IMG/VR virus record: IMGVR_UViG_3300023174_000084
Location: 32,001 to 96,000 of that record
Length of the DNA stretch: 64,000 nucleotides
Origin: a virus
Reading direction: 5' to 3' (one strand)
The number at the start of each line of letters is the position of its first letter. Within the stretch, counting starts at the first letter, position 1. The notes beneath the pieces are model-generated. The model did no database searches. It had not been told where the DNA came from and saw only the letters and a program-made list of their open reading frames with translations. Both the position numbers and the translations under genes were made by a program. Positions 1 to 64,000 of the stretch are shown one piece after another.

Positions 1-14
1 ATACTGAGCTGCAT
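1..14 (-). CDS. 5' end of a gene running off the window (MQLS...)
   Basis: ATG at 14..12 preceded by AGGAG Shine-Dalgarno (24-28) and a late promoter motif at 56-63. Confidence 0.5.
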
Positions 15-55
15 CTGAGGTTTCTCCTAATGAAAAACAACCAATACTTCTCAAA

Positions 56-63
56 TATTTAGG
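56..63 (-). promoter_or_regulatory. T4-type late promoter CCTAAATA
   Basis: Reverse complement of tatttagg; same variant precedes gp3. Confidence 0.55.
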
Positions 64-69
64 TGCTCT

Positions 70-516
70 CTAGATTTCACCAGGTGAAATTTGTTCTACT
101 TGAACACCACATTTGTTTAAGAAGTTTATGCCGATGGTATCTCGGTAAGAATTACGGTAATATACTTTTTTGATACCAGCGGTATAAACTTGTTTCGCAC
201 AATGAATACACGGTGCATGGGTTAGGAACATTGTGGAACCATCTCCAGATTCACTGCCTTTGGCCAGTTTAGCGATAGCATTAGCCTCTGCGTGGATGAC
301 TTCATCCTTGGTTTTGGTGATAGTACCGCCATCTTCTAGGTATTCTATTACTTCTTCACATTCATTGGTCCATCCGGCAGGCATGCCATTATAACCAATG
401 GATATAATCCTATCATCTTTGACAATGATAGCGCCTACTTGTAATCGTTTTGCGGATGATAATTTGGAGAATCTTTCCGCCACATCCATATAAGCATTAA
501 TAAATTTTTGTTTCAT
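70..516 (-). CDS. cd: dCMP deaminase
   Basis: HAEANA and PCxxC zinc motifs, GYNG motif. Confidence 0.93.
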   Translation of the reverse strand: MKQKFINAYMDVAERFSKLSSAKRLQVGAIIVKDDRIISIGYNGMPAGWTNECEEVIEYLEDGGTITKTKDEVIHAEANAIAKLAKGSESGDGSTMFLTHAPCIHCAKQVYTAGIKKVYYRNSYRDTIGINFLNKCGVQVEQISPGEI

Positions 517-520
517 ATTT

Positions 521-597
521 TGGTGGGCCTTGTAGGACTCGAACCTACGACCAAAGGATTATGAGTCCTCTGCTCTAACCAACTGAGCTAAAGGCCC
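521..597 (-). tRNA. tRNA with CAU anticodon, most likely tRNA-Ile2 (lysidine type), CCA encoded
   Basis: Reverse complement GGGCCTTTAGCTCAGTTGGTTAGAGCAGAGGACTCATAATCCTTTGGTCGTAGGTTCGAGTCCTACAAGGCCCACCA: 7-bp acceptor stem, D loop, CTCATAA anticodon loop, GTTCGA T loop; body resembles E. coli ileX rather than tRNA-Met. Confidence 0.92.
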
Positions 598-604
598 CTT
601 TGGT

Positions 605-775
605 TTACCAAGATCCGTTATCAAACCATATTCGTATAGTGATAGGCAATAATTCTAAAACAAATGCATCTGTTTCCCAAACTTCATTTGTTTTATTATA
701 GGCACAGTTAATACGCCAGTGAAATGGATTTAATTTGATTGTAATATTACAACCAGAATATTTTAACCAATTCAT
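605..775 (-). CDS. hypothetical protein, 56 aa (MNWLKYSGCNITIKLNPFHW...WFDNGSW), not in ORF track
   Basis: Read manually; ATGA overlap with stop of upstream ORF; fills the gap exactly. Confidence 0.65.
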   Translation of the reverse strand: MNWLKYSGCNITIKLNPFHWRINCAYNKTNEVWETDAFVLELLPITIRIWFDNGSW

Positions 776-1002
776 TTAAATATTTCCAATGTAGGATCTG
801 GAATATTAAATTGTCCACGAATATATTTGTCTTTTAACATTTCAGGAATAGTGAGGTATGGTTCTTGTAAAATAAATGGACAAGGTCCACTCCACTTGTT
901 ATTGGCCAAAAATGATTTGAACAATTCAACATCTTTTTTATTCTTTGGATCAAAAGTTCTTTTTTGATTATGAAGTAATTGATAATTTGTAAGAATGGTC
1001 AT
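772..1002 (-). CDS. hypothetical protein
   Basis: ORF track; ATGA-coupled to both neighbours. Confidence 0.7.
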   Translation of the reverse strand: MTILTNYQLLHNQKRTFDPKNKKDVELFKSFLANNKWSGPCPFILQEPYLTIPEMLKDKYIRGQFNIPDPTLEIFK

Positions 1003-1199
1003 TTCACATACTCCATGCTATCTTTTTTCATATAATGAACTACTTGATTCTTTTTTGGATCAGGCATTTGCTTTACAACAGCAATAAATTTCTCACCATC
1101 AATTTCTTCAATTGGCCAATTCGAATAAGTATAGTAGATATCCGTGCCATTTCTGGCACGAACTTTTTTGAGAACGGATTTAGATTTCACATTTTTCAT
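999..1199 (-). CDS. hypothetical protein, probably leaderless
   Basis: ATG lies 6 nt downstream of a perfect -10 box. Confidence 0.7.
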   Translation of the reverse strand: MKNVKSKSVLKKVRARNGTDIYYTYSNWPIEEIDGEKFIAVVKQMPDPKKNQVVHYMKKDSMEYVK

Positions 1200-1205
1200 A
1201 ATATA

Positions 1206-1234
1206 ATTATAACAGATTTATAGGAGGTTGTCAA
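1206..1234 (-). promoter_or_regulatory. consensus sigma70 promoter TTGACA-N17-TATAAT
   Basis: -35 at 1234..1229, -10 at 1211..1206. Confidence 0.88.
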
Positions 1235-1246
1235 GACCTCCTATAA
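1218..1246. repeat. perfect 11-bp inverted repeat with the -35 box in its loop
   Basis: ttataggaggt-tgtcaag-acctcctataa. Confidence 0.9.
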
Positions 1247-1249
1247 TTA

Positions 1250-1324
1250 TTACCGAGGTTTAGTTTTTTGTGGATAATTCAACTGTTCCCATTCCTCATC
1301 GGATACAGGCCACCAGTTACTCAT
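1250..1324 (-). CDS. putative 24-aa peptide MSNWWPVSDEEWEQLNYPQKTKPR
   Basis: Overlaps the hsp20 3' end, purine-rich AAGGAAAAGAAAG upstream, fills the gap to the hairpin. Confidence 0.35.
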   Translation of the reverse strand: MSNWWPVSDEEWEQLNYPQKTKPR

Positions 1325-1781
1325 CTTTCTTTTCCTTGATGGTAATCTTTTTAATGGTATCTTGAGCCTGCACAAGATTTTCCAACCAAACACGCAACAT
1401 ACCATTTACCATTTCGGCTTGACCAATTTCAATCTTGTCAGCCAATGTAAATGAACGTGTAAAGTCACGGTTAGCAATTCCCTTAAATAAGAAATTTTCA
1501 TCTTCTTTAAGTTCATTCTCTTTTGCAGAACCTTTGATGACCAACTTATTACCTTCAAGTGTGATTTCAATATCAGACTTGGCAAAACCAGCAACTGCCA
1601 TTTCAATGACATACTTGTTTTTGCTTACTTGTTTGATATTGTATGGGGGATATGATGGAACATTCTTGGCAACGTTTTTGGTTACTTCTTCAATATCCTT
1701 AAAGAATTTATCGTAACCAACGGTGAATGGATCCAACGATTTATGAAAGTCAAATAGACTTGGTAATAGACTTGTAGTCAT
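1317..1781 (-). CDS. hsp20: small heat-shock protein Hsp20 (IbpA-like)
   Basis: YPPYNI, AVAGF, KGIANRDFTRSFTLA, NGMLRV alpha-crystallin motifs. Confidence 0.95.
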   Translation of the reverse strand: MTTSLLPSLFDFHKSLDPFTVGYDKFFKDIEEVTKNVAKNVPSYPPYNIKQVSKNKYVIEMAVAGFAKSDIEITLEGNKLVIKGSAKENELKEDENFLFKGIANRDFTRSFTLADKIEIGQAEMVNGMLRVWLENLVQAQDTIKKITIKEKKDE

Positions 1782-1789
1782 GCTTAGTT

Positions 1790-1841
1790 CTCCTTATTTT
1801 AAGCGAGTTAATCAAAAATTGCGGCCTCATTGAGCACCGCA
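1790..1841 (-). ncRNA. ROSE-like RNA thermometer in hsp20 5'UTR
   Basis: CUCGCUUA-AAA-UAAGGAG hairpin pairs the U(U/C)GCU motif with the SD leaving a bulged G; upstream hairpin UGCGG...CCGCA. Confidence 0.7.
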
Positions 1842-1846
1842 CCATA

Positions 1847-1875
1847 AGTATATTAGTATTTATACTACTTGTCAA
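1847..1875 (-). promoter_or_regulatory. sigma70 promoter TTGACA-N17-TATACT with a late TATAAATA box (1857-1864) inside the spacer
   Basis: Read directly; the -35 overlaps the regA stop codon. Confidence 0.8.
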
Positions 1876-2279
1876 TAGTCCTGAGTTTTTTTACCAATAT
1901 TATATTTTGGTACTAATTGCCAATCGTCCTTCTCTTTATGAGATAATATCTTGATTTGACTAAGGAAAATAGGTGGTGGATTCTCAATCTGTTGTTTTCG
2001 GACAACAGTTACCAGACCCCAATCTTCCAATAGTTTTACTATGGCATTCCTACGGGATAAGTCATTTTCGGTAATATCAGTTGGTTTGCCATCCAAGGCA
2101 AACAATTCTTTAAAGTGGACAATATAGTATTGACCTCTTTTGTGTAGTATATGACACGATTGGAATAGAGTCCTGTCTTTTTTCGAAGCCACACCAATGC
2201 GTGTGAGGGTTTCACGGACTTTGAGGAAATCGTCTTGTTCATTCAAAGTCACTTCAACTAAATCAGTAATGTTAATCAT
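1872..2279 (-). CDS. regA: translational repressor RegA
   Basis: DDFLKVRETLTRIG, QSCHILHK, HFKELF; follows gp62. Confidence 0.96.
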   Translation of the reverse strand: MINITDLVEVTLNEQDDFLKVRETLTRIGVASKKDRTLFQSCHILHKRGQYYIVHFKELFALDGKPTDITENDLSRRNAIVKLLEDWGLVTVVRKQQIENPPPIFLSQIKILSHKEKDDWQLVPKYNIGKKTQDY

Positions 2280-2659
2280 GTTCCGCCTTTATCTGTTCTT
2301 CTTTTTATTTCAGCGATTTGTTCATCATTAAGAATACGCAAAGCTTCCTTAGCCTTCTGGTTAGAGTAACCGAAGTAGGTTTTTACACATTCTATGTTTT
2401 TATCGACCTCTGATTTCTGCCACGGTTGAAATTTCCGTTTCATAGGTCTGATGGTATTTAGAAGATACGAATATTGAAGGTCTTTTTCCAACTCCGGGTA
2501 AAGGTTCATCTCATTGGCATATAAAACACAGTCGATATGGTATGACAAGGCTCTATTGACCACAAAGGGTGTGTAGTCTTTGGCATCTATATCATCGTGT
2601 ATTACAGACTTCTTAGTTTGAAGAATAGACGGTATAATTTCTTTGAATAGATCAGGCAT
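2276..2659 (-). CDS. 62: clamp loader small subunit gp62
   Basis: Y.PFVVNRALS, YFGYSNQKAKEAL; synteny. Confidence 0.92.
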   Translation of the reverse strand: MPDLFKEIIPSILQTKKSVIHDDIDAKDYTPFVVNRALSYHIDCVLYANEMNLYPELEKDLQYSYLLNTIRPMKRKFQPWQKSEVDKNIECVKTYFGYSNQKAKEALRILNDEQIAEIKRRTDKGGT

Positions 2660-3347
2660 GATTTATCTTATCAAAATTGCAAGGAGTTAAATCTCCAATA
2701 AAAAATTTATGACAAAAATCAAATAATTCTTTTTCACTTAAATTTGGAAGTGTTTTCATTTCGTAATATTTTTTAAGATTATTATAAATTTTATTTAAAG
2801 GTAATCCCACATAATTTCTATAATGCATACACAAGATATATTCCAATGGCCAAAACCAGCTGGTCTCACAATTCACATTATCCATAATTATTTTAGAAAA
2901 ATTTATATATTCGTATATTGGCAAATTATCCGCATAACTGTCAATTAAAAGTGTATCACATTTTCCAACAAAAGAACGAGCATCAATGTTAATAACATTA
3001 ATCTTTTCCATGATTTCAGGATTAAATTTTTTATGATAGTCTATTACTAATTTATTTGACTCCAATACTGTTATTTTTGTAACATTTTGATTATTCAATA
3101 ACCAATTTTCTCTTAGAGCAAATCCTAATCCTGTGCAAATACAATGCCCTTTAGCCAATTTGAAATGTGAGTATATTTCAAAAACTTCTCTTAAAGATTT
3201 GTCCCAGACCATAAATTGCTGGCCATTTTGTTGCATTATCCAAGTATCTTGAAATTTTTTAATGCTTAATTCATGAATGTCACTTTCAACAATTTGTGGT
3301 TCTTTGAATCCTAAATCATATAAAAAATTTTCATTTAACAAATTCAT
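2652..3347 (-). CDS. putative SAM-binding protein (spermidine-synthase/methyltransferase-like), AT-rich insert
   Basis: ICTGLGFAL glycine loop, KITVLES acidic strand, INIDA, LLIDSY. Confidence 0.55.
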   Translation of the reverse strand: MNLLNENFLYDLGFKEPQIVESDIHELSIKKFQDTWIMQQNGQQFMVWDKSLREVFEIYSHFKLAKGHCICTGLGFALRENWLLNNQNVTKITVLESNKLVIDYHKKFNPEIMEKINVINIDARSFVGKCDTLLIDSYADNLPIYEYINFSKIIMDNVNCETSWFWPLEYILCMHYRNYVGLPLNKIYNNLKKYYEMKTLPNLSEKELFDFCHKFFIGDLTPCNFDKINHA

Positions 3348-4276
3348 TTAAACTCACAGTCAACCATAATTTCTGTTAAACAAGCAATCAAATTAATCTC
3401 TGCATCAGCAACAAAAGCAGCCTGATATTGATACTTAGCAAGAATTAAAACCAACTGTGGAACAGATTGTGGTTTTAACTGTTCATATAAACTGTCGTAT
3501 AGTTTACGGAAGATTCTGGCTGGATCATTGTCAAGATTGTTAGTGACCCATTTCCTGGCGGAGGCGAAGTCTTTTTCTTTGAGGGCTCGAAGTAAATCAG
3601 CAAGTTGTATATCACTAACACTAGAAAGAATATCTTTGCCAATTGAACCAGAAACTGAATGTCGTTGAAGTTCATTAAGAATTCTCCGATTATCCGGAAA
3701 ATGTTTTGTAATGATTGCAGCCACGACTTCTTTATCATATGTAATTCCTTCTTGCTGTAATATCCATTCTACTCGTTTAAAGAATTGAGATGCCATCTTT
3801 GGCTTCTGTCCGTTAATTTTAAAATCAATAACGGTGCATCGAGAATGAATCGGATCAATAATACGATTCTTAAAATTACAAGTAAAAATGAAAGAGCAAT
3901 TAGAAGCAAACTCCTCGATTGCACCACGCATTGCAGGTTGAGTTGAATTTGGATTCAGATAATCTGCTTCGTCAATGATAATGACTTTGCGGCCACCCAT
4001 CAAAGAGACCGATGAAGCATAATTTTTGATTTTGGTTCGTAAAACATCAATACCCGATTCGTCAGAACCATTGATGATAATATAATCACAACCTACTTCT
4101 TCACAGAGAGCTTTGGCGATAGTAGTTTTACCAACACCAGCCGAACCTGAAAGAAGTAGATTAGGTATTTCTTTACGATTTACATATTCTTGAAATGTGG
4201 ATTTGATTGTATCAGGTAAGATACAATCTTCCACTTTAGATGGTCGATACTTTTCGACCCATAATAAATGTTCCAT
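3344..4276 (-). CDS. 44: clamp loader large subunit gp44 (AAA+)
   Basis: WVEKYRP, GSAGVGKTT, IIIDEADYL, SRC. Confidence 0.97.
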   Translation of the reverse strand: MEHLLWVEKYRPSKVEDCILPDTIKSTFQEYVNRKEIPNLLLSGSAGVGKTTIAKALCEEVGCDYIIINGSDESGIDVLRTKIKNYASSVSLMGGRKVIIIDEADYLNPNSTQPAMRGAIEEFASNCSFIFTCNFKNRIIDPIHSRCTVIDFKINGQKPKMASQFFKRVEWILQQEGITYDKEVVAAIITKHFPDNRRILNELQRHSVSGSIGKDILSSVSDIQLADLLRALKEKDFASARKWVTNNLDNDPARIFRKLYDSLYEQLKPQSVPQLVLILAKYQYQAAFVADAEINLIACLTEIMVDCEFK

Positions 4277-4311
4277 TCACACACCTCATAATAAAATAAT
4301 ACAACAAAATA

Positions 4312-4503
4312 CTACTCAATTTGTCCTTGCAAGACACCAACAACATCAATCTGTGATTCTTCAACGGCAACTGAACCGTTAACTAAACTAATTGCTGTTT
4401 TATCCTTTAAGTCACCTTCTACAATTGGAAAAATAGCCACAACATATTTTGGATTAACGGCAACTTGTTTTTTTGAAACTACATCAGTGAAATAAACTAA
4501 CAT
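4312..4503 (-). CDS. small protein, FlbD/SwrD-like pattern
   Basis: VNP..V..I...T.I.L.NG.V.VEES pattern. Confidence 0.45.
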   Translation of the reverse strand: MLVYFTDVVSKKQVAVNPKYVVAIFPIVEGDLKDKTAISLVNGSVAVEESQIDVVGVLQGQIE

Positions 4504-4505
4504 AA

Positions 4506-5180
4506 TTATCCTTCAAACTTAGATTCTTTGGATTCAGTTGCAACCCAATATTGAATATCAACAGACTTGTTTTTAAACGTAGCCAAACCTTTTGCAGAGA
4601 TTTCAACATCATATGCACCAGGAATCATTTTAAGATTATCGGTCAAAAATACCATCTTAAAGTTCTTGCCGTTGCCTTCACCAACTTCAATAGAATTGGT
4701 GTGTGCTGAATCATCTTTAGCGTTGAATGTGGTCAGTTTAATTGAACCACCATCAGACTCAACAGCGATGTGTGGTGATTGCAGAATAGAAGCACTCTTT
4801 AACAAATCGGAGAAATCTTCTTTAGTGAGTGTGAAAGTAACATCAACCGATGGCAAACTTAATTCTTTGTCTGGTGCGGTGACAATCATTTCTTTGGCTG
4901 TCTTACGATACTTGGTTGATTTCTTAGTACCACTTTTGAAGATGACATTTTTATCATCAAATTCAATCTCGGTATTATCAAACATAGAATGAACCGACAA
5001 GAATTGATTTAAATCATACACACAGAAATCTTGTGGAAATTCATCTTTTAGTGTGGCTTTGGCAAGAACAGTTTTGCCAGATGACATGGTACGAATTGTA
5101 TTACCTTTCTTAAACTCAATACCAGAGTTGATTGTTGCAAAATTTTTCAATACATCAAGTGTATCTTTAGTTAACTTCAT
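4506..5180 (-). CDS. 45: sliding clamp gp45 (likely start MKLTKD at 5180)
   Basis: TLDVLKNFATINSGI, YDLNQFL, YWVATE; GGAG SD before 5180. Confidence 0.95.
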   Translation of the reverse strand: MKLTKDTLDVLKNFATINSGIEFKKGNTIRTMSSGKTVLAKATLKDEFPQDFCVYDLNQFLSVHSMFDNTEIEFDDKNVIFKSGTKKSTKYRKTAKEMIVTAPDKELSLPSVDVTFTLTKEDFSDLLKSASILQSPHIAVESDGGSIKLTTFNAKDDSAHTNSIEVGEGNGKNFKMVFLTDNLKMIPGAYDVEISAKGLATFKNKSVDIQYWVATESKESKFEG

Positions 5181-5209
5181 TTGATTCTCCATTATGTAAA
5201 AGTCCTTTA

Positions 5210-5238
5210 ATCATACTACATTCAAAATACATTGTCAA
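5210..5238 (-). promoter_or_regulatory. sigma70 promoter TTGACA-N17-TATGAT for the gp45-44-62-regA operon
   Basis: -35 5238..5233, -10 5215..5210. Confidence 0.85.
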
Positions 5239-5239
5239 G

Positions 5240-5638
5240 TTATTCTTTGGAATACTTAACATCATGCTCATACAAAAACATTAGGCAACACATGGCGTGT
5301 GCTAAGTGGTGTATACCAGATTCAGGATCAACTTGTTCGCCTTGTTTCCAAGCCCAAACATGCCGTTGTAAGGCATCAAAATACCTGCGTTTAGAATCAG
5401 GCACTTTTTGCCAGTTATCTCGTTCATATTTCTGAGCACCAAAGGTTAACACTTTAACCGTTTCTTCTAGTGCGAGTGGTGGTAATAAACCATATTCTAA
5501 TTTACCACCATCAAATTTACGGCCGATAGGTAAAGGTGGATTCAATTGTAAAGATTCGGTATATTTTTTCATCTCTGGTGAAGCCAAAGCGACATTATCA
5601 TCTGTGCCACGGTTACCCATACTGTCTTGCCAGGCCAT
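5240..5638 (-). CDS. dATP/dGTP diphosphohydrolase-like protein (DUF5664-type)
   Basis: GRKFDGGK, FGAQKY..DNW, DALQRH, DPESGIHHLAHA. Confidence 0.8.
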   Translation of the reverse strand: MAWQDSMGNRGTDDNVALASPEMKKYTESLQLNPPLPIGRKFDGGKLEYGLLPPLALEETVKVLTFGAQKYERDNWQKVPDSKRRYFDALQRHVWAWKQGEQVDPESGIHHLAHAMCCLMFLYEHDVKYSKE

Positions 5639-5654
5639 TACATTTCTCCAAACA

Positions 5655-6164
5655 TTAATTCGTTTCTTTTAATTTAAAGGCAACAGTCACTCTTAACTCT
5701 TTACAATGCCTTGTGGGTTCTAATCCAGCGTGTAGAATCGATGAGTTAAAAAGTAAACCTGTATTTGGAATAGGAGACTGTTTATAGATATTATCATTAT
5801 TGACAAAAATAGTTTCTCCACCCCAAATATAATTCCACCAAGGATTTACATAATATAAAAAAGTTTTATATGTATCATCATTAAATTCATTATCTGTATG
5901 TAAAGATCCACACATTCCATAGGTTTGGCCATTTGCATACACTTGTATCAAATCAAACTTTTTATTAGAAAGTTTTTCAATTTTAGACAACATATTTTCT
6001 GTAAAAAAAACATCTTTGATCAGATCCATATAGAATATGGTAAATTCCTCATTACGATCAATACTGCATCCACAAAATTCCCAAGAATTTCCGTTGACTG
6101 TTTTTTTTACAACATATTCATGTTCTTCTTTTGATAAGAAGTTTGAATATTCTTTGATAAACAT
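5655..6164 (-). CDS. 2OG-Fe(II) oxygenase
   Basis: HTD, WGGET, LHAG, RVTVAFKL (HxD...H...R). Confidence 0.85.
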   Translation of the reverse strand: MFIKEYSNFLSKEEHEYVVKKTVNGNSWEFCGCSIDRNEEFTIFYMDLIKDVFFTENMLSKIEKLSNKKFDLIQVYANGQTYGMCGSLHTDNEFNDDTYKTFLYYVNPWWNYIWGGETIFVNNDNIYKQSPIPNTGLLFNSSILHAGLEPTRHCKELRVTVAFKLKETN

Positions 6165-6982
6165 TACATTTCACCAACAAAATTAGCCACAGCAGGCATA
6201 TCTCCTTGGAAATGATATGTACCAATATGCGATGTTCTCATCCATGGACACAACCAAATCGAACCACCAATCTTGCGCCACATCTGGCAGAACATATAAT
6301 CTTCTGATAGATAACGATCAGAACCCCCTCCAACAATAGATTCTTTTGTATCAATCACTGTATCAAAGAAAGCATGAATATAACGTGTACCATCAAAATT
6401 GGCTTGGCCAACATGGTCTGGTTTATATCGAATCATTGGATATGCTTCTTCCATCTTTGCAAAGACTTCACGTTTAATCATCATGAAGCCAGTACCAATC
6501 TCTAATACTTCTAATGGTTGTGTTACAGAAAACTGTGCGGTACCTTTAACAGGGTTAAAAACATAATCACCAGTAACTTTTTCTAAAGTCTGTGCATCAA
6601 TGTCTGGTTTTCTTTCAACGGCTTTCTTAACAGATTTCCACTTAATTGCTTTCTTTGGATAAGGACCGCCTGCAACTTCTTTGTCGAGAGCTAACAGAGC
6701 AATAACATCTTGTGGATTAAATGAAATATCAGAATCAAGAAACAACATATGAGTGCAATCTGAACGATGAATAAATTCATCTACCAAATAATTTCTTGCA
6801 CGAGTAATTAATGATTCATTGAAAAGAAATGAAAATTTAATCTGTATTCCATATTGAAAACAAATACCTTGAAGGTCTAGACAAGCTTTCATATACAGAC
6901 CGTGATTCATGCCACCATACATTGGTGTAGCCACAAACAAGCTCTTTTTTTGTAATTCTTCTTTTTTAATTGAAATTTCCAT
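6164..6982 (-). CDS. GT-A fold glycosyltransferase-like protein
   Basis: FVATPMYGG, SLITRARN, FLDSD (DxD), GTGFMMIKR, LSEDY.FC. Confidence 0.75.
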   Translation of the reverse strand: MEISIKKEELQKKSLFVATPMYGGMNHGLYMKACLDLQGICFQYGIQIKFSFLFNESLITRARNYLVDEFIHRSDCTHMLFLDSDISFNPQDVIALLALDKEVAGGPYPKKAIKWKSVKKAVERKPDIDAQTLEKVTGDYVFNPVKGTAQFSVTQPLEVLEIGTGFMMIKREVFAKMEEAYPMIRYKPDHVGQANFDGTRYIHAFFDTVIDTKESIVGGGSDRYLSEDYMFCQMWRKIGGSIWLCPWMRTSHIGTYHFQGDMPAVANFVGEM

Positions 6983-6998
6983 TTGTTCTCCGAAAAAT

Positions 6999-7032
6999 AA
7001 AAAAAAAGGGACTCCACTTCCGTGGAATCCCT
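6999..7032 (-). terminator. intrinsic terminator
   Basis: AGGGATTCCAC-GGAA-GTGGAGTCCC followed by a poly-T run. Confidence 0.9.
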
Positions 7033-7047
7033 AAGCGCTAGGTTCGA

Positions 7048-7317
7048 TTAACCTGCGTAAGCACGAACACCGTTAGCACGGCACTGAGCCTTGAAAGACT
7101 TGCTTGGTGTACCAAGACGGTAGAAAGTCTTTTTCTGTCCATCAACATTTTTCTTGTTTGCGTAGATGGCATAACCTTCTTGGCGCAATTCAGAAATACG
7201 AGCAGAAACGTTAGTGATACCGAAACGGCGTTGAGCTTGTTCGGTTGTAAAGGTGTTGTAACCTTGAGTTTGCATTAAAGCATTGAGCATACGCTCTTTG
7301 GCGGATAATTTAGCCAT
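7048..7317 (-). CDS. small winged-helix DNA-binding protein
   Basis: FGITNVSARISELRQEGYAI...YRLG wHTH pattern; own promoter and terminator. Confidence 0.75.
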   Translation of the reverse strand: MAKLSAKERMLNALMQTQGYNTFTTEQAQRRFGITNVSARISELRQEGYAIYANKKNVDGQKKTFYRLGTPSKSFKAQCRANGVRAYAG

Positions 7318-7381
7318 TTTTTAAGACTCCATATTAAAGTTAATAACAAAAATCTCGTCAACTTCTTCAACGAGTAAACAC

Positions 7382-7410
7382 ATCATATCATTATATAGTG
7401 TGTGTGTCAA
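7382..7410 (-). promoter_or_regulatory. sigma70 promoter TTGACA-N17-TATGAT
   Basis: -35 7410..7405, -10 7387..7382. Confidence 0.85.
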
Positions 7411-7432
7411 GTATATTTGCGGTATACTTGTT

Positions 7433-8698
7433 TTATCTGCCAACTTGTGGCAAATATTTGGCCTTGGTTTCTTCCCAAGACATTTTGATTAGGTCATCAT
7501 AGAAAAGTGTTTCATATGAAACATTATTTTTTTTCTGTAATTGCCTAATACGACCCTTAGCATACTTGATTTTCCAAATATTGGCAAGGGCTTCTTCACT
7601 AGTATCAAACGACTTTACCAGTTCAGAATCGGTAATTTCTTTACGGAGAAATTCATTGGTATTATTATAGAGTGGACTAAAATAGATACCACGTTGATGT
7701 TCGGTGCGGATTAATTCTTTTGGTATTTGTAACTTGGAATATGCAAAATTTAATGAACGATTTTTGTGGTCACGTTTGAGTGGAAGACCTTGTTGATTTT
7801 TGGCATCCCACCATTCAAAATATTTACGAGTATGATTTTCTTTAATCCAATCAAACACCAATTTTTTGGTGGCTCTCGTTGGTTCAAATGCAACTGAACC
7901 TGATGAGAATCCCATTTGATTCCAATGTTCAAGTCCATCATATTGAGATAATCCACCAGCTTTAGTTTTGCCATATAATGATGTTGTGGTAACACCAACT
8001 AGTGTATCGCCATATTGCCGTTTCCAATCTTTCTGAACTGTATCAGATAAACACATCAATGCCAACAATTTACCACCCATGTAATTAAAACCAAGTGGCT
8101 GTAATGGAACGATTGTAGAACCGATTGCGGTGTGATTAATCATGTGTTGTTGTGTTTTGACATCTCGTGACCATCCGATTGCGTTATCTCTCGGAGTCAA
8201 GTCCAGGAAGTCTGAGGAGATGCATATCACACCAAGATATTTTTTTGTTACCTCATCGGTAAGAATATAAAATAGATTACGGCCAATGTTAGAATTGTTT
8301 TTCATTGTAGATGAGAATGTGCGAATGGCATTCCATCTTTCTGCTTCAGGTCCATTTGATAAAACCATAACAGGTTTTAGTTTTTCAAAATCATCAGGAT
8401 CTTTTGGCATCCAAAAATTTCTTTTGACTTCATTAATCATTTCTTCTTGTTCGGGATACACCATTTGTAATTCTTCACCAAACAACGTAGATACCTCATG
8501 GACAGGATATCTTTCTTTAATTTCACACCATTTTTGATACAAAGTATATTCACGAACATCCATTTGAGAAGCATAGGTTAAATCCTCAATGAGGACTTTC
8601 TTCATATGTTCTTCATCAATATGTTCAAAAGAACTGGTAGGATTTTTTTCTTGCCAGTCTTGCCATTGTTTTTCTACAAATTCAATCGGTGTTGCCAT
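7433..8698 (-). CDS. DUF4338 / DruA-like protein
   Basis: GRNL.Y, LGVI, RDNAIGW, PLGFNYMGGKLLA, TTTSLYG, SQYD, GFSSGS. Confidence 0.65.
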   Translation of the reverse strand: MATPIEFVEKQWQDWQEKNPTSSFEHIDEEHMKKVLIEDLTYASQMDVREYTLYQKWCEIKERYPVHEVSTLFGEELQMVYPEQEEMINEVKRNFWMPKDPDDFEKLKPVMVLSNGPEAERWNAIRTFSSTMKNNSNIGRNLFYILTDEVTKKYLGVICISSDFLDLTPRDNAIGWSRDVKTQQHMINHTAIGSTIVPLQPLGFNYMGGKLLALMCLSDTVQKDWKRQYGDTLVGVTTTSLYGKTKAGGLSQYDGLEHWNQMGFSSGSVAFEPTRATKKLVFDWIKENHTRKYFEWWDAKNQQGLPLKRDHKNRSLNFAYSKLQIPKELIRTEHQRGIYFSPLYNNTNEFLRKEITDSELVKSFDTSEEALANIWKIKYAKGRIRQLQKKNNVSYETLFYDDLIKMSWEETKAKYLPQVGR

Positions 8699-9309
8699 TA
8701 TTTTTTAAGCTTACTCAAGTTTTTTTTCATTTTGCCAACCATCTTAAAGAGTTTATCTCTTTTTTTCATGGCCATTTGAAATGCTAAAGGTTTAACACGA
8801 CTAGTATACACGATTCCATTCATGTGGTCAAGCTCGTGGAGAAAACAACGAGCGGATATGCCAGTCAATTTGGTATTTCTAATTTGGCCATTAAAGTCTT
8901 GGTACTCCACCATAATCTCTTTTGGCCTACCGATTCGTAATGATAATAATGGATAAGAAAGGCATCCTTCTTCCATTAAAATCATTTCATCTGATAAAGA
9001 AATAACTTTTGGATTAAAGAATGCCACATATTCATCACCAGCACCCATTACAAATACTCTGTGTTTAAAACCACATTGATTGGCAGATAGTCCAAGGCCT
9101 TTGTTTAACTTACAAGTTTCAATCAATGAAGAAGCAAACTCCGCCGGATTAACCGGCGGATTGGCAAAATCAAATTCTGGCAAATACTTTCGAAGTATAG
9201 TATCATTTTCAGGTACTAAATCAAAAATTGGTATACGCTCTTCTACCGCATAGCTAAGACCTTTTAATGTATCTTCCGTATTAAATTTAATTATTGCATC
9301 ATCTTGCAT
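8698..9309 (-). CDS. def: peptide deformylase (likely start MQDD at 9309)
   Basis: GLGLSANQ, EGCLS, HELDH motifs. Confidence 0.95.
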   Translation of the reverse strand: MQDDAIIKFNTEDTLKGLSYAVEERIPIFDLVPENDTILRKYLPEFDFANPPVNPAEFASSLIETCKLNKGLGLSANQCGFKHRVFVMGAGDEYVAFFNPKVISLSDEMILMEEGCLSYPLLSLRIGRPKEIMVEYQDFNGQIRNTKLTGISARCFLHELDHMNGIVYTSRVKPLAFQMAMKKRDKLFKMVGKMKKNLSKLKK

Positions 9310-10471
9310 ATTCTTCTTCCTCATCTTCTTCATCAAATAATTCTTCTTCATCGGCTGAATTGAAGAAAGCACTTAATCCTTGCGTAACAAGATAATTATC
9401 ACTAATCTTTTCATCGTTCTTTCCAAAAATAATTAATTTGTCCATATCTTCACAAATATCTTCAATTTGTGATGGAACACATCCATATAATTTAACTCTA
9501 TCATTATATGATTTTGCGTTACCATAGTATATGGTACTAATTTTGTTAAGATATTCAAACCACAATTTTTTAAATTTTAGTATAGATTCTAAATAACATT
9601 TTTGTAAATTGTATCCGTCTAGTTTTGAAACATAAATGACTAAACGAACTTCTTTACCAGGTTTTTGCTGAGCCAATTCGGCAGCCGCAAAAAAAGCTTT
9701 GATTGGTGAAGATGAAGCATATGGTAAGTAAATAACTTTTTCGGTTTCTATGTAGTTTTTATCTTTCAACCAAGAACCAACTTCTTTTCTTGAAGCCCAA
9801 GAAATTGGTAATAGACCGGAACTTTGAATAGCATTTTGGTGATGAAAAATTCGCCAAGATAAATCGCTACGTTTTTTACCGGTAAATTTTCCTTTTCCAC
9901 ATACTTTATTGATCCAATTAAAAATTGCGTCATAATTTAATTCTAAAGTACCTTTATTGATATGTTTATTTGCATTGTCAATAATATCGATCAGTTTCGT
10001 TAATCCCGCAGGAGCATTATCATCACCTGAGTTCAAACGCAAACCGTAATCAACTTCTTCTTCATCAGAAATATCAACAATAACACAAATACGGTTCTTG
10101 AAGTTTTTTTCAGATAAAATTTTATCTTTTGTTCGTCCATCAAGCAATTTAAATTTTCCACCTGGAATGCGTTTTACAAAAATTAATTTTTCATATAGAC
10201 GGTAACCATTTTCTAACAAATCGGTTTTTAATTCTGCATATCGGTCATTCAAACCGTTAGCTCTAACAGGTTGTGAACTGCCATAACCATCACGAACAAT
10301 TAAATCTGCATCAATTATATCAATATCGATAAATTTTAGAGATTTAAATTCAATGTTGGTGTAATATTGTGGAAAAGCAGACTTGCGAATAAGACTCTTT
10401 GCAGTTGCTAAGTTTTCTTTAGAAAATTGTCCGTTTTTTTTGATTGGTACAATAAGCTCTTTTGATTTCAT
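9299..10471 (-). CDS. hypothetical protein with ParB/Srx-like N-terminal region and acidic tail
   Basis: L..DLLENGY...FKLLDGRTK...LRLN pattern. Confidence 0.45.
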   Translation of the reverse strand: MKSKELIVPIKKNGQFSKENLATAKSLIRKSAFPQYYTNIEFKSLKFIDIDIIDADLIVRDGYGSSQPVRANGLNDRYAELKTDLLENGYRLYEKLIFVKRIPGGKFKLLDGRTKDKILSEKNFKNRICVIVDISDEEEVDYGLRLNSGDDNAPAGLTKLIDIIDNANKHINKGTLELNYDAIFNWINKVCGKGKFTGKKRSDLSWRIFHHQNAIQSSGLLPISWASRKEVGSWLKDKNYIETEKVIYLPYASSSPIKAFFAAAELAQQKPGKEVRLVIYVSKLDGYNLQKCYLESILKFKKLWFEYLNKISTIYYGNAKSYNDRVKLYGCVPSQIEDICEDMDKLIIFGKNDEKISDNYLVTQGLSAFFNSADEEELFDEEDEEEEYAR

Positions 10472-10553
10472 AATAATTTCCTTTGTTTAAAGTTAAGTAA
10501 TTTTTAAATACTTACTCATGTTTAGTGAGTAAAAGGTTTTAACCTTTATGTGA

Positions 10554-10582
10554 ATTATAAAATATTGTAATAACTAAGGCAA
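10554..10582 (-). promoter_or_regulatory. sigma70 promoter TTGCCT-N17-TATAAT
   Basis: -35 10582..10577, -10 10559..10554. Confidence 0.75.
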
Positions 10583-10599
10583 GAGATATTGTGGTAAAC

Positions 10600-12315
10600 T
10601 TATTTTTCTACCTGGCTAAAGTTGTTGACTTTTTTGAATTTAATTATACTTCTAAATTTATCAAATAACTGGTCACCCTTATGGGATATAACAAAAATGT
10701 TTGTATCATTTCCCATCTCATGAATTAACTTCAAAAACTCCTCTGTGCCAACACCATCTAGTGAAGAATCAAATACTTCATCAAGAATCAATAGATTAGT
10801 ATTGGTACTATTCTTTAGCTTGGCAATCTGTCGCCATGTAAACAATAGAGCCAAATCAATCCGCATCTTTTCACCTTCTGAGAAGTTGGCATAACTAAAC
10901 TCATCACGGTGCCTTGATTTAATTGTTTCTTCAAATGATTCATTGATATTAAAGTTCACAAAGAAATCCATGGCAGTCAAATACTTATTAATCAGTTTGT
11001 TCATGATAGGTAAGTATTGACGAATGATTTTGGTTTTAATGCCAGTATCTTTTAATAGATTACCTGCAAACTCATAATATTGTTTTTCGGTTGCAAGTTC
11101 TTCTTGTTTGGCAATCAATGCAGCCAATTTAGTTTTGAGTTCCTTTAATTTGGCATTTTCTTCTTCTAAATTATCTTTACGATTGGATAACTCAACAATT
11201 TCACCATTTAATTTATTGATAAAATTGTTTATGGCTGTAATGGTAGAATTGTGTTTTACAACTTCGTTACTGTGTGACTGTATGTGTTGAATTATTTTTT
11301 GTATTGCATCAATTCTATCACTTGTTTCAGCAATCTGTTTAGCAATATCGGTTAGTGCATCATTGACTTCAACCTTGGTGTTGTTCAATGTGATGATTTG
11401 TCCTTCTCTAAACTCTTGGTCAATACCTTGTTTACAAGTAGGACAATCACCATTATCGTGATAGAATACAACCTCTTTCTCAATCTTTTTCAAACGAGAT
11501 TCTAGTTTAGATTCTAACTGAACCAATTTGCCACTCTTTTTCTGCATGGCCATTTGATCCGAAATCTTACTATTCAATACATCAATATGTTTTTGTATCA
11601 AACCAATGTCTTTGGTTAATTGTTTGATTTGTTCTTCCGAATCAACAATCTCTTTTTGTTTCTTTTCAATTTCGGCATCATTGTGTTTCTTGTGTTCTTC
11701 AATGCTTTGTTTCTGAAAATTAATTTTCTCAGAAGTTAAATCCATTTCGTATTTGTTTTTGGTGGAGGTATCTTTAATGATGGCCATCTTCTCTTTAACC
11801 ACACCATTCATAGATGAAAAGATTTGAATGTCTAATAAGTCCTCAATGATTGCTCGTCTATCGGATGGAGATAACTGCATGAAAGGAACAAACGAAGCCG
11901 AACCAAGAATTACCACTTGAGTGAATGATTTATAGTTTAGTTTGAGAATAAACTTCTCTAGGTGTTCCTGATAGTCTTTTGCTTTGGCATCTTGGTCGAC
12001 CAACTGGCCATTGCAATACACTTCAAATGTATTTGGTTTGATGCCACGAATTACTTTGTATTGTTTTTTGCCAATAGAAAATTCAATCTCAACAACACAA
12101 TCAGATTGATTAATAGAGTTTGGTAACTGTGGTTTGTTAATCTTACGAAATGGTTTACCAAAAAGGCCAAAACATAAGGCATCAAGAATTGTTGATTTGC
12201 CTGCACCATTATTGCCAATGATGAGTGTGTTTGGTGATTTGGTTAGATTGATTTCAGTAAAATTTAATCCTGTTGAAAGAAAATTTTTCCAACGGACCTT
12301 TTCAAATATAATCAT
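10600..12315 (-). CDS. 46: recombination exonuclease ATPase subunit gp46 (Rad50/SbcC-like)
   Basis: GNNGAGKST, CPTC zinc hook, FSEGE signature, LILDEVFD, ISH. Confidence 0.97.
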   Translation of the reverse strand: MIIFEKVRWKNFLSTGLNFTEINLTKSPNTLIIGNNGAGKSTILDALCFGLFGKPFRKINKPQLPNSINQSDCVVEIEFSIGKKQYKVIRGIKPNTFEVYCNGQLVDQDAKAKDYQEHLEKFILKLNYKSFTQVVILGSASFVPFMQLSPSDRRAIIEDLLDIQIFSSMNGVVKEKMAIIKDTSTKNKYEMDLTSEKINFQKQSIEEHKKHNDAEIEKKQKEIVDSEEQIKQLTKDIGLIQKHIDVLNSKISDQMAMQKKSGKLVQLESKLESRLKKIEKEVVFYHDNGDCPTCKQGIDQEFREGQIITLNNTKVEVNDALTDIAKQIAETSDRIDAIQKIIQHIQSHSNEVVKHNSTITAINNFINKLNGEIVELSNRKDNLEEENAKLKELKTKLAALIAKQEELATEKQYYEFAGNLLKDTGIKTKIIRQYLPIMNKLINKYLTAMDFFVNFNINESFEETIKSRHRDEFSYANFSEGEKMRIDLALLFTWRQIAKLKNSTNTNLLILDEVFDSSLDGVGTEEFLKLIHEMGNDTNIFVISHKGDQLFDKFRSIIKFKKVNNFSQVEK

Positions 12316-13415
12316 GCCTGTTCTTGGTTCAATGCCTCAACATATAATTCACGCATTACTGTTTTCAGCTTTTCATTGTCAATGTGTTCTTCGTGTATAC
12401 CATCTACAAACTTATTAATAATCGTGATAGTATCTTCTGCTTGGTCAACCATATCATCATCTACACCTTCTGTCAAGTCCGTAAAGTCCTCGGCAATGGT
12501 AATATCAACAGGATTAACATTATACAGGTTATTCATAAACTTGTCAAATAGATAGGGGTTCGTTTTGTTGATTACCACCACTTTAACATAGGTATTGGTA
12601 TACTTGCTCATATCTTTATTGGTAATCTCAGTAATTGATTCCACTTTATCATCATAAATGATTTTGTGGAACATTACATTTGAATTCTTTATGAAAGTAA
12701 GGTCACGAGTATTAAGATCAAAAATATGAAAGCCTCTAGCGTCATTATAATCTTGCCAAGTAAGTTCATACGGATTTCCAAGATAATGAATGCCGTCAGC
12801 TGAACTGCGATGATGATAATGCCCACTAAAAGTAAAATCAAACTTTCTGAATAACTCACGACTTAATCCTTCTTGACTTGGCATGCCACGATACATGGCA
12901 AAGCCGGCAATCTCAAAGTGACCCATACAAATATCAGCATCGGTGTCTGACATAATTTTAATACAATCGTTATGATTCTCAGTACATATCCATGGTATCA
13001 TACAGATATTTGTATTCTTCACGTTAATAACGGTTGGTTTTGAGATTACATTAATATTATTATACTCTTGCAACAACAAATCAACCGAATTCACATCATT
13101 GGTATTTTTAAAATAGGTGTCATGGTTACCAGCCAACATATGCACCTGAATACCTTTGGCATACAACTTGTCAAAGAACATCTCTCTTGTTCGTTTGAGT
13201 GTATAAAAGTTTACATACTTTCTACGGTCAAAAGTATCACCCAAAATAAGAACAGTATCAATACCGTTCTCATCAAGAACTGTAAAAAAAGTATCCCTAT
13301 AAAATTTTTCATAATAATCAAGGAAGTGTATCGAATCATTACGAGCACCAAAGTGTTGGTCGGTAATGATGGCAACTTTAGTTGCGGTCTGGTTTTCTGT
13401 GGTCGATATTGTCAT
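12312..13415 (-). CDS. 47: recombination nuclease subunit gp47 (Mre11/SbcD-like)
   Basis: TDQHFG, LGDTFDRR, GNHD, GHYH. Confidence 0.96.
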   Translation of the reverse strand: MTISTTENQTATKVAIITDQHFGARNDSIHFLDYYEKFYRDTFFTVLDENGIDTVLILGDTFDRRKYVNFYTLKRTREMFFDKLYAKGIQVHMLAGNHDTYFKNTNDVNSVDLLLQEYNNINVISKPTVINVKNTNICMIPWICTENHNDCIKIMSDTDADICMGHFEIAGFAMYRGMPSQEGLSRELFRKFDFTFSGHYHHRSSADGIHYLGNPYELTWQDYNDARGFHIFDLNTRDLTFIKNSNVMFHKIIYDDKVESITEITNKDMSKYTNTYVKVVVINKTNPYLFDKFMNNLYNVNPVDITIAEDFTDLTEGVDDDMVDQAEDTITIINKFVDGIHEEHIDNEKLKTVMRELYVEALNQEQA

Positions 13416-13545
13416 AATATTTTATCTCAATCACGGATTCATTTGGTTTATTGCCAGCAAAAAATGTGGCTTCTTGTAGTGTATTGAACCATTTAAAAAA
13501 TACAACAGATTCTTTTTCTGTTGGGTAGTAACTCACTTTATACAT
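13378..13545 (-). CDS. hypothetical protein, 55 aa (MYKVSYYPTEK...RKPDRN), not in ORF track
   Basis: Read manually; GGAGAG SD in the gp55 tail; fills the gp55-gp47 gap. Confidence 0.6.
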   Translation of the reverse strand: MYKVSYYPTEKESVVFFKWFNTLQEATFFAGNKPNESVIEIKYYDNIDHRKPDRN

Positions 13546-13549
13546 TATA

Positions 13550-14104
13550 TCACTCTCCTAAAAACTTTTCAAGCCCCTTTGTTTTCTTTGCCGTTGCGAT
13601 GTCTTTCTTTACCTTTCTTGCATCTTCATAGTTTTCAATAAATTCGGCAATATTATCATATAATTCAAACTGTTTAGAGGTACCATCTTCAAACTCCATC
13701 ATTTCGAATTCATCCAAAATACCCATTTGTTCTGTAGATTTATACTTAACATACAGTTGTTTCTTTTCTTTGGAAATTCTTCTTAGAAAGGCAAAGTAAA
13801 TAATCTGTGTGAAATAGGCAAAAGGATTTTTGGACTTGGCTGGGTCAAAATTATCAAAGTATTGTAGGCAATTCTCAATACCATCCGATATCATTTCGTC
13901 ACGATAGGTATAGTTTATGAAATTAGGTTTGTGTGATAAACCTTCTGCTATCTTCATAAAACACTCACCAATGTAATTTGGAATCGCTGGAGGTGATCTT
14001 TTTTCTTTCTTTGCCAGTTTACAAGCTGCCTTGTAATCGACCAAAGCTTTAAGAAAATCTTCGTTATTAATATAATGTTTTTGCTTAGCCATAAAATATA
14101 CCAT
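13550..14104 (-). CDS. 55: late sigma factor gp55 (probable start MAKQKHY at 14092)
   Basis: HYINN..F, PNFINYTYRDEMISDGIENC, NPFAYFTQI. Confidence 0.96.
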   Translation of the reverse strand: MVYFMAKQKHYINNEDFLKALVDYKAACKLAKKEKRSPPAIPNYIGECFMKIAEGLSHKPNFINYTYRDEMISDGIENCLQYFDNFDPAKSKNPFAYFTQIIYFAFLRRISKEKKQLYVKYKSTEQMGILDEFEMMEFEDGTSKQFELYDNIAEFIENYEDARKVKKDIATAKKTKGLEKFLGE

Positions 14105-14113
14105 AAAAAGTTG

Positions 14114-14142
14114 TTGACAAAGGGCTTGACAGAGTGTATAGT
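14114..14142 (+). promoter_or_regulatory. antisense-oriented sigma70 promoter TTGACA-N17-TATAGT
   Basis: -35 14114-14119, -10 14137-14142; extra TTGAC copies at 14126 and 14151. Confidence 0.65.
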
Positions 14143-14175
14143 TCTCGGTGTTGACCCATGAGATTAATAATTAAT

Positions 14176-14550
14176 TTAGTGTAATGTTTGGTTTTCACCA
14201 TCATCTAATGCATCCATAATATCTTCAATTTCTTCATCTGTCATTTCATCAGCAAGACTTTTTGCCTTCAATAACTCATTAATCTTTTCCACAGTATTCA
14301 TATAGTATTCTGCAAATTCATCATTTGGTTCAAATACAGTAAGCACGTCACAAGGACTAATTTTGATTTCATTTTTTTTAATTAATTGAACTGGTAACCA
14401 ATGGGACATTACTAAACCACTTTGATGACCTTTTTGTACCAAAGAAACAGACATAGGTTCAGAGATTTCATAATCTCCATTTTCAGTATCATGCAAATTA
14501 CCAATGATATCTTCACCGTTTTTTAAACGAACTATTTTTATGGTGTTCAT
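14176..14550 (-). CDS. conserved hypothetical protein between uvsW and gp55 (likely start MNTIKIVRL)
   Basis: KIVRLKNGEDII...HWLP...YY pattern; acidic tail ending TLH. Confidence 0.7.
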   Translation of the reverse strand: MNTIKIVRLKNGEDIIGNLHDTENGDYEISEPMSVSLVQKGHQSGLVMSHWLPVQLIKKNEIKISPCDVLTVFEPNDEFAEYYMNTVEKINELLKAKSLADEMTDEEIEDIMDALDDGENQTLH

Positions 14551-14569
14551 TTTGATGCCTTTATTGATA

Positions 14570-15364
14570 TTAAACATGTTTGAGTATACCATTCATTGAG
14601 CTCATATTATTATATCCAAAAAAATCCAAATACTTTGTATCTAATTTTAAAAAAGTATTCAATGCCATTAAATCTCTAATTACATCTTGCTGAGTCCAAG
14701 CATCTTCTATTATTAGATAATCACCTTGTTTTATGTATTGGTTGAAATATTTTACAACCTCAAAAACATTACAATGTGTATCTTCTATTATTAACCATGG
14801 ATGAGGTAAATTTAAATAATCTATACCATGGTTTTCAAATGTTGTTATATTGTTGCAATCACAAAATAAGTAATTGATTCCATTATTAAACAAATTATTG
14901 TTTTGTATATCAAAGGAAAATAAATTAATATTTTTATTGTATATTTTTGATATATCCATTATATATTCAGCACTGGAACCTGATCCTGACCCTATTTCTA
15001 TAACTGTGTTAGGCTTTAACTCCCATAATAACATATTGATTATGTTTAAATCTTCTGCACTTTTTAATATTTCTTTGCCTTTCCAAGTGTTACAGTAACC
15101 AAAACCTTGGCCGAGATGTAGTTGAGTTTCTATTAACTTAGGAAATTTTAGATTTTGTTCATTAATCCTTTTTTCCCAGTCTACAAATCTTTCGTGGCTT
15201 TTTGTAACATACAATTCAAAAAGATTTAATAAATCTTTCTCATCAGTCCATGTAACATTTTCGTTAACATAATAATTTACAATATTATTAAAATGTGTTT
15301 GTGATTTATAATTTGATAATTTTATTTTTTCAATTAATTGTTTTAATAATATATCTTTATTCAT
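14570..15364 (-). CDS. CmcI-family (cephalosporin hydroxylase/rhamnosyl O-) methyltransferase, AT-rich insert
   Basis: WKG...K...D, ELKPNTVIEIGSGSGSS, LIIEDTH, GDYLIIED. Confidence 0.75.
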   Translation of the reverse strand: MNKDILLKQLIEKIKLSNYKSQTHFNNIVNYYVNENVTWTDEKDLLNLFELYVTKSHERFVDWEKRINEQNLKFPKLIETQLHLGQGFGYCNTWKGKEILKSAEDLNIINMLLWELKPNTVIEIGSGSGSSAEYIMDISKIYNKNINLFSFDIQNNNLFNNGINYLFCDCNNITTFENHGIDYLNLPHPWLIIEDTHCNVFEVVKYFNQYIKQGDYLIIEDAWTQQDVIRDLMALNTFLKLDTKYLDFFGYNNMSSMNGILKHV

Positions 15365-16845
15365 TTTTTTAAATTGATTTTATAAATCTTAAATGGAAAT
15401 TTTTCTTCCGTGTAAATCTTAACTCGTTCAACAAAATGTTTTAATGTATAATTCATATGTTTTTTATATCGTAAATCATCGGCTATGTCATAGAGTGTGG
15501 CTTTTTCTTTTCCTTCTGCTTGCCGTAATCCTCTGCCGATAGATTGCAGATTGCGAATCCTTGATTTAGAAGGACTTGCAAAGATGATATTGTGTAGATT
15601 GCGAATGTTAATACCAGTGCTAAAAGTACCAAAAGATGCAACAACAATCGCATCATTTTCTATCTCCATTATTCTTCTTATTTCTTCTCTGTCGGCGGTA
15701 TCAGTACCTCCATGAACAAAGAATACTTTTCTATCACCAATGTTCTTGGTATTCTTAATCATATCATATAGGATTTGACCATGTTTGTCAACCATTTGAT
15801 ACAATATTAGTGTATTATTACCTAAGCTAACTGTAAGATTTTTAATGAATTTATTTCTATTTTCGTTTGCAATTAGATATTGTATTTCTTCTTGGTATGT
15901 TTTATCTTTTAATTGTAAACATATTTCGTCATCATGTTTAAGAACTAAACACTTTATTTCAAAATCTGAAACCTGCTGTTTATCAATCAACTCTCTGGTG
16001 GTAATTACCTTTTTAACAGTACCAAAAAGACCTTCTAATACTAATTTATGTGTTTTTGTTCCATCTAAAGTGCCTGTTAGTCCTATCCTATATTTGGCAT
16101 TAACACAAGATGTAAGTATTGTGGTTAAAGACTGTGCTTTGAATAAGTGAGCTTCATCACCTATAACGTAATCAAATTGTTCAAAATATTCTTTTGGCAT
16201 CTTATATAAAGATTGCCATGTAGAAATGATTAATGGTTTGTCAGATTCTTTTTCTTTGCCTTGGTAAATTCTATGCACATTTACCATTTCACTATTGTTA
16301 TAATCACCAAAGTCGGAGTATAATTGTTCAACTAATGAAGTTGTAGGAACAATTACAAGTCCTTTAAGATTTTGATATTGATGTAGCTGTCTAAAGATTA
16401 GATAGATGATAAGAGATTTGCCGGATGCCGTTGGTGAAACCAATAACGCTCGGCGTTTTTGCATGGCATGAATATAAGCATCTAATTGATGTTCTCGTAT
16501 TTCAATGGATTCACCACGAGAATGAATGTTTAGTGAGCCAATAAATTTCTTGGCATGGTATACCGAATATTCATCTTCAATATCTAATCCGTCTTGGTAT
16601 TCATGCGTGTAACCCCTCTCTTTACAAAATTCTTCTGCATAGTAAAGAAGTCCACGATAGATGGTATTGTTTCGTAAATCAAAAAGCCTTATCTTGCCGT
16701 CCCAGATTCTATTGCGGTATGCAGGAACAAATTGGTAACCAGGAACAAAAAAAGTGAAATACTCCGATAACTCTTTTGCGATATGTTTTTCACAAGTTAT
16801 CTTAACATAGACTTCATCTTTTTTAGAAATTATAATGTCGACCAA
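15361..16845 (-). CDS. uvsW: SF2 DNA helicase UvsW
   Basis: WDGKIRLF, PTASGKS, GDEAH, GLTGT, LQSIGRGLR. Confidence 0.96.
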   Translation of the reverse strand: MVDIIISKKDEVYVKITCEKHIAKELSEYFTFFVPGYQFVPAYRNRIWDGKIRLFDLRNNTIYRGLLYYAEEFCKERGYTHEYQDGLDIEDEYSVYHAKKFIGSLNIHSRGESIEIREHQLDAYIHAMQKRRALLVSPTASGKSLIIYLIFRQLHQYQNLKGLVIVPTTSLVEQLYSDFGDYNNSEMVNVHRIYQGKEKESDKPLIISTWQSLYKMPKEYFEQFDYVIGDEAHLFKAQSLTTILTSCVNAKYRIGLTGTLDGTKTHKLVLEGLFGTVKKVITTRELIDKQQVSDFEIKCLVLKHDDEICLQLKDKTYQEEIQYLIANENRNKFIKNLTVSLGNNTLILYQMVDKHGQILYDMIKNTKNIGDRKVFFVHGGTDTADREEIRRIMEIENDAIVVASFGTFSTGINIRNLHNIIFASPSKSRIRNLQSIGRGLRQAEGKEKATLYDIADDLRYKKHMNYTLKHFVERVKIYTEEKFPFKIYKINLKK

Positions 16846-16852
16846 TTTAATC

Positions 16853-17386
16853 CTATTGACAAATTAAATTAAAAGATACTATAGTCTTTGTTTTATTAGA
16901 CAAATTCTTTTTTGATTGGTGGTATATTAATGATGGAAAACAAATTATATCTCCTTCCGAAACATCAAAATCATATTCTTTATCAATAATTTTAAAAGTT
17001 GTTTTTAATGATTTTTCTGGAAGTTCAACATAATAAACACAACTATAATAACTGTCAGTATGATTGTGCCACACATGATAATCACCATTTTTATATTGTT
17101 GAAACCAATAGTTTGATAAAAACAAATTGCAATCCAATTTTAAATTTTCTTTTAGAGAAGATGCTGTTTGCACTATTAAATTATTAACATAGTTATAATA
17201 TGGCCGAAAAAAATCTTTATTCAGGTGCCAATCCGTATTAGAAATAGATTGGTTGTTGTGTGGTTCTATTAAACTATGCATACCCATTTCTTCTATTGAT
17301 TTCAATATTTGCAGTTTTAATTCATTATGATTTTCAATATTGTAAATTACAATTGGCATTTGCAAAAAATCAATTTTCATTATCAA
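16853..17386 (-). CDS. putative 2OG-Fe(II) oxygenase, AT-rich insert
   Basis: WFQQY..GDYH.WHNH, SCVYYV, EGDII.FPS..YH, KTIVSFN. Confidence 0.78.
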   Translation of the reverse strand: MIMKIDFLQMPIVIYNIENHNELKLQILKSIEEMGMHSLIEPHNNQSISNTDWHLNKDFFRPYYNYVNNLIVQTASSLKENLKLDCNLFLSNYWFQQYKNGDYHVWHNHTDSYYSCVYYVELPEKSLKTTFKIIDKEYDFDVSEGDIICFPSLIYHQSKKNLSNKTKTIVSFNLICQ

Positions 17387-18021
17387 TCTTTCTCATTAAA
17401 TTGGTAGAACCACGAATCAGGAGTGCCAACACTCCATTTAGATACATTTTCTACCGAATAAACCTCTGTAGGTATTTTAAAGTCAGGCGTTTTGACAGTC
17501 GGTGGTACCAAAGATACGTCATACCATAGACAACGATTATTTGGCTGACACGCAAACTGTCCATTATCTAGTTGAATAAAATTATATGATTTGTGTTCTT
17601 GCACACCTTCTGAAAAACTGGTGTCAATACGATTAAAATCTGGTGCAGCAAAATCAATTGTAAAAAGGTATTTACCAAAATGAAACACTCGGTCTTTGCC
17701 AAAGTATTTTACTTTTAAACCACGCAGATTAGATTTCTCGATTACTGCCATATCATATGAAAGACAATCCCATATTTGTAGGTTGTCTAAAGGTAAATAA
17801 TCATCAACAGGCTTCCACACATATGCAGAGATTGGTAACTTATCAAACAACGCACCATAATCCGTCAACATACATTCAATACGAAATGCTTGGCCTTTGA
17901 TTGCTTTGGCAGTCATCCATACACAAGGTTCTAATTCACCATGACCTTTTTCATGGTTATAGAGAAACTCTTTACGCACAAAACATTTAACGGGTGGTAT
18001 ATTTGCAACGAGAAAAGACAT
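17383..18021 (-). CDS. conserved hypothetical phage protein (likely start MSFLVANIPP at 18021)
   Basis: TAATG coupling to uvsY; EHKSYNFIQLDNGQFACQPNNR motif. Confidence 0.7.
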   Translation of the reverse strand: MSFLVANIPPVKCFVRKEFLYNHEKGHGELEPCVWMTAKAIKGQAFRIECMLTDYGALFDKLPISAYVWKPVDDYLPLDNLQIWDCLSYDMAVIEKSNLRGLKVKYFGKDRVFHFGKYLFTIDFAAPDFNRIDTSFSEGVQEHKSYNFIQLDNGQFACQPNNRCLWYDVSLVPPTVKTPDFKIPTEVYSVENVSKWSVGTPDSWFYQFNEKD

Positions 18022-18455
18022 TATTGACCTCCAATAAATTTTTCCCAAGAAATAAAATCTCGGAGTTGCCACGTTCTTTGTTTCAATTCATTCATAACAG
18101 ATTCCAAAACTGAAACACATTCTTCATGGTATACTTTTTTCTCTAACATTTTAATCAAATCATCATCACCTTCCAAATAGGCACCGATGTCTGATTTCAA
18201 TACAAACTGAAATGGTTGCCAACCACGATTTTCTAATTCATCTTGGTCCAATCTACCATTATAATAATCAATCTTTATTTTCCGCAAACGCAAGTAATCA
18301 AAGTGTGCTTTCTTGGCTGCAATTTTGTGTTTTGTGAGAATGGAGAGGTATTTGTTGTGTAGAATAGGAATACGAAGCAGTTCTTTACCAGGTTCTGTCT
18401 GGTCCATTTCTGCATCTTTTTCCCAATACTTCAATACTTGTTCTAGATTTTCCAT
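18021..18455 (-). CDS. uvsY: recombination mediator UvsY
   Basis: W.KD..MD, IP.LH.KY, YYNG, YLEGDDD, W.KF.GG; synteny with uvsW. Confidence 0.88.
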   Translation of the reverse strand: MENLEQVLKYWEKDAEMDQTEPGKELLRIPILHNKYLSILTKHKIAAKKAHFDYLRLRKIKIDYYNGRLDQDELENRGWQPFQFVLKSDIGAYLEGDDDLIKMLEKKVYHEECVSVLESVMNELKQRTWQLRDFISWEKFIGGQ

Positions 18456-18486
18456 AATATTTTCAATAGTTTAACACCAGTTTTAC

Positions 18487-18515
18487 ATACTAACACAAAC
18501 TATGTTAAATGGCAA
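18487..18515 (-). promoter_or_regulatory. sigma70 promoter TTGCCA-N17-TAGTAT with extended TG for uvsY-uvsW
   Basis: -35 18515..18510, -10 18492..18487. Confidence 0.65.
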
Positions 18516-18528
18516 TACTTTGTGTTAA

Positions 18529-19065
18529 TTAAACTGGTACAAATTTAAACTGGTCAAAAACGAAAGTGGCATCGGCTGTAATCATATCATCTGCCGATTG
18601 TTTTGTATCAAAAAAGATATCTGATAGAGATACTGGAAACATGTTAGTAAACTCTACACGAATAATTGGATTATTTAAAGCACTTAATATAGTTAATGTG
18701 GCATCAGAATATTGTTGTTTATCACTAGCCATATTATTATATTGATTCTGTAATGCCGTTTTTAGATTTCGTTCATCGGTACCGTCTGGAGATGCAAAAG
18801 ACCGAAACCAATCATGTAATTGAATCCATGATGTCATATCTTCATTCACCAAAAAATTCATATTAAAATTATTATATAATATTTGATTACCAGGCGAATA
18901 TACCATTACGCTTGGAAAACTGATTGGGGCCTGTCCTACGCTGACTCCTGGTATGTTTACAGACTGACAGAACCATGTCGTATCCGGTATCCTACTGAAA
19001 GTCATTAGAAACTTTGTAGGTTGTAGATAGTTGGTGTTTTGAGGAGTTCTAGTTAATACATTCAT
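18529..19065 (-). CDS. 3: tail completion / tube terminator gp3
   Basis: NYLQPTKF, FCQSVNIPG, FLVNED, SDATLTIL, FPVSLS. Confidence 0.88.
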   Translation of the reverse strand: MNVLTRTPQNTNYLQPTKFLMTFSRIPDTTWFCQSVNIPGVSVGQAPISFPSVMVYSPGNQILYNNFNMNFLVNEDMTSWIQLHDWFRSFASPDGTDERNLKTALQNQYNNMASDKQQYSDATLTILSALNNPIIRVEFTNMFPVSLSDIFFDTKQSADDMITADATFVFDQFKFVPV

Positions 19066-19070
19066 ACAGA

Positions 19071-19078
19071 TATTTAGG
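19071..19078 (-). promoter_or_regulatory. late promoter CCTAAATA 5 nt before the gp3 ATG
   Basis: Immediately after the gp23 terminator. Confidence 0.7.
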
Positions 19079-19082
19079 CCAT

Positions 19083-19110
19083 AAAAAAAGAGACCTCCGA
19101 AGAGGTCTCT
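19083..19110 (-). terminator. intrinsic terminator with cUUCGg loop after gp23
   Basis: AGAGACCTC-TTCG-GAGGTCTCT-TTTTTT. Confidence 0.93.
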
Positions 19111-19140
19111 TGAAATGTCCTTCTTGACGAGGACTTTTTA

Positions 19141-20478
19141 TTACATCAAGTTCTTGACGCCAAAAATACGATAGTATTTGTTGGTACGAGCATTCAAACC
19201 ACCCAAGCCAGCGCCGAGACCTTCTGCGAATGGGTTGGATACCATTCCATAACGTGTCTTGAAGCCAATCTTTGGTTGGAATGTGAACTGGTCTACAGCA
19301 CGAACCATCTGTAATGGAACGTATGGGCAATAGAACAGACCAGCATCGTATGGGCTAGAACCTTTGTAACCGATTGTTACGAGTTCTTGGTTGCTTGTGT
19401 AACCACCGAAGTATGGGTCAATGTAGACCTTGATACGACCATGGAGTAAGCCAGCAAATGTGTTGCCTGTGTCATCTACTTGCAAGTCAGCTTGGAGAGC
19501 AGGAGTATATTGCAATACACCAGCCATTGCCATAGCGGAAGCAACGTCAGAAGAAACGATCAACACATTACCTTTACCACGGCGGGTTTGCTTAGCGATA
19601 ACGTTAGCATCACGCTCGATTTGGAAAATCAAGCCTTTGAAACGCTCAACAGACCAACGACCGTTGGAGTCTGTGTCGAGGTCAAAGAAACCAGCAGTTG
19701 TTGTACCATACTGAGCACCTGGAACGGCAACAGTATAGATGGTACGGATAACTTCACGGTTGATTTCAGCGAGAACTTCTGTAGACAGAATGTTAGACAA
19801 TTCTGTTTCAGCATCAAGACCATGAATTGCTTTCAAGTCTTGTGCAAGTTCTAAAGAATACTCAGCTTTCAAAGCACGGCTTTGAGCAGTTACAGTTACC
19901 TTCTCGATAGAGAAAGCCATCTGAGCAAATGCTGTATTGCCATCGGAACCGAGGAATTCAGCAGTAGCTGTTGGCATTGCAATACCAGTTGTATAGCTGT
20001 TAGCAGCCAAAGATGCAGAAACAACAGGGTTTGTACCTGTGTCAGTTGCAGTTGTACCACGGAAACCGTATGGGTTGTTAGCAGAACCAACACCGGAGAA
20101 CATTGTGTTCGCCTCGTTGAAGAATGCCTCGTCACCACCTTGGTTAACATACTTGGCACGCATTGCAAAAATCAAACCGGTAGGACCAGTCATTGGCTGA
20201 ACGCCAGCAACGTCATAAGCGATAAGATTTGGCAATGCACGGCGTACCAACGAAATCAAGATTGGGTCAAAGTTTTGAACACCACCAGTGATGTTTGTTG
20301 GGCCAGCAGACTGCTCGTTAAGAGCTTGCATTTGAGCAGCATCTTGACGCATTGCTTGTTGTTGGTTTTCCAAAACAAGAGCTGTAACAGCTTTCTTGTA
20401 TGGGTCTTTAATGGCGTCTAATTCTGGATGCTCCAGAACAGGTTGCCATTTCTTTTGTAGTTCTTCTGTCAAATACAT
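19141..20478 (-). CDS. 23: major capsid protein gp23
   Basis: LENQ, DPILISLVRR, GVQPMTGPTGLIFA, ELAQDLKAIHGLDAE, YCPYVPL, FQPKIGFKTRYG. Confidence 0.99.
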   Translation of the reverse strand: MYLTEELQKKWQPVLEHPELDAIKDPYKKAVTALVLENQQQAMRQDAAQMQALNEQSAGPTNITGGVQNFDPILISLVRRALPNLIAYDVAGVQPMTGPTGLIFAMRAKYVNQGGDEAFFNEANTMFSGVGSANNPYGFRGTTATDTGTNPVVSASLAANSYTTGIAMPTATAEFLGSDGNTAFAQMAFSIEKVTVTAQSRALKAEYSLELAQDLKAIHGLDAETELSNILSTEVLAEINREVIRTIYTVAVPGAQYGTTTAGFFDLDTDSNGRWSVERFKGLIFQIERDANVIAKQTRRGKGNVLIVSSDVASAMAMAGVLQYTPALQADLQVDDTGNTFAGLLHGRIKVYIDPYFGGYTSNQELVTIGYKGSSPYDAGLFYCPYVPLQMVRAVDQFTFQPKIGFKTRYGMVSNPFAEGLGAGLGGLNARTNKYYRIFGVKNLM

Positions 20479-20512
20479 TTTATTGTTCCTTTTGTTATGT
20501 ATTAGTGGTTAA

Positions 20513-21703
20513 TTACTTAACCAATGTTTGTGAAATGGTTTTTGCGTAGATACTGATAGAAGGATCTTCGGAAACGATTTTATCTTTCTTCTCTTCCTCA
20601 ACCAATACTTCGTCTAAAGCAGATGAATCAGCAACTTTAACATCAGCCTTGAAATATGATTCTTTCAATGTTGATAGTTTGGTAGCAAATTCTTCATCAG
20701 TAGTAAACTCCACACCTTCTGCGAGTGATTTCAGTTTTTCTACTTGAGTCTGCGTAAGGCCTTCACAAGCTGCGTAAATAGCCTCAAACTTTTTGTGCTC
20801 ATTGAGTTCTTTTTTCATCTCAATAGCAGATTGAATTTGTTGATTGTAAGCTTCTTCGAGTTCTTCTACTTTAGCGGTGAGTTCTTCAACAACATCCACT
20901 TTCTCAGCAGGAATATCGATGTAATGCTCTTCAAACAAATCTTTCAAACCGGTAATAAAATCTTCAACGATTTCGGCACGGAGACCTTTTTCGATAGCGA
21001 TTTCATTGTCTTTGACCCATTCTTCAACCATGTAGTTGAGATAGTCATCAACCTTAGCTGCCAAATCTTCTTTGATTTCTTCAACAGCAGCTTCAAATTG
21101 TTCTGTTAATTCAGCTTCAGCTTCAGCAATAACTTCTTCGGCACGAGCAAGAACGGCAGCTTCAAAAATAGTAGAAGCTTTTTGAACAAATTCCTCAGAG
21201 AGATTTTCGCCTGTAAACAGAGCGTCCATATCTTCTTTCATTTTTTCTTTCATCTTCATTTTTTTCATCATTGCTTTGTCTTGAGCTTCATCTTCATGAC
21301 CTTCTTCTTTTTCAGCTTCAGCAATAACTTCTTCTTCAGCTTCTGTTTCTTCGTAAGTCTGAACACCAACTGAACCTTTGTTTAAAGGCATTTGGTTTTT
21401 ACCAGTCTTACCTTCTGGTTGTTCAACAGAACCTTGCTCAGCAGGTTGACCTTTGAGTTTCTTTGCTGGCTCAGAACCAACAGGTGGTTTTGCACCTGGA
21501 GGAGTTGCTGTTGGTACGCCTTTAGTAGCGTCTGGACCAGCATCGGTTGTTTTAGTAACTTCTGTGCCAATGTCGCCCACTTCTTGTGTACCGTAAGCTA
21601 CATCGCCAGATAATTTGGCTGGTTTATCTTGGCCACTTTGTTTACCAGAAACATTACCCGAAAGAATGTCTTTAGCGGCTTCGGACAGATTAAATTTTCC
21701 CAT
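20513..21703 (-). CDS. 22: prohead core scaffold gp22
   Basis: LSEEF..KA.TIFEAAV, VDDYLNY.VEEW, LFEEHYID.P. Confidence 0.92.
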   Translation of the reverse strand: MGKFNLSEAAKDILSGNVSGKQSGQDKPAKLSGDVAYGTQEVGDIGTEVTKTTDAGPDATKGVPTATPPGAKPPVGSEPAKKLKGQPAEQGSVEQPEGKTGKNQMPLNKGSVGVQTYEETEAEEEVIAEAEKEEGHEDEAQDKAMMKKMKMKEKMKEDMDALFTGENLSEEFVQKASTIFEAAVLARAEEVIAEAEAELTEQFEAAVEEIKEDLAAKVDDYLNYMVEEWVKDNEIAIEKGLRAEIVEDFITGLKDLFEEHYIDIPAEKVDVVEELTAKVEELEEAYNQQIQSAIEMKKELNEHKKFEAIYAACEGLTQTQVEKLKSLAEGVEFTTDEEFATKLSTLKESYFKADVKVADSSALDEVLVEEEKKDKIVSEDPSISIYAKTISQTLVK

Positions 21704-21731
21704 TTTAAAAATCTCCTTGATTTATATTGGA

Positions 21732-21739
21732 TATTTATA
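21732..21739 (-). promoter_or_regulatory. late promoter TATAAATA
   Basis: Exact T4 consensus upstream of gp22. Confidence 0.85.
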
Positions 21740-21740
21740 T

Positions 21741-22385
21741 TTAAAGTTTTTTTACGAGTGATTCCCAAATGCGTAGACTTACTTCTTCAATTTCTCTTTG
21801 AGAAGCCTTTTTAATTGCTTGTTTGGCTTCAGAGTATTGCTGTTCAGTCCATACACCATTGACCATCACCCATTCTTTGCCTTCCATAATACCTTGAACG
21901 AAAGCATTTGGAGCAGAAGGGTCTGCTACAATATCCGCCGCTGTGGCTAGATGAAAATCATCTTGAACTACATTGACACCATTGACAGATTTGAGAGAAC
22001 CCATACCACGAGATGATACTCCAATCTGAGCACCACCTTCGATAAGGCTCTTAACAATCTGACCCATAGGTGTGTCAAGAATCTTTGCTTTGCCTATCCA
22101 ATCATTTCCCTCTTGACGAAGGCTCACAACCATGTGGGAAACTCTGTCAAGATTGATTGATGGGGTGTCTGGATGACCCAGCTCACCAAAGGCACGATTT
22201 TTATTGATATATTGTTCTGTGTATCTTTCTACTTCTTTGGCCATGGTCTCTTTGAGATATTTACGGCCATTACGGTTTACCACTTCTGCTTGGAGAAATG
22301 GACCCTCAATGTAAAGATTACGCTTGCCGTCTTTATCTTCAGCAAGATATTGTAGTGTTTCGGTGACTTCTGTTATTAACTTCAT
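21741..22385 (-). CDS. 21: prohead protease gp21
   Basis: NRNGR.Y, GELGHP, GVSSRGMGS, DIVADPSAPNA. Confidence 0.97.
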   Translation of the reverse strand: MKLITEVTETLQYLAEDKDGKRNLYIEGPFLQAEVVNRNGRKYLKETMAKEVERYTEQYINKNRAFGELGHPDTPSINLDRVSHMVVSLRQEGNDWIGKAKILDTPMGQIVKSLIEGGAQIGVSSRGMGSLKSVNGVNVVQDDFHLATAADIVADPSAPNAFVQGIMEGKEWVMVNGVWTEQQYSEAKQAIKKASQREIEEVSLRIWESLVKKL

Positions 22386-22804
22386 TATAGTCCCATTGCC
22401 TTTCTTTTTCTTAATGTCATCTGGCGTTTTCTTAACGCTTGACGCAATTTAGACCGTCTTTTAAATTTAGACCGTCTTGCAGCTAACTTTCGTTTTCTGC
22501 GTTCTACGGGTGACATTCTTGTTAACTTGCCACCACGAATTGTGAAACCTGGTACTGCTGACTTCTTAACTCTCCGTTGTAGTTTACCACCACGGAAACG
22601 CACACGAATAAGTTTTGTTCGACCCATTCGTTGCACATTGGCTTCGTTTACTTCTTCAAACTCAACATTATCATACATCTCTGTTGCCAACCGAATTTTA
22701 ACTTGGTTAACTTTTTCATTAACCAAGTCTTGTATTCGTTGAACTAAAACTTCTTTTGCTTCAACTATTTTATTTTGTAATAGTTTGGAAACAAATTCTT
22801 GCAT
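22385..22804 (-). CDS. 68: prohead core protein gp68-like
   Basis: Highly basic C-terminus ending RKRKAMGL, directly upstream of gp21. Confidence 0.75.
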   Translation of the reverse strand: MQEFVSKLLQNKIVEAKEVLVQRIQDLVNEKVNQVKIRLATEMYDNVEFEEVNEANVQRMGRTKLIRVRFRGGKLQRRVKKSAVPGFTIRGGKLTRMSPVERRKRKLAARRSKFKRRSKLRQALRKRQMTLRKRKAMGL

Positions 22805-23340
22805 TATGTCCTCGATGTTGGAGTTACACCATAAGGAGGATAGTTAAATGCAGCTGGATCAGTAAACTGACCAGAACTATAAAAACGATTGTCTTTGTGT
22901 AATTCAATAATTAATGTGTAAGCGGCATTACCTGTTGTACCAACGGTTGTAATTGTTACATTGCCTGTAGGACCAACAGCATTATTTGTAATTGCAGGCA
23001 TTTGATATTGTGGGTTTGTATCACCAGCACCAACACCTAATGCATAAATTGTGGCATCAGCAGTTGTGCCTTGCCATTTTAATTGTAAATGACCAACTTC
23101 AGCATCAACATTATAAATGACACGAGAAATTGTAAATGCAGAATTAGCAAAACCAGGAGCGGTTGTATTACCTGTCTGATATGGTAAGTTATTAGCATTT
23201 AAAGCACCAGACAAAGCTCGTGGATCAATAACAACTGTCAACGCTTCATTTCCGCCAGCGGCATCAAAAATACCTACTCGTTTAATTACGGTACGCTTTG
23301 TTGTATCAACTAAAATTTGTGTGCTATTTGATGTTGCCAT
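22804..23340 (-). CDS. putative virion protein, paralog B
   Basis: Shares TxQ...DT....VIK, R..Y, YT.I.EL.K, GQF.DPAAFNYPPYG with neighbour. Confidence 0.7.
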   Translation of the reverse strand: MATSNSTQILVDTTKRTVIKRVGIFDAAGGNEALTVVIDPRALSGALNANNLPYQTGNTTAPGFANSAFTISRVIYNVDAEVGHLQLKWQGTTADATIYALGVGAGDTNPQYQMPAITNNAVGPTGNVTITTVGTTGNAAYTLIIELHKDNRFYSSGQFTDPAAFNYPPYGVTPTSRT

Positions 23341-23353
23341 TTTTTTATCCTAA

Positions 23354-23893
23354 TTATTTTGTACCAGTTAATCCGTATGGTGGATAGTTAAATGCAGCTG
23401 GATCATTAAACTGTCCACGCTGATAATATTCATTTAACTTTCTCAATTCCATAATAATTGTATAACTTGATGTGTTGCAATTTGGTGCTAAACGACTTCT
23501 AATACCAATATCGCCATTTGTATTAGCGATAGCAGTATTAGGATTCGGTATTGTTACCCAATTTCCGTTACCATCGTATTCTCCATTACCATTCATCAAT
23601 AGAATAGTTTGTGGATCATCAGAATACCAATACAGCTCAACATCACCTTCATATGGCCATGTGTCGTACCAAACTCGGTTGACAGTTAAACCATAATATG
23701 GCTTGGCTGTATTACTTAAACTTAAATGTGTCTTTAAAGGCACATTGTTTGCATCTAACGCACCGTATAGTGTATTTGCTTGTATACGATGTGCATTATC
23801 TTCATTTGTAGAACCGTCAAACGAACCTGTTATTTTAATAACGGCGTGTTCTGTGGTATCTTTAACAACCTGATATGTAAACTTATTCGGCAT
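23354..23893 (-). CDS. putative virion protein, paralog A
   Basis: Same motifs as paralog B; head cluster. Confidence 0.7.
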   Translation of the reverse strand: MPNKFTYQVVKDTTEHAVIKITGSFDGSTNEDNAHRIQANTLYGALDANNVPLKTHLSLSNTAKPYYGLTVNRVWYDTWPYEGDVELYWYSDDPQTILLMNGNGEYDGNGNWVTIPNPNTAIANTNGDIGIRSRLAPNCNTSSYTIIMELRKLNEYYQRGQFNDPAAFNYPPYGLTGTK

Positions 23894-24113
23894 TTACTTC
23901 TTCATCCATGGAACCTGTTGAGGACCATTGCATGGCAGTATATGGAACGGTTACATATTTATTAATCTTATCAACATAATAAAGAGCTACTCTCTGATTG
24001 TTTGGAAACTGACGAATCGATTTTCGTTTCATAATCAATACCGCAGGTGGATCCATGGGAGCACTATGGTCTTCCTTTTCATTCAAAGATCGTAGTTCTT
24101 TAAGTGTTTTCAC
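23883..24113 (-). CDS. small head-cluster protein (likely GTG start at 24113, MKTLKELRSLNE...)
   Basis: AGAGGA SD before GTG; overlaps the stop of the upstream gene. Confidence 0.6.
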   Translation of the reverse strand: MKTLKELRSLNEKEDHSAPMDPPAVLIMKRKSIRQFPNNQRVALYYVDKINKYVTVPYTAMQWSSTGSMDEEVNAE

Positions 24114-24306
24114 TTGTATTTTCCTCTGGTTGAATTTCTGTTTCAACTTCTTCTGTTTCTTCTGGCGCAAACATATTCTGTGCAACAGCTTGTTTGGCAG
24201 CATCTAAATGTGCAGTAACACGGTCATGAATGTTAGCATATAATGCATCACGCATTTCTTTAGCATTATCATTAACTGCATAATCTATAATTTGTCTTGT
24301 GTCCAT
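24100..24306 (-). CDS. acidic prohead core protein, gp67-like
   Basis: Small, Glu-rich C-terminus, immediately after portal; GGAG SD. Confidence 0.6.
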   Translation of the reverse strand: MDTRQIIDYAVNDNAKEMRDALYANIHDRVTAHLDAAKQAVAQNMFAPEETEEVETEIQPEENTSENT

Positions 24307-24323
24307 TTTATCTCCAATCTCAA

Positions 24324-24331
24324 TATTTATA
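24324..24331 (-). promoter_or_regulatory. late promoter TATAAATA
   Basis: Exact consensus overlapping the gp20 stop. Confidence 0.8.
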
Positions 24332-25994
24332 ATAACTGTTTCAATTTAACAAATGTTCCTGCTGACTCTTGGCGCATACCAGCATCTTGTGCTTGTTGCA
24401 ATTCATTTTGATGAGTTGCTAAAGCTGCTTGTTGGTCGGCTTGTATATCACCAACCATTTGTTGTTGAGCTACCGTATTGGTAACATCAACAGGTAAACC
24501 TAAACCGGCTTCTTTTTCTTCATCAATCTCACTTTGCATTTCTTTAATCTGGTCGTCTGTCATGCGTAATACATTACGTTGAATCCATGCTTGTGAGAAG
24601 TACCGACCGGTGTATGGATCTACCGAAGCCAAAAGAGATAATCTTTCTCTCATTAATTCAGCTTCTTTAAGTTCACTAAAGTTATTATCTTTAACAAAGT
24701 CGTAAATAATACTTTCTTTAAATTGATCCCATTCATCAGCGGTACAAATACCTTTTAATACACACTGCACACGGAGTGCCTGATTAAAGATATCAGAGAA
24801 CTTACTACGCAAACGGTCTACAAACTTTGCAAACTTTAATTCGTCACGAGTAACTTCTGCAACACGACCAATTGAGAAACCTTGATTAGGTTCCAAACGA
24901 GAGATTGGCACCGAAAGTGATTGATACAATTTCTTTTGGAAATACTTAACATCTTCTAACTCACCTAAGTTTTGACCACCAGGTAAGGTAGAAATTTCGG
25001 TGCCTTTGCCACCTTCACGGCGAGGTAACCAGAAATCTTCCATCATTGATAAGAATTTACGGTCATCACGAACTTCACCGGTGTTTGCATCATATACCAG
25101 TTTGTTCTTATACTTGACCATAATATCACGCAGATATTGTTCTGCTTTTAGTTTAGGTAAATTACCTACATCAATATAAAAAATACGGCGTTCTGGTGCT
25201 CGTGAGATACGATAGATAACTGTCGCATCTTCAATCATGCGTAACTGGTTTAACGGCTTTATAGCTTTGTGTAAATATGATAAAACAACAGCACGGCGGC
25301 TGTCCATGAGACCAGAAACAACAGATATGATTGAGTCAGTAGTGATCCGAACGCCAACAGGACCATAGTTGCTTGAACTACCAGTAACGACTTTATCGTT
25401 AAAGATGTAATATTCGTTAAATACATCAACAACTTCTGCACCTGTTCTTTCATCTTTCTTCTTCTTTATTTCTCTAACTTTACGAAGTTTGCGTGGATCA
25501 ATGTATCTTAATTCTTTAATACCAGCAATTGGATTTTCTTTATCAATAATAATGTTATAATACATTCTGCCGTCAATATAAAAACGGCGAAAGATATCTT
25601 GTGCCATGTGTTTGTAATTTAACAAACGAAGAATGGTATTAAATTCTTCTTTAATGGCCTTTTTAATTTTTTCTGGTTGTTCTAATTTATCTAAAACAAT
25701 CTGTGTAACGATACCATCTTCATCTTGGCAAATAGCTTCATTCATAATATCGTCTATCGCTGATTCAATTTCTGGCTGCATAGCCATTTCACGATAACGA
25801 GAGATGAGTTCTACTTCATTTTTTGCCGTGCCGTCTAAATCAACATATGTACCGTAATATGCGGCCGAAGAAATGGTAAGAGCACCATCTTCATTTGAAG
25901 GTGGTGTAAAGGATGGTTGTAGAGCCTGTTCTTCCTCGGTTTTTCTCCGAGAAATCTCAAAACCAAAGAGAGAGAATTTATTTTGAGCTGCCAT
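24327..25994 (-). CDS. 20: portal protein gp20
   Basis: NQLRMIEDA.VIYRISRAPERRIFYIDVGNLPK, EDFWLPRREGG.GTEI. Confidence 0.99.
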   Translation of the reverse strand: MAAQNKFSLFGFEISRRKTEEEQALQPSFTPPSNEDGALTISSAAYYGTYVDLDGTAKNEVELISRYREMAMQPEIESAIDDIMNEAICQDEDGIVTQIVLDKLEQPEKIKKAIKEEFNTILRLLNYKHMAQDIFRRFYIDGRMYYNIIIDKENPIAGIKELRYIDPRKLRKVREIKKKKDERTGAEVVDVFNEYYIFNDKVVTGSSSNYGPVGVRITTDSIISVVSGLMDSRRAVVLSYLHKAIKPLNQLRMIEDATVIYRISRAPERRIFYIDVGNLPKLKAEQYLRDIMVKYKNKLVYDANTGEVRDDRKFLSMMEDFWLPRREGGKGTEISTLPGGQNLGELEDVKYFQKKLYQSLSVPISRLEPNQGFSIGRVAEVTRDELKFAKFVDRLRSKFSDIFNQALRVQCVLKGICTADEWDQFKESIIYDFVKDNNFSELKEAELMRERLSLLASVDPYTGRYFSQAWIQRNVLRMTDDQIKEMQSEIDEEKEAGLGLPVDVTNTVAQQQMVGDIQADQQAALATHQNELQQAQDAGMRQESAGTFVKLKQLL

Positions 25995-26023
25995 ATTTTA
26001 TAGATTCCAATTCAATTAAACAT

Positions 26024-26046
26024 AAAGAGAGGACCGAAGTCCTCTC
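26024..26046 (-). terminator. hairpin with cUUCGg loop after gp19
   Basis: GAGAGGAC-TTCG-GTCCTCTC-TTT. Confidence 0.8.
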
Positions 26047-26060
26047 GAAACAAAAACATA

Positions 26061-26603
26061 TTAAGTAGTAGTGTTGGATTCCCAATATTGGAAAGCGAAT
26101 GTGGCCGAGTATTCTTCAATCACATCATTTGAACCCCAATCTAAATCAATTGGTGCGATATCCAATGGGAAAACACCTACAAACTTATAAGATTTCAATT
26201 CGTTACCAGCTTTTCCGTATTGTGTAACAACTGCATCTACGGTATAACCTGTTGGGTTAACTGCTCCAGTATTACGAACATTAGTTGTATGACTGTTGAT
26301 TGCGTTCATCCACGATTCGAGAGCGTTACGAACTACAAAGTCCTCGTCATTGATAATCTGTAATGTCCAGTCTGTAAATGTTCTGTTACCAGCAAATTTT
26401 AATTCACGACCAAAATAAAACACAGGCACAGTACCTACGGTAGAACCTGGTAACTGTGCTGATTTTGCCATGAATGTTGTTTTAGCACCTGCGGCTGTGC
26501 CGTTGGTTGCAACTGTTGGAAATGTTAGAGTAACTTGGAATAGATTAGGACGGGCACCGTCACCAATCATATTCGCTCTAAATTCTGCTACATTGAATGC
26601 CAT
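26061..26603 (-). CDS. 19: tail tube protein gp19
   Basis: GARPNLF, GRELKFAGNRTF.DW...INDEDF. Confidence 0.96.
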   Translation of the reverse strand: MAFNVAEFRANMIGDGARPNLFQVTLTFPTVATNGTAAGAKTTFMAKSAQLPGSTVGTVPVFYFGRELKFAGNRTFTDWTLQIINDEDFVVRNALESWMNAINSHTTNVRNTGAVNPTGYTVDAVVTQYGKAGNELKSYKFVGVFPLDIAPIDLDWGSNDVIEEYSATFAFQYWESNTTT

Positions 26604-26625
26604 TTGTATTCTCCTATATCGTGGT

Positions 26626-26633
26626 TATTTATT
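26626..26633 (-). promoter_or_regulatory. late promoter AATAAATA
   Basis: Overlaps the gp18 stop, upstream of gp19. Confidence 0.7.
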
Positions 26634-28317
26634 AAGCTGCACCAACGATTGTTGTGAAGTCAACACCAGTTCCAACTGCAACAAAGTTCAACTGAATGAA
26701 GTTGATAGAACGAGCAGGTTTGATGTAAATATCACCAACAAATTGATTACTGTCAATGACTTGTGGTGTATTGTTGGTTGTATCACAAACCACACGGAAG
26801 TCATAGATACCACGGCGACCTTGAACATCACGCAGATACGGAGTTACTAGTGCTACAAACTGAGCACGAGTAAATTCATCATTGAATTCAAATAACGAGA
26901 ACTGAGCAGCTTGAGAAATTGCTTTTTCAAGAACAATGAATAATCTACGGACATTGATGCGGTCAAATGCAGATGGTTTGTTTTGTAAAGTCTTATCACC
27001 AAACAGAACAATGCCTTGGCCAGGAAACGACACAACTGGATTTACGCCTGCTGCATATAATACATCTCGTTGTGTTTTATTTGGATTCCATGCCAGTTTA
27101 ATAGCATTTTTAATTTGACCACGGTTGAAACCAGCTGGCGAGAACCATGGATCACGAACCGTATCAGTATTAACACAAAGACCGGCTACATCACCATTTA
27201 ATGGAATATAACGATATACATTGTTATACTTGTCGTACATATATTTGTAACCAGAATCAGCTACAACATAAGAACTGGAACGAGCCAAACTTGTTAACCA
27301 AGCTTGAATACCAGCTGTTGGTGTTGTGTTGATGCTATCAATTGCTGTTCGTGGAGGCGAAATAAATGCTACGCAGTCTTTACGAGAATTGACAATATTA
27401 TCAATTACATATTGTTGAACTACTGTATTTGCATTACCAGTTAACACCAATGAAATATCAATTGTTTCTTTGTTAGCAAACAAATCATAAGCAGTTTGAA
27501 TATTAGCATTAGTTGGAATAGTTTCTGAACCGCCAGCCAAAGTGATTGTTGGATTTGTTGTCAATGTGGCAAAATTTGTATTTGCTGCTGGACGACCCCA
27601 AGTAGAATTAGTTGTGCTATAACTTACTGGATCAGTTGCATAAACATATTGTGAATTATCAAATATGACTTGTTCATAAAAATTTGATACACCATTAATG
27701 CTTGCATCAGAAGCTTTAGATAAGAATGGATAAACTTCTAATACTGTACCTTGTTGGCCAGTAAATTGACCGCCAGCGTCAATAACGACTACGTGCATTT
27801 CGTCATTAGAACCTCCAACAGCCGCTGCATAATTTGAAGTACCAGGAGCAGAAGTAAAGTAAGAACTATAAGACCAGCTGCTGAACAAACTGGTATTAGC
27901 ACAAACAGCTACTGATAAAGAATTACCAATTATGCCTGGATATTTGGCCATAAATGCACCAAAAAAGTTATTATTATCTCTATTTAAATATAGGTACTCA
28001 AATTCTTCTGAATTAGGAATTTGAAATGCTGTGTTTGCAGCTGCATTGTTTGAGTTAGCATTAACGGCACGAACAACACTTAGATTGTTACCGTAGGCTA
28101 AGAAAGAAGCAGATGTAAAAAATGAAATTGCAGAGTTTGAATCTGGTTTACCAAAATATTTGGTTAATGTAATTTCGTTGTCAACCAGAATTACTTGTCG
28201 TGCTGGACCCCACGAAAAGTTTCCAGCATAAGCACCGGCCGTAGTTAGAACCGAAGGAACGACTGTTGTTAAGTCTACTTCGGAAACATTTACGCCTGGA
28301 GAGATTTGAAACGCCAT
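26632..28317 (-). CDS. 18: tail sheath protein gp18
   Basis: SPGV...E.DLT, PWFSPAG..RG, FDRINVRRLF, IKPARSINFI.LNF. Confidence 0.98.
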   Translation of the reverse strand: MAFQISPGVNVSEVDLTTVVPSVLTTAGAYAGNFSWGPARQVILVDNEITLTKYFGKPDSNSAISFFTSASFLAYGNNLSVVRAVNANSNNAAANTAFQIPNSEEFEYLYLNRDNNNFFGAFMAKYPGIIGNSLSVAVCANTSLFSSWSYSSYFTSAPGTSNYAAAVGGSNDEMHVVVIDAGGQFTGQQGTVLEVYPFLSKASDASINGVSNFYEQVIFDNSQYVYATDPVSYSTTNSTWGRPAANTNFATLTTNPTITLAGGSETIPTNANIQTAYDLFANKETIDISLVLTGNANTVVQQYVIDNIVNSRKDCVAFISPPRTAIDSINTTPTAGIQAWLTSLARSSSYVVADSGYKYMYDKYNNVYRYIPLNGDVAGLCVNTDTVRDPWFSPAGFNRGQIKNAIKLAWNPNKTQRDVLYAAGVNPVVSFPGQGIVLFGDKTLQNKPSAFDRINVRRLFIVLEKAISQAAQFSLFEFNDEFTRAQFVALVTPYLRDVQGRRGIYDFRVVCDTTNNTPQVIDSNQFVGDIYIKPARSINFIQLNFVAVGTGVDFTTIVGAA

Positions 28318-28369
28318 TTTATTCTCCTTGAATTATTATGTGTTCTTGGCAGTTAAAATACCATACTGA

Positions 28370-28377
28370 TATTTATG
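28370..28377 (-). promoter_or_regulatory. late promoter CATAAATA
   Basis: Upstream of gp18. Confidence 0.7.
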
Positions 28378-28388
28378 ATTCATAGGAT

Positions 28389-30068
28389 TTACAAGTCCCT
28401 AAAGAAACTACGATGATATGAAGCATAGGTGTCACCTCCACCTGCCACTTCCCATACATCACCACCTTCCACCATAAAGTCAGTCTTTAAACCATCTTCA
28501 ATGATAGGTGCAGGTAGAACTTCTTCATCAAATTGATTCATATTTTCTAATTGAATTTGTTTTCTTAAATCATGATTTACTATTTCTCTGAAGTATTTCT
28601 GCGTGGTTGCCCATGCAAAAATTACTAAAGTCATTGCCATATCATCATTTGCACCTTCTGCGGCCGCAAATGAAGTCTTATATTGTTCAAATGTTGTTAA
28701 CTCCGAATAGGTGTCAAAATCATTTATCAGTAGTTTATCACCTTCTATTAATGTTTTAAGGTTAGAACAACCTACAGATTTTACTTGAGGCGACATTTTT
28801 AGACCCATCTGGACACCACGAGCAAATCCAGCGGACAATTGTTGAGGTTTTTTATTACCAGTAAAGACTTTTAATAGATTTTCATACTCTAAATCTGTGT
28901 GAATAAAGTCTGCCACCTGAGGATTATTGTTTATTTCTACCAAAATGTAAGCGTCATTATAAACTCTGGCTGCATTGACTATCACCGTTGGAAATAAAAT
29001 AGGTGAAATAGATGAACTTGCATAGGATGCTACTTGTTTATATGGTGTAGATGATATATCAAATACTGAGAATGCCGAGGAGTCTAAGTTTTTACCTTCT
29101 GATACATCCACAGTAATACAGTAAATGTGGTCAGTCAGAGAACCATTGACACCTTCTTTGACAGGATGTTCATAGATTTTCATCTTGTCGTGTTCTGCGA
29201 TTGGGTTCATGTACCTCAATTGTTGCAGTTTATAACCAGAGATAAGGGTATTGGAAGAACCCAAGAACTCGGTTTCAAACTCTTGTGCAAATTGCCGTTC
29301 AGAAGTATTACGGATGGTTTCTTCTTTCCACGCATCATCACGACCTGGTACCATCGACCAATGAATCTCAAAGTTTTTGTAATTGTTTCGACCTTCTAGT
29401 GAATCCATCCACAACTTGTAGAATAGATTCATACCATTTGGTGTGGAAACAATGATAATCTTTGATGACTTACCGGATGATATTACCGGATAGACTGAGT
29501 TAAAGAACTCATTGGCAATATTGTTTGGCACGAAAGCAAATTCGTCTAAGAACACAATGTTAAACGAACCGCCTCGGATTGCAGAGGACGAGGTGGAGGC
29601 CGCAATGACCTTAGAACCGTTCTCTAATTCTACATTACCCTTGTTCCATGTCACCACGCCTTGTTGGAGCCATTGTGGTAAATTCTCGTATGCCAATTGA
29701 TACTTGGCCAAAATATCACGAGCCAAAGAACCTTTGTTTGCCAGTACCGCCACATTCTGCGAATCGGTAAAAATGGTTGCCCAAAGAAGATAACCAACGG
29801 TTGTGGTAGTTTTACCAACCTGACGAGGACATTTGGTAATAACGAAACGATTATCTTTAAATAGATTAATCATTTCTTTTTGAAAGTCCCACATCTTAAA
29901 GTTGATGAGGCCTTCATCCACGTTTACAATCTTAATGTAGTTCATACAGAAGTAAACTGGATCCTTAGAACACTTTACATATTCTTGTACCTGTTCTTCG
30001 GTATACTCGTGTGCAACTCCTACTTTTTTGAGTAGAGGATTATCACGGTAAGAATCTTTAGTGTTCAT
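28389..30068 (-). CDS. 17: terminase large subunit gp17
   Basis: PRQVGKTT, FLDEFAF, STPNG, QEFE.EF, DDM.M. Confidence 0.98.
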   Translation of the reverse strand: MNTKDSYRDNPLLKKVGVAHEYTEEQVQEYVKCSKDPVYFCMNYIKIVNVDEGLINFKMWDFQKEMINLFKDNRFVITKCPRQVGKTTTTVGYLLWATIFTDSQNVAVLANKGSLARDILAKYQLAYENLPQWLQQGVVTWNKGNVELENGSKVIAASTSSSAIRGGSFNIVFLDEFAFVPNNIANEFFNSVYPVISSGKSSKIIIVSTPNGMNLFYKLWMDSLEGRNNYKNFEIHWSMVPGRDDAWKEETIRNTSERQFAQEFETEFLGSSNTLISGYKLQQLRYMNPIAEHDKMKIYEHPVKEGVNGSLTDHIYCITVDVSEGKNLDSSAFSVFDISSTPYKQVASYASSSISPILFPTVIVNAARVYNDAYILVEINNNPQVADFIHTDLEYENLLKVFTGNKKPQQLSAGFARGVQMGLKMSPQVKSVGCSNLKTLIEGDKLLINDFDTYSELTTFEQYKTSFAAAEGANDDMAMTLVIFAWATTQKYFREIVNHDLRKQIQLENMNQFDEEVLPAPIIEDGLKTDFMVEGGDVWEVAGGGDTYASYHRSFFRDL

Positions 30069-30787
30069 TAAAATAGATGTTCAATCTTTATTTTGGCATG
30101 AGGTGAACCGGCATCACCGTGGTAGTCGGTACCAAAGTGTGTCACCCATGTGTCGGAGAAATTATTTAGTGGTAACATACATCTGTGACCAAATCCTACA
30201 GGTATGTTTATAAACATATTGCCTAGATTGGCTGATTCACGAATACCCCATGAACCTTTTTGACCAAAAATAAAGTAATCAGATTGAATATGTTCTTCTA
30301 CTAATTCTCTATCCATGATAAACATACCTTGATATGGATCAGATAGTGAAATAAACCTTTGACCTTCTACTGTAATTGTTGGTCGATGGCCTTGATGATG
30401 TGTGCAATCTAATGAAAACACTTCACCATTTACTTTTTGAACTCGATGAGTGGCAGGTATAAAATTTAGATTATTGCGTTGAAAGAGTTCTCTGGTGTTT
30501 ACCCAATAATCAAATGTTTTCTTTTCTACTTCGATATTACCTTCAAGGTATGCAAAGTGCGTGTAATCTGATTTGAGAAACTCTGGCATATACTTCTTAT
30601 GTTCCCATGTATGCCAATATGGATGTTCTAAATCTACAACATGAATAGGTAAACTAGAATCAAAATTAACATTGCTGTTAATAATGAGTTTGATGTTTGG
30701 TATAGCAGATAATGTTTTTATTACTTTCTTGAACCGCTCTAATCTTTCTTCAACATAATAAAAACAAACATTCACCCAAAGTTTCAT
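30068..30787 (-). CDS. hypothetical protein inserted between gp16 and gp17; possibly glycosyltransferase-related
   Basis: TWEHK, YTHFAYLEGNI (variant of the Y.Y.EDD motif), PYQGMFI. Confidence 0.4.
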   Translation of the reverse strand: MKLWVNVCFYYVEERLERFKKVIKTLSAIPNIKLIINSNVNFDSSLPIHVVDLEHPYWHTWEHKKYMPEFLKSDYTHFAYLEGNIEVEKKTFDYWVNTRELFQRNNLNFIPATHRVQKVNGEVFSLDCTHHQGHRPTITVEGQRFISLSDPYQGMFIMDRELVEEHIQSDYFIFGQKGSWGIRESANLGNMFINIPVGFGHRCMLPLNNFSDTWVTHFGTDYHGDAGSPHAKIKIEHLF

Positions 30788-31200
30788 TCTTTTCCTTTGA
30801 TTAGTTTATTCAATTCTGCGGTACTACCAACAAAGATAGCTTTATCAATATTGGTGCCAGTATTTTTTTTCTTTTCTTCATCCATCTCACGCATTTGTTT
30901 TTGAATGTTGAGAAGTTCTTTATTGGCATCTACCATATTTTTCAATAGAGTGCCATAGACTTCAAATGCTCGTGGATGTTGGCCTGCTTTGGCAATATTA
31001 AGTATTTCTTCCATGGCTTCTTGGCCTTGGTCAATAATACCTTGTAGATTTTCTTTTGACTGTTGATATGCATCAGTCAAATCTTGTTTCAAATCTGGTT
31101 GATTGTATTTTACCGACACCGTAGGAAGTTTTTCTTTTTTAGGTTCTTCAATTGGCATCACATCAAATACATCTGCTAAAGTTTTATTTAAATCACTCAT
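30784..31200 (-). CDS. 16: terminase small subunit gp16
   Basis: HPRAFEV, FVGSTAEL. Confidence 0.93.
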   Translation of the reverse strand: MSDLNKTLADVFDVMPIEEPKKEKLPTVSVKYNQPDLKQDLTDAYQQSKENLQGIIDQGQEAMEEILNIAKAGQHPRAFEVYGTLLKNMVDANKELLNIQKQMREMDEEKKKNTGTNIDKAIFVGSTAELNKLIKGKE

Positions 31201-31203
31201 AGA

Positions 31204-32196
31204 TTAAGGATATTCAGTAATAATAGTGTTGGCTGTCCAAGTGTTTGCTAGTGCCACATTTGCATTTGCTGGATCAGGTCTCACATCAATTTGTACCAAT
31301 TTTTGTGGTACTGGATTATATGTAGTAAACTTATAATTTGCGTTTGAACTGGAGGATTGAATTGGCAAATTAGAAACAAAATTACCATTAATATTTTTTA
31401 ATTGTAATATATTATTATTGAACGATACGACCTTACCTGTTGCAATGGCCAATGGTGCCGAATATCCTTGATATACAATTTCACCAATTTGATATGTTCC
31501 AACACCTGATGATGGATTGACATAAAATTCAATTATATCATTTTCGCTTATTTGATTATAAATTGATGTAATTGAATGTGTAATAAGTCCTGTGCCAGAA
31601 TCATTAATTTTACCAAAAATATATCCTTTGACCGTAAATGAAAGAGTCCAAATAATAACACGAGTATCTCTTTCATAATTACCTTCATAGTCAATATCTT
31701 GAGCCGTTGAATTTAATACAACAGGAATATTCTTAACAATACCCATTTCAGGTATCATGTTAAGTTTCATTGTATAATCTGGTGTGAAGTAGGAAAGAAT
31801 ATGTTCAATAATTTGTGTACCATCTTCGATATTTCTTACATACAAATAAAGATTAAAATCAAAATTATATGGTACTGGATTATATTGTGAAACTAATCCT
31901 TTTGATGTCTGTGCAAATTGTTTTGTATTTGTATTTTGTTTACGGCTTGCATCATAATTAAAACCAAGCAATTCAAATGACATTCTTGGTAATGTAATTT
32001 GTGTTTTTTTATCTAAATTTGGATCAGTTTCTAAACGAGTAACATAATCTTCTTTTGGTGCGTAGACGATTGGCACAATCATACGTTGTGCTTCAGAATA
32101 ATCTGGATTATATCGAACTAAAGTAATCTCATTAAATAGATTACCAAAACCTATTACATACTTACGAAGCGCTCGGTTATAAAATACGTTTGCCAT
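31204..32196 (-). CDS. 15: tail sheath terminator gp15
   Basis: FGNLFN, VPI.YAPK, TLPRMSFE, QIIE.IL.YF.P. Confidence 0.94.
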   Translation of the reverse strand: MANVFYNRALRKYVIGFGNLFNEITLVRYNPDYSEAQRMIVPIVYAPKEDYVTRLETDPNLDKKTQITLPRMSFELLGFNYDASRKQNTNTKQFAQTSKGLVSQYNPVPYNFDFNLYLYVRNIEDGTQIIEHILSYFTPDYTMKLNMIPEMGIVKNIPVVLNSTAQDIDYEGNYERDTRVIIWTLSFTVKGYIFGKINDSGTGLITHSITSIYNQISENDIIEFYVNPSSGVGTYQIGEIVYQGYSAPLAIATGKVVSFNNNILQLKNINGNFVSNLPIQSSSSNANYKFTTYNPVPQKLVQIDVRPDPANANVALANTWTANTIITEYP

Positions 32197-33098
32197 TAGA
32201 TGTTACCAAAAGGATTTGTTTCAGAGAAATTCACAATAGAATTCGCTGAGTTTTCAATAATATAATTATCATAACTATCATCTTCAACTACATCACGCAA
32301 TGAATCATATGTAGACAATATGTATTGTGCATTACTGGTAGCACCTACAATCTTAATTGGCCCCTCAATAAACTCACCAGCAATATTAGAAACAATTAAT
32401 GTATTAGATGTTTGTGTGTTGGCTGATTTAATCCAAGTTTGAACAATTGCCACAGCAGCTGCATTGGCTTGTGTATTTGCAGAAGATTGATATACAATTT
32501 CACCGTATTGATAGTTACCGGTACCTGCACCAAGGTTAAGTTCAATTGAATATGTGGCTTGTTTGGCTGCATCATCAATTTCTGCCACACCTGTTGCCAA
32601 CAATTCACTAGAAAACTTGAACTTCTCTAAGTGTAACTCATAGAAGTATGGTGCTGGCCGACCAAGCATATAGAAGTCTTTGTCTTGGTCAGTAAATGTA
32701 ATTTCATACAATTCACCTTCACCATTCAAAAATGGAATCCAAATCAAATCACCTTCTCGTGGTCGTGTAAATGTGTTTTGTGGAACTCGTTGTGAAAAAG
32801 ACCTTTTTGTGATAAGAACTTTAGTATGATTTTTAATTTCTAAACCAAACTTAGAGAAGAATTCTTTTTCGCCGGTATAATTAAGTGCTTCTGAAAGATA
32901 GAATTCAACAGGAAAAGCAGAAGTAAATTTTTTAACTGGATCTTCACCAAATAATAAATCACGAGCTTGGTCGTTATCATTAGGCAAATAATAACCATCA
33001 AAACCCATAATTTTTATGGATTCTACAATTAAATCCTCTACTAATCGTTGTTCTTGAAAGCGAGAATTGTAGTTATTAAAATATTGAGAAGTTGCCAT
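32196..33098 (-). CDS. 14: neck protein gp14
   Basis: EQ.LVEDL..ESI, SKFGLEI, RPREGDLI, FSETNPFG. Confidence 0.94.
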   Translation of the reverse strand: MATSQYFNNYNSRFQEQRLVEDLIVESIKIMGFDGYYLPNDNDQARDLLFGEDPVKKFTSAFPVEFYLSEALNYTGEKEFFSKFGLEIKNHTKVLITKRSFSQRVPQNTFTRPREGDLIWIPFLNGEGELYEITFTDQDKDFYMLGRPAPYFYELHLEKFKFSSELLATGVAEIDDAAKQATYSIELNLGAGTGNYQYGEIVYQSSANTQANAAAVAIVQTWIKSANTQTSNTLIVSNIAGEFIEGPIKIVGATSNAQYILSTYDSLRDVVEDDSYDNYIIENSANSIVNFSETNPFGNI

Positions 33099-33110
33099 TG
33101 TGTTGTATAC

Positions 33111-33884
33111 TTAGTTCATCATAAACTCTAAAACGCCACCATAACTATTTTCCATATCATCTTCGAGCTCTTTAATTTCTTGCATTGCTTCTTCAAAGAT
33201 TTTATCACCGTTTAATACAACACCACCTGGTAATTGAATGTTACCAAATTTTTTAAGGTTTTCACCCCATTGTCGTTTAATTAAAGCAGTTGCATATAGT
33301 TTTAGCCAGCGGTCATTCCATACTCGACTGTATACATTTGGATTAACAATAGTGTAACATTCAACTACAACAATTTGGCCTACAGTAATATCTGTATCAT
33401 CCCAACCCCAATCAATGAATAATTTTTCCATATGTCGTTGGTAACGAATTGGAACTTCACCTGTAAATAACTGTTCAAGCATTCTTAGATGCTGCATAGT
33501 CATAGTATAGTTGATGTATGATGCAGAAGTAAAATCGTAGAGTTCGTTTAATCGTAATTGATACCGCAAGTCAAACATACTGACGGTTGCTTGTGAATCA
33601 GAAAGTGGAAATATACGAGTAACACCTTCAACTCGTGTAACGTTATTAGAATTATCGGTAACATTACTTAAATCTAGGTAACGATTATCAATATCTTGTT
33701 GTGTTACTGCGTGAATATAATAAGTTTTCTGTAGTCCATCAAAATGATAGTCTTGAAAATATTGTAAGGCATCATCAACACGATCTTGAACTTGGTCTGG
33801 ATCGACATTGATTTCGATAACCGGAAAGCCAAGTTTTCTAAGGCAGTAGTCGGTAAATTGGTCTCTATTGGTAACGGTTGCCAT
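33111..33884 (-). CDS. 13: neck protein gp13
   Basis: YCLRKLG.PVIEINV, QWG.NL.KF...QLPGGV.LNG. Confidence 0.95.
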
Positions 33885-35115
33885 TTTTTTCTTTCAATTT
33901 TTGTCTAATGGTATTTATTTGAACTTGACGTTCTTTAATCGCTTGTATTAATAAAGGCACCAAACGTTCATATCTAACCGTCAAATAATTTTCACCCGAT
34001 TTACTATTACCATCTTTATCCATATCAAATGGAGCAATAGCAACCGCTTCGGGCATAATTGCTTGTATCTCTTGAGCTATCACACCAACTTGTTTTTTAT
34101 AATCATTATAACCAAATTGTTCAGCAAATTTATTTTGATTGAAAAATACTCCAGAAATTTGATTTAAAAGTGTTAAAGCATCTCTTATTTCAACTATATC
34201 TTCTTTTAGTCTTTTATCTGAAAAATAAGCGGTAATATTATTTGTAGCTATAATTTCACCAGCAGTACCTGAAGCAGCAGTATTAACACCAAGTGAATTG
34301 ATATTAGGATTATCACCTGTTGTTGTTCCTCCAGTTGGGCCAGTAGGTCCTGTTGGGCCTGTAGGACCTGCAGGTCCTGCTGATCCAGCCGGACTAGGAC
34401 CTGTAACACCAGCTGATCCAGCTGGCCCTGTTGGTCCTGTTACGCCTGTTGTACCTGCTGGACTAGGACCTGTAAGACCAGCTGATCCATTTGGTCCTGT
34501 TGGTCCTGCTGATCCAGCCGGACTAGGACCTGTTGGTCCTGTAACACCAGCTGATCCATCTGGTCCTGTTGGTCCTGTTACACCTGTTGTACCTGCTGGA
34601 CTAGGACCTGTAAGACCAGTTTGTCCTGTGGTTCCATTTGATCCTGTTGGTCCTGTTACGCCTGTTGGACTAGGACCTGTTGGTCCTGCTGAGCCTGGAC
34701 CGCCGGCCGAACCTTGTGATCCAGTTACACCTGTAGGACTAGGACCTGTTGGTCCTGTAACACCAGCTGATCCATTTGATCCTGTTGGGCCTGCTGATCC
34801 AGCCGGACTAGGACCTGTTGGTCCTGTAACACCAGCTGATCCATCTGGTCCTGTTGGTCCTGTATTACCTTGAGGTCCATTTGGTCCTGTTGGTCCTGTG
34901 TTGCCTTGGGATCCATTTGGTCCTGTTGGGCCTGCTGATCCAGCTGGACTAGAACCTGTAGAACCAGTTTGTCCTGTGTTGCCTTGGGATCCATTTGGTC
35001 CTGTAGGTCCTGGGTTGTTTGAAGCTTGTCCTGTCCAATTTCCAGCAGAATCTACAATATCTGTTGCACCAACAGATATGCCATTTTTAATTCTAAAATT
35101 TGAGTTAGTGGCCAT
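33865..35115 (-). CDS. collagen-like fibre with periodic interruptions and C-terminal S74 intramolecular chaperone
   Basis: Gly-X-Y repeats, YFSDKRLK autocleavage site, [22 protein letters not shown]. Confidence 0.88.
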
Positions 35116-35118
35116 TTA

Positions 35119-36422
<1,304 letters not shown>

Positions 36423-36428
36423 AAAAAT

Positions 36429-37559
36429 TTAAATAGGTAATTGTTTTTTCAACCAATTTAATTCTGATCGATTTTCGTTTGATTGATACCAACCTTTACC
36501 TTCATAAACATTCAATACAGATTGAAAATATTCTTCATACATTTTACCAACTTTTTCTAATGTAAAGTTCTCAGCAAATTGCCTACAATTTTTAGGATCA
36601 ATTTTGTCAATATTTTTGGCTGCCCAAGTAAAATGTTCAAAAGTTCTGCATCGATATCCAGTAACACCATGAATATTGTTTTCAGTAAATGATCCCCAAT
36701 CTGTGGTAATCGTTGGAGTACCAGAAAATAATAATTCCATTTGCACACCACCAAAAGGTTCTGTATATAAAGATGCTACAAAAGCACCTTTTGCATTAGA
36801 CATTAATTTTCTTCGTGTTTCAACATCTGCATAACCTAGTTCGGTAACATGAGAAGGAGTTTCTTTATAACCCATTTGTTTTAAAGAATTTTGGCCAGCA
36901 ATAATTAATTTAGCACCAATTGCTTCGGTTGCCTGAACTGCAATATTAACACCTTTACCTTCATATACTCTACCTAAAAATAAAAAATAATCTTCTTTTT
37001 TATCATTAAAAGTAAAATCATCAGGATCAAAATAGTTTGGAATAACTATATCATACCAATCTTGTTTACAAGTACCAACAGATGATATGCCATAGTAAGC
37101 ATGATAGATGGCATACGATTCAAATATTTTCCATCGAGCCCAATGACCACCAGCATAACCAATTCCCGGTTCCACACAAATTAAATCTGGATGTGCATCA
37201 CAAATTGGCCTAACTCCTGAACCCCAAAATGGAAGAATAAAATCGTTTTTTCTTTTTCTTTTATCAACTTCTACAATTCCATTTTTATAAAAGGTTTGAT
37301 AAGCATGGTCTGCTGTATTAAACTTATAAAAGTTTTTTCGCCAATCGTAATTACCATAAGCAATTTCTAAATCTTTATTTGTTGTAATAGTAACATGTTC
37401 TGTGCATTGCAAATCGGAATCTTCATGGCCATAATGTATGACTTCGTGGCCAAGATTTGTCATCATCTTACCAAACTTAACAACCTTTTGTGTATATGCA
37501 CAAGCATTATATTCTTTAGAAGATACTGTATGTGGTAATCCTAAAATATGAAATCTCAC
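36429..37559 (-). CDS. GT-B (GT4-like) glycosyltransferase
   Basis: LGHEV.HY, IPNYFD, FLGR...KG, EPFGGVQME...GTP.ITTDWG...E. Confidence 0.9.
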   Translation of the reverse strand: MRFHILGLPHTVSSKEYNACAYTQKVVKFGKMMTNLGHEVIHYGHEDSDLQCTEHVTITTNKDLEIAYGNYDWRKNFYKFNTADHAYQTFYKNGIVEVDKRKRKNDFILPFWGSGVRPICDAHPDLICVEPGIGYAGGHWARWKIFESYAIYHAYYGISSVGTCKQDWYDIVIPNYFDPDDFTFNDKKEDYFLFLGRVYEGKGVNIAVQATEAIGAKLIIAGQNSLKQMGYKETPSHVTELGYADVETRRKLMSNAKGAFVASLYTEPFGGVQMELLFSGTPTITTDWGSFTENNIHGVTGYRCRTFEHFTWAAKNIDKIDPKNCRQFAENFTLEKVGKMYEEYFQSVLNVYEGKGWYQSNENRSELNWLKKQLPI

Positions 37560-38122
37560 TGTGTAAATACTCCGTAATATGCTCTACCATAACAACCAGA
37601 TTCAGATAGTGTTGTTATCATACCTCTAGCTCCAATCCATTCATTTAAATTCTTTTCTGTAAGTTCGTGTGGATGGCCATCATGTGCTGGTATATCAATC
37701 CATTCAAACAATCTTAATGTTGGTGCCGCTGCTTTGGCATTGGCAATAATTTTACCTGGATCTATTGCATGTTGCATACAATTATAAATCCAAACTTCAT
37801 CCCAACCTCTTTCTACAACCTCTTCACCAGGTTTAATATCAACATCTATATTATGAAAAGCATATCTCATTAATGTCCATTCAGGATATTCTATAGGATC
37901 AACAACTTTACCTTTTTTTAAGTTGATTGTTTTTAATAACATTGAAGTTGGACCACCACCAATATCTAAAATTGATTTATTAAAAACATTAAATGAATAA
38001 TGTTCTCTGTGTAATCCCATTAATTTACCATAGATGTAATGCTTTTGATCTTCATCAAATGTATTACAACAATTTCCCCAATAATCTTTTTCAAATTCAT
38101 AATCTTCCATAATTATACCCAT
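37556..38122 (-). CDS. class I SAM-dependent methyltransferase
   Basis: ILDIGGGP, VVDP, YNCMQH..DP. Confidence 0.8.
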   Translation of the reverse strand: MGIIMEDYEFEKDYWGNCCNTFDEDQKHYIYGKLMGLHREHYSFNVFNKSILDIGGGPTSMLLKTINLKKGKVVDPIEYPEWTLMRYAFHNIDVDIKPGEEVVERGWDEVWIYNCMQHAIDPGKIIANAKAAAPTLRLFEWIDIPAHDGHPHELTEKNLNEWIGARGMITTLSESGCYGRAYYGVFTQ

Positions 38123-38688
38123 TTAGGACCTTCAAACCAAACTGCAATAGAATATCTTGTACCTTTTGTTACTGGATGTGCTTGATGTGGAATAAAAGAT
38201 GGAATGAAAATTGCTGTACCTTGTTGACGAATTTCTTCTTTATTTGGATATTGGCCACAAGTTAAATCAAAAATTTCAAAATCACCACCTTCATATTCAT
38301 CTGGATCGGATAATTGAATAAGACAAGTTAATTTTCTGTGATATGAATCATTATTAATCCAGAATACATCATGATGTTTTTTATATTCTCCTTGATAAGA
38401 AGAATCATATTCAGCTAGTTGAATAAAAGATAGATTGGTAATATGAAAATTGAACCATTCACGGTTCGCTTGAATACCCATTTTCCAAATTTCTTCAAAA
38501 AGAAATTGAAAGTCTGGATCATTTGATTGAACAAAACGAACTTTACTTCTTCGCCAATTATTATCTAAAGTGTTACCATCAACACCTAATACAGCATCTT
38601 TAGAAGATTTTTTTAAACCTAAATCAAGAATTTTTTGGCAAGTTTCTTTTGAGAAATGCTTGCCAAAATAACACCATTCACCTTTCAT
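38113..38688 (-). CDS. 2OG-Fe(II) oxygenase, prolyl-hydroxylase-like
   Basis: RRS, HHD, RKLT..IQL, YEGGD, PSF.PH...PVTKGTRYS...W. Confidence 0.88.
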   Translation of the reverse strand: MKGEWCYFGKHFSKETCQKILDLGLKKSSKDAVLGVDGNTLDNNWRRSKVRFVQSNDPDFQFLFEEIWKMGIQANREWFNFHITNLSFIQLAEYDSSYQGEYKKHHDVFWINNDSYHRKLTCLIQLSDPDEYEGGDFEIFDLTCGQYPNKEEIRQQGTAIFIPSFIPHQAHPVTKGTRYSIAVWFEGPKWV

Positions 38689-38717
38689 AACAACCTCACT
38701 TATTTACATGATAAAAC

Positions 38718-38725
38718 TATTTATT
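38718..38725 (-). promoter_or_regulatory. late promoter AATAAATA
   Basis: Overlaps the stop of the 1690-aa fibre gene; heads the oxygenase-MTase-GT trio. Confidence 0.65.
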
Positions 38726-41700
38726 ATAAGTCCACTACAGTTCTGAGTAACTTAACTGTTGAAACAGCATTTGTTCCAGTAAACAACAACCGAACTGTTC
38801 CACCAGAAATATCAGCATCAAAAGTTCCTAAAGAAGAATTGGTTATTACTTCACCATACTGTGCTAAGAATACTGTTGTACCATTATGCACTAAATTCAG
38901 TTCAATAATATGATATTCTATTCCAGAAGAAATCTGCACAAAATATTTTGCTGAACGATAAGTGGTTGTTGGCCATGCATCAACAGAAATTTGTGAAGTG
39001 GACGATGTGGTAAATGTATTACTTGTTGTGTCTACTTCAGCCAAACTAATTGTAGTTGCACCAAGCGTTGTTACACCAGTCAACGAACCACTCATAGTGT
39101 CGCCAGACTTTAATACAGTAGAGAACGCTCTTGTGTTAGCTGTATTAGCTTGTATATAAGCAGAAGATGCAAAGTCATTAACTGCTATAATATTGGTATT
39201 CTGTGTTAAATCCACACCTTGTATAATGCTGATGGCTGAATTTTGTGCCAAATCCACACCTTCAATAATGGATATTCTAGTATTTTGTCCAGCATCAACA
39301 CCTTGAATAATCGTAATTGCACCTGCATTGGTGTTCGCTTGTACAAAAGCACCAGCAGCATAGTTATTAACTGCTGTAATATTAGTATTTTGTGTTAAAT
39401 CCACACCTTGAATAATAGCTATCGCATCAGCATTAGTATTTGCTTTATTAAATGCACCAGCAGCATAGTTATTAACTGCTGTAATATTAGTATTTTGAGT
39501 AAGGTCTACACCTTGAATAATACTAATAGCTGAGTTCTGTGCTAAATCAACACCTTCAATAATAGACATTCTAGTATTTTGACTGGTATTAACACCTTGT
39601 GCATATGTTAATATATTTGTTTGACCGGAATATACTGCATCCGCATAAACATTACCAGCAACACCAACACCACCAATAACTTGTAATGATCCTGTTGAGT
39701 TTGATGAACTTGGATTATTAGATTTAATTACTAAATTGTTAGCAGAAGTAAATCTAGCAACTTCATTCTCAGTATTAATTCCATTTACTGCAAATATAAT
39801 ATCATTTTGAAGTTGTGTTCCAAGTATTAAATCGCCACCACCTGTATTAGCTTTTCCAGAAACAAACAAATAACCATCGTTTGGTCCTAAAAGGCTAAAA
39901 CCTGGATAATTATAGTTACTACCTGCAAGACCTAAATCTAGATAACCATCTATAATTGATCCGTTGTCTGCGGTTATAAAATAATCACCAGAAGAATTTG
40001 CACCAGAATTAATATTTTGTATTTGGAGTGCAGCATAACCATCATAATCAGCAGCTAAATTCATTACTGTTTGTGGTTCAATGAGATAACCTGTTGGAAT
40101 ACCAGCATACAAAGCATTGAAACCATTAGCCGCATAACCAAAGAATTGGCCAGTATTACCTGTAACTTGCACAGAAGTAACATTACCTACAAATGAAACG
40201 TTACCATTGACAGTTAAATCGTTTGTAACAGTAACGGAACCAGTAATTGTGCCACCAGAAGAACTAAACTTACTGTTGGCGGCACTATAAGCACCAGCAG
40301 CCAGACCATTAGCACCGTTAGCAGTATTAAATGCTGACTGAGCAAAATTATTAACGGCAGTAATATTATTATTCTGTGTTAAATCCACACCTTGTATAAT
40401 GCTGATGGCACCAGCATTGGTGTTTGCTTGTGCATATGCAGAAGCCGCATAGTTGTTTACCGCTGTAATATTAGTTGCATTTGTGTTTGCTTGGTTATAA
40501 GCACCAGCAGCCAGACCATTAGCACCATTGGCTGTGTTATAAGCTGATTGAGCAAAATTATTAACGGCAGTAATATTGGTATTTTGAGTAAGGTCTACAC
40601 CTTGAATAATACTGATAGCTGAATTTTGTGCTAAATCCACACCTTGAATACCAGCAATTTGAGTATTCTGTGTTAAATCTACACCTTGAATAATACTGAT
40701 AGCTGAATTTTGTGCTAAATCCACACCTTGAATACCAGCAATTTGAGTATTCTGTGTTAAATCTACACCTTGAATTATTGAAATGTTACTGGCATTTGTA
40801 TTTGCTTGTGCATAAGCACCAGCAGCCAGACCATTAGCACCGTTAGCAGTATTAAATGCTGACTGAGTAAATTGATTTACAGCATTAGAAGAATCAAAAG
40901 CTGCATTTGCTTTATTATAAGCATTTCCAGCAATTATTTCTACTTGAGTTGTGTATGAATATGCTGTATTAGCTTGATTATAAGCAGAAGCAGCAAATTG
41001 GTTTACTTCTGTAATTCTGGTGTTCTGACCTAAATCTACACTTTGAATAATGCTAATAGTAGTATTTTGGTCACTATTAATGGTCTCAATAGAATTTAGA
41101 CGTGTATTTTGTGTGGCATCCACACCTTGTATAATTGTTATAACACCTGCATTGGTGTTTGCTTGGTTATAAGCACCAGCAGCCAATCCATTGGCACCAT
41201 TGGCAGTATTGAAAGCACCAGCAGCTAAACCATTGGCACCATTAGCAGTATTATAAGCTGACTGAGCAAAATTGTTAACCTCTGTAATTGTGGTATTTTG
41301 GCCTAAATTTACAGCTTGAATAATAGCAATAGAACCAGCATTTGTATTTGCTAAAGCAAAAGCAGAATTTACCCTACCTGTATCAGCAATTCTAAAGAAA
41401 TTTGTGCCATCATTAGTGAATTCCCACGCATGGTCTGTTTCACTCCATTTCAATACTGTGTTCGTTTCACTTCCACGATTAACTTCAATACCAGCATCAA
41501 GTGTTGGAACACCAGTTACATTTGAATTCAATGTAATGATGTTATCTTTAACATGTAATTGTTCTGTATTTGCGTAGAATGTTGTTCCAGTAACACTTAA
41601 ATTACCAGTAACATTTACATCACCAGAGATTGTTCCACCAGAAGAATTAAATTTACTATTGGCTGTGTTGTAAGCACTAGCAGCAAATTGATTTACTTCT

Positions 41701-43796
41701 GTAATTCTGGTGTTCTGACCTAAATCTACACCTTGTATGACAGCGATAGCACCAGCATTGGTGTTTGCTTGGTTATAAGCACCGGCAGCCAGACCGTTAG
41801 CACCATTGGCAGTATTATAAGCACTAGCGGCAAATTGATTTACTAAATTACTAGAATTATAGGCAGATTGTGCTAAAGCTCTTGCCACATTATCTGTTGC
41901 AGATCCGACTGATAGTGTGTTTGCAAAAGCAAAAGCAGCTTGAGCTATGCCAGTTCCAGTATTTGCTTGGTTATAAGCACCGGCAGCCAGACCATTAGCA
42001 CCGTTAGCAGTATTAAATGCCGATTGTGCAAATTGATTTACGGCATTAGATGAAGCAAAAGCGGCATTAGCTCTATCATAGGCATTATTTGCTTTATTTG
42101 AAATATCGCCTGTTGATGGTACACTTGAACCAGAAATAACAAAATCTGAAGCACCAGTTATAACTAATTGACCATTATTGTTACTTAAAACTATGTTATC
42201 AATATCAACAGAACCTGGACCAACATATAAACTATGCCAACGTTTAGTTGAACTTCCTAAGTATTGTGTATTGGTTATTGAAGGTAAAGCATTACCATAA
42301 AATATTGTGGATAAATCGTCATTAAATTGTATAACAACATTTGATTCTTCTTGTCCGCCAGCAACAATTTTGGTGTGTTGACCTGTAGTATCAGACAAGG
42401 TACCAATAATTAAATTGCCACCAACTTGACCTGTGTTACCTTGTACCAATAAAAAACCATCTAATGGATATAAAACACCATCTGATGCTTGAGAGTTTTG
42501 TATACCTAAATCAATATAAAATGTGGTGTCTGTACCAACATCTGCCGTTACAACAAAGTCTGCTGATCCATTTGGATCAATATTTTCAGCATTTATTTGA
42601 ACATAAGTTGCAGCATTACCAGTGAACTGTGCAATTAAATCCGGCAGAGGTGTGGAGAGTTGTGGAGAAATACCAGCATATAATTTATTACTTATATATG
42701 CATTGGATGTATTAGACCATTCTGTTGTATTGATCGAACCATTAATGATTAGATTGCCATTTAATGTTTGATTTCCTGAATTTTGTAATGAAGTATTTGC
42801 TTTATTAAATGCACCAGAAGCCAGACCATTAGCACCATTGGCTGTATTGAAAGCACCAGCAGCCAGTCCGTTTGCGCCATTTGCGGTGTTAAATGCTGAT
42901 TGGGCAAATTGATTTACGGGAGTAATGTTTGTTGCAACGTAAGATTGAGAGGCTATAGTTTCATCATTTTGTAAATCATCTGTGTATTCCCAAGTTTTGT
43001 TAGCTTCATTCCAATAAATTAAAACATTATTTGCTGTACCACGGTCGACTTCGATACCAGCATCAAATACTGGAGCTCCAACAGTATTTGCGTTTAGAGT
43101 TATAAAACTATCATCAACATTAATATTGGTAACATTTGCATAAAATGTTTGACCGGTTACTGTTAAGTTGCCAGTAACGGATACATCTCCTGAAATTGTT
43201 CCTCCAGAAGAATTAAATTTACTATTGGCAGTATTAAATGCTGACTGAGTAAATTGATTTACAGCTGTAATTGTGTTGTTCTGGCCTAAATTTACACCTT
43301 GAATAATTGCAATGGCAGTATTCTGGTCTACATTAACGGTCTCAATAGAATTTAATCTAGTGTTCTGAGTATTATCAACACTCTCAATGATAGACATCCG
43401 AGTGTTCTGGTCTTGATTGACTGTTTCGATAGAACCTAAACGGACGTTCTGTGTTAAGTTTACACCTTGAATAATGGAAATTGAGCCAGCATTAGTATTT
43501 GCTTGGTTATAAGCACCAGCAGCTAGACCATTAGCACCATTGGCTGTATTATAAGATGACTGAGTAAATTGATTTACAGCTGTAATTGTGTTGTTTTGAC
43601 TAGTGTTTATACCTTGAATAATGGATAAATTGGCATCAAACTGTGTTTTGTTGATGATATAATTACCACCGACCGTAACATTATCATGAACGGTAAGAGT
43701 TTTCTGATCGGTATCAACGGTAACTTCTCCAACTGCTCCCGTAAATACAGCAGTTTGTGCTGTATTACCTCTTCTAAGTTGTAATTGTGTGGCCAT
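38724..43796 (-). CDS. long repeat-rich tail fibre, Mtd-like N-terminal domain
   Basis: QLQLRRG....FTGA.GEVTVDTD; many IIQGVDLTQN and ANGANGLAAGA repeats. Confidence 0.8.
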   Translation of the reverse strand: MATQLQLRRGNTAQTAVFTGAVGEVTVDTDQKTLTVHDNVTVGGNYIINKTQFDANLSIIQGINTSQNNTITAVNQFTQSSYNTANGANGLAAGAYNQANTNAGSISIIQGVNLTQNVRLGSIETVNQDQNTRMSIIESVDNTQNTRLNSIETVNVDQNTAIAIIQGVNLGQNNTITAVNQFTQSAFNTANSKFNSSGGTISGDVSVTGNLTVTGQTFYANVTNINVDDSFITLNANTVGAPVFDAGIEVDRGTANNVLIYWNEANKTWEYTDDLQNDETIASQSYVATNITPVNQFAQSAFNTANGANGLAAGAFNTANGANGLASGAFNKANTSLQNSGNQTLNGNLIINGSINTTEWSNTSNAYISNKLYAGISPQLSTPLPDLIAQFTGNAATYVQINAENIDPNGSADFVVTADVGTDTTFYIDLGIQNSQASDGVLYPLDGFLLVQGNTGQVGGNLIIGTLSDTTGQHTKIVAGGQEESNVVIQFNDDLSTIFYGNALPSITNTQYLGSSTKRWHSLYVGPGSVDIDNIVLSNNNGQLVITGASDFVISGSSVPSTGDISNKANNAYDRANAAFASSNAVNQFAQSAFNTANGANGLAAGAYNQANTGTGIAQAAFAFANTLSVGSATDNVARALAQSAYNSSNLVNQFAASAYNTANGANGLAAGAYNQANTNAGAIAVIQGVDLGQNTRITEVNQFAASAYNTANSKFNSSGGTISGDVNVTGNLSVTGTTFYANTEQLHVKDNIITLNSNVTGVPTLDAGIEVNRGSETNTVLKWSETDHAWEFTNDGTNFFRIADTGRVNSAFALANTNAGSIAIIQAVNLGQNTTITEVNNFAQSAYNTANGANGLAAGAFNTANGANGLAAGAYNQANTNAGVITIIQGVDATQNTRLNSIETINSDQNTTISIIQSVDLGQNTRITEVNQFAASAYNQANTAYSYTTQVEIIAGNAYNKANAAFDSSNAVNQFTQSAFNTANGANGLAAGAYAQANTNASNISIIQGVDLTQNTQIAGIQGVDLAQNSAISIIQGVDLTQNTQIAGIQGVDLAQNSAISIIQGVDLTQNTNITAVNNFAQSAYNTANGANGLAAGAYNQANTNATNITAVNNYAASAYAQANTNAGAISIIQGVDLTQNNNITAVNNFAQSAFNTANGANGLAAGAYSAANSKFSSSGGTITGSVTVTNDLTVNGNVSFVGNVTSVQVTGNTGQFFGYAANGFNALYAGIPTGYLIEPQTVMNLAADYDGYAALQIQNINSGANSSGDYFITADNGSIIDGYLDLGLAGSNYNYPGFSLLGPNDGYLFVSGKANTGGGDLILGTQLQNDIIFAVNGINTENEVARFTSANNLVIKSNNPSSSNSTGSLQVIGGVGVAGNVYADAVYSGQTNILTYAQGVNTSQNTRMSIIEGVDLAQNSAISIIQGVDLTQNTNITAVNNYAAGAFNKANTNADAIAIIQGVDLTQNTNITAVNNYAAGAFVQANTNAGAITIIQGVDAGQNTRISIIEGVDLAQNSAISIIQGVDLTQNTNIIAVNDFASSAYIQANTANTRAFSTVLKSGDTMSGSLTGVTTLGATTISLAEVDTTSNTFTTSSTSQISVDAWPTTTYRSAKYFVQISSGIEYHIIELNLVHNGTTVFLAQYGEVITNSSLGTFDADISGGTVRLLFTGTNAVSTVKLLRTVVDL
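40594..40775. repeat. perfect 84-bp tandem duplication within the fibre gene
   Basis: IIQGVDLTQNTQIAGIQGVDLAQNSAIS unit repeated identically at DNA level. Confidence 0.85.
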
Positions 43797-43825
43797 GTTT
43801 TATCCTAAAATTCTAATTTATATAC

Positions 43826-43833
43826 TATTTATT
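43826..43833 (-). promoter_or_regulatory. late promoter AATAAATA
   Basis: Overlaps the upstream stop codon. Confidence 0.65.
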
Positions 43834-44902
43834 ACGCCAAGGATCCATAATCGAAAGAATCTGTAACTGGTTGATCATCAAAACCAGCATCAAAAATAAT
43901 TGTAACTGGTTGGCCAATATAACCCAAATCAGCAGAAGGAACATCAGGAATGTTTGATGACTGAGCGATTGCATTTCTAATAAATGTTACAGTTGTACCA
44001 TCTACGGAAGGCGTAAACAACAACCTTACATTATTTCCAACAATGTCTGATGAAAAACTTCCTAAAGAATTTAAAGAATATACTTCACCAAAAACTGAAG
44101 TAAAAGTGTTACTTCCACTTTGCAATATATTTAAATTTAATATGTGATACGATAAGCCAGATTCAATTTGTAATTGGTAGAAAGCACTTCTGTAAACTAA
44201 TTTGGAAAAAGAATCAATTGTAACCTGACTTGTTCCTGTAGCATTATAACTTTTTGATGATATATTTGAATTTGCCGTTACATCTAAAGATTTAACATTT
44301 AATACACCTGTACTCGGATTAAATGTTAAATTATTATTTGAGGTGAATAAAGTATTTGTGTTACCAGAAGTATTATTGGCAAAGTTAATATAGTAAACAT
44401 TATTTGAACTATTATCATTTACAATCTCTAAAGATCCACCAGATCCACTAGGTCCAGTTGGTCCAGTTGGTCCTGTGGCACCTTCAGATCCACTAGGTCC
44501 AGTTGGTCCTGTGGCACCTTGAGATCCACTAGGTCCAGTAGGTCCAGTAGGTCCAGTTGGTCCAGTTGGTCCAGTTGGTCCTGTGGCACCTGTTGTACTC
44601 GATGCAGTTGCATTAATTGTGATTGTTTTTGTTACGGTGCAGGCTGAAATGGTAATATTATTACCGGCTGCAATAGATAGAGTATCTGTTGGTGATGTTG
44701 CAAGAATTAACGAACTATTTGCGTTGATAGTTGCAAATGAGTCGGTTGTTGAACCACTTTGAATAAAAGTGATTGTATTATTAGAATTGCGATAATACAG
44801 TTTTCCATCAGCGTAGTTTAACGCCAACTCACCATATTCTAGTGAAGAAGGTACATTACCTGTTACGCCTGATTTTTTTACCTGTAATATTGTATTTGCC
44901 AT
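43832..44902 (-). CDS. fibre-associated protein with short collagen segment
   Basis: MANT.LQVKKS...GELALNY N-domain; GPT/GAT/GPS triplets; YRSA domain shared with the 1690-aa fibre. Confidence 0.75.
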
Positions 44903-44908
44903 CTACTT

Positions 44909-45484
44909 TTAAAAACTTCCGCCATCTTTCGTTATATCGTCTATTAAAGGTAAAACTGACGACTGATTTGTTATTTCTAAATCTTTATCTTTTTCTTCGT
45001 CTAATTTTTTACGCTTGGCAGGAGTTAATTGCAAATACTCAATTTGATCATTCAGTTTTTTAATTTTTAATTCATATTCATCATGAGTTTTTTTATGATT
45101 CTCACGTTCTTTATTTAATTCATTTCTAAAAGTGTCAAGATGATTTACTTGATGTTTAACATTTTCATATTCATTTTTTAAATTATTTAAGTCATTTAAC
45201 TGTTTTTCTAATTCACCAATTCTTTCTAAATGACCTCTAATAACATTTTCTAAGTTTAAAATTTTAGAATCAGACTCTTGATTTTTATTACTTTTAATCA
45301 ATTCCAATTCATTTTTTAAATTTTCAATAATTTTTTCAAATTCATTATTTTTTTTAACCTGTTCATTAATAACATCTTCAGTAACTCGTGCATTAGCTTG
45401 TAGAGATATATTCCTAATGACTGCATCTGTCATTGTACCGGTCAATACCTCTACATAATAATTCAAATATTTTTCATTTCCCAT
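44909..45484 (-). CDS. coiled-coil protein ending in DGGSF
   Basis: K/E/N/L heptads; AGGAG SD. Confidence 0.7.
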   Translation of the reverse strand: MGNEKYLNYYVEVLTGTMTDAVIRNISLQANARVTEDVINEQVKKNNEFEKIIENLKNELELIKSNKNQESDSKILNLENVIRGHLERIGELEKQLNDLNNLKNEYENVKHQVNHLDTFRNELNKERENHKKTHDEYELKIKKLNDQIEYLQLTPAKRKKLDEEKDKDLEITNQSSVLPLIDDITKDGGSF

Positions 45485-45522
45485 TTCAAACTCCTATTAT
45501 AAAAAAATTATATAGTCATGAA

Positions 45523-47643
45523 TTAAAACTGACCTCCATCTAATGCTGTTGTCCAAACTGGAACACCAGCATTAGTAACGGTTAATATCTGATTAGACCA
45601 AGTTTGATCCGCAATACCGGCCGCAGCTGTTACTCCTAAATTACCTGTTCCATTACCGTATGTAATACCGTTTTGTGTAATCGTGGATAGACCTGTACCA
45701 CCTTGTCCAACAGTTAATCCTGAAATTGCACCAACTGTAGCAGCAGTGAATCTTCCAAATCCATCAACAGTAATCGATGTAATTGTATTATTGGAAGTTA
45801 AAGTGCCTGTTTGAGTGTATGTGGTATTTGCTAATGAAGCAATTTTTGTGCCATCAAAATATGTAATTTGATTATTAGTAAATGATGTACCGTTAGTACC
45901 ACCACGATTTATTGGTAACGTACCTGAAGTAATTGCAGAAGCATCAATTGCAATAGATGTATTTGATACAGCAACAACACGGCCATATACATCAGTTGAA
46001 AATGCAGCAACAGAAGAGGCTGAACCAAAGGTTTGACCAACAGCAACACTAGAGTTAGCGATTTGTGTTAAACCATTTACACCAGAACCAATAACAATTT
46101 GGCCAGAAGTGAATGATGTTTTACCTGTACCACCATTTGGTACTGTGAGAGCATTGGTGAGTGTTAATGTGTTTGCAGTAATTGTATCAACTTGTAGGTC
46201 GTCAATTACAATATCACCAGTGACAACCAAATTACCAGTAACAGTTAAATTATCATCAATTGTTACTATGCCTGTTGAAGATGTAATCGTACCAGGTAGG
46301 TTTAATACACCATCGTCTCCAAATGTCCAAAAATGAGCATTGTTTGCACGAATGTATACTTCTTTTGTAGCATCACTTACTTGAACATTAGTTTGTTCAC
46401 CACCCAAATATAATTCAGCACTAGAGGCATCAATTGTACCACCAGCACGAACATGAATATGATTTGGTGCTGTTGGATCAAGAATGATGTATTGGTCATT
46501 GACACCTGGACCATAATTGACACTTGGTGCTAATAAGAGTGTGTTGTTGGTTGTGTCACCAAAAATACGGTTTGCAACATATATTGTATTGGCTTGAACC
46601 GTGTTACCAATTGTGTTGCCTTTAAAATATGCTGCATGAACATTGGCTTCACGATATGATGGGTCACTTAGGTTGATGTTATTGTTTGCATCAAGTTCAC
46701 CAGTATAACCTTGGAAGAAATGATATTCTTTTGTGCCGGCATCACGAATCAAACCTGTGTGAGCATTTGAACCATCATTGTAGTGTGAGGCAAAACCAAT
46801 ATCAAATGTGTCGGAGAAATAGTTTCCTGTACCTAAAAGAAGTAATGGATCTTCAATTTCAAATTGGTCAATGGCAAATGTTGTAGTATTACCAAATACA
46901 AATAAGTTACCTGTTACAGTTAAATCATTGTTTGCACCAATCGTCAATCCTGTATTAATTGTCTGTGTACCACCAGTAAATGCGTTAGCACGAACAACAG
47001 TATTATCAACATCAAAAGTTACTGTGTCGGTTGCACTTGCAACAGAAGTAATACCGGCACCACCAACGAGTGTTAGTGTGTCACCACCAGAAACGGTTTG
47101 TGATGCACCAGAATCGGCTGCAACAGTAAATGATGTAGAAATTGCTGCAGTTGTAACATTCATTACACGGCCGTTAGCGGCCACTTGAATGACTGGAATT
47201 GCCGTTGTGGATCCATAGGTACCAGCACCAAGACTAGGAACCGCATCGAGAGAAGCGTTAAGTATCACATCACCGGTACCATTAAAGGAAACAGCCGATG
47301 CGGTGATATCACCACCATCAATTGAGAAATTTCTAGAGTTCTCTAATTGAAGAGCAGCATTTGCGGTACCTTGAATAGTACCAATAATGTTTGCAGTAAT
47401 AAAGTTAAAGGATGCATTACCAGTTGCATCTCGTTTAACAATTGTTGAAGGAGTTGCTTGGCTCGTAGCATTATCAATTTGAGATGTATAATATTGACCA
47501 CCAACATTGACAACACCATTGCCAGTAGGAGAACCAATAAAAATAGTATTTGAAGCGTAAGAATATGCTAATTCACCAGCAAGTAATGATCCTGGTCTTC
47601 CAACTGAATTGGAACGTTTGATTAAAATGTTGGTATTTGCCAT
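45523..47643 (-). CDS. tail fibre/structural protein ending in DGGQF
   Basis: MANT.ILIKRS...GELAYS N-domain; GTYGS....P.I.V...GR and L.V..GGTG repeats. Confidence 0.75.
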   Translation of the reverse strand: MANTNILIKRSNSVGRPGSLLAGELAYSYASNTIFIGSPTGNGVVNVGGQYYTSQIDNATSQATPSTIVKRDATGNASFNFITANIIGTIQGTANAALQLENSRNFSIDGGDITASAVSFNGTGDVILNASLDAVPSLGAGTYGSTTAIPVIQVAANGRVMNVTTAAISTSFTVAADSGASQTVSGGDTLTLVGGAGITSVASATDTVTFDVDNTVVRANAFTGGTQTINTGLTIGANNDLTVTGNLFVFGNTTTFAIDQFEIEDPLLLLGTGNYFSDTFDIGFASHYNDGSNAHTGLIRDAGTKEYHFFQGYTGELDANNNINLSDPSYREANVHAAYFKGNTIGNTVQANTIYVANRIFGDTTNNTLLLAPSVNYGPGVNDQYIILDPTAPNHIHVRAGGTIDASSAELYLGGEQTNVQVSDATKEVYIRANNAHFWTFGDDGVLNLPGTITSSTGIVTIDDNLTVTGNLVVTGDIVIDDLQVDTITANTLTLTNALTVPNGGTGKTSFTSGQIVIGSGVNGLTQIANSSVAVGQTFGSASSVAAFSTDVYGRVVAVSNTSIAIDASAITSGTLPINRGGTNGTSFTNNQITYFDGTKIASLANTTYTQTGTLTSNNTITSITVDGFGRFTAATVGAISGLTVGQGGTGLSTITQNGITYGNGTGNLGVTAAAGIADQTWSNQILTVTNAGVPVWTTALDGGQF

Positions 47644-47688
47644 TTATTTTCTCTCTTTTATTATGTTTAATGTTTTACTACTTTGATC

Positions 47689-47696
47689 TATTTATT
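47689..47696 (-). promoter_or_regulatory. late promoter AATAAATA
   Basis: Overlaps the upstream stop codon. Confidence 0.65.
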
Positions 47697-47892
47697 AAAA
47701 TCTACCGCCGTCAATCAGATTAGGACTAACATTGGCAATAAAATTTGGTCCACCTATTTGTACAATCTGATTATTTGCTGTACCAATAAAAAGTGTATTG
47801 GAAACAAACGAGTACGCTAATTCACCATCATCTAACGATGTTGGTCTTGTGTTTGCATAAGAACGAAGTATTTGAATGACTGTATTTGCCAT
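47695..47892 (-). CDS. 65-aa protein: stand-alone fibre N-domain plus DGGRF tail
   Basis: MANTVIQILRS...GELAYSFVSNTLFIG...IDGGRF. Confidence 0.75.
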   Translation of the reverse strand: MANTVIQILRSYANTRPTSLDDGELAYSFVSNTLFIGTANNQIVQIGGPNFIANVSPNLIDGGRF

Positions 47893-48116
47893 TAAAAGAA
47901 TCCTGCATCTAGGTCTGGATTCAATTCTCCAATCGATTGAACCTTAAAACTATTAGTATTTGCTTGATAAGTTATAACATCACCATCTTGCACACCAGTT
48001 AAGGATAAGTCAGTAGAACCTTTGAGTGACCTTATACCATAATTTAACTGGCGAACAGTTTTATCTTGCTGTTTATTTACTTGAACATTGACTGTTCCAA
48101 TTACTTGTCCTGGCAT
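47892..48116 (-). CDS. small structural protein ending in DAGFF
   Basis: TAATG coupling; L.G..D.......DGD...Y......F pattern. Confidence 0.7.
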   Translation of the reverse strand: MPGQVIGTVNVQVNKQQDKTVRQLNYGIRSLKGSTDLSLTGVQDGDVITYQANTNSFKVQSIGELNPDLDAGFF

Positions 48117-48125
48117 ACTGGTTCC

Positions 48126-48467
48126 TTAAAACTTGGTGACTTGAGGAATAACATTTACAATTCCTTCTAATACTCTAGTCACGGTGTTTGCAGTATCTTT
48201 AATTGCCACATCATATACATAACGACCAGCTGCAATATTAGCTGTTGTGTTGGGATTCAACAATAATAAAATGGTACCATCTGTTGGATTATTGATTGTT
48301 ACCACAAATTCAGCGGTTGTATTGGCTGAGTAATATGATTTACGAATTTGACTTTTAGCGATAACACCAGTTAGGTCAAAAGGCACTCCATTAATATCAT
48401 CAAGGGTGATATTAGTGGTAAATGTTGTTCCTTGTTCTAAAAATAACTCTTGATATGCTGCGGCCAT
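48126..48467 (-). CDS. small beta-sandwich fibre/baseplate adaptor-like protein
   Basis: QGTTF, PFDLTG, QIRKSY, GRYVYDV, RVLEG...V.P.VT. Confidence 0.7.
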   Translation of the reverse strand: MAAAYQELFLEQGTTFTTNITLDDINGVPFDLTGVIAKSQIRKSYYSANTTAEFVVTINNPTDGTILLLLNPNTTANIAAGRYVYDVAIKDTANTVTRVLEGIVNVIPQVTKF

Positions 48468-48496
48468 CTTATATCCTGTGTATAATTTCTCTTAGG

Positions 48497-48504
48497 TATT
48501 TAGT
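48497..48504 (-). promoter_or_regulatory. late promoter ACTAAATA
   Basis: Intergenic, upstream of the small structural genes. Confidence 0.55.
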
Positions 48505-48514
48505 TACCAAAGGT

Positions 48515-50509
48515 TTATTTGGACTTTTTTAGTTCATCAATCTCTAGTTTAAGTTCTTTGATGGCTTCAACTAAAAGAGGAATAACCCTTTCGTATTTAA
48601 TTGTTAAATATTGTTCATCAATTGGAGCTGGTACCACAACTTGTGGTAAAACTTTTTGTACCTCTTGAGCGGATAAACCAACCTCATCTTTTACTGCATA
48701 ACCTAAAGCTTGAGCTGTTTCATTTGGTTTGTAATGAAAACCATTTAAAGTCATTAACTTATTCAAAGCGTTTTCTATATTACCTAACTTTGTTTTTAAC
48801 CTATCATCTGAGAAATAACCAGAAATATCTCCTGTAGCACGAATTTCACCCGTGGTTCCTGAAGCAGCCGTACCAACACCTAAAGAACCAAACTGAACAG
48901 AAGCACCTGTGTTTATATTTTGTGGTAAAGATAAAGTTGGAGTGGTTGTTCCTGTTACAGTAATTTGATTCGTTGTACCAGTAATTGATGTCACTGGTGC
49001 GGTACCAGAGCTTAGTGCGGTTACACGACCATAAGCATCAATTGTCAAAGAAGCGTTCGTTGCTGAAGTTGCACCTGGACCAGCAGTTGCAAGATCAATT
49101 GTTGGAGTTAATCCACCAGAAGATGTGATACGACCTGATGTACCTGATACAGAACTTACACGGTTATTAGCGGTATTGTATGAACCTTGAGCTAAACCAT
49201 TAGCACCATTAGCCGTTGCATAAGCACCTCCAGCAAATTGATTGATATGGGTAATGCTGGTGTTCTGATTAGTATTAACGGTCTCAATAGAATTTAGACG
49301 TGTATTTTGTGTGGCATCTACACCTTGTATAATAGAAATGGCTGTATTTTGTGCAATATCTACTGTTTCAATAGAACCTAATCTGGTGTTTTGAGTTATA
49401 TCCACACCTTGTATAATACTGATTGCAGTATTTTGTGCAATATCTACTGTTTCGATACTATTCAACCTAGTATTCTGTGTATTATCCACACCTTGAATAA
49501 TACCAATACTGGTATTCTGATTGCTATTAATGGTCTCAATACTTTGAATACGAGTATTCTGTGTATTATCTACATTCTGTAAATAACTAACAGCTGCAGA
49601 TGTAGCTACATTTGTTGCATTTGGATTTGTTGTTGAACTACTGAGATACTCATCAGTTAATATGCGATAGTAAATACCACTAACCACATCATTCATATCA
49701 AAGTATGTGTTAGCTTCATTCCAACGAATTGCAGCATTGGCACCAGATAATCCACGATTTACTGTAAATGAACTGTTTAAACCTGATGCACTATTCGCAT
49801 TAATTGTAAAATTGTTTGTGTTATAAATGGTTGTACCAACAATAACAAAATTACCACCAACGGATAATTGTCCACCAACTGAAGCATTATTTGTTACACT
49901 TAAAGATGCCGTAGAAGTTGAGTTGAAAGCAGTTAAATCGGAAGCAGAAACATCTTCAATTGCTGTTAAATTTTTACTGACAAATACATTAGAAGAAAGC
50001 GTTGTATCACCAGAAACAGAAAGAGTATTACTAACTACTGTTACTCCAGATACAGATAAACTACTACTCAATGTTGTTGCACCAGTAACATTTAATGTTC
50101 CACCTACAGTTTCATTACCACCAACAGCTAAAGTGCCACCAATAGTTGTATTGTTTGCAACAGCCAAACCAGTACCAGAGCCCGAAGCGGTGATTCTTCC
50201 GTTAGAAATTAATTGACCAGAGTTGGTCAAACCTAATACGGTGTTTTGAAAGTATACTTGTGTGTCAACACGCAGATTGTTTTGAATATAAGCTGATGAA
50301 CCAATACCTTGTACCTGTAATTGACCAGCAATAATAGCATTGTTTGCAATCTGTAGACCTAAATTTGGATCATTAAGATATAATGTTCCAGTTGGTTTGA
50401 TATAGTTATTGGCCGCCAAGTCATTGTTTTCTTTTGCAAGATTATTTGTCGTAACGACCCAATCGCCAAATGTATTGGCATAGGTAAGATAATTAACTGT
50501 GTTGGCCAT
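48515..50509 (-). CDS. tail fibre with S74 intramolecular chaperone
   Basis: NTF.DW...TN N-terminus, IIQGVD repeats, YFSDDRLK, VGLSAQEV. Confidence 0.82.
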   Translation of the reverse strand: MANTVNYLTYANTFGDWVVTTNNLAKENNDLAANNYIKPTGTLYLNDPNLGLQIANNAIIAGQLQVQGIGSSAYIQNNLRVDTQVYFQNTVLGLTNSGQLISNGRITASGSGTGLAVANNTTIGGTLAVGGNETVGGTLNVTGATTLSSSLSVSGVTVVSNTLSVSGDTTLSSNVFVSKNLTAIEDVSASDLTAFNSTSTASLSVTNNASVGGQLSVGGNFVIVGTTIYNTNNFTINANSASGLNSSFTVNRGLSGANAAIRWNEANTYFDMNDVVSGIYYRILTDEYLSSSTTNPNATNVATSAAVSYLQNVDNTQNTRIQSIETINSNQNTSIGIIQGVDNTQNTRLNSIETVDIAQNTAISIIQGVDITQNTRLGSIETVDIAQNTAISIIQGVDATQNTRLNSIETVNTNQNTSITHINQFAGGAYATANGANGLAQGSYNTANNRVSSVSGTSGRITSSGGLTPTIDLATAGPGATSATNASLTIDAYGRVTALSSGTAPVTSITGTTNQITVTGTTTPTLSLPQNINTGASVQFGSLGVGTAASGTTGEIRATGDISGYFSDDRLKTKLGNIENALNKLMTLNGFHYKPNETAQALGYAVKDEVGLSAQEVQKVLPQVVVPAPIDEQYLTIKYERVIPLLVEAIKELKLEIDELKKSK

Positions 50510-50732
50510 TTGAACCTTTATCTATTAGTTGCATCATCAGTTTTTTAATGTCCTGCATATCACCTCTAATGCTTTCAATTTCTGATTTTATATTATTTAT
50601 TTCTTGTTTTTGAGCCAATAAAACATTACGTTGTTTCATGTAGGCATCGAGTCCACTCTTATCTTGATTGATGAGAGCCATAGATGTCGTATCACGAACA
50701 AAAGTAGTTTCTGGTATTTGAACTAAACTCAT
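50493..50732 (-). CDS. small coiled-coil protein
   Basis: VRD..S.ALIN.D...Y...R, EI..IK. Confidence 0.7.
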   Translation of the reverse strand: MSLVQIPETTFVRDTTSMALINQDKSGLDAYMKQRNVLLAQKQEINNIKSEIESIRGDMQDIKKLMMQLIDKGSNGQHS

Positions 50733-50736
50733 TTTA

Positions 50737-53700
50737 TTATAGTGTTACGTTAACATTTGGTGGCAAAGCAATCGCTCTCATGTCAATCAAAACAGGTACT
50801 GCTGTATTATCCGTTGTCGTAAGAACAATCTTTATTGCAAATTGGCTAAATGTAGTATATGTCTGACCATTTTTAGAAGTATACTGAACATAACCTTGGC
50901 CAACATTACCTGAACCAGGTGCAAAGCTATACTCATAATATTCATCTCGTGTTTGTGAATATAATGATTCAGAGTTATTAATCATTGTCATCAATTGCCA
51001 AGAAGAATCATCCAATATTTGTGTATCATTACGATTCAGTATCTTATAGTATACTTGAATTTCAGTATTGACTGGACGATATGCAGTTGTGTAAACAATT
51101 AAATCACCAGAATCAAAACCAGCATCTAATACAACTTTTTTAGTCAGATACTTAGCACGACCTGGACCACCAGCTGGTGATGTTTCACCTGCAATTGTTA
51201 CAGAAGCACCGGTACCAGGTGATGTATTTGCATCAGTAATAGTTACTGTCGGCGTAGTGATATAACCAGAACCTGGATTAATTAAGTATACAGAATTAAT
51301 TATACCACCAGAAACGTTGGCAGCTGCCGTAGCTTGAACACCGCCTGGACCTGTTGGTGCGGATACAGTTACAGATGTCAGTGCTGCATTATATCCCGAA
51401 CCACCATTGACCACAGTAATTAATGAATTCGATAACTCACAGTTATTTACATTCCATGTAATTGCATAAGCAGTTAAACCGGCATCAGAAATCATTGGTG
51501 ATACAGCATCATCATTAGATGACAATTGAGCCAATACTGAGAACGATGCTGTCGAGTTGGCAACCAATACTCGTTGACCATTACCATCATTGAGATAGAT
51601 ATTATCGGAAGAAGATGTAGCAAACTTACCAGGATTAATTGGTGTTGTTGTTGTGATTGTGCCGTTTACCAATGAAGCATTATATGAGTAATTAATATTT
51701 GTTGTTGTAGGCACCAAATCAGTTGTTGTTACGTTAAATGCATCAACAAGCACATTAGTATTTGCAACAGTGTTTGTAATATCAGGTATTGCATTAGCGT
51801 TTAAGAAGTATTCAACTGATTCATCTACCAATGTTCTTTGTGGTAATTTTTTAGGTACAACAAACTGAATTGTTGGTGATGCAGATGTATTGAATACACA
51901 ACGATCAATTACAAACATCAAACTTTGATTTTGATCCGCAGTCCATGTCTGTGAATTCTGAGAAATAAACAAAGCACCAACAGAAGGTGCACCACCAACT
52001 TTAGTAACAGAAGAAGGTGTTGGATCAGTTGGTAAATTCTTAACAGAAGATGCTACGGCAGTATCACCATTAAATGCTGTCCATAAAATATATTGATTAC
52101 TATTTGATTTAACAATGAAAGCATATAATAGACCAGGTTGAATGTATACTGGTGCATTAAATGTAAACTCGGTGTAGGCTGTTGGATCCAAATATTGTGG
52201 ATTCTCTGATACTACCACTTGGTCTGGCGTTAATGTAACAACAGAATTATCAAGAACATCACCATTTGGATAACCATTCAATGTGCCAACCATATACAAA
52301 CTAATTGGTGAACTATCATTTGTAGGTTTATTTCTAAAGAATACTTTAACAGAATTCAAGAACATACCGTTTGGATAGTTATCTTTAGAAATGATGAATG
52401 TCTGTGCAACAGGGTCCCATTGATTAAATATAGTTGATACAGTTGTTGTCGAAGCGGTACGAGTTGATGTGAATGTTCCTTTTGCACCAGACGGTGAAGC
52501 ACCAAAGTCCACACGCTGAGATGTGGTTTGTAAACCTTGGGCATAGTAAGTGCCTTCTGCAAATGTGGTGGCAGTGTCAATATTACCATTGATGCCGTTA
52601 TTAATATTCAGAACTCTTTCACCAGTATGAAAAGTATTTTCTGGAATAATGAATACACCATATAAAGCTCCTGCTTCATCGGTTCTTAATGTACCTATAG
52701 AATAGATGTCGCCATTAGCTGCTGTTACTGTGCTAGCCAACAATGCGGTTTGATTGGCACCATAGTATGCCGAGATAGATGCTGACTGGCCTGCACCCGT
52801 ACCAGCATTAATATAAATTGTATTACCTGTGTAATAATTATTTGTTGTGCTAGCTAAAGTGGATAATCTAATTCTATTGGACGAAACAGCGTTAACGATT
52901 CGACCACCAAAGTGTGAAGAAGATGCAATTGTGCCACTTGCTGTAGAGTTCTGATACACACCTGCGGTGTTATAGAAACCATTTTGCAATACTGTTGAAT
53001 TACTGTATTGTGTTGAAGTGGCATCACCAGCAACATATAAACGAACATTGTTTGTGCCTGGATAACGATAGGTACCCAATACTCGGCCTGTAGGTGTAAA
53101 CAAACCACCACTAAAGTAACCAATGATATCATTCTCATTGAATGTACCAGAAACACCAGTCAATTCGATATGGTTACCTTTACGAATATAATTTGTAACA
53201 TCAATATTATCAAATTGGCCTGTGACCAATGTATTGATTAATAAACCTTTAGTGCGAACAACAATTTCTTGTGAACGAATGTATGGTAGAATGCTAACAT
53301 CGGTAATATATCCGTTGTCTAATGCATATGTATTACCAATGCGGTCATATGGACCTACAATATCACTTGCAGCAAAATTTGTTGTGCGAACTGTTGTTGT
53401 AAGATTCCAATTTCTACCCCATTGTGTAGAACTAAATGATGTACCTGAAACGGCTTGCCAATCGCCTGCAGAAAGAACATTAATCTGTCCTTGATTTGCA
53501 CGGAATACTTGTAAATTTGGATCTGTAATCAATAGAGCAGGTGCATAATTTGTATCAACCCAGTTGTCTACGTTTGGTGATAGACTTACAACACCTTCTT
53601 TTGTATTGAAAGCAAATGGATTTACATTGACTGTGCGTGATGCAATACGTTGTGTAATTGCATTGGCTGTTGTGTATGGTAATGTAAAATAGTTAATGTA

Positions 53701-56700
53701 ACTATCGGTACTAATATTATAACCTAATGCTGTTGATGTGTCAGCAGAAGGCATATTCATATTATATGCCAAAGCCAATGATTTTAATGGAAAGTTGCGA
53801 ACATTTTGCGTTGCCGTCATCTTGCGTTCACGGCGATTGATAGCAGCGAAGTAGTCTAAATTTTGTGTATCAGCTGTTGCATAACTAGAGAAGTCATCAA
53901 CTACAATACCATTTTTGAATCGGTTTAAACCAAATGAATCAGTGATTTGTAACGAACTTGCTTTTTGTTCTAACAAATTTAATGATGCATAATATTCAAT
54001 CTGATTAATACGATTCTCTAATCCAGCAATGTCTTGCATTGTATATCGTTTGTGCTTAACCTTTTGAATTGATAGGTCAGCGATTGTACCTGCAGGTGCT
54101 TCTGTTGGAATATAACCCGTATAAGGTGTATGAATCAATTGTGCAATGACTAATGCACCATCTGGTTCTGTTGGATAAATTGGATTAAGAGATGGAGCAC
54201 CTTCAACGATTTGAAAGCTTCTATCTTTGCTCAAAACTAATTTATCTTTACGGCCAAGATAATAAGAATAATCACCTAAGAATGTGGTTAAATCAACAGG
54301 CAAAAAGATACCACGATTAGTATCGGAGTTTGAATAACGGAATTGAAAGGCGGTTGTAGCATTGACACGAGCTGGACGAAAATCGACACAATCTCTTAAA
54401 CTATAAAGTGTTCCGTAAGTGCTAGTGTATTGTGGTATTTCTTGATACTGTTCATTTGAGTATGAAAGAATACTAAAATATCCGTCACCACCTGAGTGTT
54501 GATAGTAATCAACTAATACAAGAATGTTACCAATAGGTTGAGAGGCACCAGGTTTTAATGTGATGCTGGCATGGTCGTAGTATGAATCTCGTTGGCCATT
54601 ATCAAAATTATAATTGTTTGTGATGTCATATGCTGGGTTAGTTATCATAGCTACCGTAGCACGAACACTTGGGCTCTTTGTGTCAATAATCTTGACAATT
54701 TGTTTCACATCAGAAAGATATAAACTTTGTGGATTACCAGGTGTAACAAGACCTGGTTGTTCAATATAGATTTGACCTGTCGATGTTAAACTGGTATCAT
54801 CAACAAATGTGTATGTACCAATTTGCGTGTTACTGGTACTGATAGCTGTTGTGTTAGCAGTAATGAGATACTTATTCTTTAATATACGACCTGTATCTTG
54901 ACCATTTTCAACAAACACTTTTGCATATACAGTAGCAGTAAATGTTCCACCCACATCAGAACCGGATAGTGTGGCGGTGGAGCCTGTTGAGTTAAGCGTG
55001 ACGGTTCTGCCTACTGTGGTCCAAGGAACATTATCACCAACATTTAGTGTCGAACTACCTTTATTTGTAACAATTATTGTATAATTTTGTCTAACAAGTT
55101 CAGTAGATAATGTGGAGCTTGGAGTACCAAAATGACGAATCACATTGTTGTAATCGCCTGTGTATGGTAGTGTTGCAACAAAGGCACCACCAGAGGGTGT
55201 AAATGACACATTACGCCACACTTGTTGAGTTGTAAATGATGTATCTGTAATTGTTTCAACATAAGGATTACCAACCGTGAATACCAGTTCAGGCACATTT
55301 GGATTTTGTAAAACTGTGTCACCACTTTCAAGACCGCCTACCTTACCTTGCTCAGCATCAATCTCAGCCTTTGCATAGAGTGTGGCTGGATATGAGTCTT
55401 TGTTTGCGTAGATGATTGATTCTATATCTTTTGTGTCGAAGTTTAATGTAAATACAGATGAGGTTGTTGGTGTAGCTGTCCAGTTTTGATTGACTGTTGC
55501 AACTTTTGTTGTACCATTGTATGCTGTGATAGTTCTAAAATCTCCAGCACCAGGTCCAGAATTAATAGTAATATTCACACCAACATAAGAATCACCAAAA
55601 CGAGAAAAATAATTTGGGAATGTAATAGTGGATGTGGTACCGCCTGTGGCAGTTGCAACTTGTGTTCTATTTAAAAGATTAGCAACGTAGGCTTTATAAA
55701 CATAAGTGTTTGCGCCTGTACCTGTTGCACTATCATATATCAAAGCACGAACATTCGCTGTTGCAACTACGGTAGCATTGTATGTGTTAGAGTTTGCATA
55801 TGATACATTGGCCGAATCAACGCAATGTAAATCAATCTGTGAATATGATGTTGTATCAAAGAAAGAGGTGTTTGATCCATTTACATTATCAACATAAAAA
55901 TAACTACCAAAATTAATAAAGACTGGATTATTATTCTGTGATTCTGTTGTTCTTGCACGATTGGATGTCAAGTCAACACTTGTTAGATTTTCTAAACGAT
56001 AACCATGAACATATGCTAAACCTTTACCTACGTTCATAATGTAGGTGTCTGGATCTAAAGTGTTTGCTCGTGGAGTTAATTTGAAATCAGATACAACATA
56101 GTCACCATTTGTTTCATAGTCACGTTTGGCAAAGTAATCATCAATCACACCATATACAGAACCATCAACCAACTTAACGGTATTACCATCCTCTACACGA
56201 ACCAATTCAATAAAACCATCATCATCACCAAATGTAATTGGTCGACTTTCTAATGTTAGAGTAACTTTATAACGGTCTGCACCAGGCGCTTGATAGTTGG
56301 ATGCACCAACGGCAGGATCTAACAATGATGTATCGTTTACATAATCAGTAATCGATTCGGTAATGTTTAAACCAATCCGTTTTGTTGGAGTGTTGTCATA
56401 CTTATCAACAACAACAGTCTGTGGGTTTACTTGAACAAATAGACCATCAGAAATAGTAATACCATCTGAACGAGTATAGTTGCTAGACACATAGAATACA
56501 CCTTGTGCAATTGAAGCAACCGATGAAAGACCCGTGGCATCCAATGCCTGTGCTTGTGCAGCTAAATTAGAACTTACATCATAAACAATGTCATCATCTT
56601 GAAACTGATCACCGGATTTATAAGATACAATTAATGTTGGTGGATCACCAACACCTGCAGTACCTGTAGCAGCCACAACGGCAATAACTTGTGCAAGAAC

Positions 56701-57006
56701 GGTACCTGAAGCATTACGAATTAGTTTGTTTGTAAATGCATTGATGTCAATAGCAGAATTATTATAAGTTGGTTGTAATTTAATATAAGAACAATTAAAG
56801 TTTGTTGTTACTTGTCCACCTGTAACCGGTGAATTTTGCTTGAAAATATTATCAGCAAACTTAGTGATTTGATCTTGAAGAATACTTTGAGATTGAGTTA
56901 ATTCTCTTGCTTGAACCGCAAATCCTGGCTTAAAAAGAATTCGATGAAAATTCTTAGCAGGATCAAAGTCATCATAGTATGGATCAACGTTAAAATTAAG
57001 CGGCAT
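50737..57006 (-). CDS. large baseplate-associated structural protein (DUF4815/VrlC-like)
   Basis: PYYDDFD..KNF.RILFKPG.AVQARELTQ.Q, APGADR, KRYTM.DI, RFKNG..VDDF, DPVAQTF. Confidence 0.85.
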   Translation of the reverse strand: MPLNFNVDPYYDDFDPAKNFHRILFKPGFAVQARELTQSQSILQDQITKFADNIFKQNSPVTGGQVTTNFNCSYIKLQPTYNNSAIDINAFTNKLIRNASGTVLAQVIAVVAATGTAGVGDPPTLIVSYKSGDQFQDDDIVYDVSSNLAAQAQALDATGLSSVASIAQGVFYVSSNYTRSDGITISDGLFVQVNPQTVVVDKYDNTPTKRIGLNITESITDYVNDTSLLDPAVGASNYQAPGADRYKVTLTLESRPITFGDDDGFIELVRVEDGNTVKLVDGSVYGVIDDYFAKRDYETNGDYVVSDFKLTPRANTLDPDTYIMNVGKGLAYVHGYRLENLTSVDLTSNRARTTESQNNNPVFINFGSYFYVDNVNGSNTSFFDTTSYSQIDLHCVDSANVSYANSNTYNATVVATANVRALIYDSATGTGANTYVYKAYVANLLNRTQVATATGGTTSTITFPNYFSRFGDSYVGVNITINSGPGAGDFRTITAYNGTTKVATVNQNWTATPTTSSVFTLNFDTKDIESIIYANKDSYPATLYAKAEIDAEQGKVGGLESGDTVLQNPNVPELVFTVGNPYVETITDTSFTTQQVWRNVSFTPSGGAFVATLPYTGDYNNVIRHFGTPSSTLSTELVRQNYTIIVTNKGSSTLNVGDNVPWTTVGRTVTLNSTGSTATLSGSDVGGTFTATVYAKVFVENGQDTGRILKNKYLITANTTAISTSNTQIGTYTFVDDTSLTSTGQIYIEQPGLVTPGNPQSLYLSDVKQIVKIIDTKSPSVRATVAMITNPAYDITNNYNFDNGQRDSYYDHASITLKPGASQPIGNILVLVDYYQHSGGDGYFSILSYSNEQYQEIPQYTSTYGTLYSLRDCVDFRPARVNATTAFQFRYSNSDTNRGIFLPVDLTTFLGDYSYYLGRKDKLVLSKDRSFQIVEGAPSLNPIYPTEPDGALVIAQLIHTPYTGYIPTEAPAGTIADLSIQKVKHKRYTMQDIAGLENRINQIEYYASLNLLEQKASSLQITDSFGLNRFKNGIVVDDFSSYATADTQNLDYFAAINRRERKMTATQNVRNFPLKSLALAYNMNMPSADTSTALGYNISTDSYINYFTLPYTTANAITQRIASRTVNVNPFAFNTKEGVVSLSPNVDNWVDTNYAPALLITDPNLQVFRANQGQINVLSAGDWQAVSGTSFSSTQWGRNWNLTTTVRTTNFAASDIVGPYDRIGNTYALDNGYITDVSILPYIRSQEIVVRTKGLLINTLVTGQFDNIDVTNYIRKGNHIELTGVSGTFNENDIIGYFSGGLFTPTGRVLGTYRYPGTNNVRLYVAGDATSTQYSNSTVLQNGFYNTAGVYQNSTASGTIASSSHFGGRIVNAVSSNRIRLSTLASTTNNYYTGNTIYINAGTGAGQSASISAYYGANQTALLASTVTAANGDIYSIGTLRTDEAGALYGVFIIPENTFHTGERVLNINNGINGNIDTATTFAEGTYYAQGLQTTSQRVDFGASPSGAKGTFTSTRTASTTTVSTIFNQWDPVAQTFIISKDNYPNGMFLNSVKVFFRNKPTNDSSPISLYMVGTLNGYPNGDVLDNSVVTLTPDQVVVSENPQYLDPTAYTEFTFNAPVYIQPGLLYAFIVKSNSNQYILWTAFNGDTAVASSVKNLPTDPTPSSVTKVGGAPSVGALFISQNSQTWTADQNQSLMFVIDRCVFNTSASPTIQFVVPKKLPQRTLVDESVEYFLNANAIPDITNTVANTNVLVDAFNVTTTDLVPTTTNINYSYNASLVNGTITTTTPINPGKFATSSSDNIYLNDGNGQRVLVANSTASFSVLAQLSSNDDAVSPMISDAGLTAYAITWNVNNCELSNSLITVVNGGSGYNAALTSVTVSAPTGPGGVQATAAANVSGGIINSVYLINPGSGYITTPTVTITDANTSPGTGASVTIAGETSPAGGPGRAKYLTKKVVLDAGFDSGDLIVYTTAYRPVNTEIQVYYKILNRNDTQILDDSSWQLMTMINNSESLYSQTRDEYYEYSFAPGSGNVGQGYVQYTSKNGQTYTTFSQFAIKIVLTTTDNTAVPVLIDMRAIALPPNVNVTL

Positions 57007-57009
57007 TTT

Positions 57010-58374
57010 TTAGTATCCTAATACAAATTTAAATTGTTCAACACCGTCAGCACTTCTTTGGACACTTTCTCTATTCTCAACATATGTCAAATAACCTGAG
57101 AATAATACAAAGTCTGGTGTGCTAACAGTTAATACGGTTCTTGCAGTTAAAGATGAACTACCAAAAATAGGAGCATTTACTGTATAATCTCCTACTGTAT
57201 TTATGAGCCTAATTAGGTTGGATGCTGCATCAAAACTTAATACCGTTGCAGTAAATGTAGCAGTTTCTAAAGAAGAACCTTGAAAAACTGTTTCATCTTC
57301 GGCAAAGAGGCCAAAACCTGGAGCAACTACGATGTCAGTAGTTGTTCTGTAAATGGTACTATTAGCCGGTGCTGGATAGGTACTAAGTGCGGTAGGATTA
57401 ACCAACAATCCAACTTGCCTAAAATCAATGTCAGTTGGTAAATTACCAGATTCACTTGAATTGAATTCTACAGTTACCATTGTATGGCTGGCGCCAAGTT
57501 CATCAATTGGATCATATCCGTGGCCACCAATAGGAGAAATTGGAGCAATGAAGGTTGCATTTGAACCTAGTGTAGAAGTCACCGCTACGTTTGCAAAGGT
57601 ATAATCTGATCCTGTGTTCGTTACAATGATATCGGTAATTTCACCTGAGGTCACACTTGCCGTTCCTGTTGCACCGGTGCCATCACCAGTTATCACAACA
57701 GTAATTTCGGCATTAGCTGGATCGTAACCACTTCCACCATTAACAACATTGATAACTTCAACATCACCATAACCTGCTGTTGTAGCAATAGGATTTAATG
57801 TTTCAACGCCAACCGGAACAGGAATCCAAGATGGGTCCATGAACTTTGTTTTGGAACCAACATCAATAGTATACATATATTTCCATTTGTAACCATCGGC
57901 GCCTTTGTAAATGTTATTGGTGCCATAACTTCCTGGTTGAAAGAATGGTTCATCGGTGGATTCGGCATTGTTATTGTTCCAGAGGCACTTGAATACTTGG
58001 TCATATTTGTTACGCACATAAAACTGTCTAACTAATCGACCAATAACATTGAGCTCAAACATATCAACATCATCACGATAATAATCATAAACAGTACCTG
58101 TTGTCCAGTCAATACGCTGAATTACTGGACTAATGTTTGATGAGTTGACCAATTTAGCCACAAACATATTCTTAAATATAGATTTGATGGCTTTTTGGTC
58201 TTGTGTAGGAGTTGTTGGATCTCCTTCATTTGGCCATGGCAAAACACGGGCTAAGAAACAATACATCGTGCTGATTGGTCTATTTGTACCAGATATTGAA
58301 GCCACAGGTGCAAAATAGTCCTGTTCAACCTGAGTTACTTTTGCATTGTATGTTAATAGATTTTTATTAGCCAT
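57010..58374 (-). CDS. 8: baseplate wedge protein gp8
   Basis: R.DW..G..YD.Y, VFKCL.N, DGYKWKYMY, GGHG.D...ELG, FRQ.GL..NP. Confidence 0.9.
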   Translation of the reverse strand: MANKNLLTYNAKVTQVEQDYFAPVASISGTNRPISTMYCFLARVLPWPNEGDPTTPTQDQKAIKSIFKNMFVAKLVNSSNISPVIQRIDWTTGTVYDYYRDDVDMFELNVIGRLVRQFYVRNKYDQVFKCLWNNNNAESTDEPFFQPGSYGTNNIYKGADGYKWKYMYTIDVGSKTKFMDPSWIPVPVGVETLNPIATTAGYGDVEVINVVNGGSGYDPANAEITVVITGDGTGATGTASVTSGEITDIIVTNTGSDYTFANVAVTSTLGSNATFIAPISPIGGHGYDPIDELGASHTMVTVEFNSSESGNLPTDIDFRQVGLLVNPTALSTYPAPANSTIYRTTTDIVVAPGFGLFAEDETVFQGSSLETATFTATVLSFDAASNLIRLINTVGDYTVNAPIFGSSSLTARTVLTVSTPDFVLFSGYLTYVENRESVQRSADGVEQFKFVLGY

Positions 58375-58378
58375 GATT

Positions 58379-58386
58379 TATTTATT
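58379..58386 (-). promoter_or_regulatory. late promoter AATAAATA 4 nt before the gp8 ATG
   Basis: Overlaps the upstream stop; no room for an SD. Confidence 0.65.
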
Positions 58387-60994
58387 AAGCGTATTGAATT
58401 GCTACAAAAGTATTTGCATTGTCACCATCAATACTGAAGTATCTCAAGTAAGCTGAACTGGTACCAGACATAGTAAATGTGGTTGAATTGTCAGTTGAAT
58501 TGGTTGCTGTGCATCCGTGTGTAACTGTTCTTGCCGGTCCACCAGTATTCGTCAACCAAACTTCAACAACTTTACCTGGCACATAATTTGAAAGTGATAT
58601 GGTACAATCTGCGGCAAGTGTAGCTTTAATTAATGATGTTGTTGAAAAATCAATTGTAAAGGCTGTCTGAGCACCAGCCAAAATAGTAGGTGCATAAATG
58701 AATCCTTTTTGTGGTGCCACAATACCAGTAAAATATACAGAATCGGCATTGAATGAAGCAATTTCATTAACAACATTTGAACCCGTTGGTGTATTCCAGA
58801 ATCTTATTCTAGAACCACGATTTGTGTCCGAATGATTTTCAGTAGCAATAAAATCGATTCTTGCATCACCAAATGGTGCATATCCTGTAGTACCATATGA
58901 GTTACCAGCAATACGCAACAGAATATCATTGTTCTGTGTCGCTGTTGGTGCATCTACTGTACCTCTGGCGGCTCTACCAGCAATAATAGGATATGCTGTA
59001 TTTGATGCCCCAAAAGAATCAATCAACACTCTAGCTGGTGTGTTTGCTTTGCTAGTCAGTTGCATCAACGTGCCAGCTTGTGTTGGAGTCTGTGAACTTC
59101 CTGATGCTGTGATTCTAAAGGCTGCTTCTGTTGCTGAGAAGTTTGAATTGGCTAAAACAACAATACCATTGACGGTTAGGTTTTTATTGACATTTAAATC
59201 TCTAACGACTGTGTTTGCATTATTAACAACTAAACCATTTGGTATAGTCAAACTTCCGTCTGAACCAAATTCAAATTGTCGTGCTGTGTTTATGCCATCT
59301 GTGATTATTCTCACATTAGAAACGGCTGTCACTATAGCAGTGTTGTTATTAGAAATTAATGCTGAATCATCTGTTAATGAGAGATAAACAGGTTCAGAAC
59401 CTTTATTGAAATATACGCCACCGTTGGTACCAATGTATATACCTCTAGCGATACCATTAACTGAATCAAAAGATTGTAATGTGATTGTGTCATCGTTGCT
59501 TCTTATAACACCTTCACCTGGTACTGTGAATGTACCTTCTTGATTAAAACTCCAGCTATATGGACTGGCATGTCTGTTTGTAACAATTTGAAAAATACCA
59601 GTAGTGTTTGCAGTCATTACAGATGGACTTGCAGTTTCTTGATAAATTCCACCGGCAGTATTGAGTGTAATAAAACCATTAACATTTAAATTACTTTCAA
59701 TGGTATTTTCACTTATTGATTCAATAACATATGTGTTGGCTAAATCGGAATTTACTGTAAAATATTTTAAATGTTTGGTACTATATGGAGAAATTTTTAT
59801 TGTTGATGCTTTGGTTGTAGAGTTGTTTGCAGGAACACCATGAGTAATTGTTCGAACTGCAGCCGAATCATTATAAACAAACAAATCAATATACTTACCA
59901 AGAACAATACCTGTATGTGAAACAACCAAATCACTAGTAACATTGGTCTTAACAATATTGGCTTGTTGATAGTTAAGTGTGATGGCAGTTTGTGGTGAAG
60001 AATATGTGGTTGGTATCGACATTGCATTGGCCACATAGGTTGCACCATTTGCATATACCAAACCATCAATTACTAGTGTACCAGGAATATAAATGCTATT
60101 GTTTACTGTAATTGCAAATGTATTTGCAAGAGCATTGTTTGCTTTATTAAATGCACCAGCAGCTAAACCATTGGCACCATTAGCAGCATTATATGCACCA
60201 GCAGCCAAACCATTGGCACCATTGGCTGTGTTGTATGCACTCGTGGCGTATCCATTAACGTCATTGGCTTTTGCAAAACCTGATTGTGCATATTGATTTA
60301 CTGCGGTAATTTGAGTGTTTTGCCAAGCATTAACGCCTTGAATGATAATTGTGTTGGCTGATGCTGAATTGGCCGTGTTTGCAGCCAATTGTGATAGAGA
60401 TGCAGGTGCAGCCGCAACAGTTTGTATTGAACCATCAGTAAACTCTAAACGACTTGAGTTGTTAAGTGTGATACCAAACTTGGTAATTTTTGCAATCACA
60501 TTTGCCGTTGTTGTACCACCAGCAACAAAAGATACATTTGCGCCAGCTGAAGCAGTACCAATCACCAAGTTTCCGTCAGAAGAATTATCTAAAGAACCTG
60601 AAACATAAAGATAACCATCAAGGCGTTTTGTGGCTGAGTATTCTGGATCATTATAAGTTGAATTGTTGATACCCAAATCAATATAATTGTTTGCATTGGT
60701 ACCAATATCAGCTGTTGCAACATAGTCAGCAGAACCATTACCAGTTAAATTTTGTAAATTGGTTTGTAAAAATGTTTGGCTATTGCCGCTAAATTGTGCA
60801 ACTGTATTGGTCAATAAAATTTCATTAGGTCCAACTTTTAAAGAATCGTTGTGAAACAAACCATCAGCCAAAGTTCGAACGGTGATTCTAGCTGTTTCAT
60901 CGGTTGATATATCTACAACAGGAATAATAGTTGCAGCTGTATTTCCATTTATGGTTGATATTATTGGGAGGTCTGATATTTTTACTGTTGCCAT
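58385..60994 (-). CDS. fibre/structural protein inserted between gp7 and gp8
   Basis: VKISDLP N-terminus; modules shared with the 1690-aa fibre; internal duplicated domain. Confidence 0.75.
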   Translation of the reverse strand: MATVKISDLPIISTINGNTAATIIPVVDISTDETARITVRTLADGLFHNDSLKVGPNEILLTNTVAQFSGNSQTFLQTNLQNLTGNGSADYVATADIGTNANNYIDLGINNSTYNDPEYSATKRLDGYLYVSGSLDNSSDGNLVIGTASAGANVSFVAGGTTTANVIAKITKFGITLNNSSRLEFTDGSIQTVAAAPASLSQLAANTANSASANTIIIQGVNAWQNTQITAVNQYAQSGFAKANDVNGYATSAYNTANGANGLAAGAYNAANGANGLAAGAFNKANNALANTFAITVNNSIYIPGTLVIDGLVYANGATYVANAMSIPTTYSSPQTAITLNYQQANIVKTNVTSDLVVSHTGIVLGKYIDLFVYNDSAAVRTITHGVPANNSTTKASTIKISPYSTKHLKYFTVNSDLANTYVIESISENTIESNLNVNGFITLNTAGGIYQETASPSVMTANTTGIFQIVTNRHASPYSWSFNQEGTFTVPGEGVIRSNDDTITLQSFDSVNGIARGIYIGTNGGVYFNKGSEPVYLSLTDDSALISNNNTAIVTAVSNVRIITDGINTARQFEFGSDGSLTIPNGLVVNNANTVVRDLNVNKNLTVNGIVVLANSNFSATEAAFRITASGSSQTPTQAGTLMQLTSKANTPARVLIDSFGASNTAYPIIAGRAARGTVDAPTATQNNDILLRIAGNSYGTTGYAPFGDARIDFIATENHSDTNRGSRIRFWNTPTGSNVVNEIASFNADSVYFTGIVAPQKGFIYAPTILAGAQTAFTIDFSTTSLIKATLAADCTISLSNYVPGKVVEVWLTNTGGPARTVTHGCTATNSTDNSTTFTMSGTSSAYLRYFSIDGDNANTFVAIQYA

Positions 60995-60997
60995 TTG

Positions 60998-63802
60998 TTA
61001 ACCTATTAAGAGTATTTCATTGTCTTGAGTTATAATAGTTTGGTTGTTTTGTGTTACTAGTTCTGGATTTGAAGCCAATCCAATTGGACCATAGATGATT
61101 ACATCTGTGGTTGATACTGTTCTTTGTACCGACATTAATGAATTGACTGTATTGGCCAAATTACTTGTTAATGTGATTGTACCACCTTCCCAATCAACAC
61201 TTTGCACCGTTTTCTCGGTATTATTGGCAACCAGAACTTTATCACCAGCAAAAACAATATCTTTTAATGGATACTGAGTATTGCTATACTCACCATTATT
61301 GACAATATTATAAGAACCAGTTAATGATATTATATTTATGACATTACTTCCAGAATTTGCTGTGACCGAAGCAACATTTGCATAGGTCAACCAAACATTG
61401 TCTTTTAGAATTACGGTATTGGCAGATGGTCCAACAATGATTTCATCTACATCGGAAGCAATTTGAAATCCATTACTTAAAGTAATAAGAAGATTACTAT
61501 TAGAAGCAATAAAGTTTTGTAGATTGGCACCAACCAAAGAGTAGAAATTAACAATATTATTACTTGCATTGGTCCATGTAGAACTCATGGTCACATAGGA
61601 ACCTGTATCACCAGTATAATATCCTAGTGGTTGACCAGTTTCTAAAGCACTCTCTGATGTAAAGTCTACACTTGAATTAGATTTCATAGCATAACGGCCA
61701 ATTACTTTCATACCAGCTGGGTGAACCAGGTTTAGGAGTGTATCACGATACTTAGCAATCTCCGCTTCTAATGTAATCTGATAAGTGAAGTTGTTGTAAA
61801 TTTCAGATTGCAATACATCAAACGAACTTGGTTGGCCTGTAGTATCTAAGTATTGACCTTGACTGATAACCAGTCCGTTTAAAAATGTGGCAGTTGCATT
61901 GGCCGTGCCGTCACCATAATTAATTATACCAGTAGAACCAAATCGTGTAGCTGCATTAAATGTATTATATTGGGTTGATAGTTGAATAATTGTATTTACA
62001 TCACCATCAATTTTAATTGGTGTACCAGAAACAGGATTAGCATTGTAATTAAATACACGCAGACGGTAAAGTGTTTGTAGTGGATCACCATTAGGTACCA
62101 AAACGGATGTTGAATCAACGGTAGCACGATAACTGGAATTAGCTACATCAGGTCCTTGATATACAATTTGGCCTGTTGTCGGTAAATCACCAATCGCTAC
62201 GTTAGAAATTACAATATCTTGAACTTTAAGTGATACTTGTGGTGCAGCAATATAATCTTCACCTGGATTATTAATATTAATAGATGTAATAGAACCTACA
62301 CGATCCACAGTTGTTGAGAATACTGCACCATCACCAAGAATACCTGGAACATAGATAGATGCATTAGCGCCACCAGAAGATGTGATTGTAAGATTAGGTA
62401 AAGCATCGGCTTTGTATCCGAATCCACCCAAAGGATAAGATAAACTTCCAGGTGGATAAACATAACTTATCATTGTAATTGAACCGTTACCATTTACTGC
62501 TGTCACATTGGCAGCTGCACCGAAACCTGAACCACCAGTAAAGACAATCTTATTATTTACCGCATATCCAGAACCCGCATTGGTGATTTGAATAGGTGCA
62601 AGAATACCAAGGTTTTGTAAATTGCCTGTGCCAGTATCGGTAGTAAACAATGATTGTGCTGTAACTGTCGGTACATCGGTAATACCTCCTCCGGAATTTT
62701 GAACAATCAATGATGAGATAGGATAAGTTGTAAATCCAGTAAATGTAAACGCTCGAGCCAATGTATTACTAACATTTGATATGGCCGTGTTAGCAAAATT
62801 ATAATCAGCTGCACCAATTAATACAGAAGCTTTTAATCCAATTGTGTCAATAGGAACAAATGCAACATTAGCAATGCCATTTGCAGAAGGATCAACAGAT
62901 GATACTTGAACAACTGCACCTGGAGAATTCGTAATATTAATTACTGTGTTTGGATTTTCACGATAACCATAACCACCTGCAACAACACCAATACGCTGAA
63001 TTGAACCTGATGTGGTTTGACCTACAGTAGCCGTAGCACCGAGACCTGTATTTGAACTTAAACCACCATACACGATAACGGGATCACCTGGACGATACAA
63101 TAATCCACGATTAGTTGGGCTAATTAAAATCTGGCTAATCTGACCTACAATTTTACCGGTATGTGGCATGCCATCTTTCATCAAAACATCTTGGTCATTG
63201 GCATCAACTACACGAACTGTTTCACCTGACTGAAATAGTCGTTGAATATCCGAAACGAATAATTGAATTTTGTTACCGGAAAGAACAACAGCTTCAATCG
63301 TTGCAATTGATTTGCTGGTTTCACCAAAAATTCTGTAGTTAACACAATCAAAAAAGTTTTGATTATCCGAATCTAATCTAAGACTTTTTGCAACATACCA
63401 TTTACCAGCAGAAGCACGCAACACGGCATCTTTAGTATAAAAGAATTCTACATCAGAATTAAATAGTGTTTTAAATAAAAACTTAAATGATGCCTGAGTA
63501 CCTTTTGATTGGTAGAGTTGTCGAGCAACTTTAGCAACTTTTACTTTATCAGCTAGAATATCTTGTGGAAAATATGGTAGAAACTCGTCATAAAAGTAAT
63601 CAAGGAATTCAGCCGATGTTTTATCGATGTCAACATAGTTTAATATGTTTTTGCTTCTGTCTGTTACTTGACCTGTCTGTTCCATCCACTCATAGTATGC
63701 TTGTAAAAACAATACAAAATTAGCATACGCAGGATCATCCCGAACAAATTCAGGAAGTTGCGATGGTATGAGTAGTGAGGTTTTTTGACCTGATTCTATC
63801 AT
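60998..63802 (-). CDS. 7: baseplate wedge protein gp7-like
   Basis: QLPEFVR..Y..F..FL.AYYEW.E, Y.SKGT..S, Q...Y..F.Y, LVHPAG.K. Confidence 0.85.
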   Translation of the reverse strand: MIESGQKTSLLIPSQLPEFVRDDPAYANFVLFLQAYYEWMEQTGQVTDRSKNILNYVDIDKTSAEFLDYFYDEFLPYFPQDILADKVKVAKVARQLYQSKGTQASFKFLFKTLFNSDVEFFYTKDAVLRASAGKWYVAKSLRLDSDNQNFFDCVNYRIFGETSKSIATIEAVVLSGNKIQLFVSDIQRLFQSGETVRVVDANDQDVLMKDGMPHTGKIVGQISQILISPTNRGLLYRPGDPVIVYGGLSSNTGLGATATVGQTTSGSIQRIGVVAGGYGYRENPNTVINITNSPGAVVQVSSVDPSANGIANVAFVPIDTIGLKASVLIGAADYNFANTAISNVSNTLARAFTFTGFTTYPISSLIVQNSGGGITDVPTVTAQSLFTTDTGTGNLQNLGILAPIQITNAGSGYAVNNKIVFTGGSGFGAAANVTAVNGNGSITMISYVYPPGSLSYPLGGFGYKADALPNLTITSSGGANASIYVPGILGDGAVFSTTVDRVGSITSININNPGEDYIAAPQVSLKVQDIVISNVAIGDLPTTGQIVYQGPDVANSSYRATVDSTSVLVPNGDPLQTLYRLRVFNYNANPVSGTPIKIDGDVNTIIQLSTQYNTFNAATRFGSTGIINYGDGTANATATFLNGLVISQGQYLDTTGQPSSFDVLQSEIYNNFTYQITLEAEIAKYRDTLLNLVHPAGMKVIGRYAMKSNSSVDFTSESALETGQPLGYYTGDTGSYVTMSSTWTNASNNIVNFYSLVGANLQNFIASNSNLLITLSNGFQIASDVDEIIVGPSANTVILKDNVWLTYANVASVTANSGSNVINIISLTGSYNIVNNGEYSNTQYPLKDIVFAGDKVLVANNTEKTVQSVDWEGGTITLTSNLANTVNSLMSVQRTVSTTDVIIYGPIGLASNPELVTQNNQTIITQDNEILLIG

Positions 63803-64000
63803 GTTTTGGCCGTAACATTAACGGTGATTGCTGTTACATCATACGGATCGATTGTAATGATTCGATTGTAAGTGGATGAAACAATGGAAGTAGTTGGTGT
63901 TGTGGTGACTGCAAGACGACCAAAAGTATCATCTACTCCAATTGGACTAAACGAATTCAAAGTGATAACACCTTCTTGATAATCGATTGTACCAATATTC
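63799..64000 (-). CDS. 6: C-terminus of baseplate wedge protein gp6 (partial)
   Basis: IGTIDYQEGVITL..F.P...NRIITID...*, ATGA overlap with gp7. Confidence 0.7.
   Translation of the reverse strand, partial: NIGTIDYQEGVITLNSFSPIGVDDTFGRLAVTTTPTTSIVSSTYNRIITIDPYDVTAITVNVTAKT

What the first reader, a model, noticed from the sequence alone, without database searches (positions are those of the whole stretch)
43832..48116. Shared C-terminal DGGxF tag and shared N-terminal domain across consecutive fibre genes: a possible plug-and-socket assembly code
Seen: consecutive, otherwise unrelated proteins end in LDAGFF (74 aa), IDGGRF (65 aa), LDGGQF (706 aa), KDGGSF (191-aa coiled coil) and FDYGSLA (356 aa, which also has DLGYI and DAGFD copies just upstream). 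Three begin with the same ~45-aa domain MANT.(I/L).(I/V).(R/K)S...P.SL..GELA.....L(F/Y), and the 1690-aa fibre starts with a related Mtd-like domain. The 65-aa protein is essentially only this domain plus the tag. Inference: the terminal D-G-G-x-F peptide docks into the N-domain of another subunit, so fibres can be chained or branched, with the 65-aa protein as a minimal linker and the multi-tag protein as a branch point. Alternatively the tag is a chaperone or processing signal.
Basis: partly seen in the sequence, partly recalled or inferred. Interest (0 to 1): 0.75.

Follow-up and report, generated by a model that had tools for sequence, protein, structure and literature searches.

The report
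Plug-and-socket joints linking phage fibre proteins
In this T4-like phage, each tail-fibre protein in a row of six ends in a tiny conserved peptide and the next one starts with a small cap domain, the same pairing seen where gp36 meets gp37 in phage T4, so the fibre is probably clipped together end to end from separate pieces by a reusable connector that has not been described as such.

Summary
Four consecutive proteins (74, 65, 706 and 191 aa) end in D-[G/A]-G-x-F. Three proteins (65, 706, 356 aa) start with one about 50-aa domain ("N1"), and the 1690-aa fibre starts with Mtd_N.

- In 80 related phage loci the tag occurs 191 times on the coding strand and never on the other strand.
- D, G and F are invariant while their codons vary.
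- Every N1 gene follows a gene that ends in D-x-G-x-F. Every Mtd_N gene follows a gene that ends in D-Y-G-x-L, as the 356-aa protein here does.
- Natural fused versions lack both the tag and the N-domain.
- Whole genomes carry matching numbers of tags and N1 domains, even where the genes are unlinked.
- T4 gp36 ends in DFGYY and the gp37 N-terminus is an N1 domain; gp36 is known to bind that region. BPP-1 Bbp9 to Mtd follows the same rule.

Best reading: a modular head-to-tail fibre joint. Direct binding is not shown. My only docking test was negative and inconclusive.

A membrane protein outside the window also carries the tag, which is unexplained.

This scan noted the same pattern in four other genomes. 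Two earlier follow-up reports also pointed to T4.

The parts
48126..48467 (-). 113-aa conserved protein directly upstream of the first plug-bearing gene. I used it as the anchor to collect related loci. It may be the attachment point for the 74-aa adaptor; that is inference.
   Evidence: It matches phrog_1084 (E 1e-25) and phrog_3304. It has 87 relatives in IMG/VR and hits in 140 phage records. It is always followed by a plug-bearing small protein.
47892..48116 (-). 74-aa adaptor with a plug only. Plug residues D-A-G-F-F lie at 47895-47909. There is no N1 domain.
   Evidence: This is family 1: among 51 unique homologues D(-5), G(-3) and F(-1) are invariant. In L018 and in HTVC008M its N-terminal part is fused directly to a fibre shaft, without tag or socket.
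47695..47892 (-). 65-aa connector made of an N1 socket (about residues 1-48, 47749-47892), a disordered tail and the plug D-G-G-R-F (47698-47712).
   Evidence: Alignment A1 of 43 sequences shows invariant D61, G63 and F65. The AlphaFold2 model has strands at 10-47 with pLDDT 84-90, and the tail at 51-65 is below 57. The gene is absent from simpler cassettes (Mosig, Melnitz, MED4-213, DC31, L077, L082).
45523..47643 (-). 706-aa fibre with an N1 socket (residues 1-59, 47467-47643) and the plug D-G-G-Q-F (45526-45540), preceded by a conserved V-P-x-W motif.
   Evidence: The N1 profile scores E 1e-26. This is family 3: among 44 unique sequences G, G and F are invariant. The C-terminal 64 aa match P-HM1 and MED4-213 fibres.
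44909..45484 (-). 191-aa coiled-coil protein with the plug D-G-G-S-F (44912-44926), a conserved about 40-aa N-terminus and a conserved L-Q-L-x-P-A-K-R-K-K motif. It has no N1 domain. It is either a link in the chain or an accessory or capping factor.
   Evidence: Only coiled-coil-type weak hits were found. This is family 4: among 40 unique sequences K-D-G-G-[ST]-F is invariant. The gene always follows a family-3 plug and precedes an N1 fibre.
43832..44902 (-). 356-aa collagen-like fibre with an N1 socket (residues 1-62, 44717-44902), a collagen repeat, an 87-aa end domain, and then a 44-aa extension carrying three D-x-G-aromatic/aliphatic copies that ends D-Y-G-S-L-A (43835-43939). This extension is the class-2 plug.
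   Evidence: The N1 profile scores E 6e-27 and Pfam Collagen E 7e-8. The end domain is 43% identical to the C-terminus of the 1690-aa fibre, which lacks the extension. The class-2 plug always precedes Mtd_N genes.
38724..43796 (-). 1690-aa distal fibre with an Mtd_N socket (residues 6-38, 43683-43781) and no plug. It ends in the shared 87-aa domain and is the presumed receptor-binding end of the chain.
   Evidence: Pfam PF18454 scores 40.2 bits against a cut-off of 26.3. A profile of this socket type hits the BPP-1 Mtd N-terminus at E 4e-24. It ends ...RTVVDL with no tag.

Best explanation
The cassette encodes a multi-segment tail fibre, or fibre set, whose separate proteins are joined head to tail by a reusable non-covalent connector.

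The upstream protein ends in a flexible tail carrying a short plug, D-x-G-x-(F/Y/L/I) at or within two residues of the free C-terminus. The downstream protein begins with a roughly 45-60-aa beta-rich cap, presumably trimeric, that serves as the socket. The socket is either the N1 type (MANT..I..(K/R)S....P..L..GELA) or the Mtd_N type.

Plug classes match socket classes:
- D-[G/A/S/M/N]-G-x-F pairs with N1.
- D-[Y/F]-G-x-[L/I/V] pairs with Mtd_N.
- E-D-L-N-x pairs with a second Mtd_N subtype.

Gene order gives assembly order, as with T4 genes 34-37. Here the order would be 74-aa adaptor (plug only, held on the particle by its own N-terminal part), then the 65-aa connector, the 706-aa fibre, possibly the 191-aa coiled coil, the 356-aa collagen-like fibre, and finally the 1690-aa distal fibre, which has no plug.

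What is shown: the motifs, their conservation, adjacency, class matching, co-loss in fusions, matching counts across genomes, and homology of the socket to the T4 gp37 N-terminus and the BPP-1 Mtd N-terminus. What is inferred: that the plug physically contacts the socket, the trimeric stoichiometry, the linear order, and the role of the coiled-coil protein.
For: 1. Conservation at the protein level. D(-5), G(-3) and F(-1) are invariant in 51, 44 and 40 unique members of three unrelated families, while the upstream sequence varies. Codons for these residues vary synonymously. The next start codon lies from -1 to 70 nt away.

2. Contingency over unique neighbouring gene pairs.
- D-x-G-x-F is followed by N1 in 118 pairs, by the coiled-coil N-terminus in 33, and by Mtd_N in 0.
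- D-Y-G-x-L is followed by Mtd_N in 13 pairs, plus 1 that the regex missed, and by N1 in 0.
- E-D-L-N-x is followed by the second Mtd_N subtype in 3 pairs.
- Only 6 untagged genes precede N1, and all 6 carry variant tags such as SGGMF or DGGTFT.

3. Fused versus split forms.
- The L018 1476-aa protein equals the L013 77-aa adaptor (residues 5-62) plus the L013 1365-aa shaft from about residue 52. It lacks both tag and N1.
- The L066 and L036 fusions equal the L030 64-aa protein plus the L030 908-aa protein, without the class-2 plug and without Mtd_N.

4. Whole-genome counts of N1 to D-x-G-x-F.
- ACG-2014f, S-CAM7 and S-SRM01: 1:1. The fibre gene lies about 100 kb from the plug gene and follows an untagged HNH gene.
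- MED4-213, Mosig, Melnitz and DC31: 2:2.
- HTVC008M, where the adaptor is fused to the fibre: 0 N1.

5. Terminal fibres lack plugs. In the window the same 87-aa end domain occurs with the plug extension (356 aa) and without it (1690 aa).

6. The tag lies on a disordered tail and is not part of the fold.

7. T4.
- Residues 6-51 of gp37 match the N1 profile (E 1e-12). This is the only N1 domain in T4.
- gp36 ends DFGYY, and 118 of 120 homologues end D-[FY]-G-x-[YF].

8. Podoviruses.
- BPP-1 Bbp9 ends ADLGGIA directly before mtd.
- S-TIP37 gp40 ends IDFGTL and CRP-3 gp31 ends FDFGSI, each directly before an Mtd_N gene.
- Mtd sits at the ends of the tail fibres (PMC2408619).

9. Independent sampling from MAG contigs shows the same rule.
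Against: - No direct evidence of peptide-domain contact exists. A natural-frame read-through single chain (65 aa, an 18-aa linker, then the N-terminus of the 706-aa protein, with a paired alignment of 21 rows) gave pTM 0.30 and tag pLDDT of about 35. That test used a monomer, blocked the C-terminal carboxylate and had a shallow alignment, so it is inconclusive rather than negative.
- No solved structure contains gp36 or the gp37 N-terminus, and none contains an N1 domain.
- In the canonical cassette there are four D-x-G-x-F plugs but only three N1 sockets. Either the plug of the 706-aa fibre binds the conserved N-terminus of the coiled-coil protein, which is not an N1 domain, or one plug has another role.
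- A cytoplasmic-tailed membrane protein encoded between gp43 and UvsX also carries a conserved L-D-G-G-x-F. A purely structural virion joint does not predict this.
- The related loci are phylogenetically non-independent, so the counts overstate the number of independent events.
Confidence: 0.65

Rival explanations
1. The tag is a recognition signal for a shared assembly factor (a chaperone, a capping or timing factor, or a processing enzyme) and not a structural joint. Proteins that need this factor carry the tag, and the association with the next gene's N-domain reflects co-regulated assembly.
For: The same tag sits on a non-virion-like membrane protein, conserved down to 47% identity, and on a coiled-coil protein reminiscent of fibre chaperones or fibritin. 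There are four plugs for three N1 sockets. The tag is disordered, like many short linear recognition motifs.
Against: - No candidate reader protein (PDZ-like domain, protease) was seen in the cassette.
- Different tag classes track different N-domain classes of the next gene.
- Fusions lose tag and N-domain together.
- Tag and N1 counts match 1:1 even when the genes are unlinked.
- T4 gp36 is a stable virion component bound to the gp37 N-terminus.
Confidence: 0.12
2. The plug mediates attachment, but not to the N-domain of the next protein. It might insert into a baseplate or adaptor protein, for example the 113-aa protein or the DUF4815 giant protein, or bind elsewhere on the next fibre. The N-domains would be ordinary trimerisation caps.
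For: Weak fold matches of the N1 model are to trimerisation domains: collagen XV/XVIII (Z 3.5-3.6), the Mtd N-terminus (Z 3.1) and the HylP1 N-terminus. The 113-aa protein always precedes the first plug gene.
Against: - Plugs occur on proteins far down the chain and, in cyanomyoviruses, exactly once per N1 fibre.
- The plug class co-varies with the socket class, not with baseplate genes.
- Fused forms drop precisely the plug plus the N-domain.
- In T4 the mapped partner of gp36 is the N-terminal region of gp37.
Confidence: 0.1
3. Tag and N-domain are independent 'end caps' that act within their own protein. One would be a C-terminal registration or fold-stop element and the other an N-terminal trimerisation cap. 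Their co-occurrence follows only from conserved synteny.
For: Both are lost when two proteins are fused, since no free ends need capping. The N1 model resembles known trimerisation units.
Against: - Distal fibres have free C-termini but no tag.
- The first adaptor has a free N-terminus but no N1.
- The same 87-aa end domain occurs with and without the plug, depending on whether another fibre gene follows.
- The tag is disordered in the model.
- Class matching and 1:1 counts in unlinked genes are not predicted.
Confidence: 0.07
4. The conservation is at the nucleotide level. The D-G-G codons (GAY GGN GGN) would act as a Shine-Dalgarno or translational-coupling element for the next gene.
For: In family 4 the next start codon is 4-6 nt after the stop and G(-3) is always GGA. 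In family 1 the genes overlap or abut.
Against: - The D, G and F codons vary synonymously while the amino acids stay invariant.
- In families 2 and 3 the next start is 32-70 nt away.
- The terminal F is unexplained by this reading.
- The tag is kept where the socket gene is about 100 kb away.
Confidence: 0.01

Closest known systems
Phage T4 long tail fibre, distal half: junction of the gp36 trimer with the N-terminal region of gp37 (genes 36 and 37)
   Same: - The upstream gene product ends in D-F-G-Y-Y, which fits D-x-G-x-aromatic at the free C-terminus and is conserved in 118 of 120 homologues.
- Residues 6-51 of the downstream gp37 are an N1 domain by the profile built from this window's family (E 1e-12).
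- The two genes are adjacent (8-nt gap), and gene order equals order in the fibre.
- gp36 is reported to bind the gp37 N-terminal region (PMC3004832).
   Different: - None of the plug-bearing proteins here is homologous to the gp36 body (no PF03903 hit).
- T4 uses the joint once. Here it is used four to five times in a row.
- This cassette also has a 65-aa protein made only of socket plus plug, a coiled-coil link, and a switch to a second plug/socket class.
- T4 literature in the searchable library does not describe the peptide motif. Pfam's gp36 model stops before it (residues 56-195).
Bordetella phage BPP-1: Mtd (major tropism determinant) mounted on the tail fibre
   Same: - The socket of the 1690-aa fibre is a bona fide Mtd_N domain (Pfam E 3e-10; profile against 1YU0 E 4e-24).
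- The BPP-1 gene upstream of mtd (bbp9, putative tail fibre) ends A-D-L-G-G-I-A. This is the same plug class as the 356-aa protein here.
- Mtd trimers sit at the ends of the tail fibres (PMC2408619).
   Different: - BPP-1 is a podovirus with a single joint, and its distal protein is a C-type-lectin-fold receptor binder diversified by a retroelement.
- No DGR elements were seen here.
- The partner of the Mtd N-terminal domain is not described in the papers I read.
Adaptor-based branched or chained receptor-binding complexes (for example the bead-chain neck fibre gp82-gp81-gp80 of cyanophage A-1(L), and adenovirus fibre-tail peptide docking to penton base)
   Same: Separate fibre proteins encoded by consecutive genes assemble into one appendage (A-1(L), PMC10966104). 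From general knowledge, not tested here: a short terminal peptide docking into a partner oligomer, as in adenovirus.
   Different: No sequence or fold relationship was found. In adenovirus the docking peptide is N-terminal. The A-1(L) joints have not been linked to a C-terminal D-x-G-x-hydrophobic motif.

Membership tests
T4 gp36-gp37-type fibre joint | The downstream protein begins with a domain homologous to the gp37 N-terminal region. | tested here: met
   The profile of the window's N1 family (A2) hits T4 gp37 residues 6-51 (36.2 bits, E 1e-12; E 9.5e-11 per genome, the only hit in T4). The same profile hits the 65-, 706- and 356-aa proteins at E about 1e-26.
T4 gp36-gp37-type fibre joint | The upstream protein ends in the conserved gp36 C-terminal motif D-[FY]-G-x-[YF]. 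| tested here: met
   gp36 ends DFGYY, and 118 of 120 homologues keep the motif. The window proteins end DAGFF, DGGRF, DGGQF and DGGSF. They share D(-5), G(-3) and an aromatic at -1; position -4 differs.
T4 gp36-gp37-type fibre joint | The upstream protein is homologous to the gp36 body (Pfam PF03903). | tested here: not met
   There is no PF03903 hit for the 74-, 65-, 706-, 191- or 356-aa proteins at E up to 1. Only the terminal motif is shared, so these proteins are not gp36 family members, although the joint looks like the same kind.
T4 gp36-gp37-type fibre joint | Physical binding of the upstream C-terminus to the downstream N-terminal region. | tested here: inconclusive
   The single-chain AlphaFold2 construct did not dock (pTM 0.30). 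No multimer prediction or experiment is available here. For T4, binding of gp36 to the gp37 N-terminal region is reported at protein level only.
Mtd_N (Pfam PF18454) | Score above the Pfam gathering threshold at the N-terminus. | tested here: met
   For the 1690-aa fibre only: 40.2 bits against a cut-off of 26.3, residues 6-38. A profile of this type hits Mtd 1YU0 at E 4e-24.
Mtd_N (Pfam PF18454) | Membership of the MANT-type (N1) domains of the 65-, 706- and 356-aa proteins. | tested here: inconclusive
   No Pfam hit at E up to 1. hhalign of N1 against the Mtd_N type gives probability 2.9% and E 0.016. The VIA match of the N1 model to 1yu0_A residues 5-49 has Z 3.1 and rmsd 2.7 A over 42 residues. 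The layout is similar, but homology is not shown.
Collagen-like phage fibre (Pfam PF01391) | Gly-X-Y triple-helix repeat above threshold. | tested here: met
   356-aa protein, residues 105-156: 32.5 bits against a cut-off of 27.2.
Fibres with a Peptidase_S74 intramolecular chaperone | C-terminal S74 domain. | tested here: not met
   S74 is present only in the 664-aa fibre (48515-50509) and in the two collagen fibres at 33865-36378. None of the plug- or socket-bearing proteins has it.
C-terminal peptide signals read by PDZ-type or protease domains (for example the OMP Y-x-F signal, or C-terminal processing signals) | Presence of a cognate reader domain and processing of the tag. | not testable with these tools
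   No PDZ or protease family was detected in the neighbouring genes I scanned. Processing cannot be assessed from sequence.

The most novel reading that the evidence does not exclude
A general connector code for tailed phages that could be read from sequence. A free C-terminal D-x-G-x-hydrophobic peptide, in several specificity classes and sometimes in two or three tandem copies, would insert into the N-terminal cap trimer (N1 or Mtd_N) of the next fibre protein. This would determine which fibre modules join, in myoviruses (T4, cyanophages, pelagiphages) and podoviruses (BPP-1, T7-like cyanophages) alike. Minimal socket-plus-plug proteins would act as insertable links. Tandem plugs would recruit more than one distal trimer; BPP-1 is reported to carry two Mtd trimers per fibre. 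A plug-bearing inner-membrane protein would tether or time fibre assembly in the cell.
Probability: 0.3. Interest if true: 0.85.

Novelty: new variant of a known kind. Interest (0 to 1): 0.68.

Why it matters
Multi-protein tail fibres decide which bacteria a phage can attack. How their pieces recognise each other is known only coarsely, even in T4. No atomic structure of the gp36-gp37 joint is in the PDB copy searched.

A five-residue plug and a roughly 50-residue socket that can be read from sequence would have three uses:
- Fibre architecture and partner assignment could be predicted in the many uncultured marine and freshwater phages. The N1 socket alone has 13,522 cluster representatives.
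- It would explain how fibre modules are shuffled, split, fused or lengthened during evolution.
- It would make the T4 joint directly testable by point mutation.

Neither element is captured by Pfam or NCBIfam. The motif strings are absent from the searchable literature.

Tried and rejected
- DNA-level search of the region against phage records found only collagen-repeat matches.
- tblastn with the 74-aa protein found nothing.
- Sequence searches of the PDB with the 706-aa protein and with the N1 profile gave nothing meaningful. The only hits were repeat-driven matches to designed 'Cake' propellers. The 356-aa protein hit only collagens.
- Foldseek with the 65-aa model gave no hit at E below 0.001. 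VIA wide search gave only Z of 3.6 or less.
- The single-chain read-through AlphaFold2 construct showed no docking and is inconclusive. A first attempt at its alignment was discarded because MAFFT stacked both N1 domains on top of each other.
- hhalign of N1 against the Mtd_N type was not significant.
- The Shine-Dalgarno or translational-coupling explanation was rejected on codon variation and spacing.
- Chance was rejected.
- A loosened DNA pattern for D-x-G-x-[FY]-stop has as many control hits as real ones, so it was not used for counting. Of its three hits in HTVC008M, only one lies at a real ORF end. That ORF looks like a portal protein and ends EDDGQF.
I redid it with the narrower A6 alignment.
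- Literature searches for the motif or for a described C-terminal fibre tag found nothing.

Full report
**Context.**
The window lies in a 115,580-bp single-contig genome (window = bases 32001-96000). GC content is about 35% and all genes in this region are on the minus strand.

It is a T4-like phage. It has gp8-like and wedge proteins, gp13/14 neck protein and gp15. Outside the window it has gp43, UvsX and gp41. The nearest isolates by protein are pelagimyophages and cyanomyophages of the Kyanoviridae.

The gene row between gp8 and gp13 runs as follows:
- DUF4815 giant protein, 2089 aa
- a 79-aa coiled coil
- a 664-aa fibre with an S74 domain
- a 113-aa protein (phrog_1084)
- then proteins of 74, 65, 706, 191, 356 and 1690 aa
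- then a 2OG-Fe(II) oxygenase, a methyltransferase and a glycosyltransferase
- then two collagen fibres with S74 domains.

In the whole genome only five ORFs of 561 end in [DN][GA]G.F: the four consecutive ones, plus a 307-aa membrane protein outside the window. A broader pattern adds only the 356-aa protein and one 56-aa ORF that is probably chance. From the amino-acid composition about 0.008 such ends are expected in 150 genes (P about 2e-13 for five).

A profile of the shared N-terminal domain, here called N1, finds the 65-, 706- and 356-aa proteins and nothing else in the genome. The 1690-aa fibre starts with Pfam Mtd_N.

**Conservation.**
I used the 113-aa upstream protein as an anchor and fetched 80 related IMG/VR loci. 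The strict tag occurs 191 times among coding-strand ORFs and 0 times among 3677 ORFs on the other strand.

About 50 loci with enough downstream sequence show one canonical cassette:
1. an adaptor of 74 or 177 aa with a tag
2. a 61-78-aa protein with N1 plus a tag
3. a fibre of about 600 aa with N1 plus a tag
4. a coiled coil of 146-251 aa with a tag
5. an N1 fibre of variable length without that tag
6. often an Mtd_N fibre.

In three of the four tagged families D(-5), G(-3) and F(-1) are invariant, over 51, 44 and 40 unique sequences. Residues just upstream vary. Positions -2, -4 and -6 are family-specific. Variants elsewhere include DEGFF, DMGFF, DSGFF, DNGFF, SGGMF, NGGTF and DGGNFS.

The D, G and F codons vary synonymously. 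The next start codon lies between -1 and 70 nt away. A ribosome-binding-site artefact is therefore excluded.

**The tag goes with the next gene's N-terminal domain.**
Over unique neighbouring gene pairs:
- D-x-G-x-F ends are followed by an N1 gene in 118 pairs, by the conserved coiled-coil N-terminus in 33, and never by Mtd_N.
- A second end type, D-[YFCM]-G-x-[LVIA] with up to two more residues, is followed by Mtd_N in 13 pairs plus one missed by the regex, and never by N1.
- A third end type, E-D-L-N-x, is followed by a distinct Mtd_N subtype (MPKTLQLRRG...) in 3 pairs.
- Only 6 untagged genes precede N1 genes, against 492 untagged pairs elsewhere. All six carry variant tags.

The second type is what the 356-aa protein carries (F-D-Y-G-S-L-A) directly before the 1690-aa Mtd_N fibre. 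It occurs on unrelated carrier proteins: N1 fibres of 163-999 aa, small proteins of 64 and 88 aa, and a 598-aa protein. It comes as two or three tandem D-x-G-aromatic/aliphatic copies about 12 residues apart.

Fibres not followed by another fibre gene end without any such motif.

The window holds its own internal control. The 356-aa protein (residues 226-312) and the 1690-aa fibre share an 87-aa end domain (43% identity, E 3e-22). The domain is the very C-terminus of the 1690-aa protein. In the 356-aa protein it is followed by the 44-aa plug extension.

**Fused versus split forms.**
- In locus L018 a 1476-aa protein aligns with the L013 77-aa adaptor over residues 5-62. It then runs straight into the shaft repeats, which in the L013 1365-aa fibre begin only after its N1 domain. 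The tail with its tag and the N1 domain are both missing.
- Independently, the L066 and L036 fusions equal the L030 64-aa protein plus the L030 908-aa fibre, minus the class-2 plug and minus Mtd_N.
- Pelagibacter phage HTVC008M also has the adaptor fused to a 1020-aa fibre, and its genome has no N1 domain at all.

Both elements are therefore dispensable exactly when the two proteins are covalently joined.

**Whole-genome bookkeeping.**
The N1 profile and a DNA pattern for the tag give these counts of N1 to tag:
- 1:1 in Synechococcus phages ACG-2014f, S-CAM7 and S-SRM01
- 2:2 in MED4-213, Mosig, Melnitz-1 and Limnohabitans phage DC31.

In the three Synechococcus phages the single tag sits on an 85- or 213-aa protein next to gp13. 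The single N1 domain heads a giant fibre gene (3973 and 4172 aa in two of them, 619 aa in S-SRM01) that lies about 100 kb away, behind an untagged HNH-like gene. The pairing is therefore not a by-product of adjacency.

Independent sampling through an N1 sub-profile in bacterial MAG assemblies gave four more contigs with the same rule: a small protein ending INGG[QNT][YF], then an N1 fibre ending [DS]GGT[YF], then an N1 protein.

**Link to experimentally studied phages.**
T4:
- T4 gp37 residues 6-51 match the N1 profile (E 1e-12). This is the only N1 domain in T4.
- The gene immediately upstream, gp36, ends in D-F-G-Y-Y. Of 120 gp36 homologues, 118 end in D-[FY]-G-x-[YF].
- The Pfam gp36 model covers only residues 56-195, and the first 200 residues of gp37 have no Pfam family.
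- No PDB entry contains gp36 or the gp37 N-terminus.
- A 2026 preprint models the distal rod only at low resolution.

BPP-1 and other podoviruses:
- The Mtd_N-type socket matches the N-terminus of Bordetella phage BPP-1 Mtd (1YU0, E 4e-24).
- The BPP-1 gene upstream of mtd, bbp9 (putative tail fibre), ends A-D-L-G-G-I-A.
- In the T7-like cyanophage S-TIP37 and in roseophage CRP-3, the fibre genes upstream of Mtd_N genes end I-D-F-G-T-L and F-D-F-G-S-I.
- Mtd trimers are reported to sit at the ends of the tail fibres, two per fibre (PMC2408619).

**Structure.**
AlphaFold2 of the 65-aa protein, with a 43-sequence alignment, gives a four-stranded domain at residues 10-47 (pLDDT 84-90). The tail at residues 51-65 is disordered, and the tag scores below 50. 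This is consistent with a short linear motif that binds in trans.

Fold searches gave only weak matches:
- collagen XV/XVIII trimerisation domains (Z 3.5-3.6)
- Mtd residues 5-49 (Z 3.1, rmsd 2.7 A over 42 residues)
- the HylP1 N-terminus.

Profile-profile comparison of N1 with the Mtd_N type is not significant, so I do not claim homology between the two socket types.

To test docking with the one-chain tool I used a natural feature. The 65- and 706-aa genes lie in the same frame, separated only by TAA stops. Reading TAA as Gly gave a single chain made of the 65-aa protein, an 18-aa linker and the first 90 aa of the 706-aa fibre. Twenty other loci supplied a naturally paired alignment. The model was poor (pTM 0.30) and the tag stayed at a pLDDT of about 35. 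The construct is a monomer, its carboxylate is blocked and its alignment is shallow, so the result is uninformative.

**Interpretation.**
The best-supported reading is a modular, non-covalent head-to-tail joint: a plug at the C-terminus of one fibre protein and a socket cap at the N-terminus of the next. Plug and socket come in matching classes, and gene order mirrors assembly order, as in T4 genes 34-37.

In this window the chain would be 74 aa, 65 aa, 706 aa, possibly 191 aa, 356 aa and 1690 aa. The last has no plug and ends in the domain presumed to bind the receptor.

The 65-aa protein is an optional extra link. Simpler relatives plug the adaptor directly into the fibre.

**What remains open.**
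- Physical contact between plug and socket.
- Stoichiometry.
- Whether the coiled-coil protein is a structural link, with its conserved N-terminus acting as a fourth kind of socket, or an accessory or capping factor. In Mosig and MED4-213 a small coiled-coil gene sits at the same position without a proper tag.
- Whether tandem plugs create branches.
- The membrane protein. A protein encoded between gp43 and UvsX ends in L-D-G-G-x-F in about a dozen distinct homologues, down to 47% identity. Other homologues stop just before the tag. The plug therefore has at least one use outside the fibre cassette. This keeps a chaperone, tethering or timing role alive for some tags.

**Novelty.**
- The joint as such is known from T4, and by implication from BPP-1.
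- I did not find any of the following described: the sequence-level connector; its several cognate classes; its serial reuse four to five times in one cassette; the minimal socket-plus-plug protein; its reach across myoviruses and podoviruses.
- The motif strings give zero hits.
- The N1 socket is large and unnamed. It has 13,522 cluster representatives at E below 1e-3, and the match is always at the N-terminus. Of the top 150, 19 end in the class-1 plug and 11 in the class-2 plug.

**Earlier notes from this scan.**
Notes seen after I had reached the T4 link record the same pattern in four other genomes, and two follow-up reports also name T4 gp36-gp37. They agree with this report but are not independent evidence.

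**Limits.**
- The related loci are phylogenetically linked, so counts are not independent events.
- The tag count in isolate genomes used a pattern restricted to G or A at position -4.
- No multimer prediction was available.

Noticed in passing
L083:4396-5319 (-), = genome 24396-25319, 6.7 kb before the window start: A 307-aa protein with several predicted membrane helices, a coiled coil and a basic tail is encoded between gp43 DNA polymerase and UvsX. It ends in ELDGGKF. L-[DN]-G-G-x-F is kept in about 12 distinct homologues down to 47% identity, despite indels just upstream. Other homologues stop right before it (...AFREKENK). The Mosig homologue lacks it. Its function is unknown; it might tether or time fibre assembly.
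   Followed up: partly
window 43835-43939 (-), and L004-L082 homologues: Class-2 plugs come as two or three tandem copies about 12 residues apart (D-L-G-[FWY]-[VI] ... F-D-A-G-F-D ... [FY]-D-Y-G-x-[LV]). Class-3 plugs come as a tandem S-G-[ST]-E-D-L-N pair. Class-1 plugs are single. BPP-1, whose Bbp9 ends NIGLADLGGIA, is reported to carry two Mtd trimers per fibre (PMC2408619). A link between copy number and branching is speculation.
   Followed up: partly
window 43967-44227 (-) and 38730-38990 (-): The 356-aa and 1690-aa fibres share an 87-aa C-terminal domain (43% identity, E 3e-22). The L013 1365-aa fibre also has it. No Pfam family covers it. It is presumably the distal or receptor-binding end domain.
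   Followed up: partly
window 44909-45484 (-): Besides the plug, the coiled-coil protein family has a strongly conserved roughly 40-aa N-terminus (MGNEKYLNYY...), a conserved central block, and a nearly invariant L-Q-L-x-P-A-K-R-K-K motif about 35 residues before the end.
   Followed up: no
window 45523-47643 (-), residues 560-612: The N1 profile also reports a weak internal match in the 706-aa fibre (profile positions 2-55). This could be an internal N1-like repeat or noise.
   Followed up: no
L177:1-1077 (+) (Pelagibacter phage HTVC008M, 69900-70976): An ORF that looks like the portal protein ends in an acidic tail...EGEDDGQF, which fits D-x-G-x-F. It may be coincidence.
   Followed up: no
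L187:1910-2929 (+) (Pseudomonas jumbo phage PS119XW gp169): Here an Mtd_N-like segment is internal, at about residue 205 of a 339-aa tail protein, and the upstream gene has no plug. This may be another fused form.
   Followed up: no
window 36429-38688 (-): Genes for a 2OG-Fe(II) oxygenase-like protein, a methyltransferase-like protein and a glycosyltransferase-like protein sit between the 1690-aa fibre and two collagen-like S74 fibres (33865-36378). My reading rests on the translations; the S74 and collagen domains come.
   Followed up: no
window 605-775 (-): A 56-aa ORF ends in FDNGSW. It is the only other match to the broad end pattern in the genome and is probably chance.
   Followed up: no
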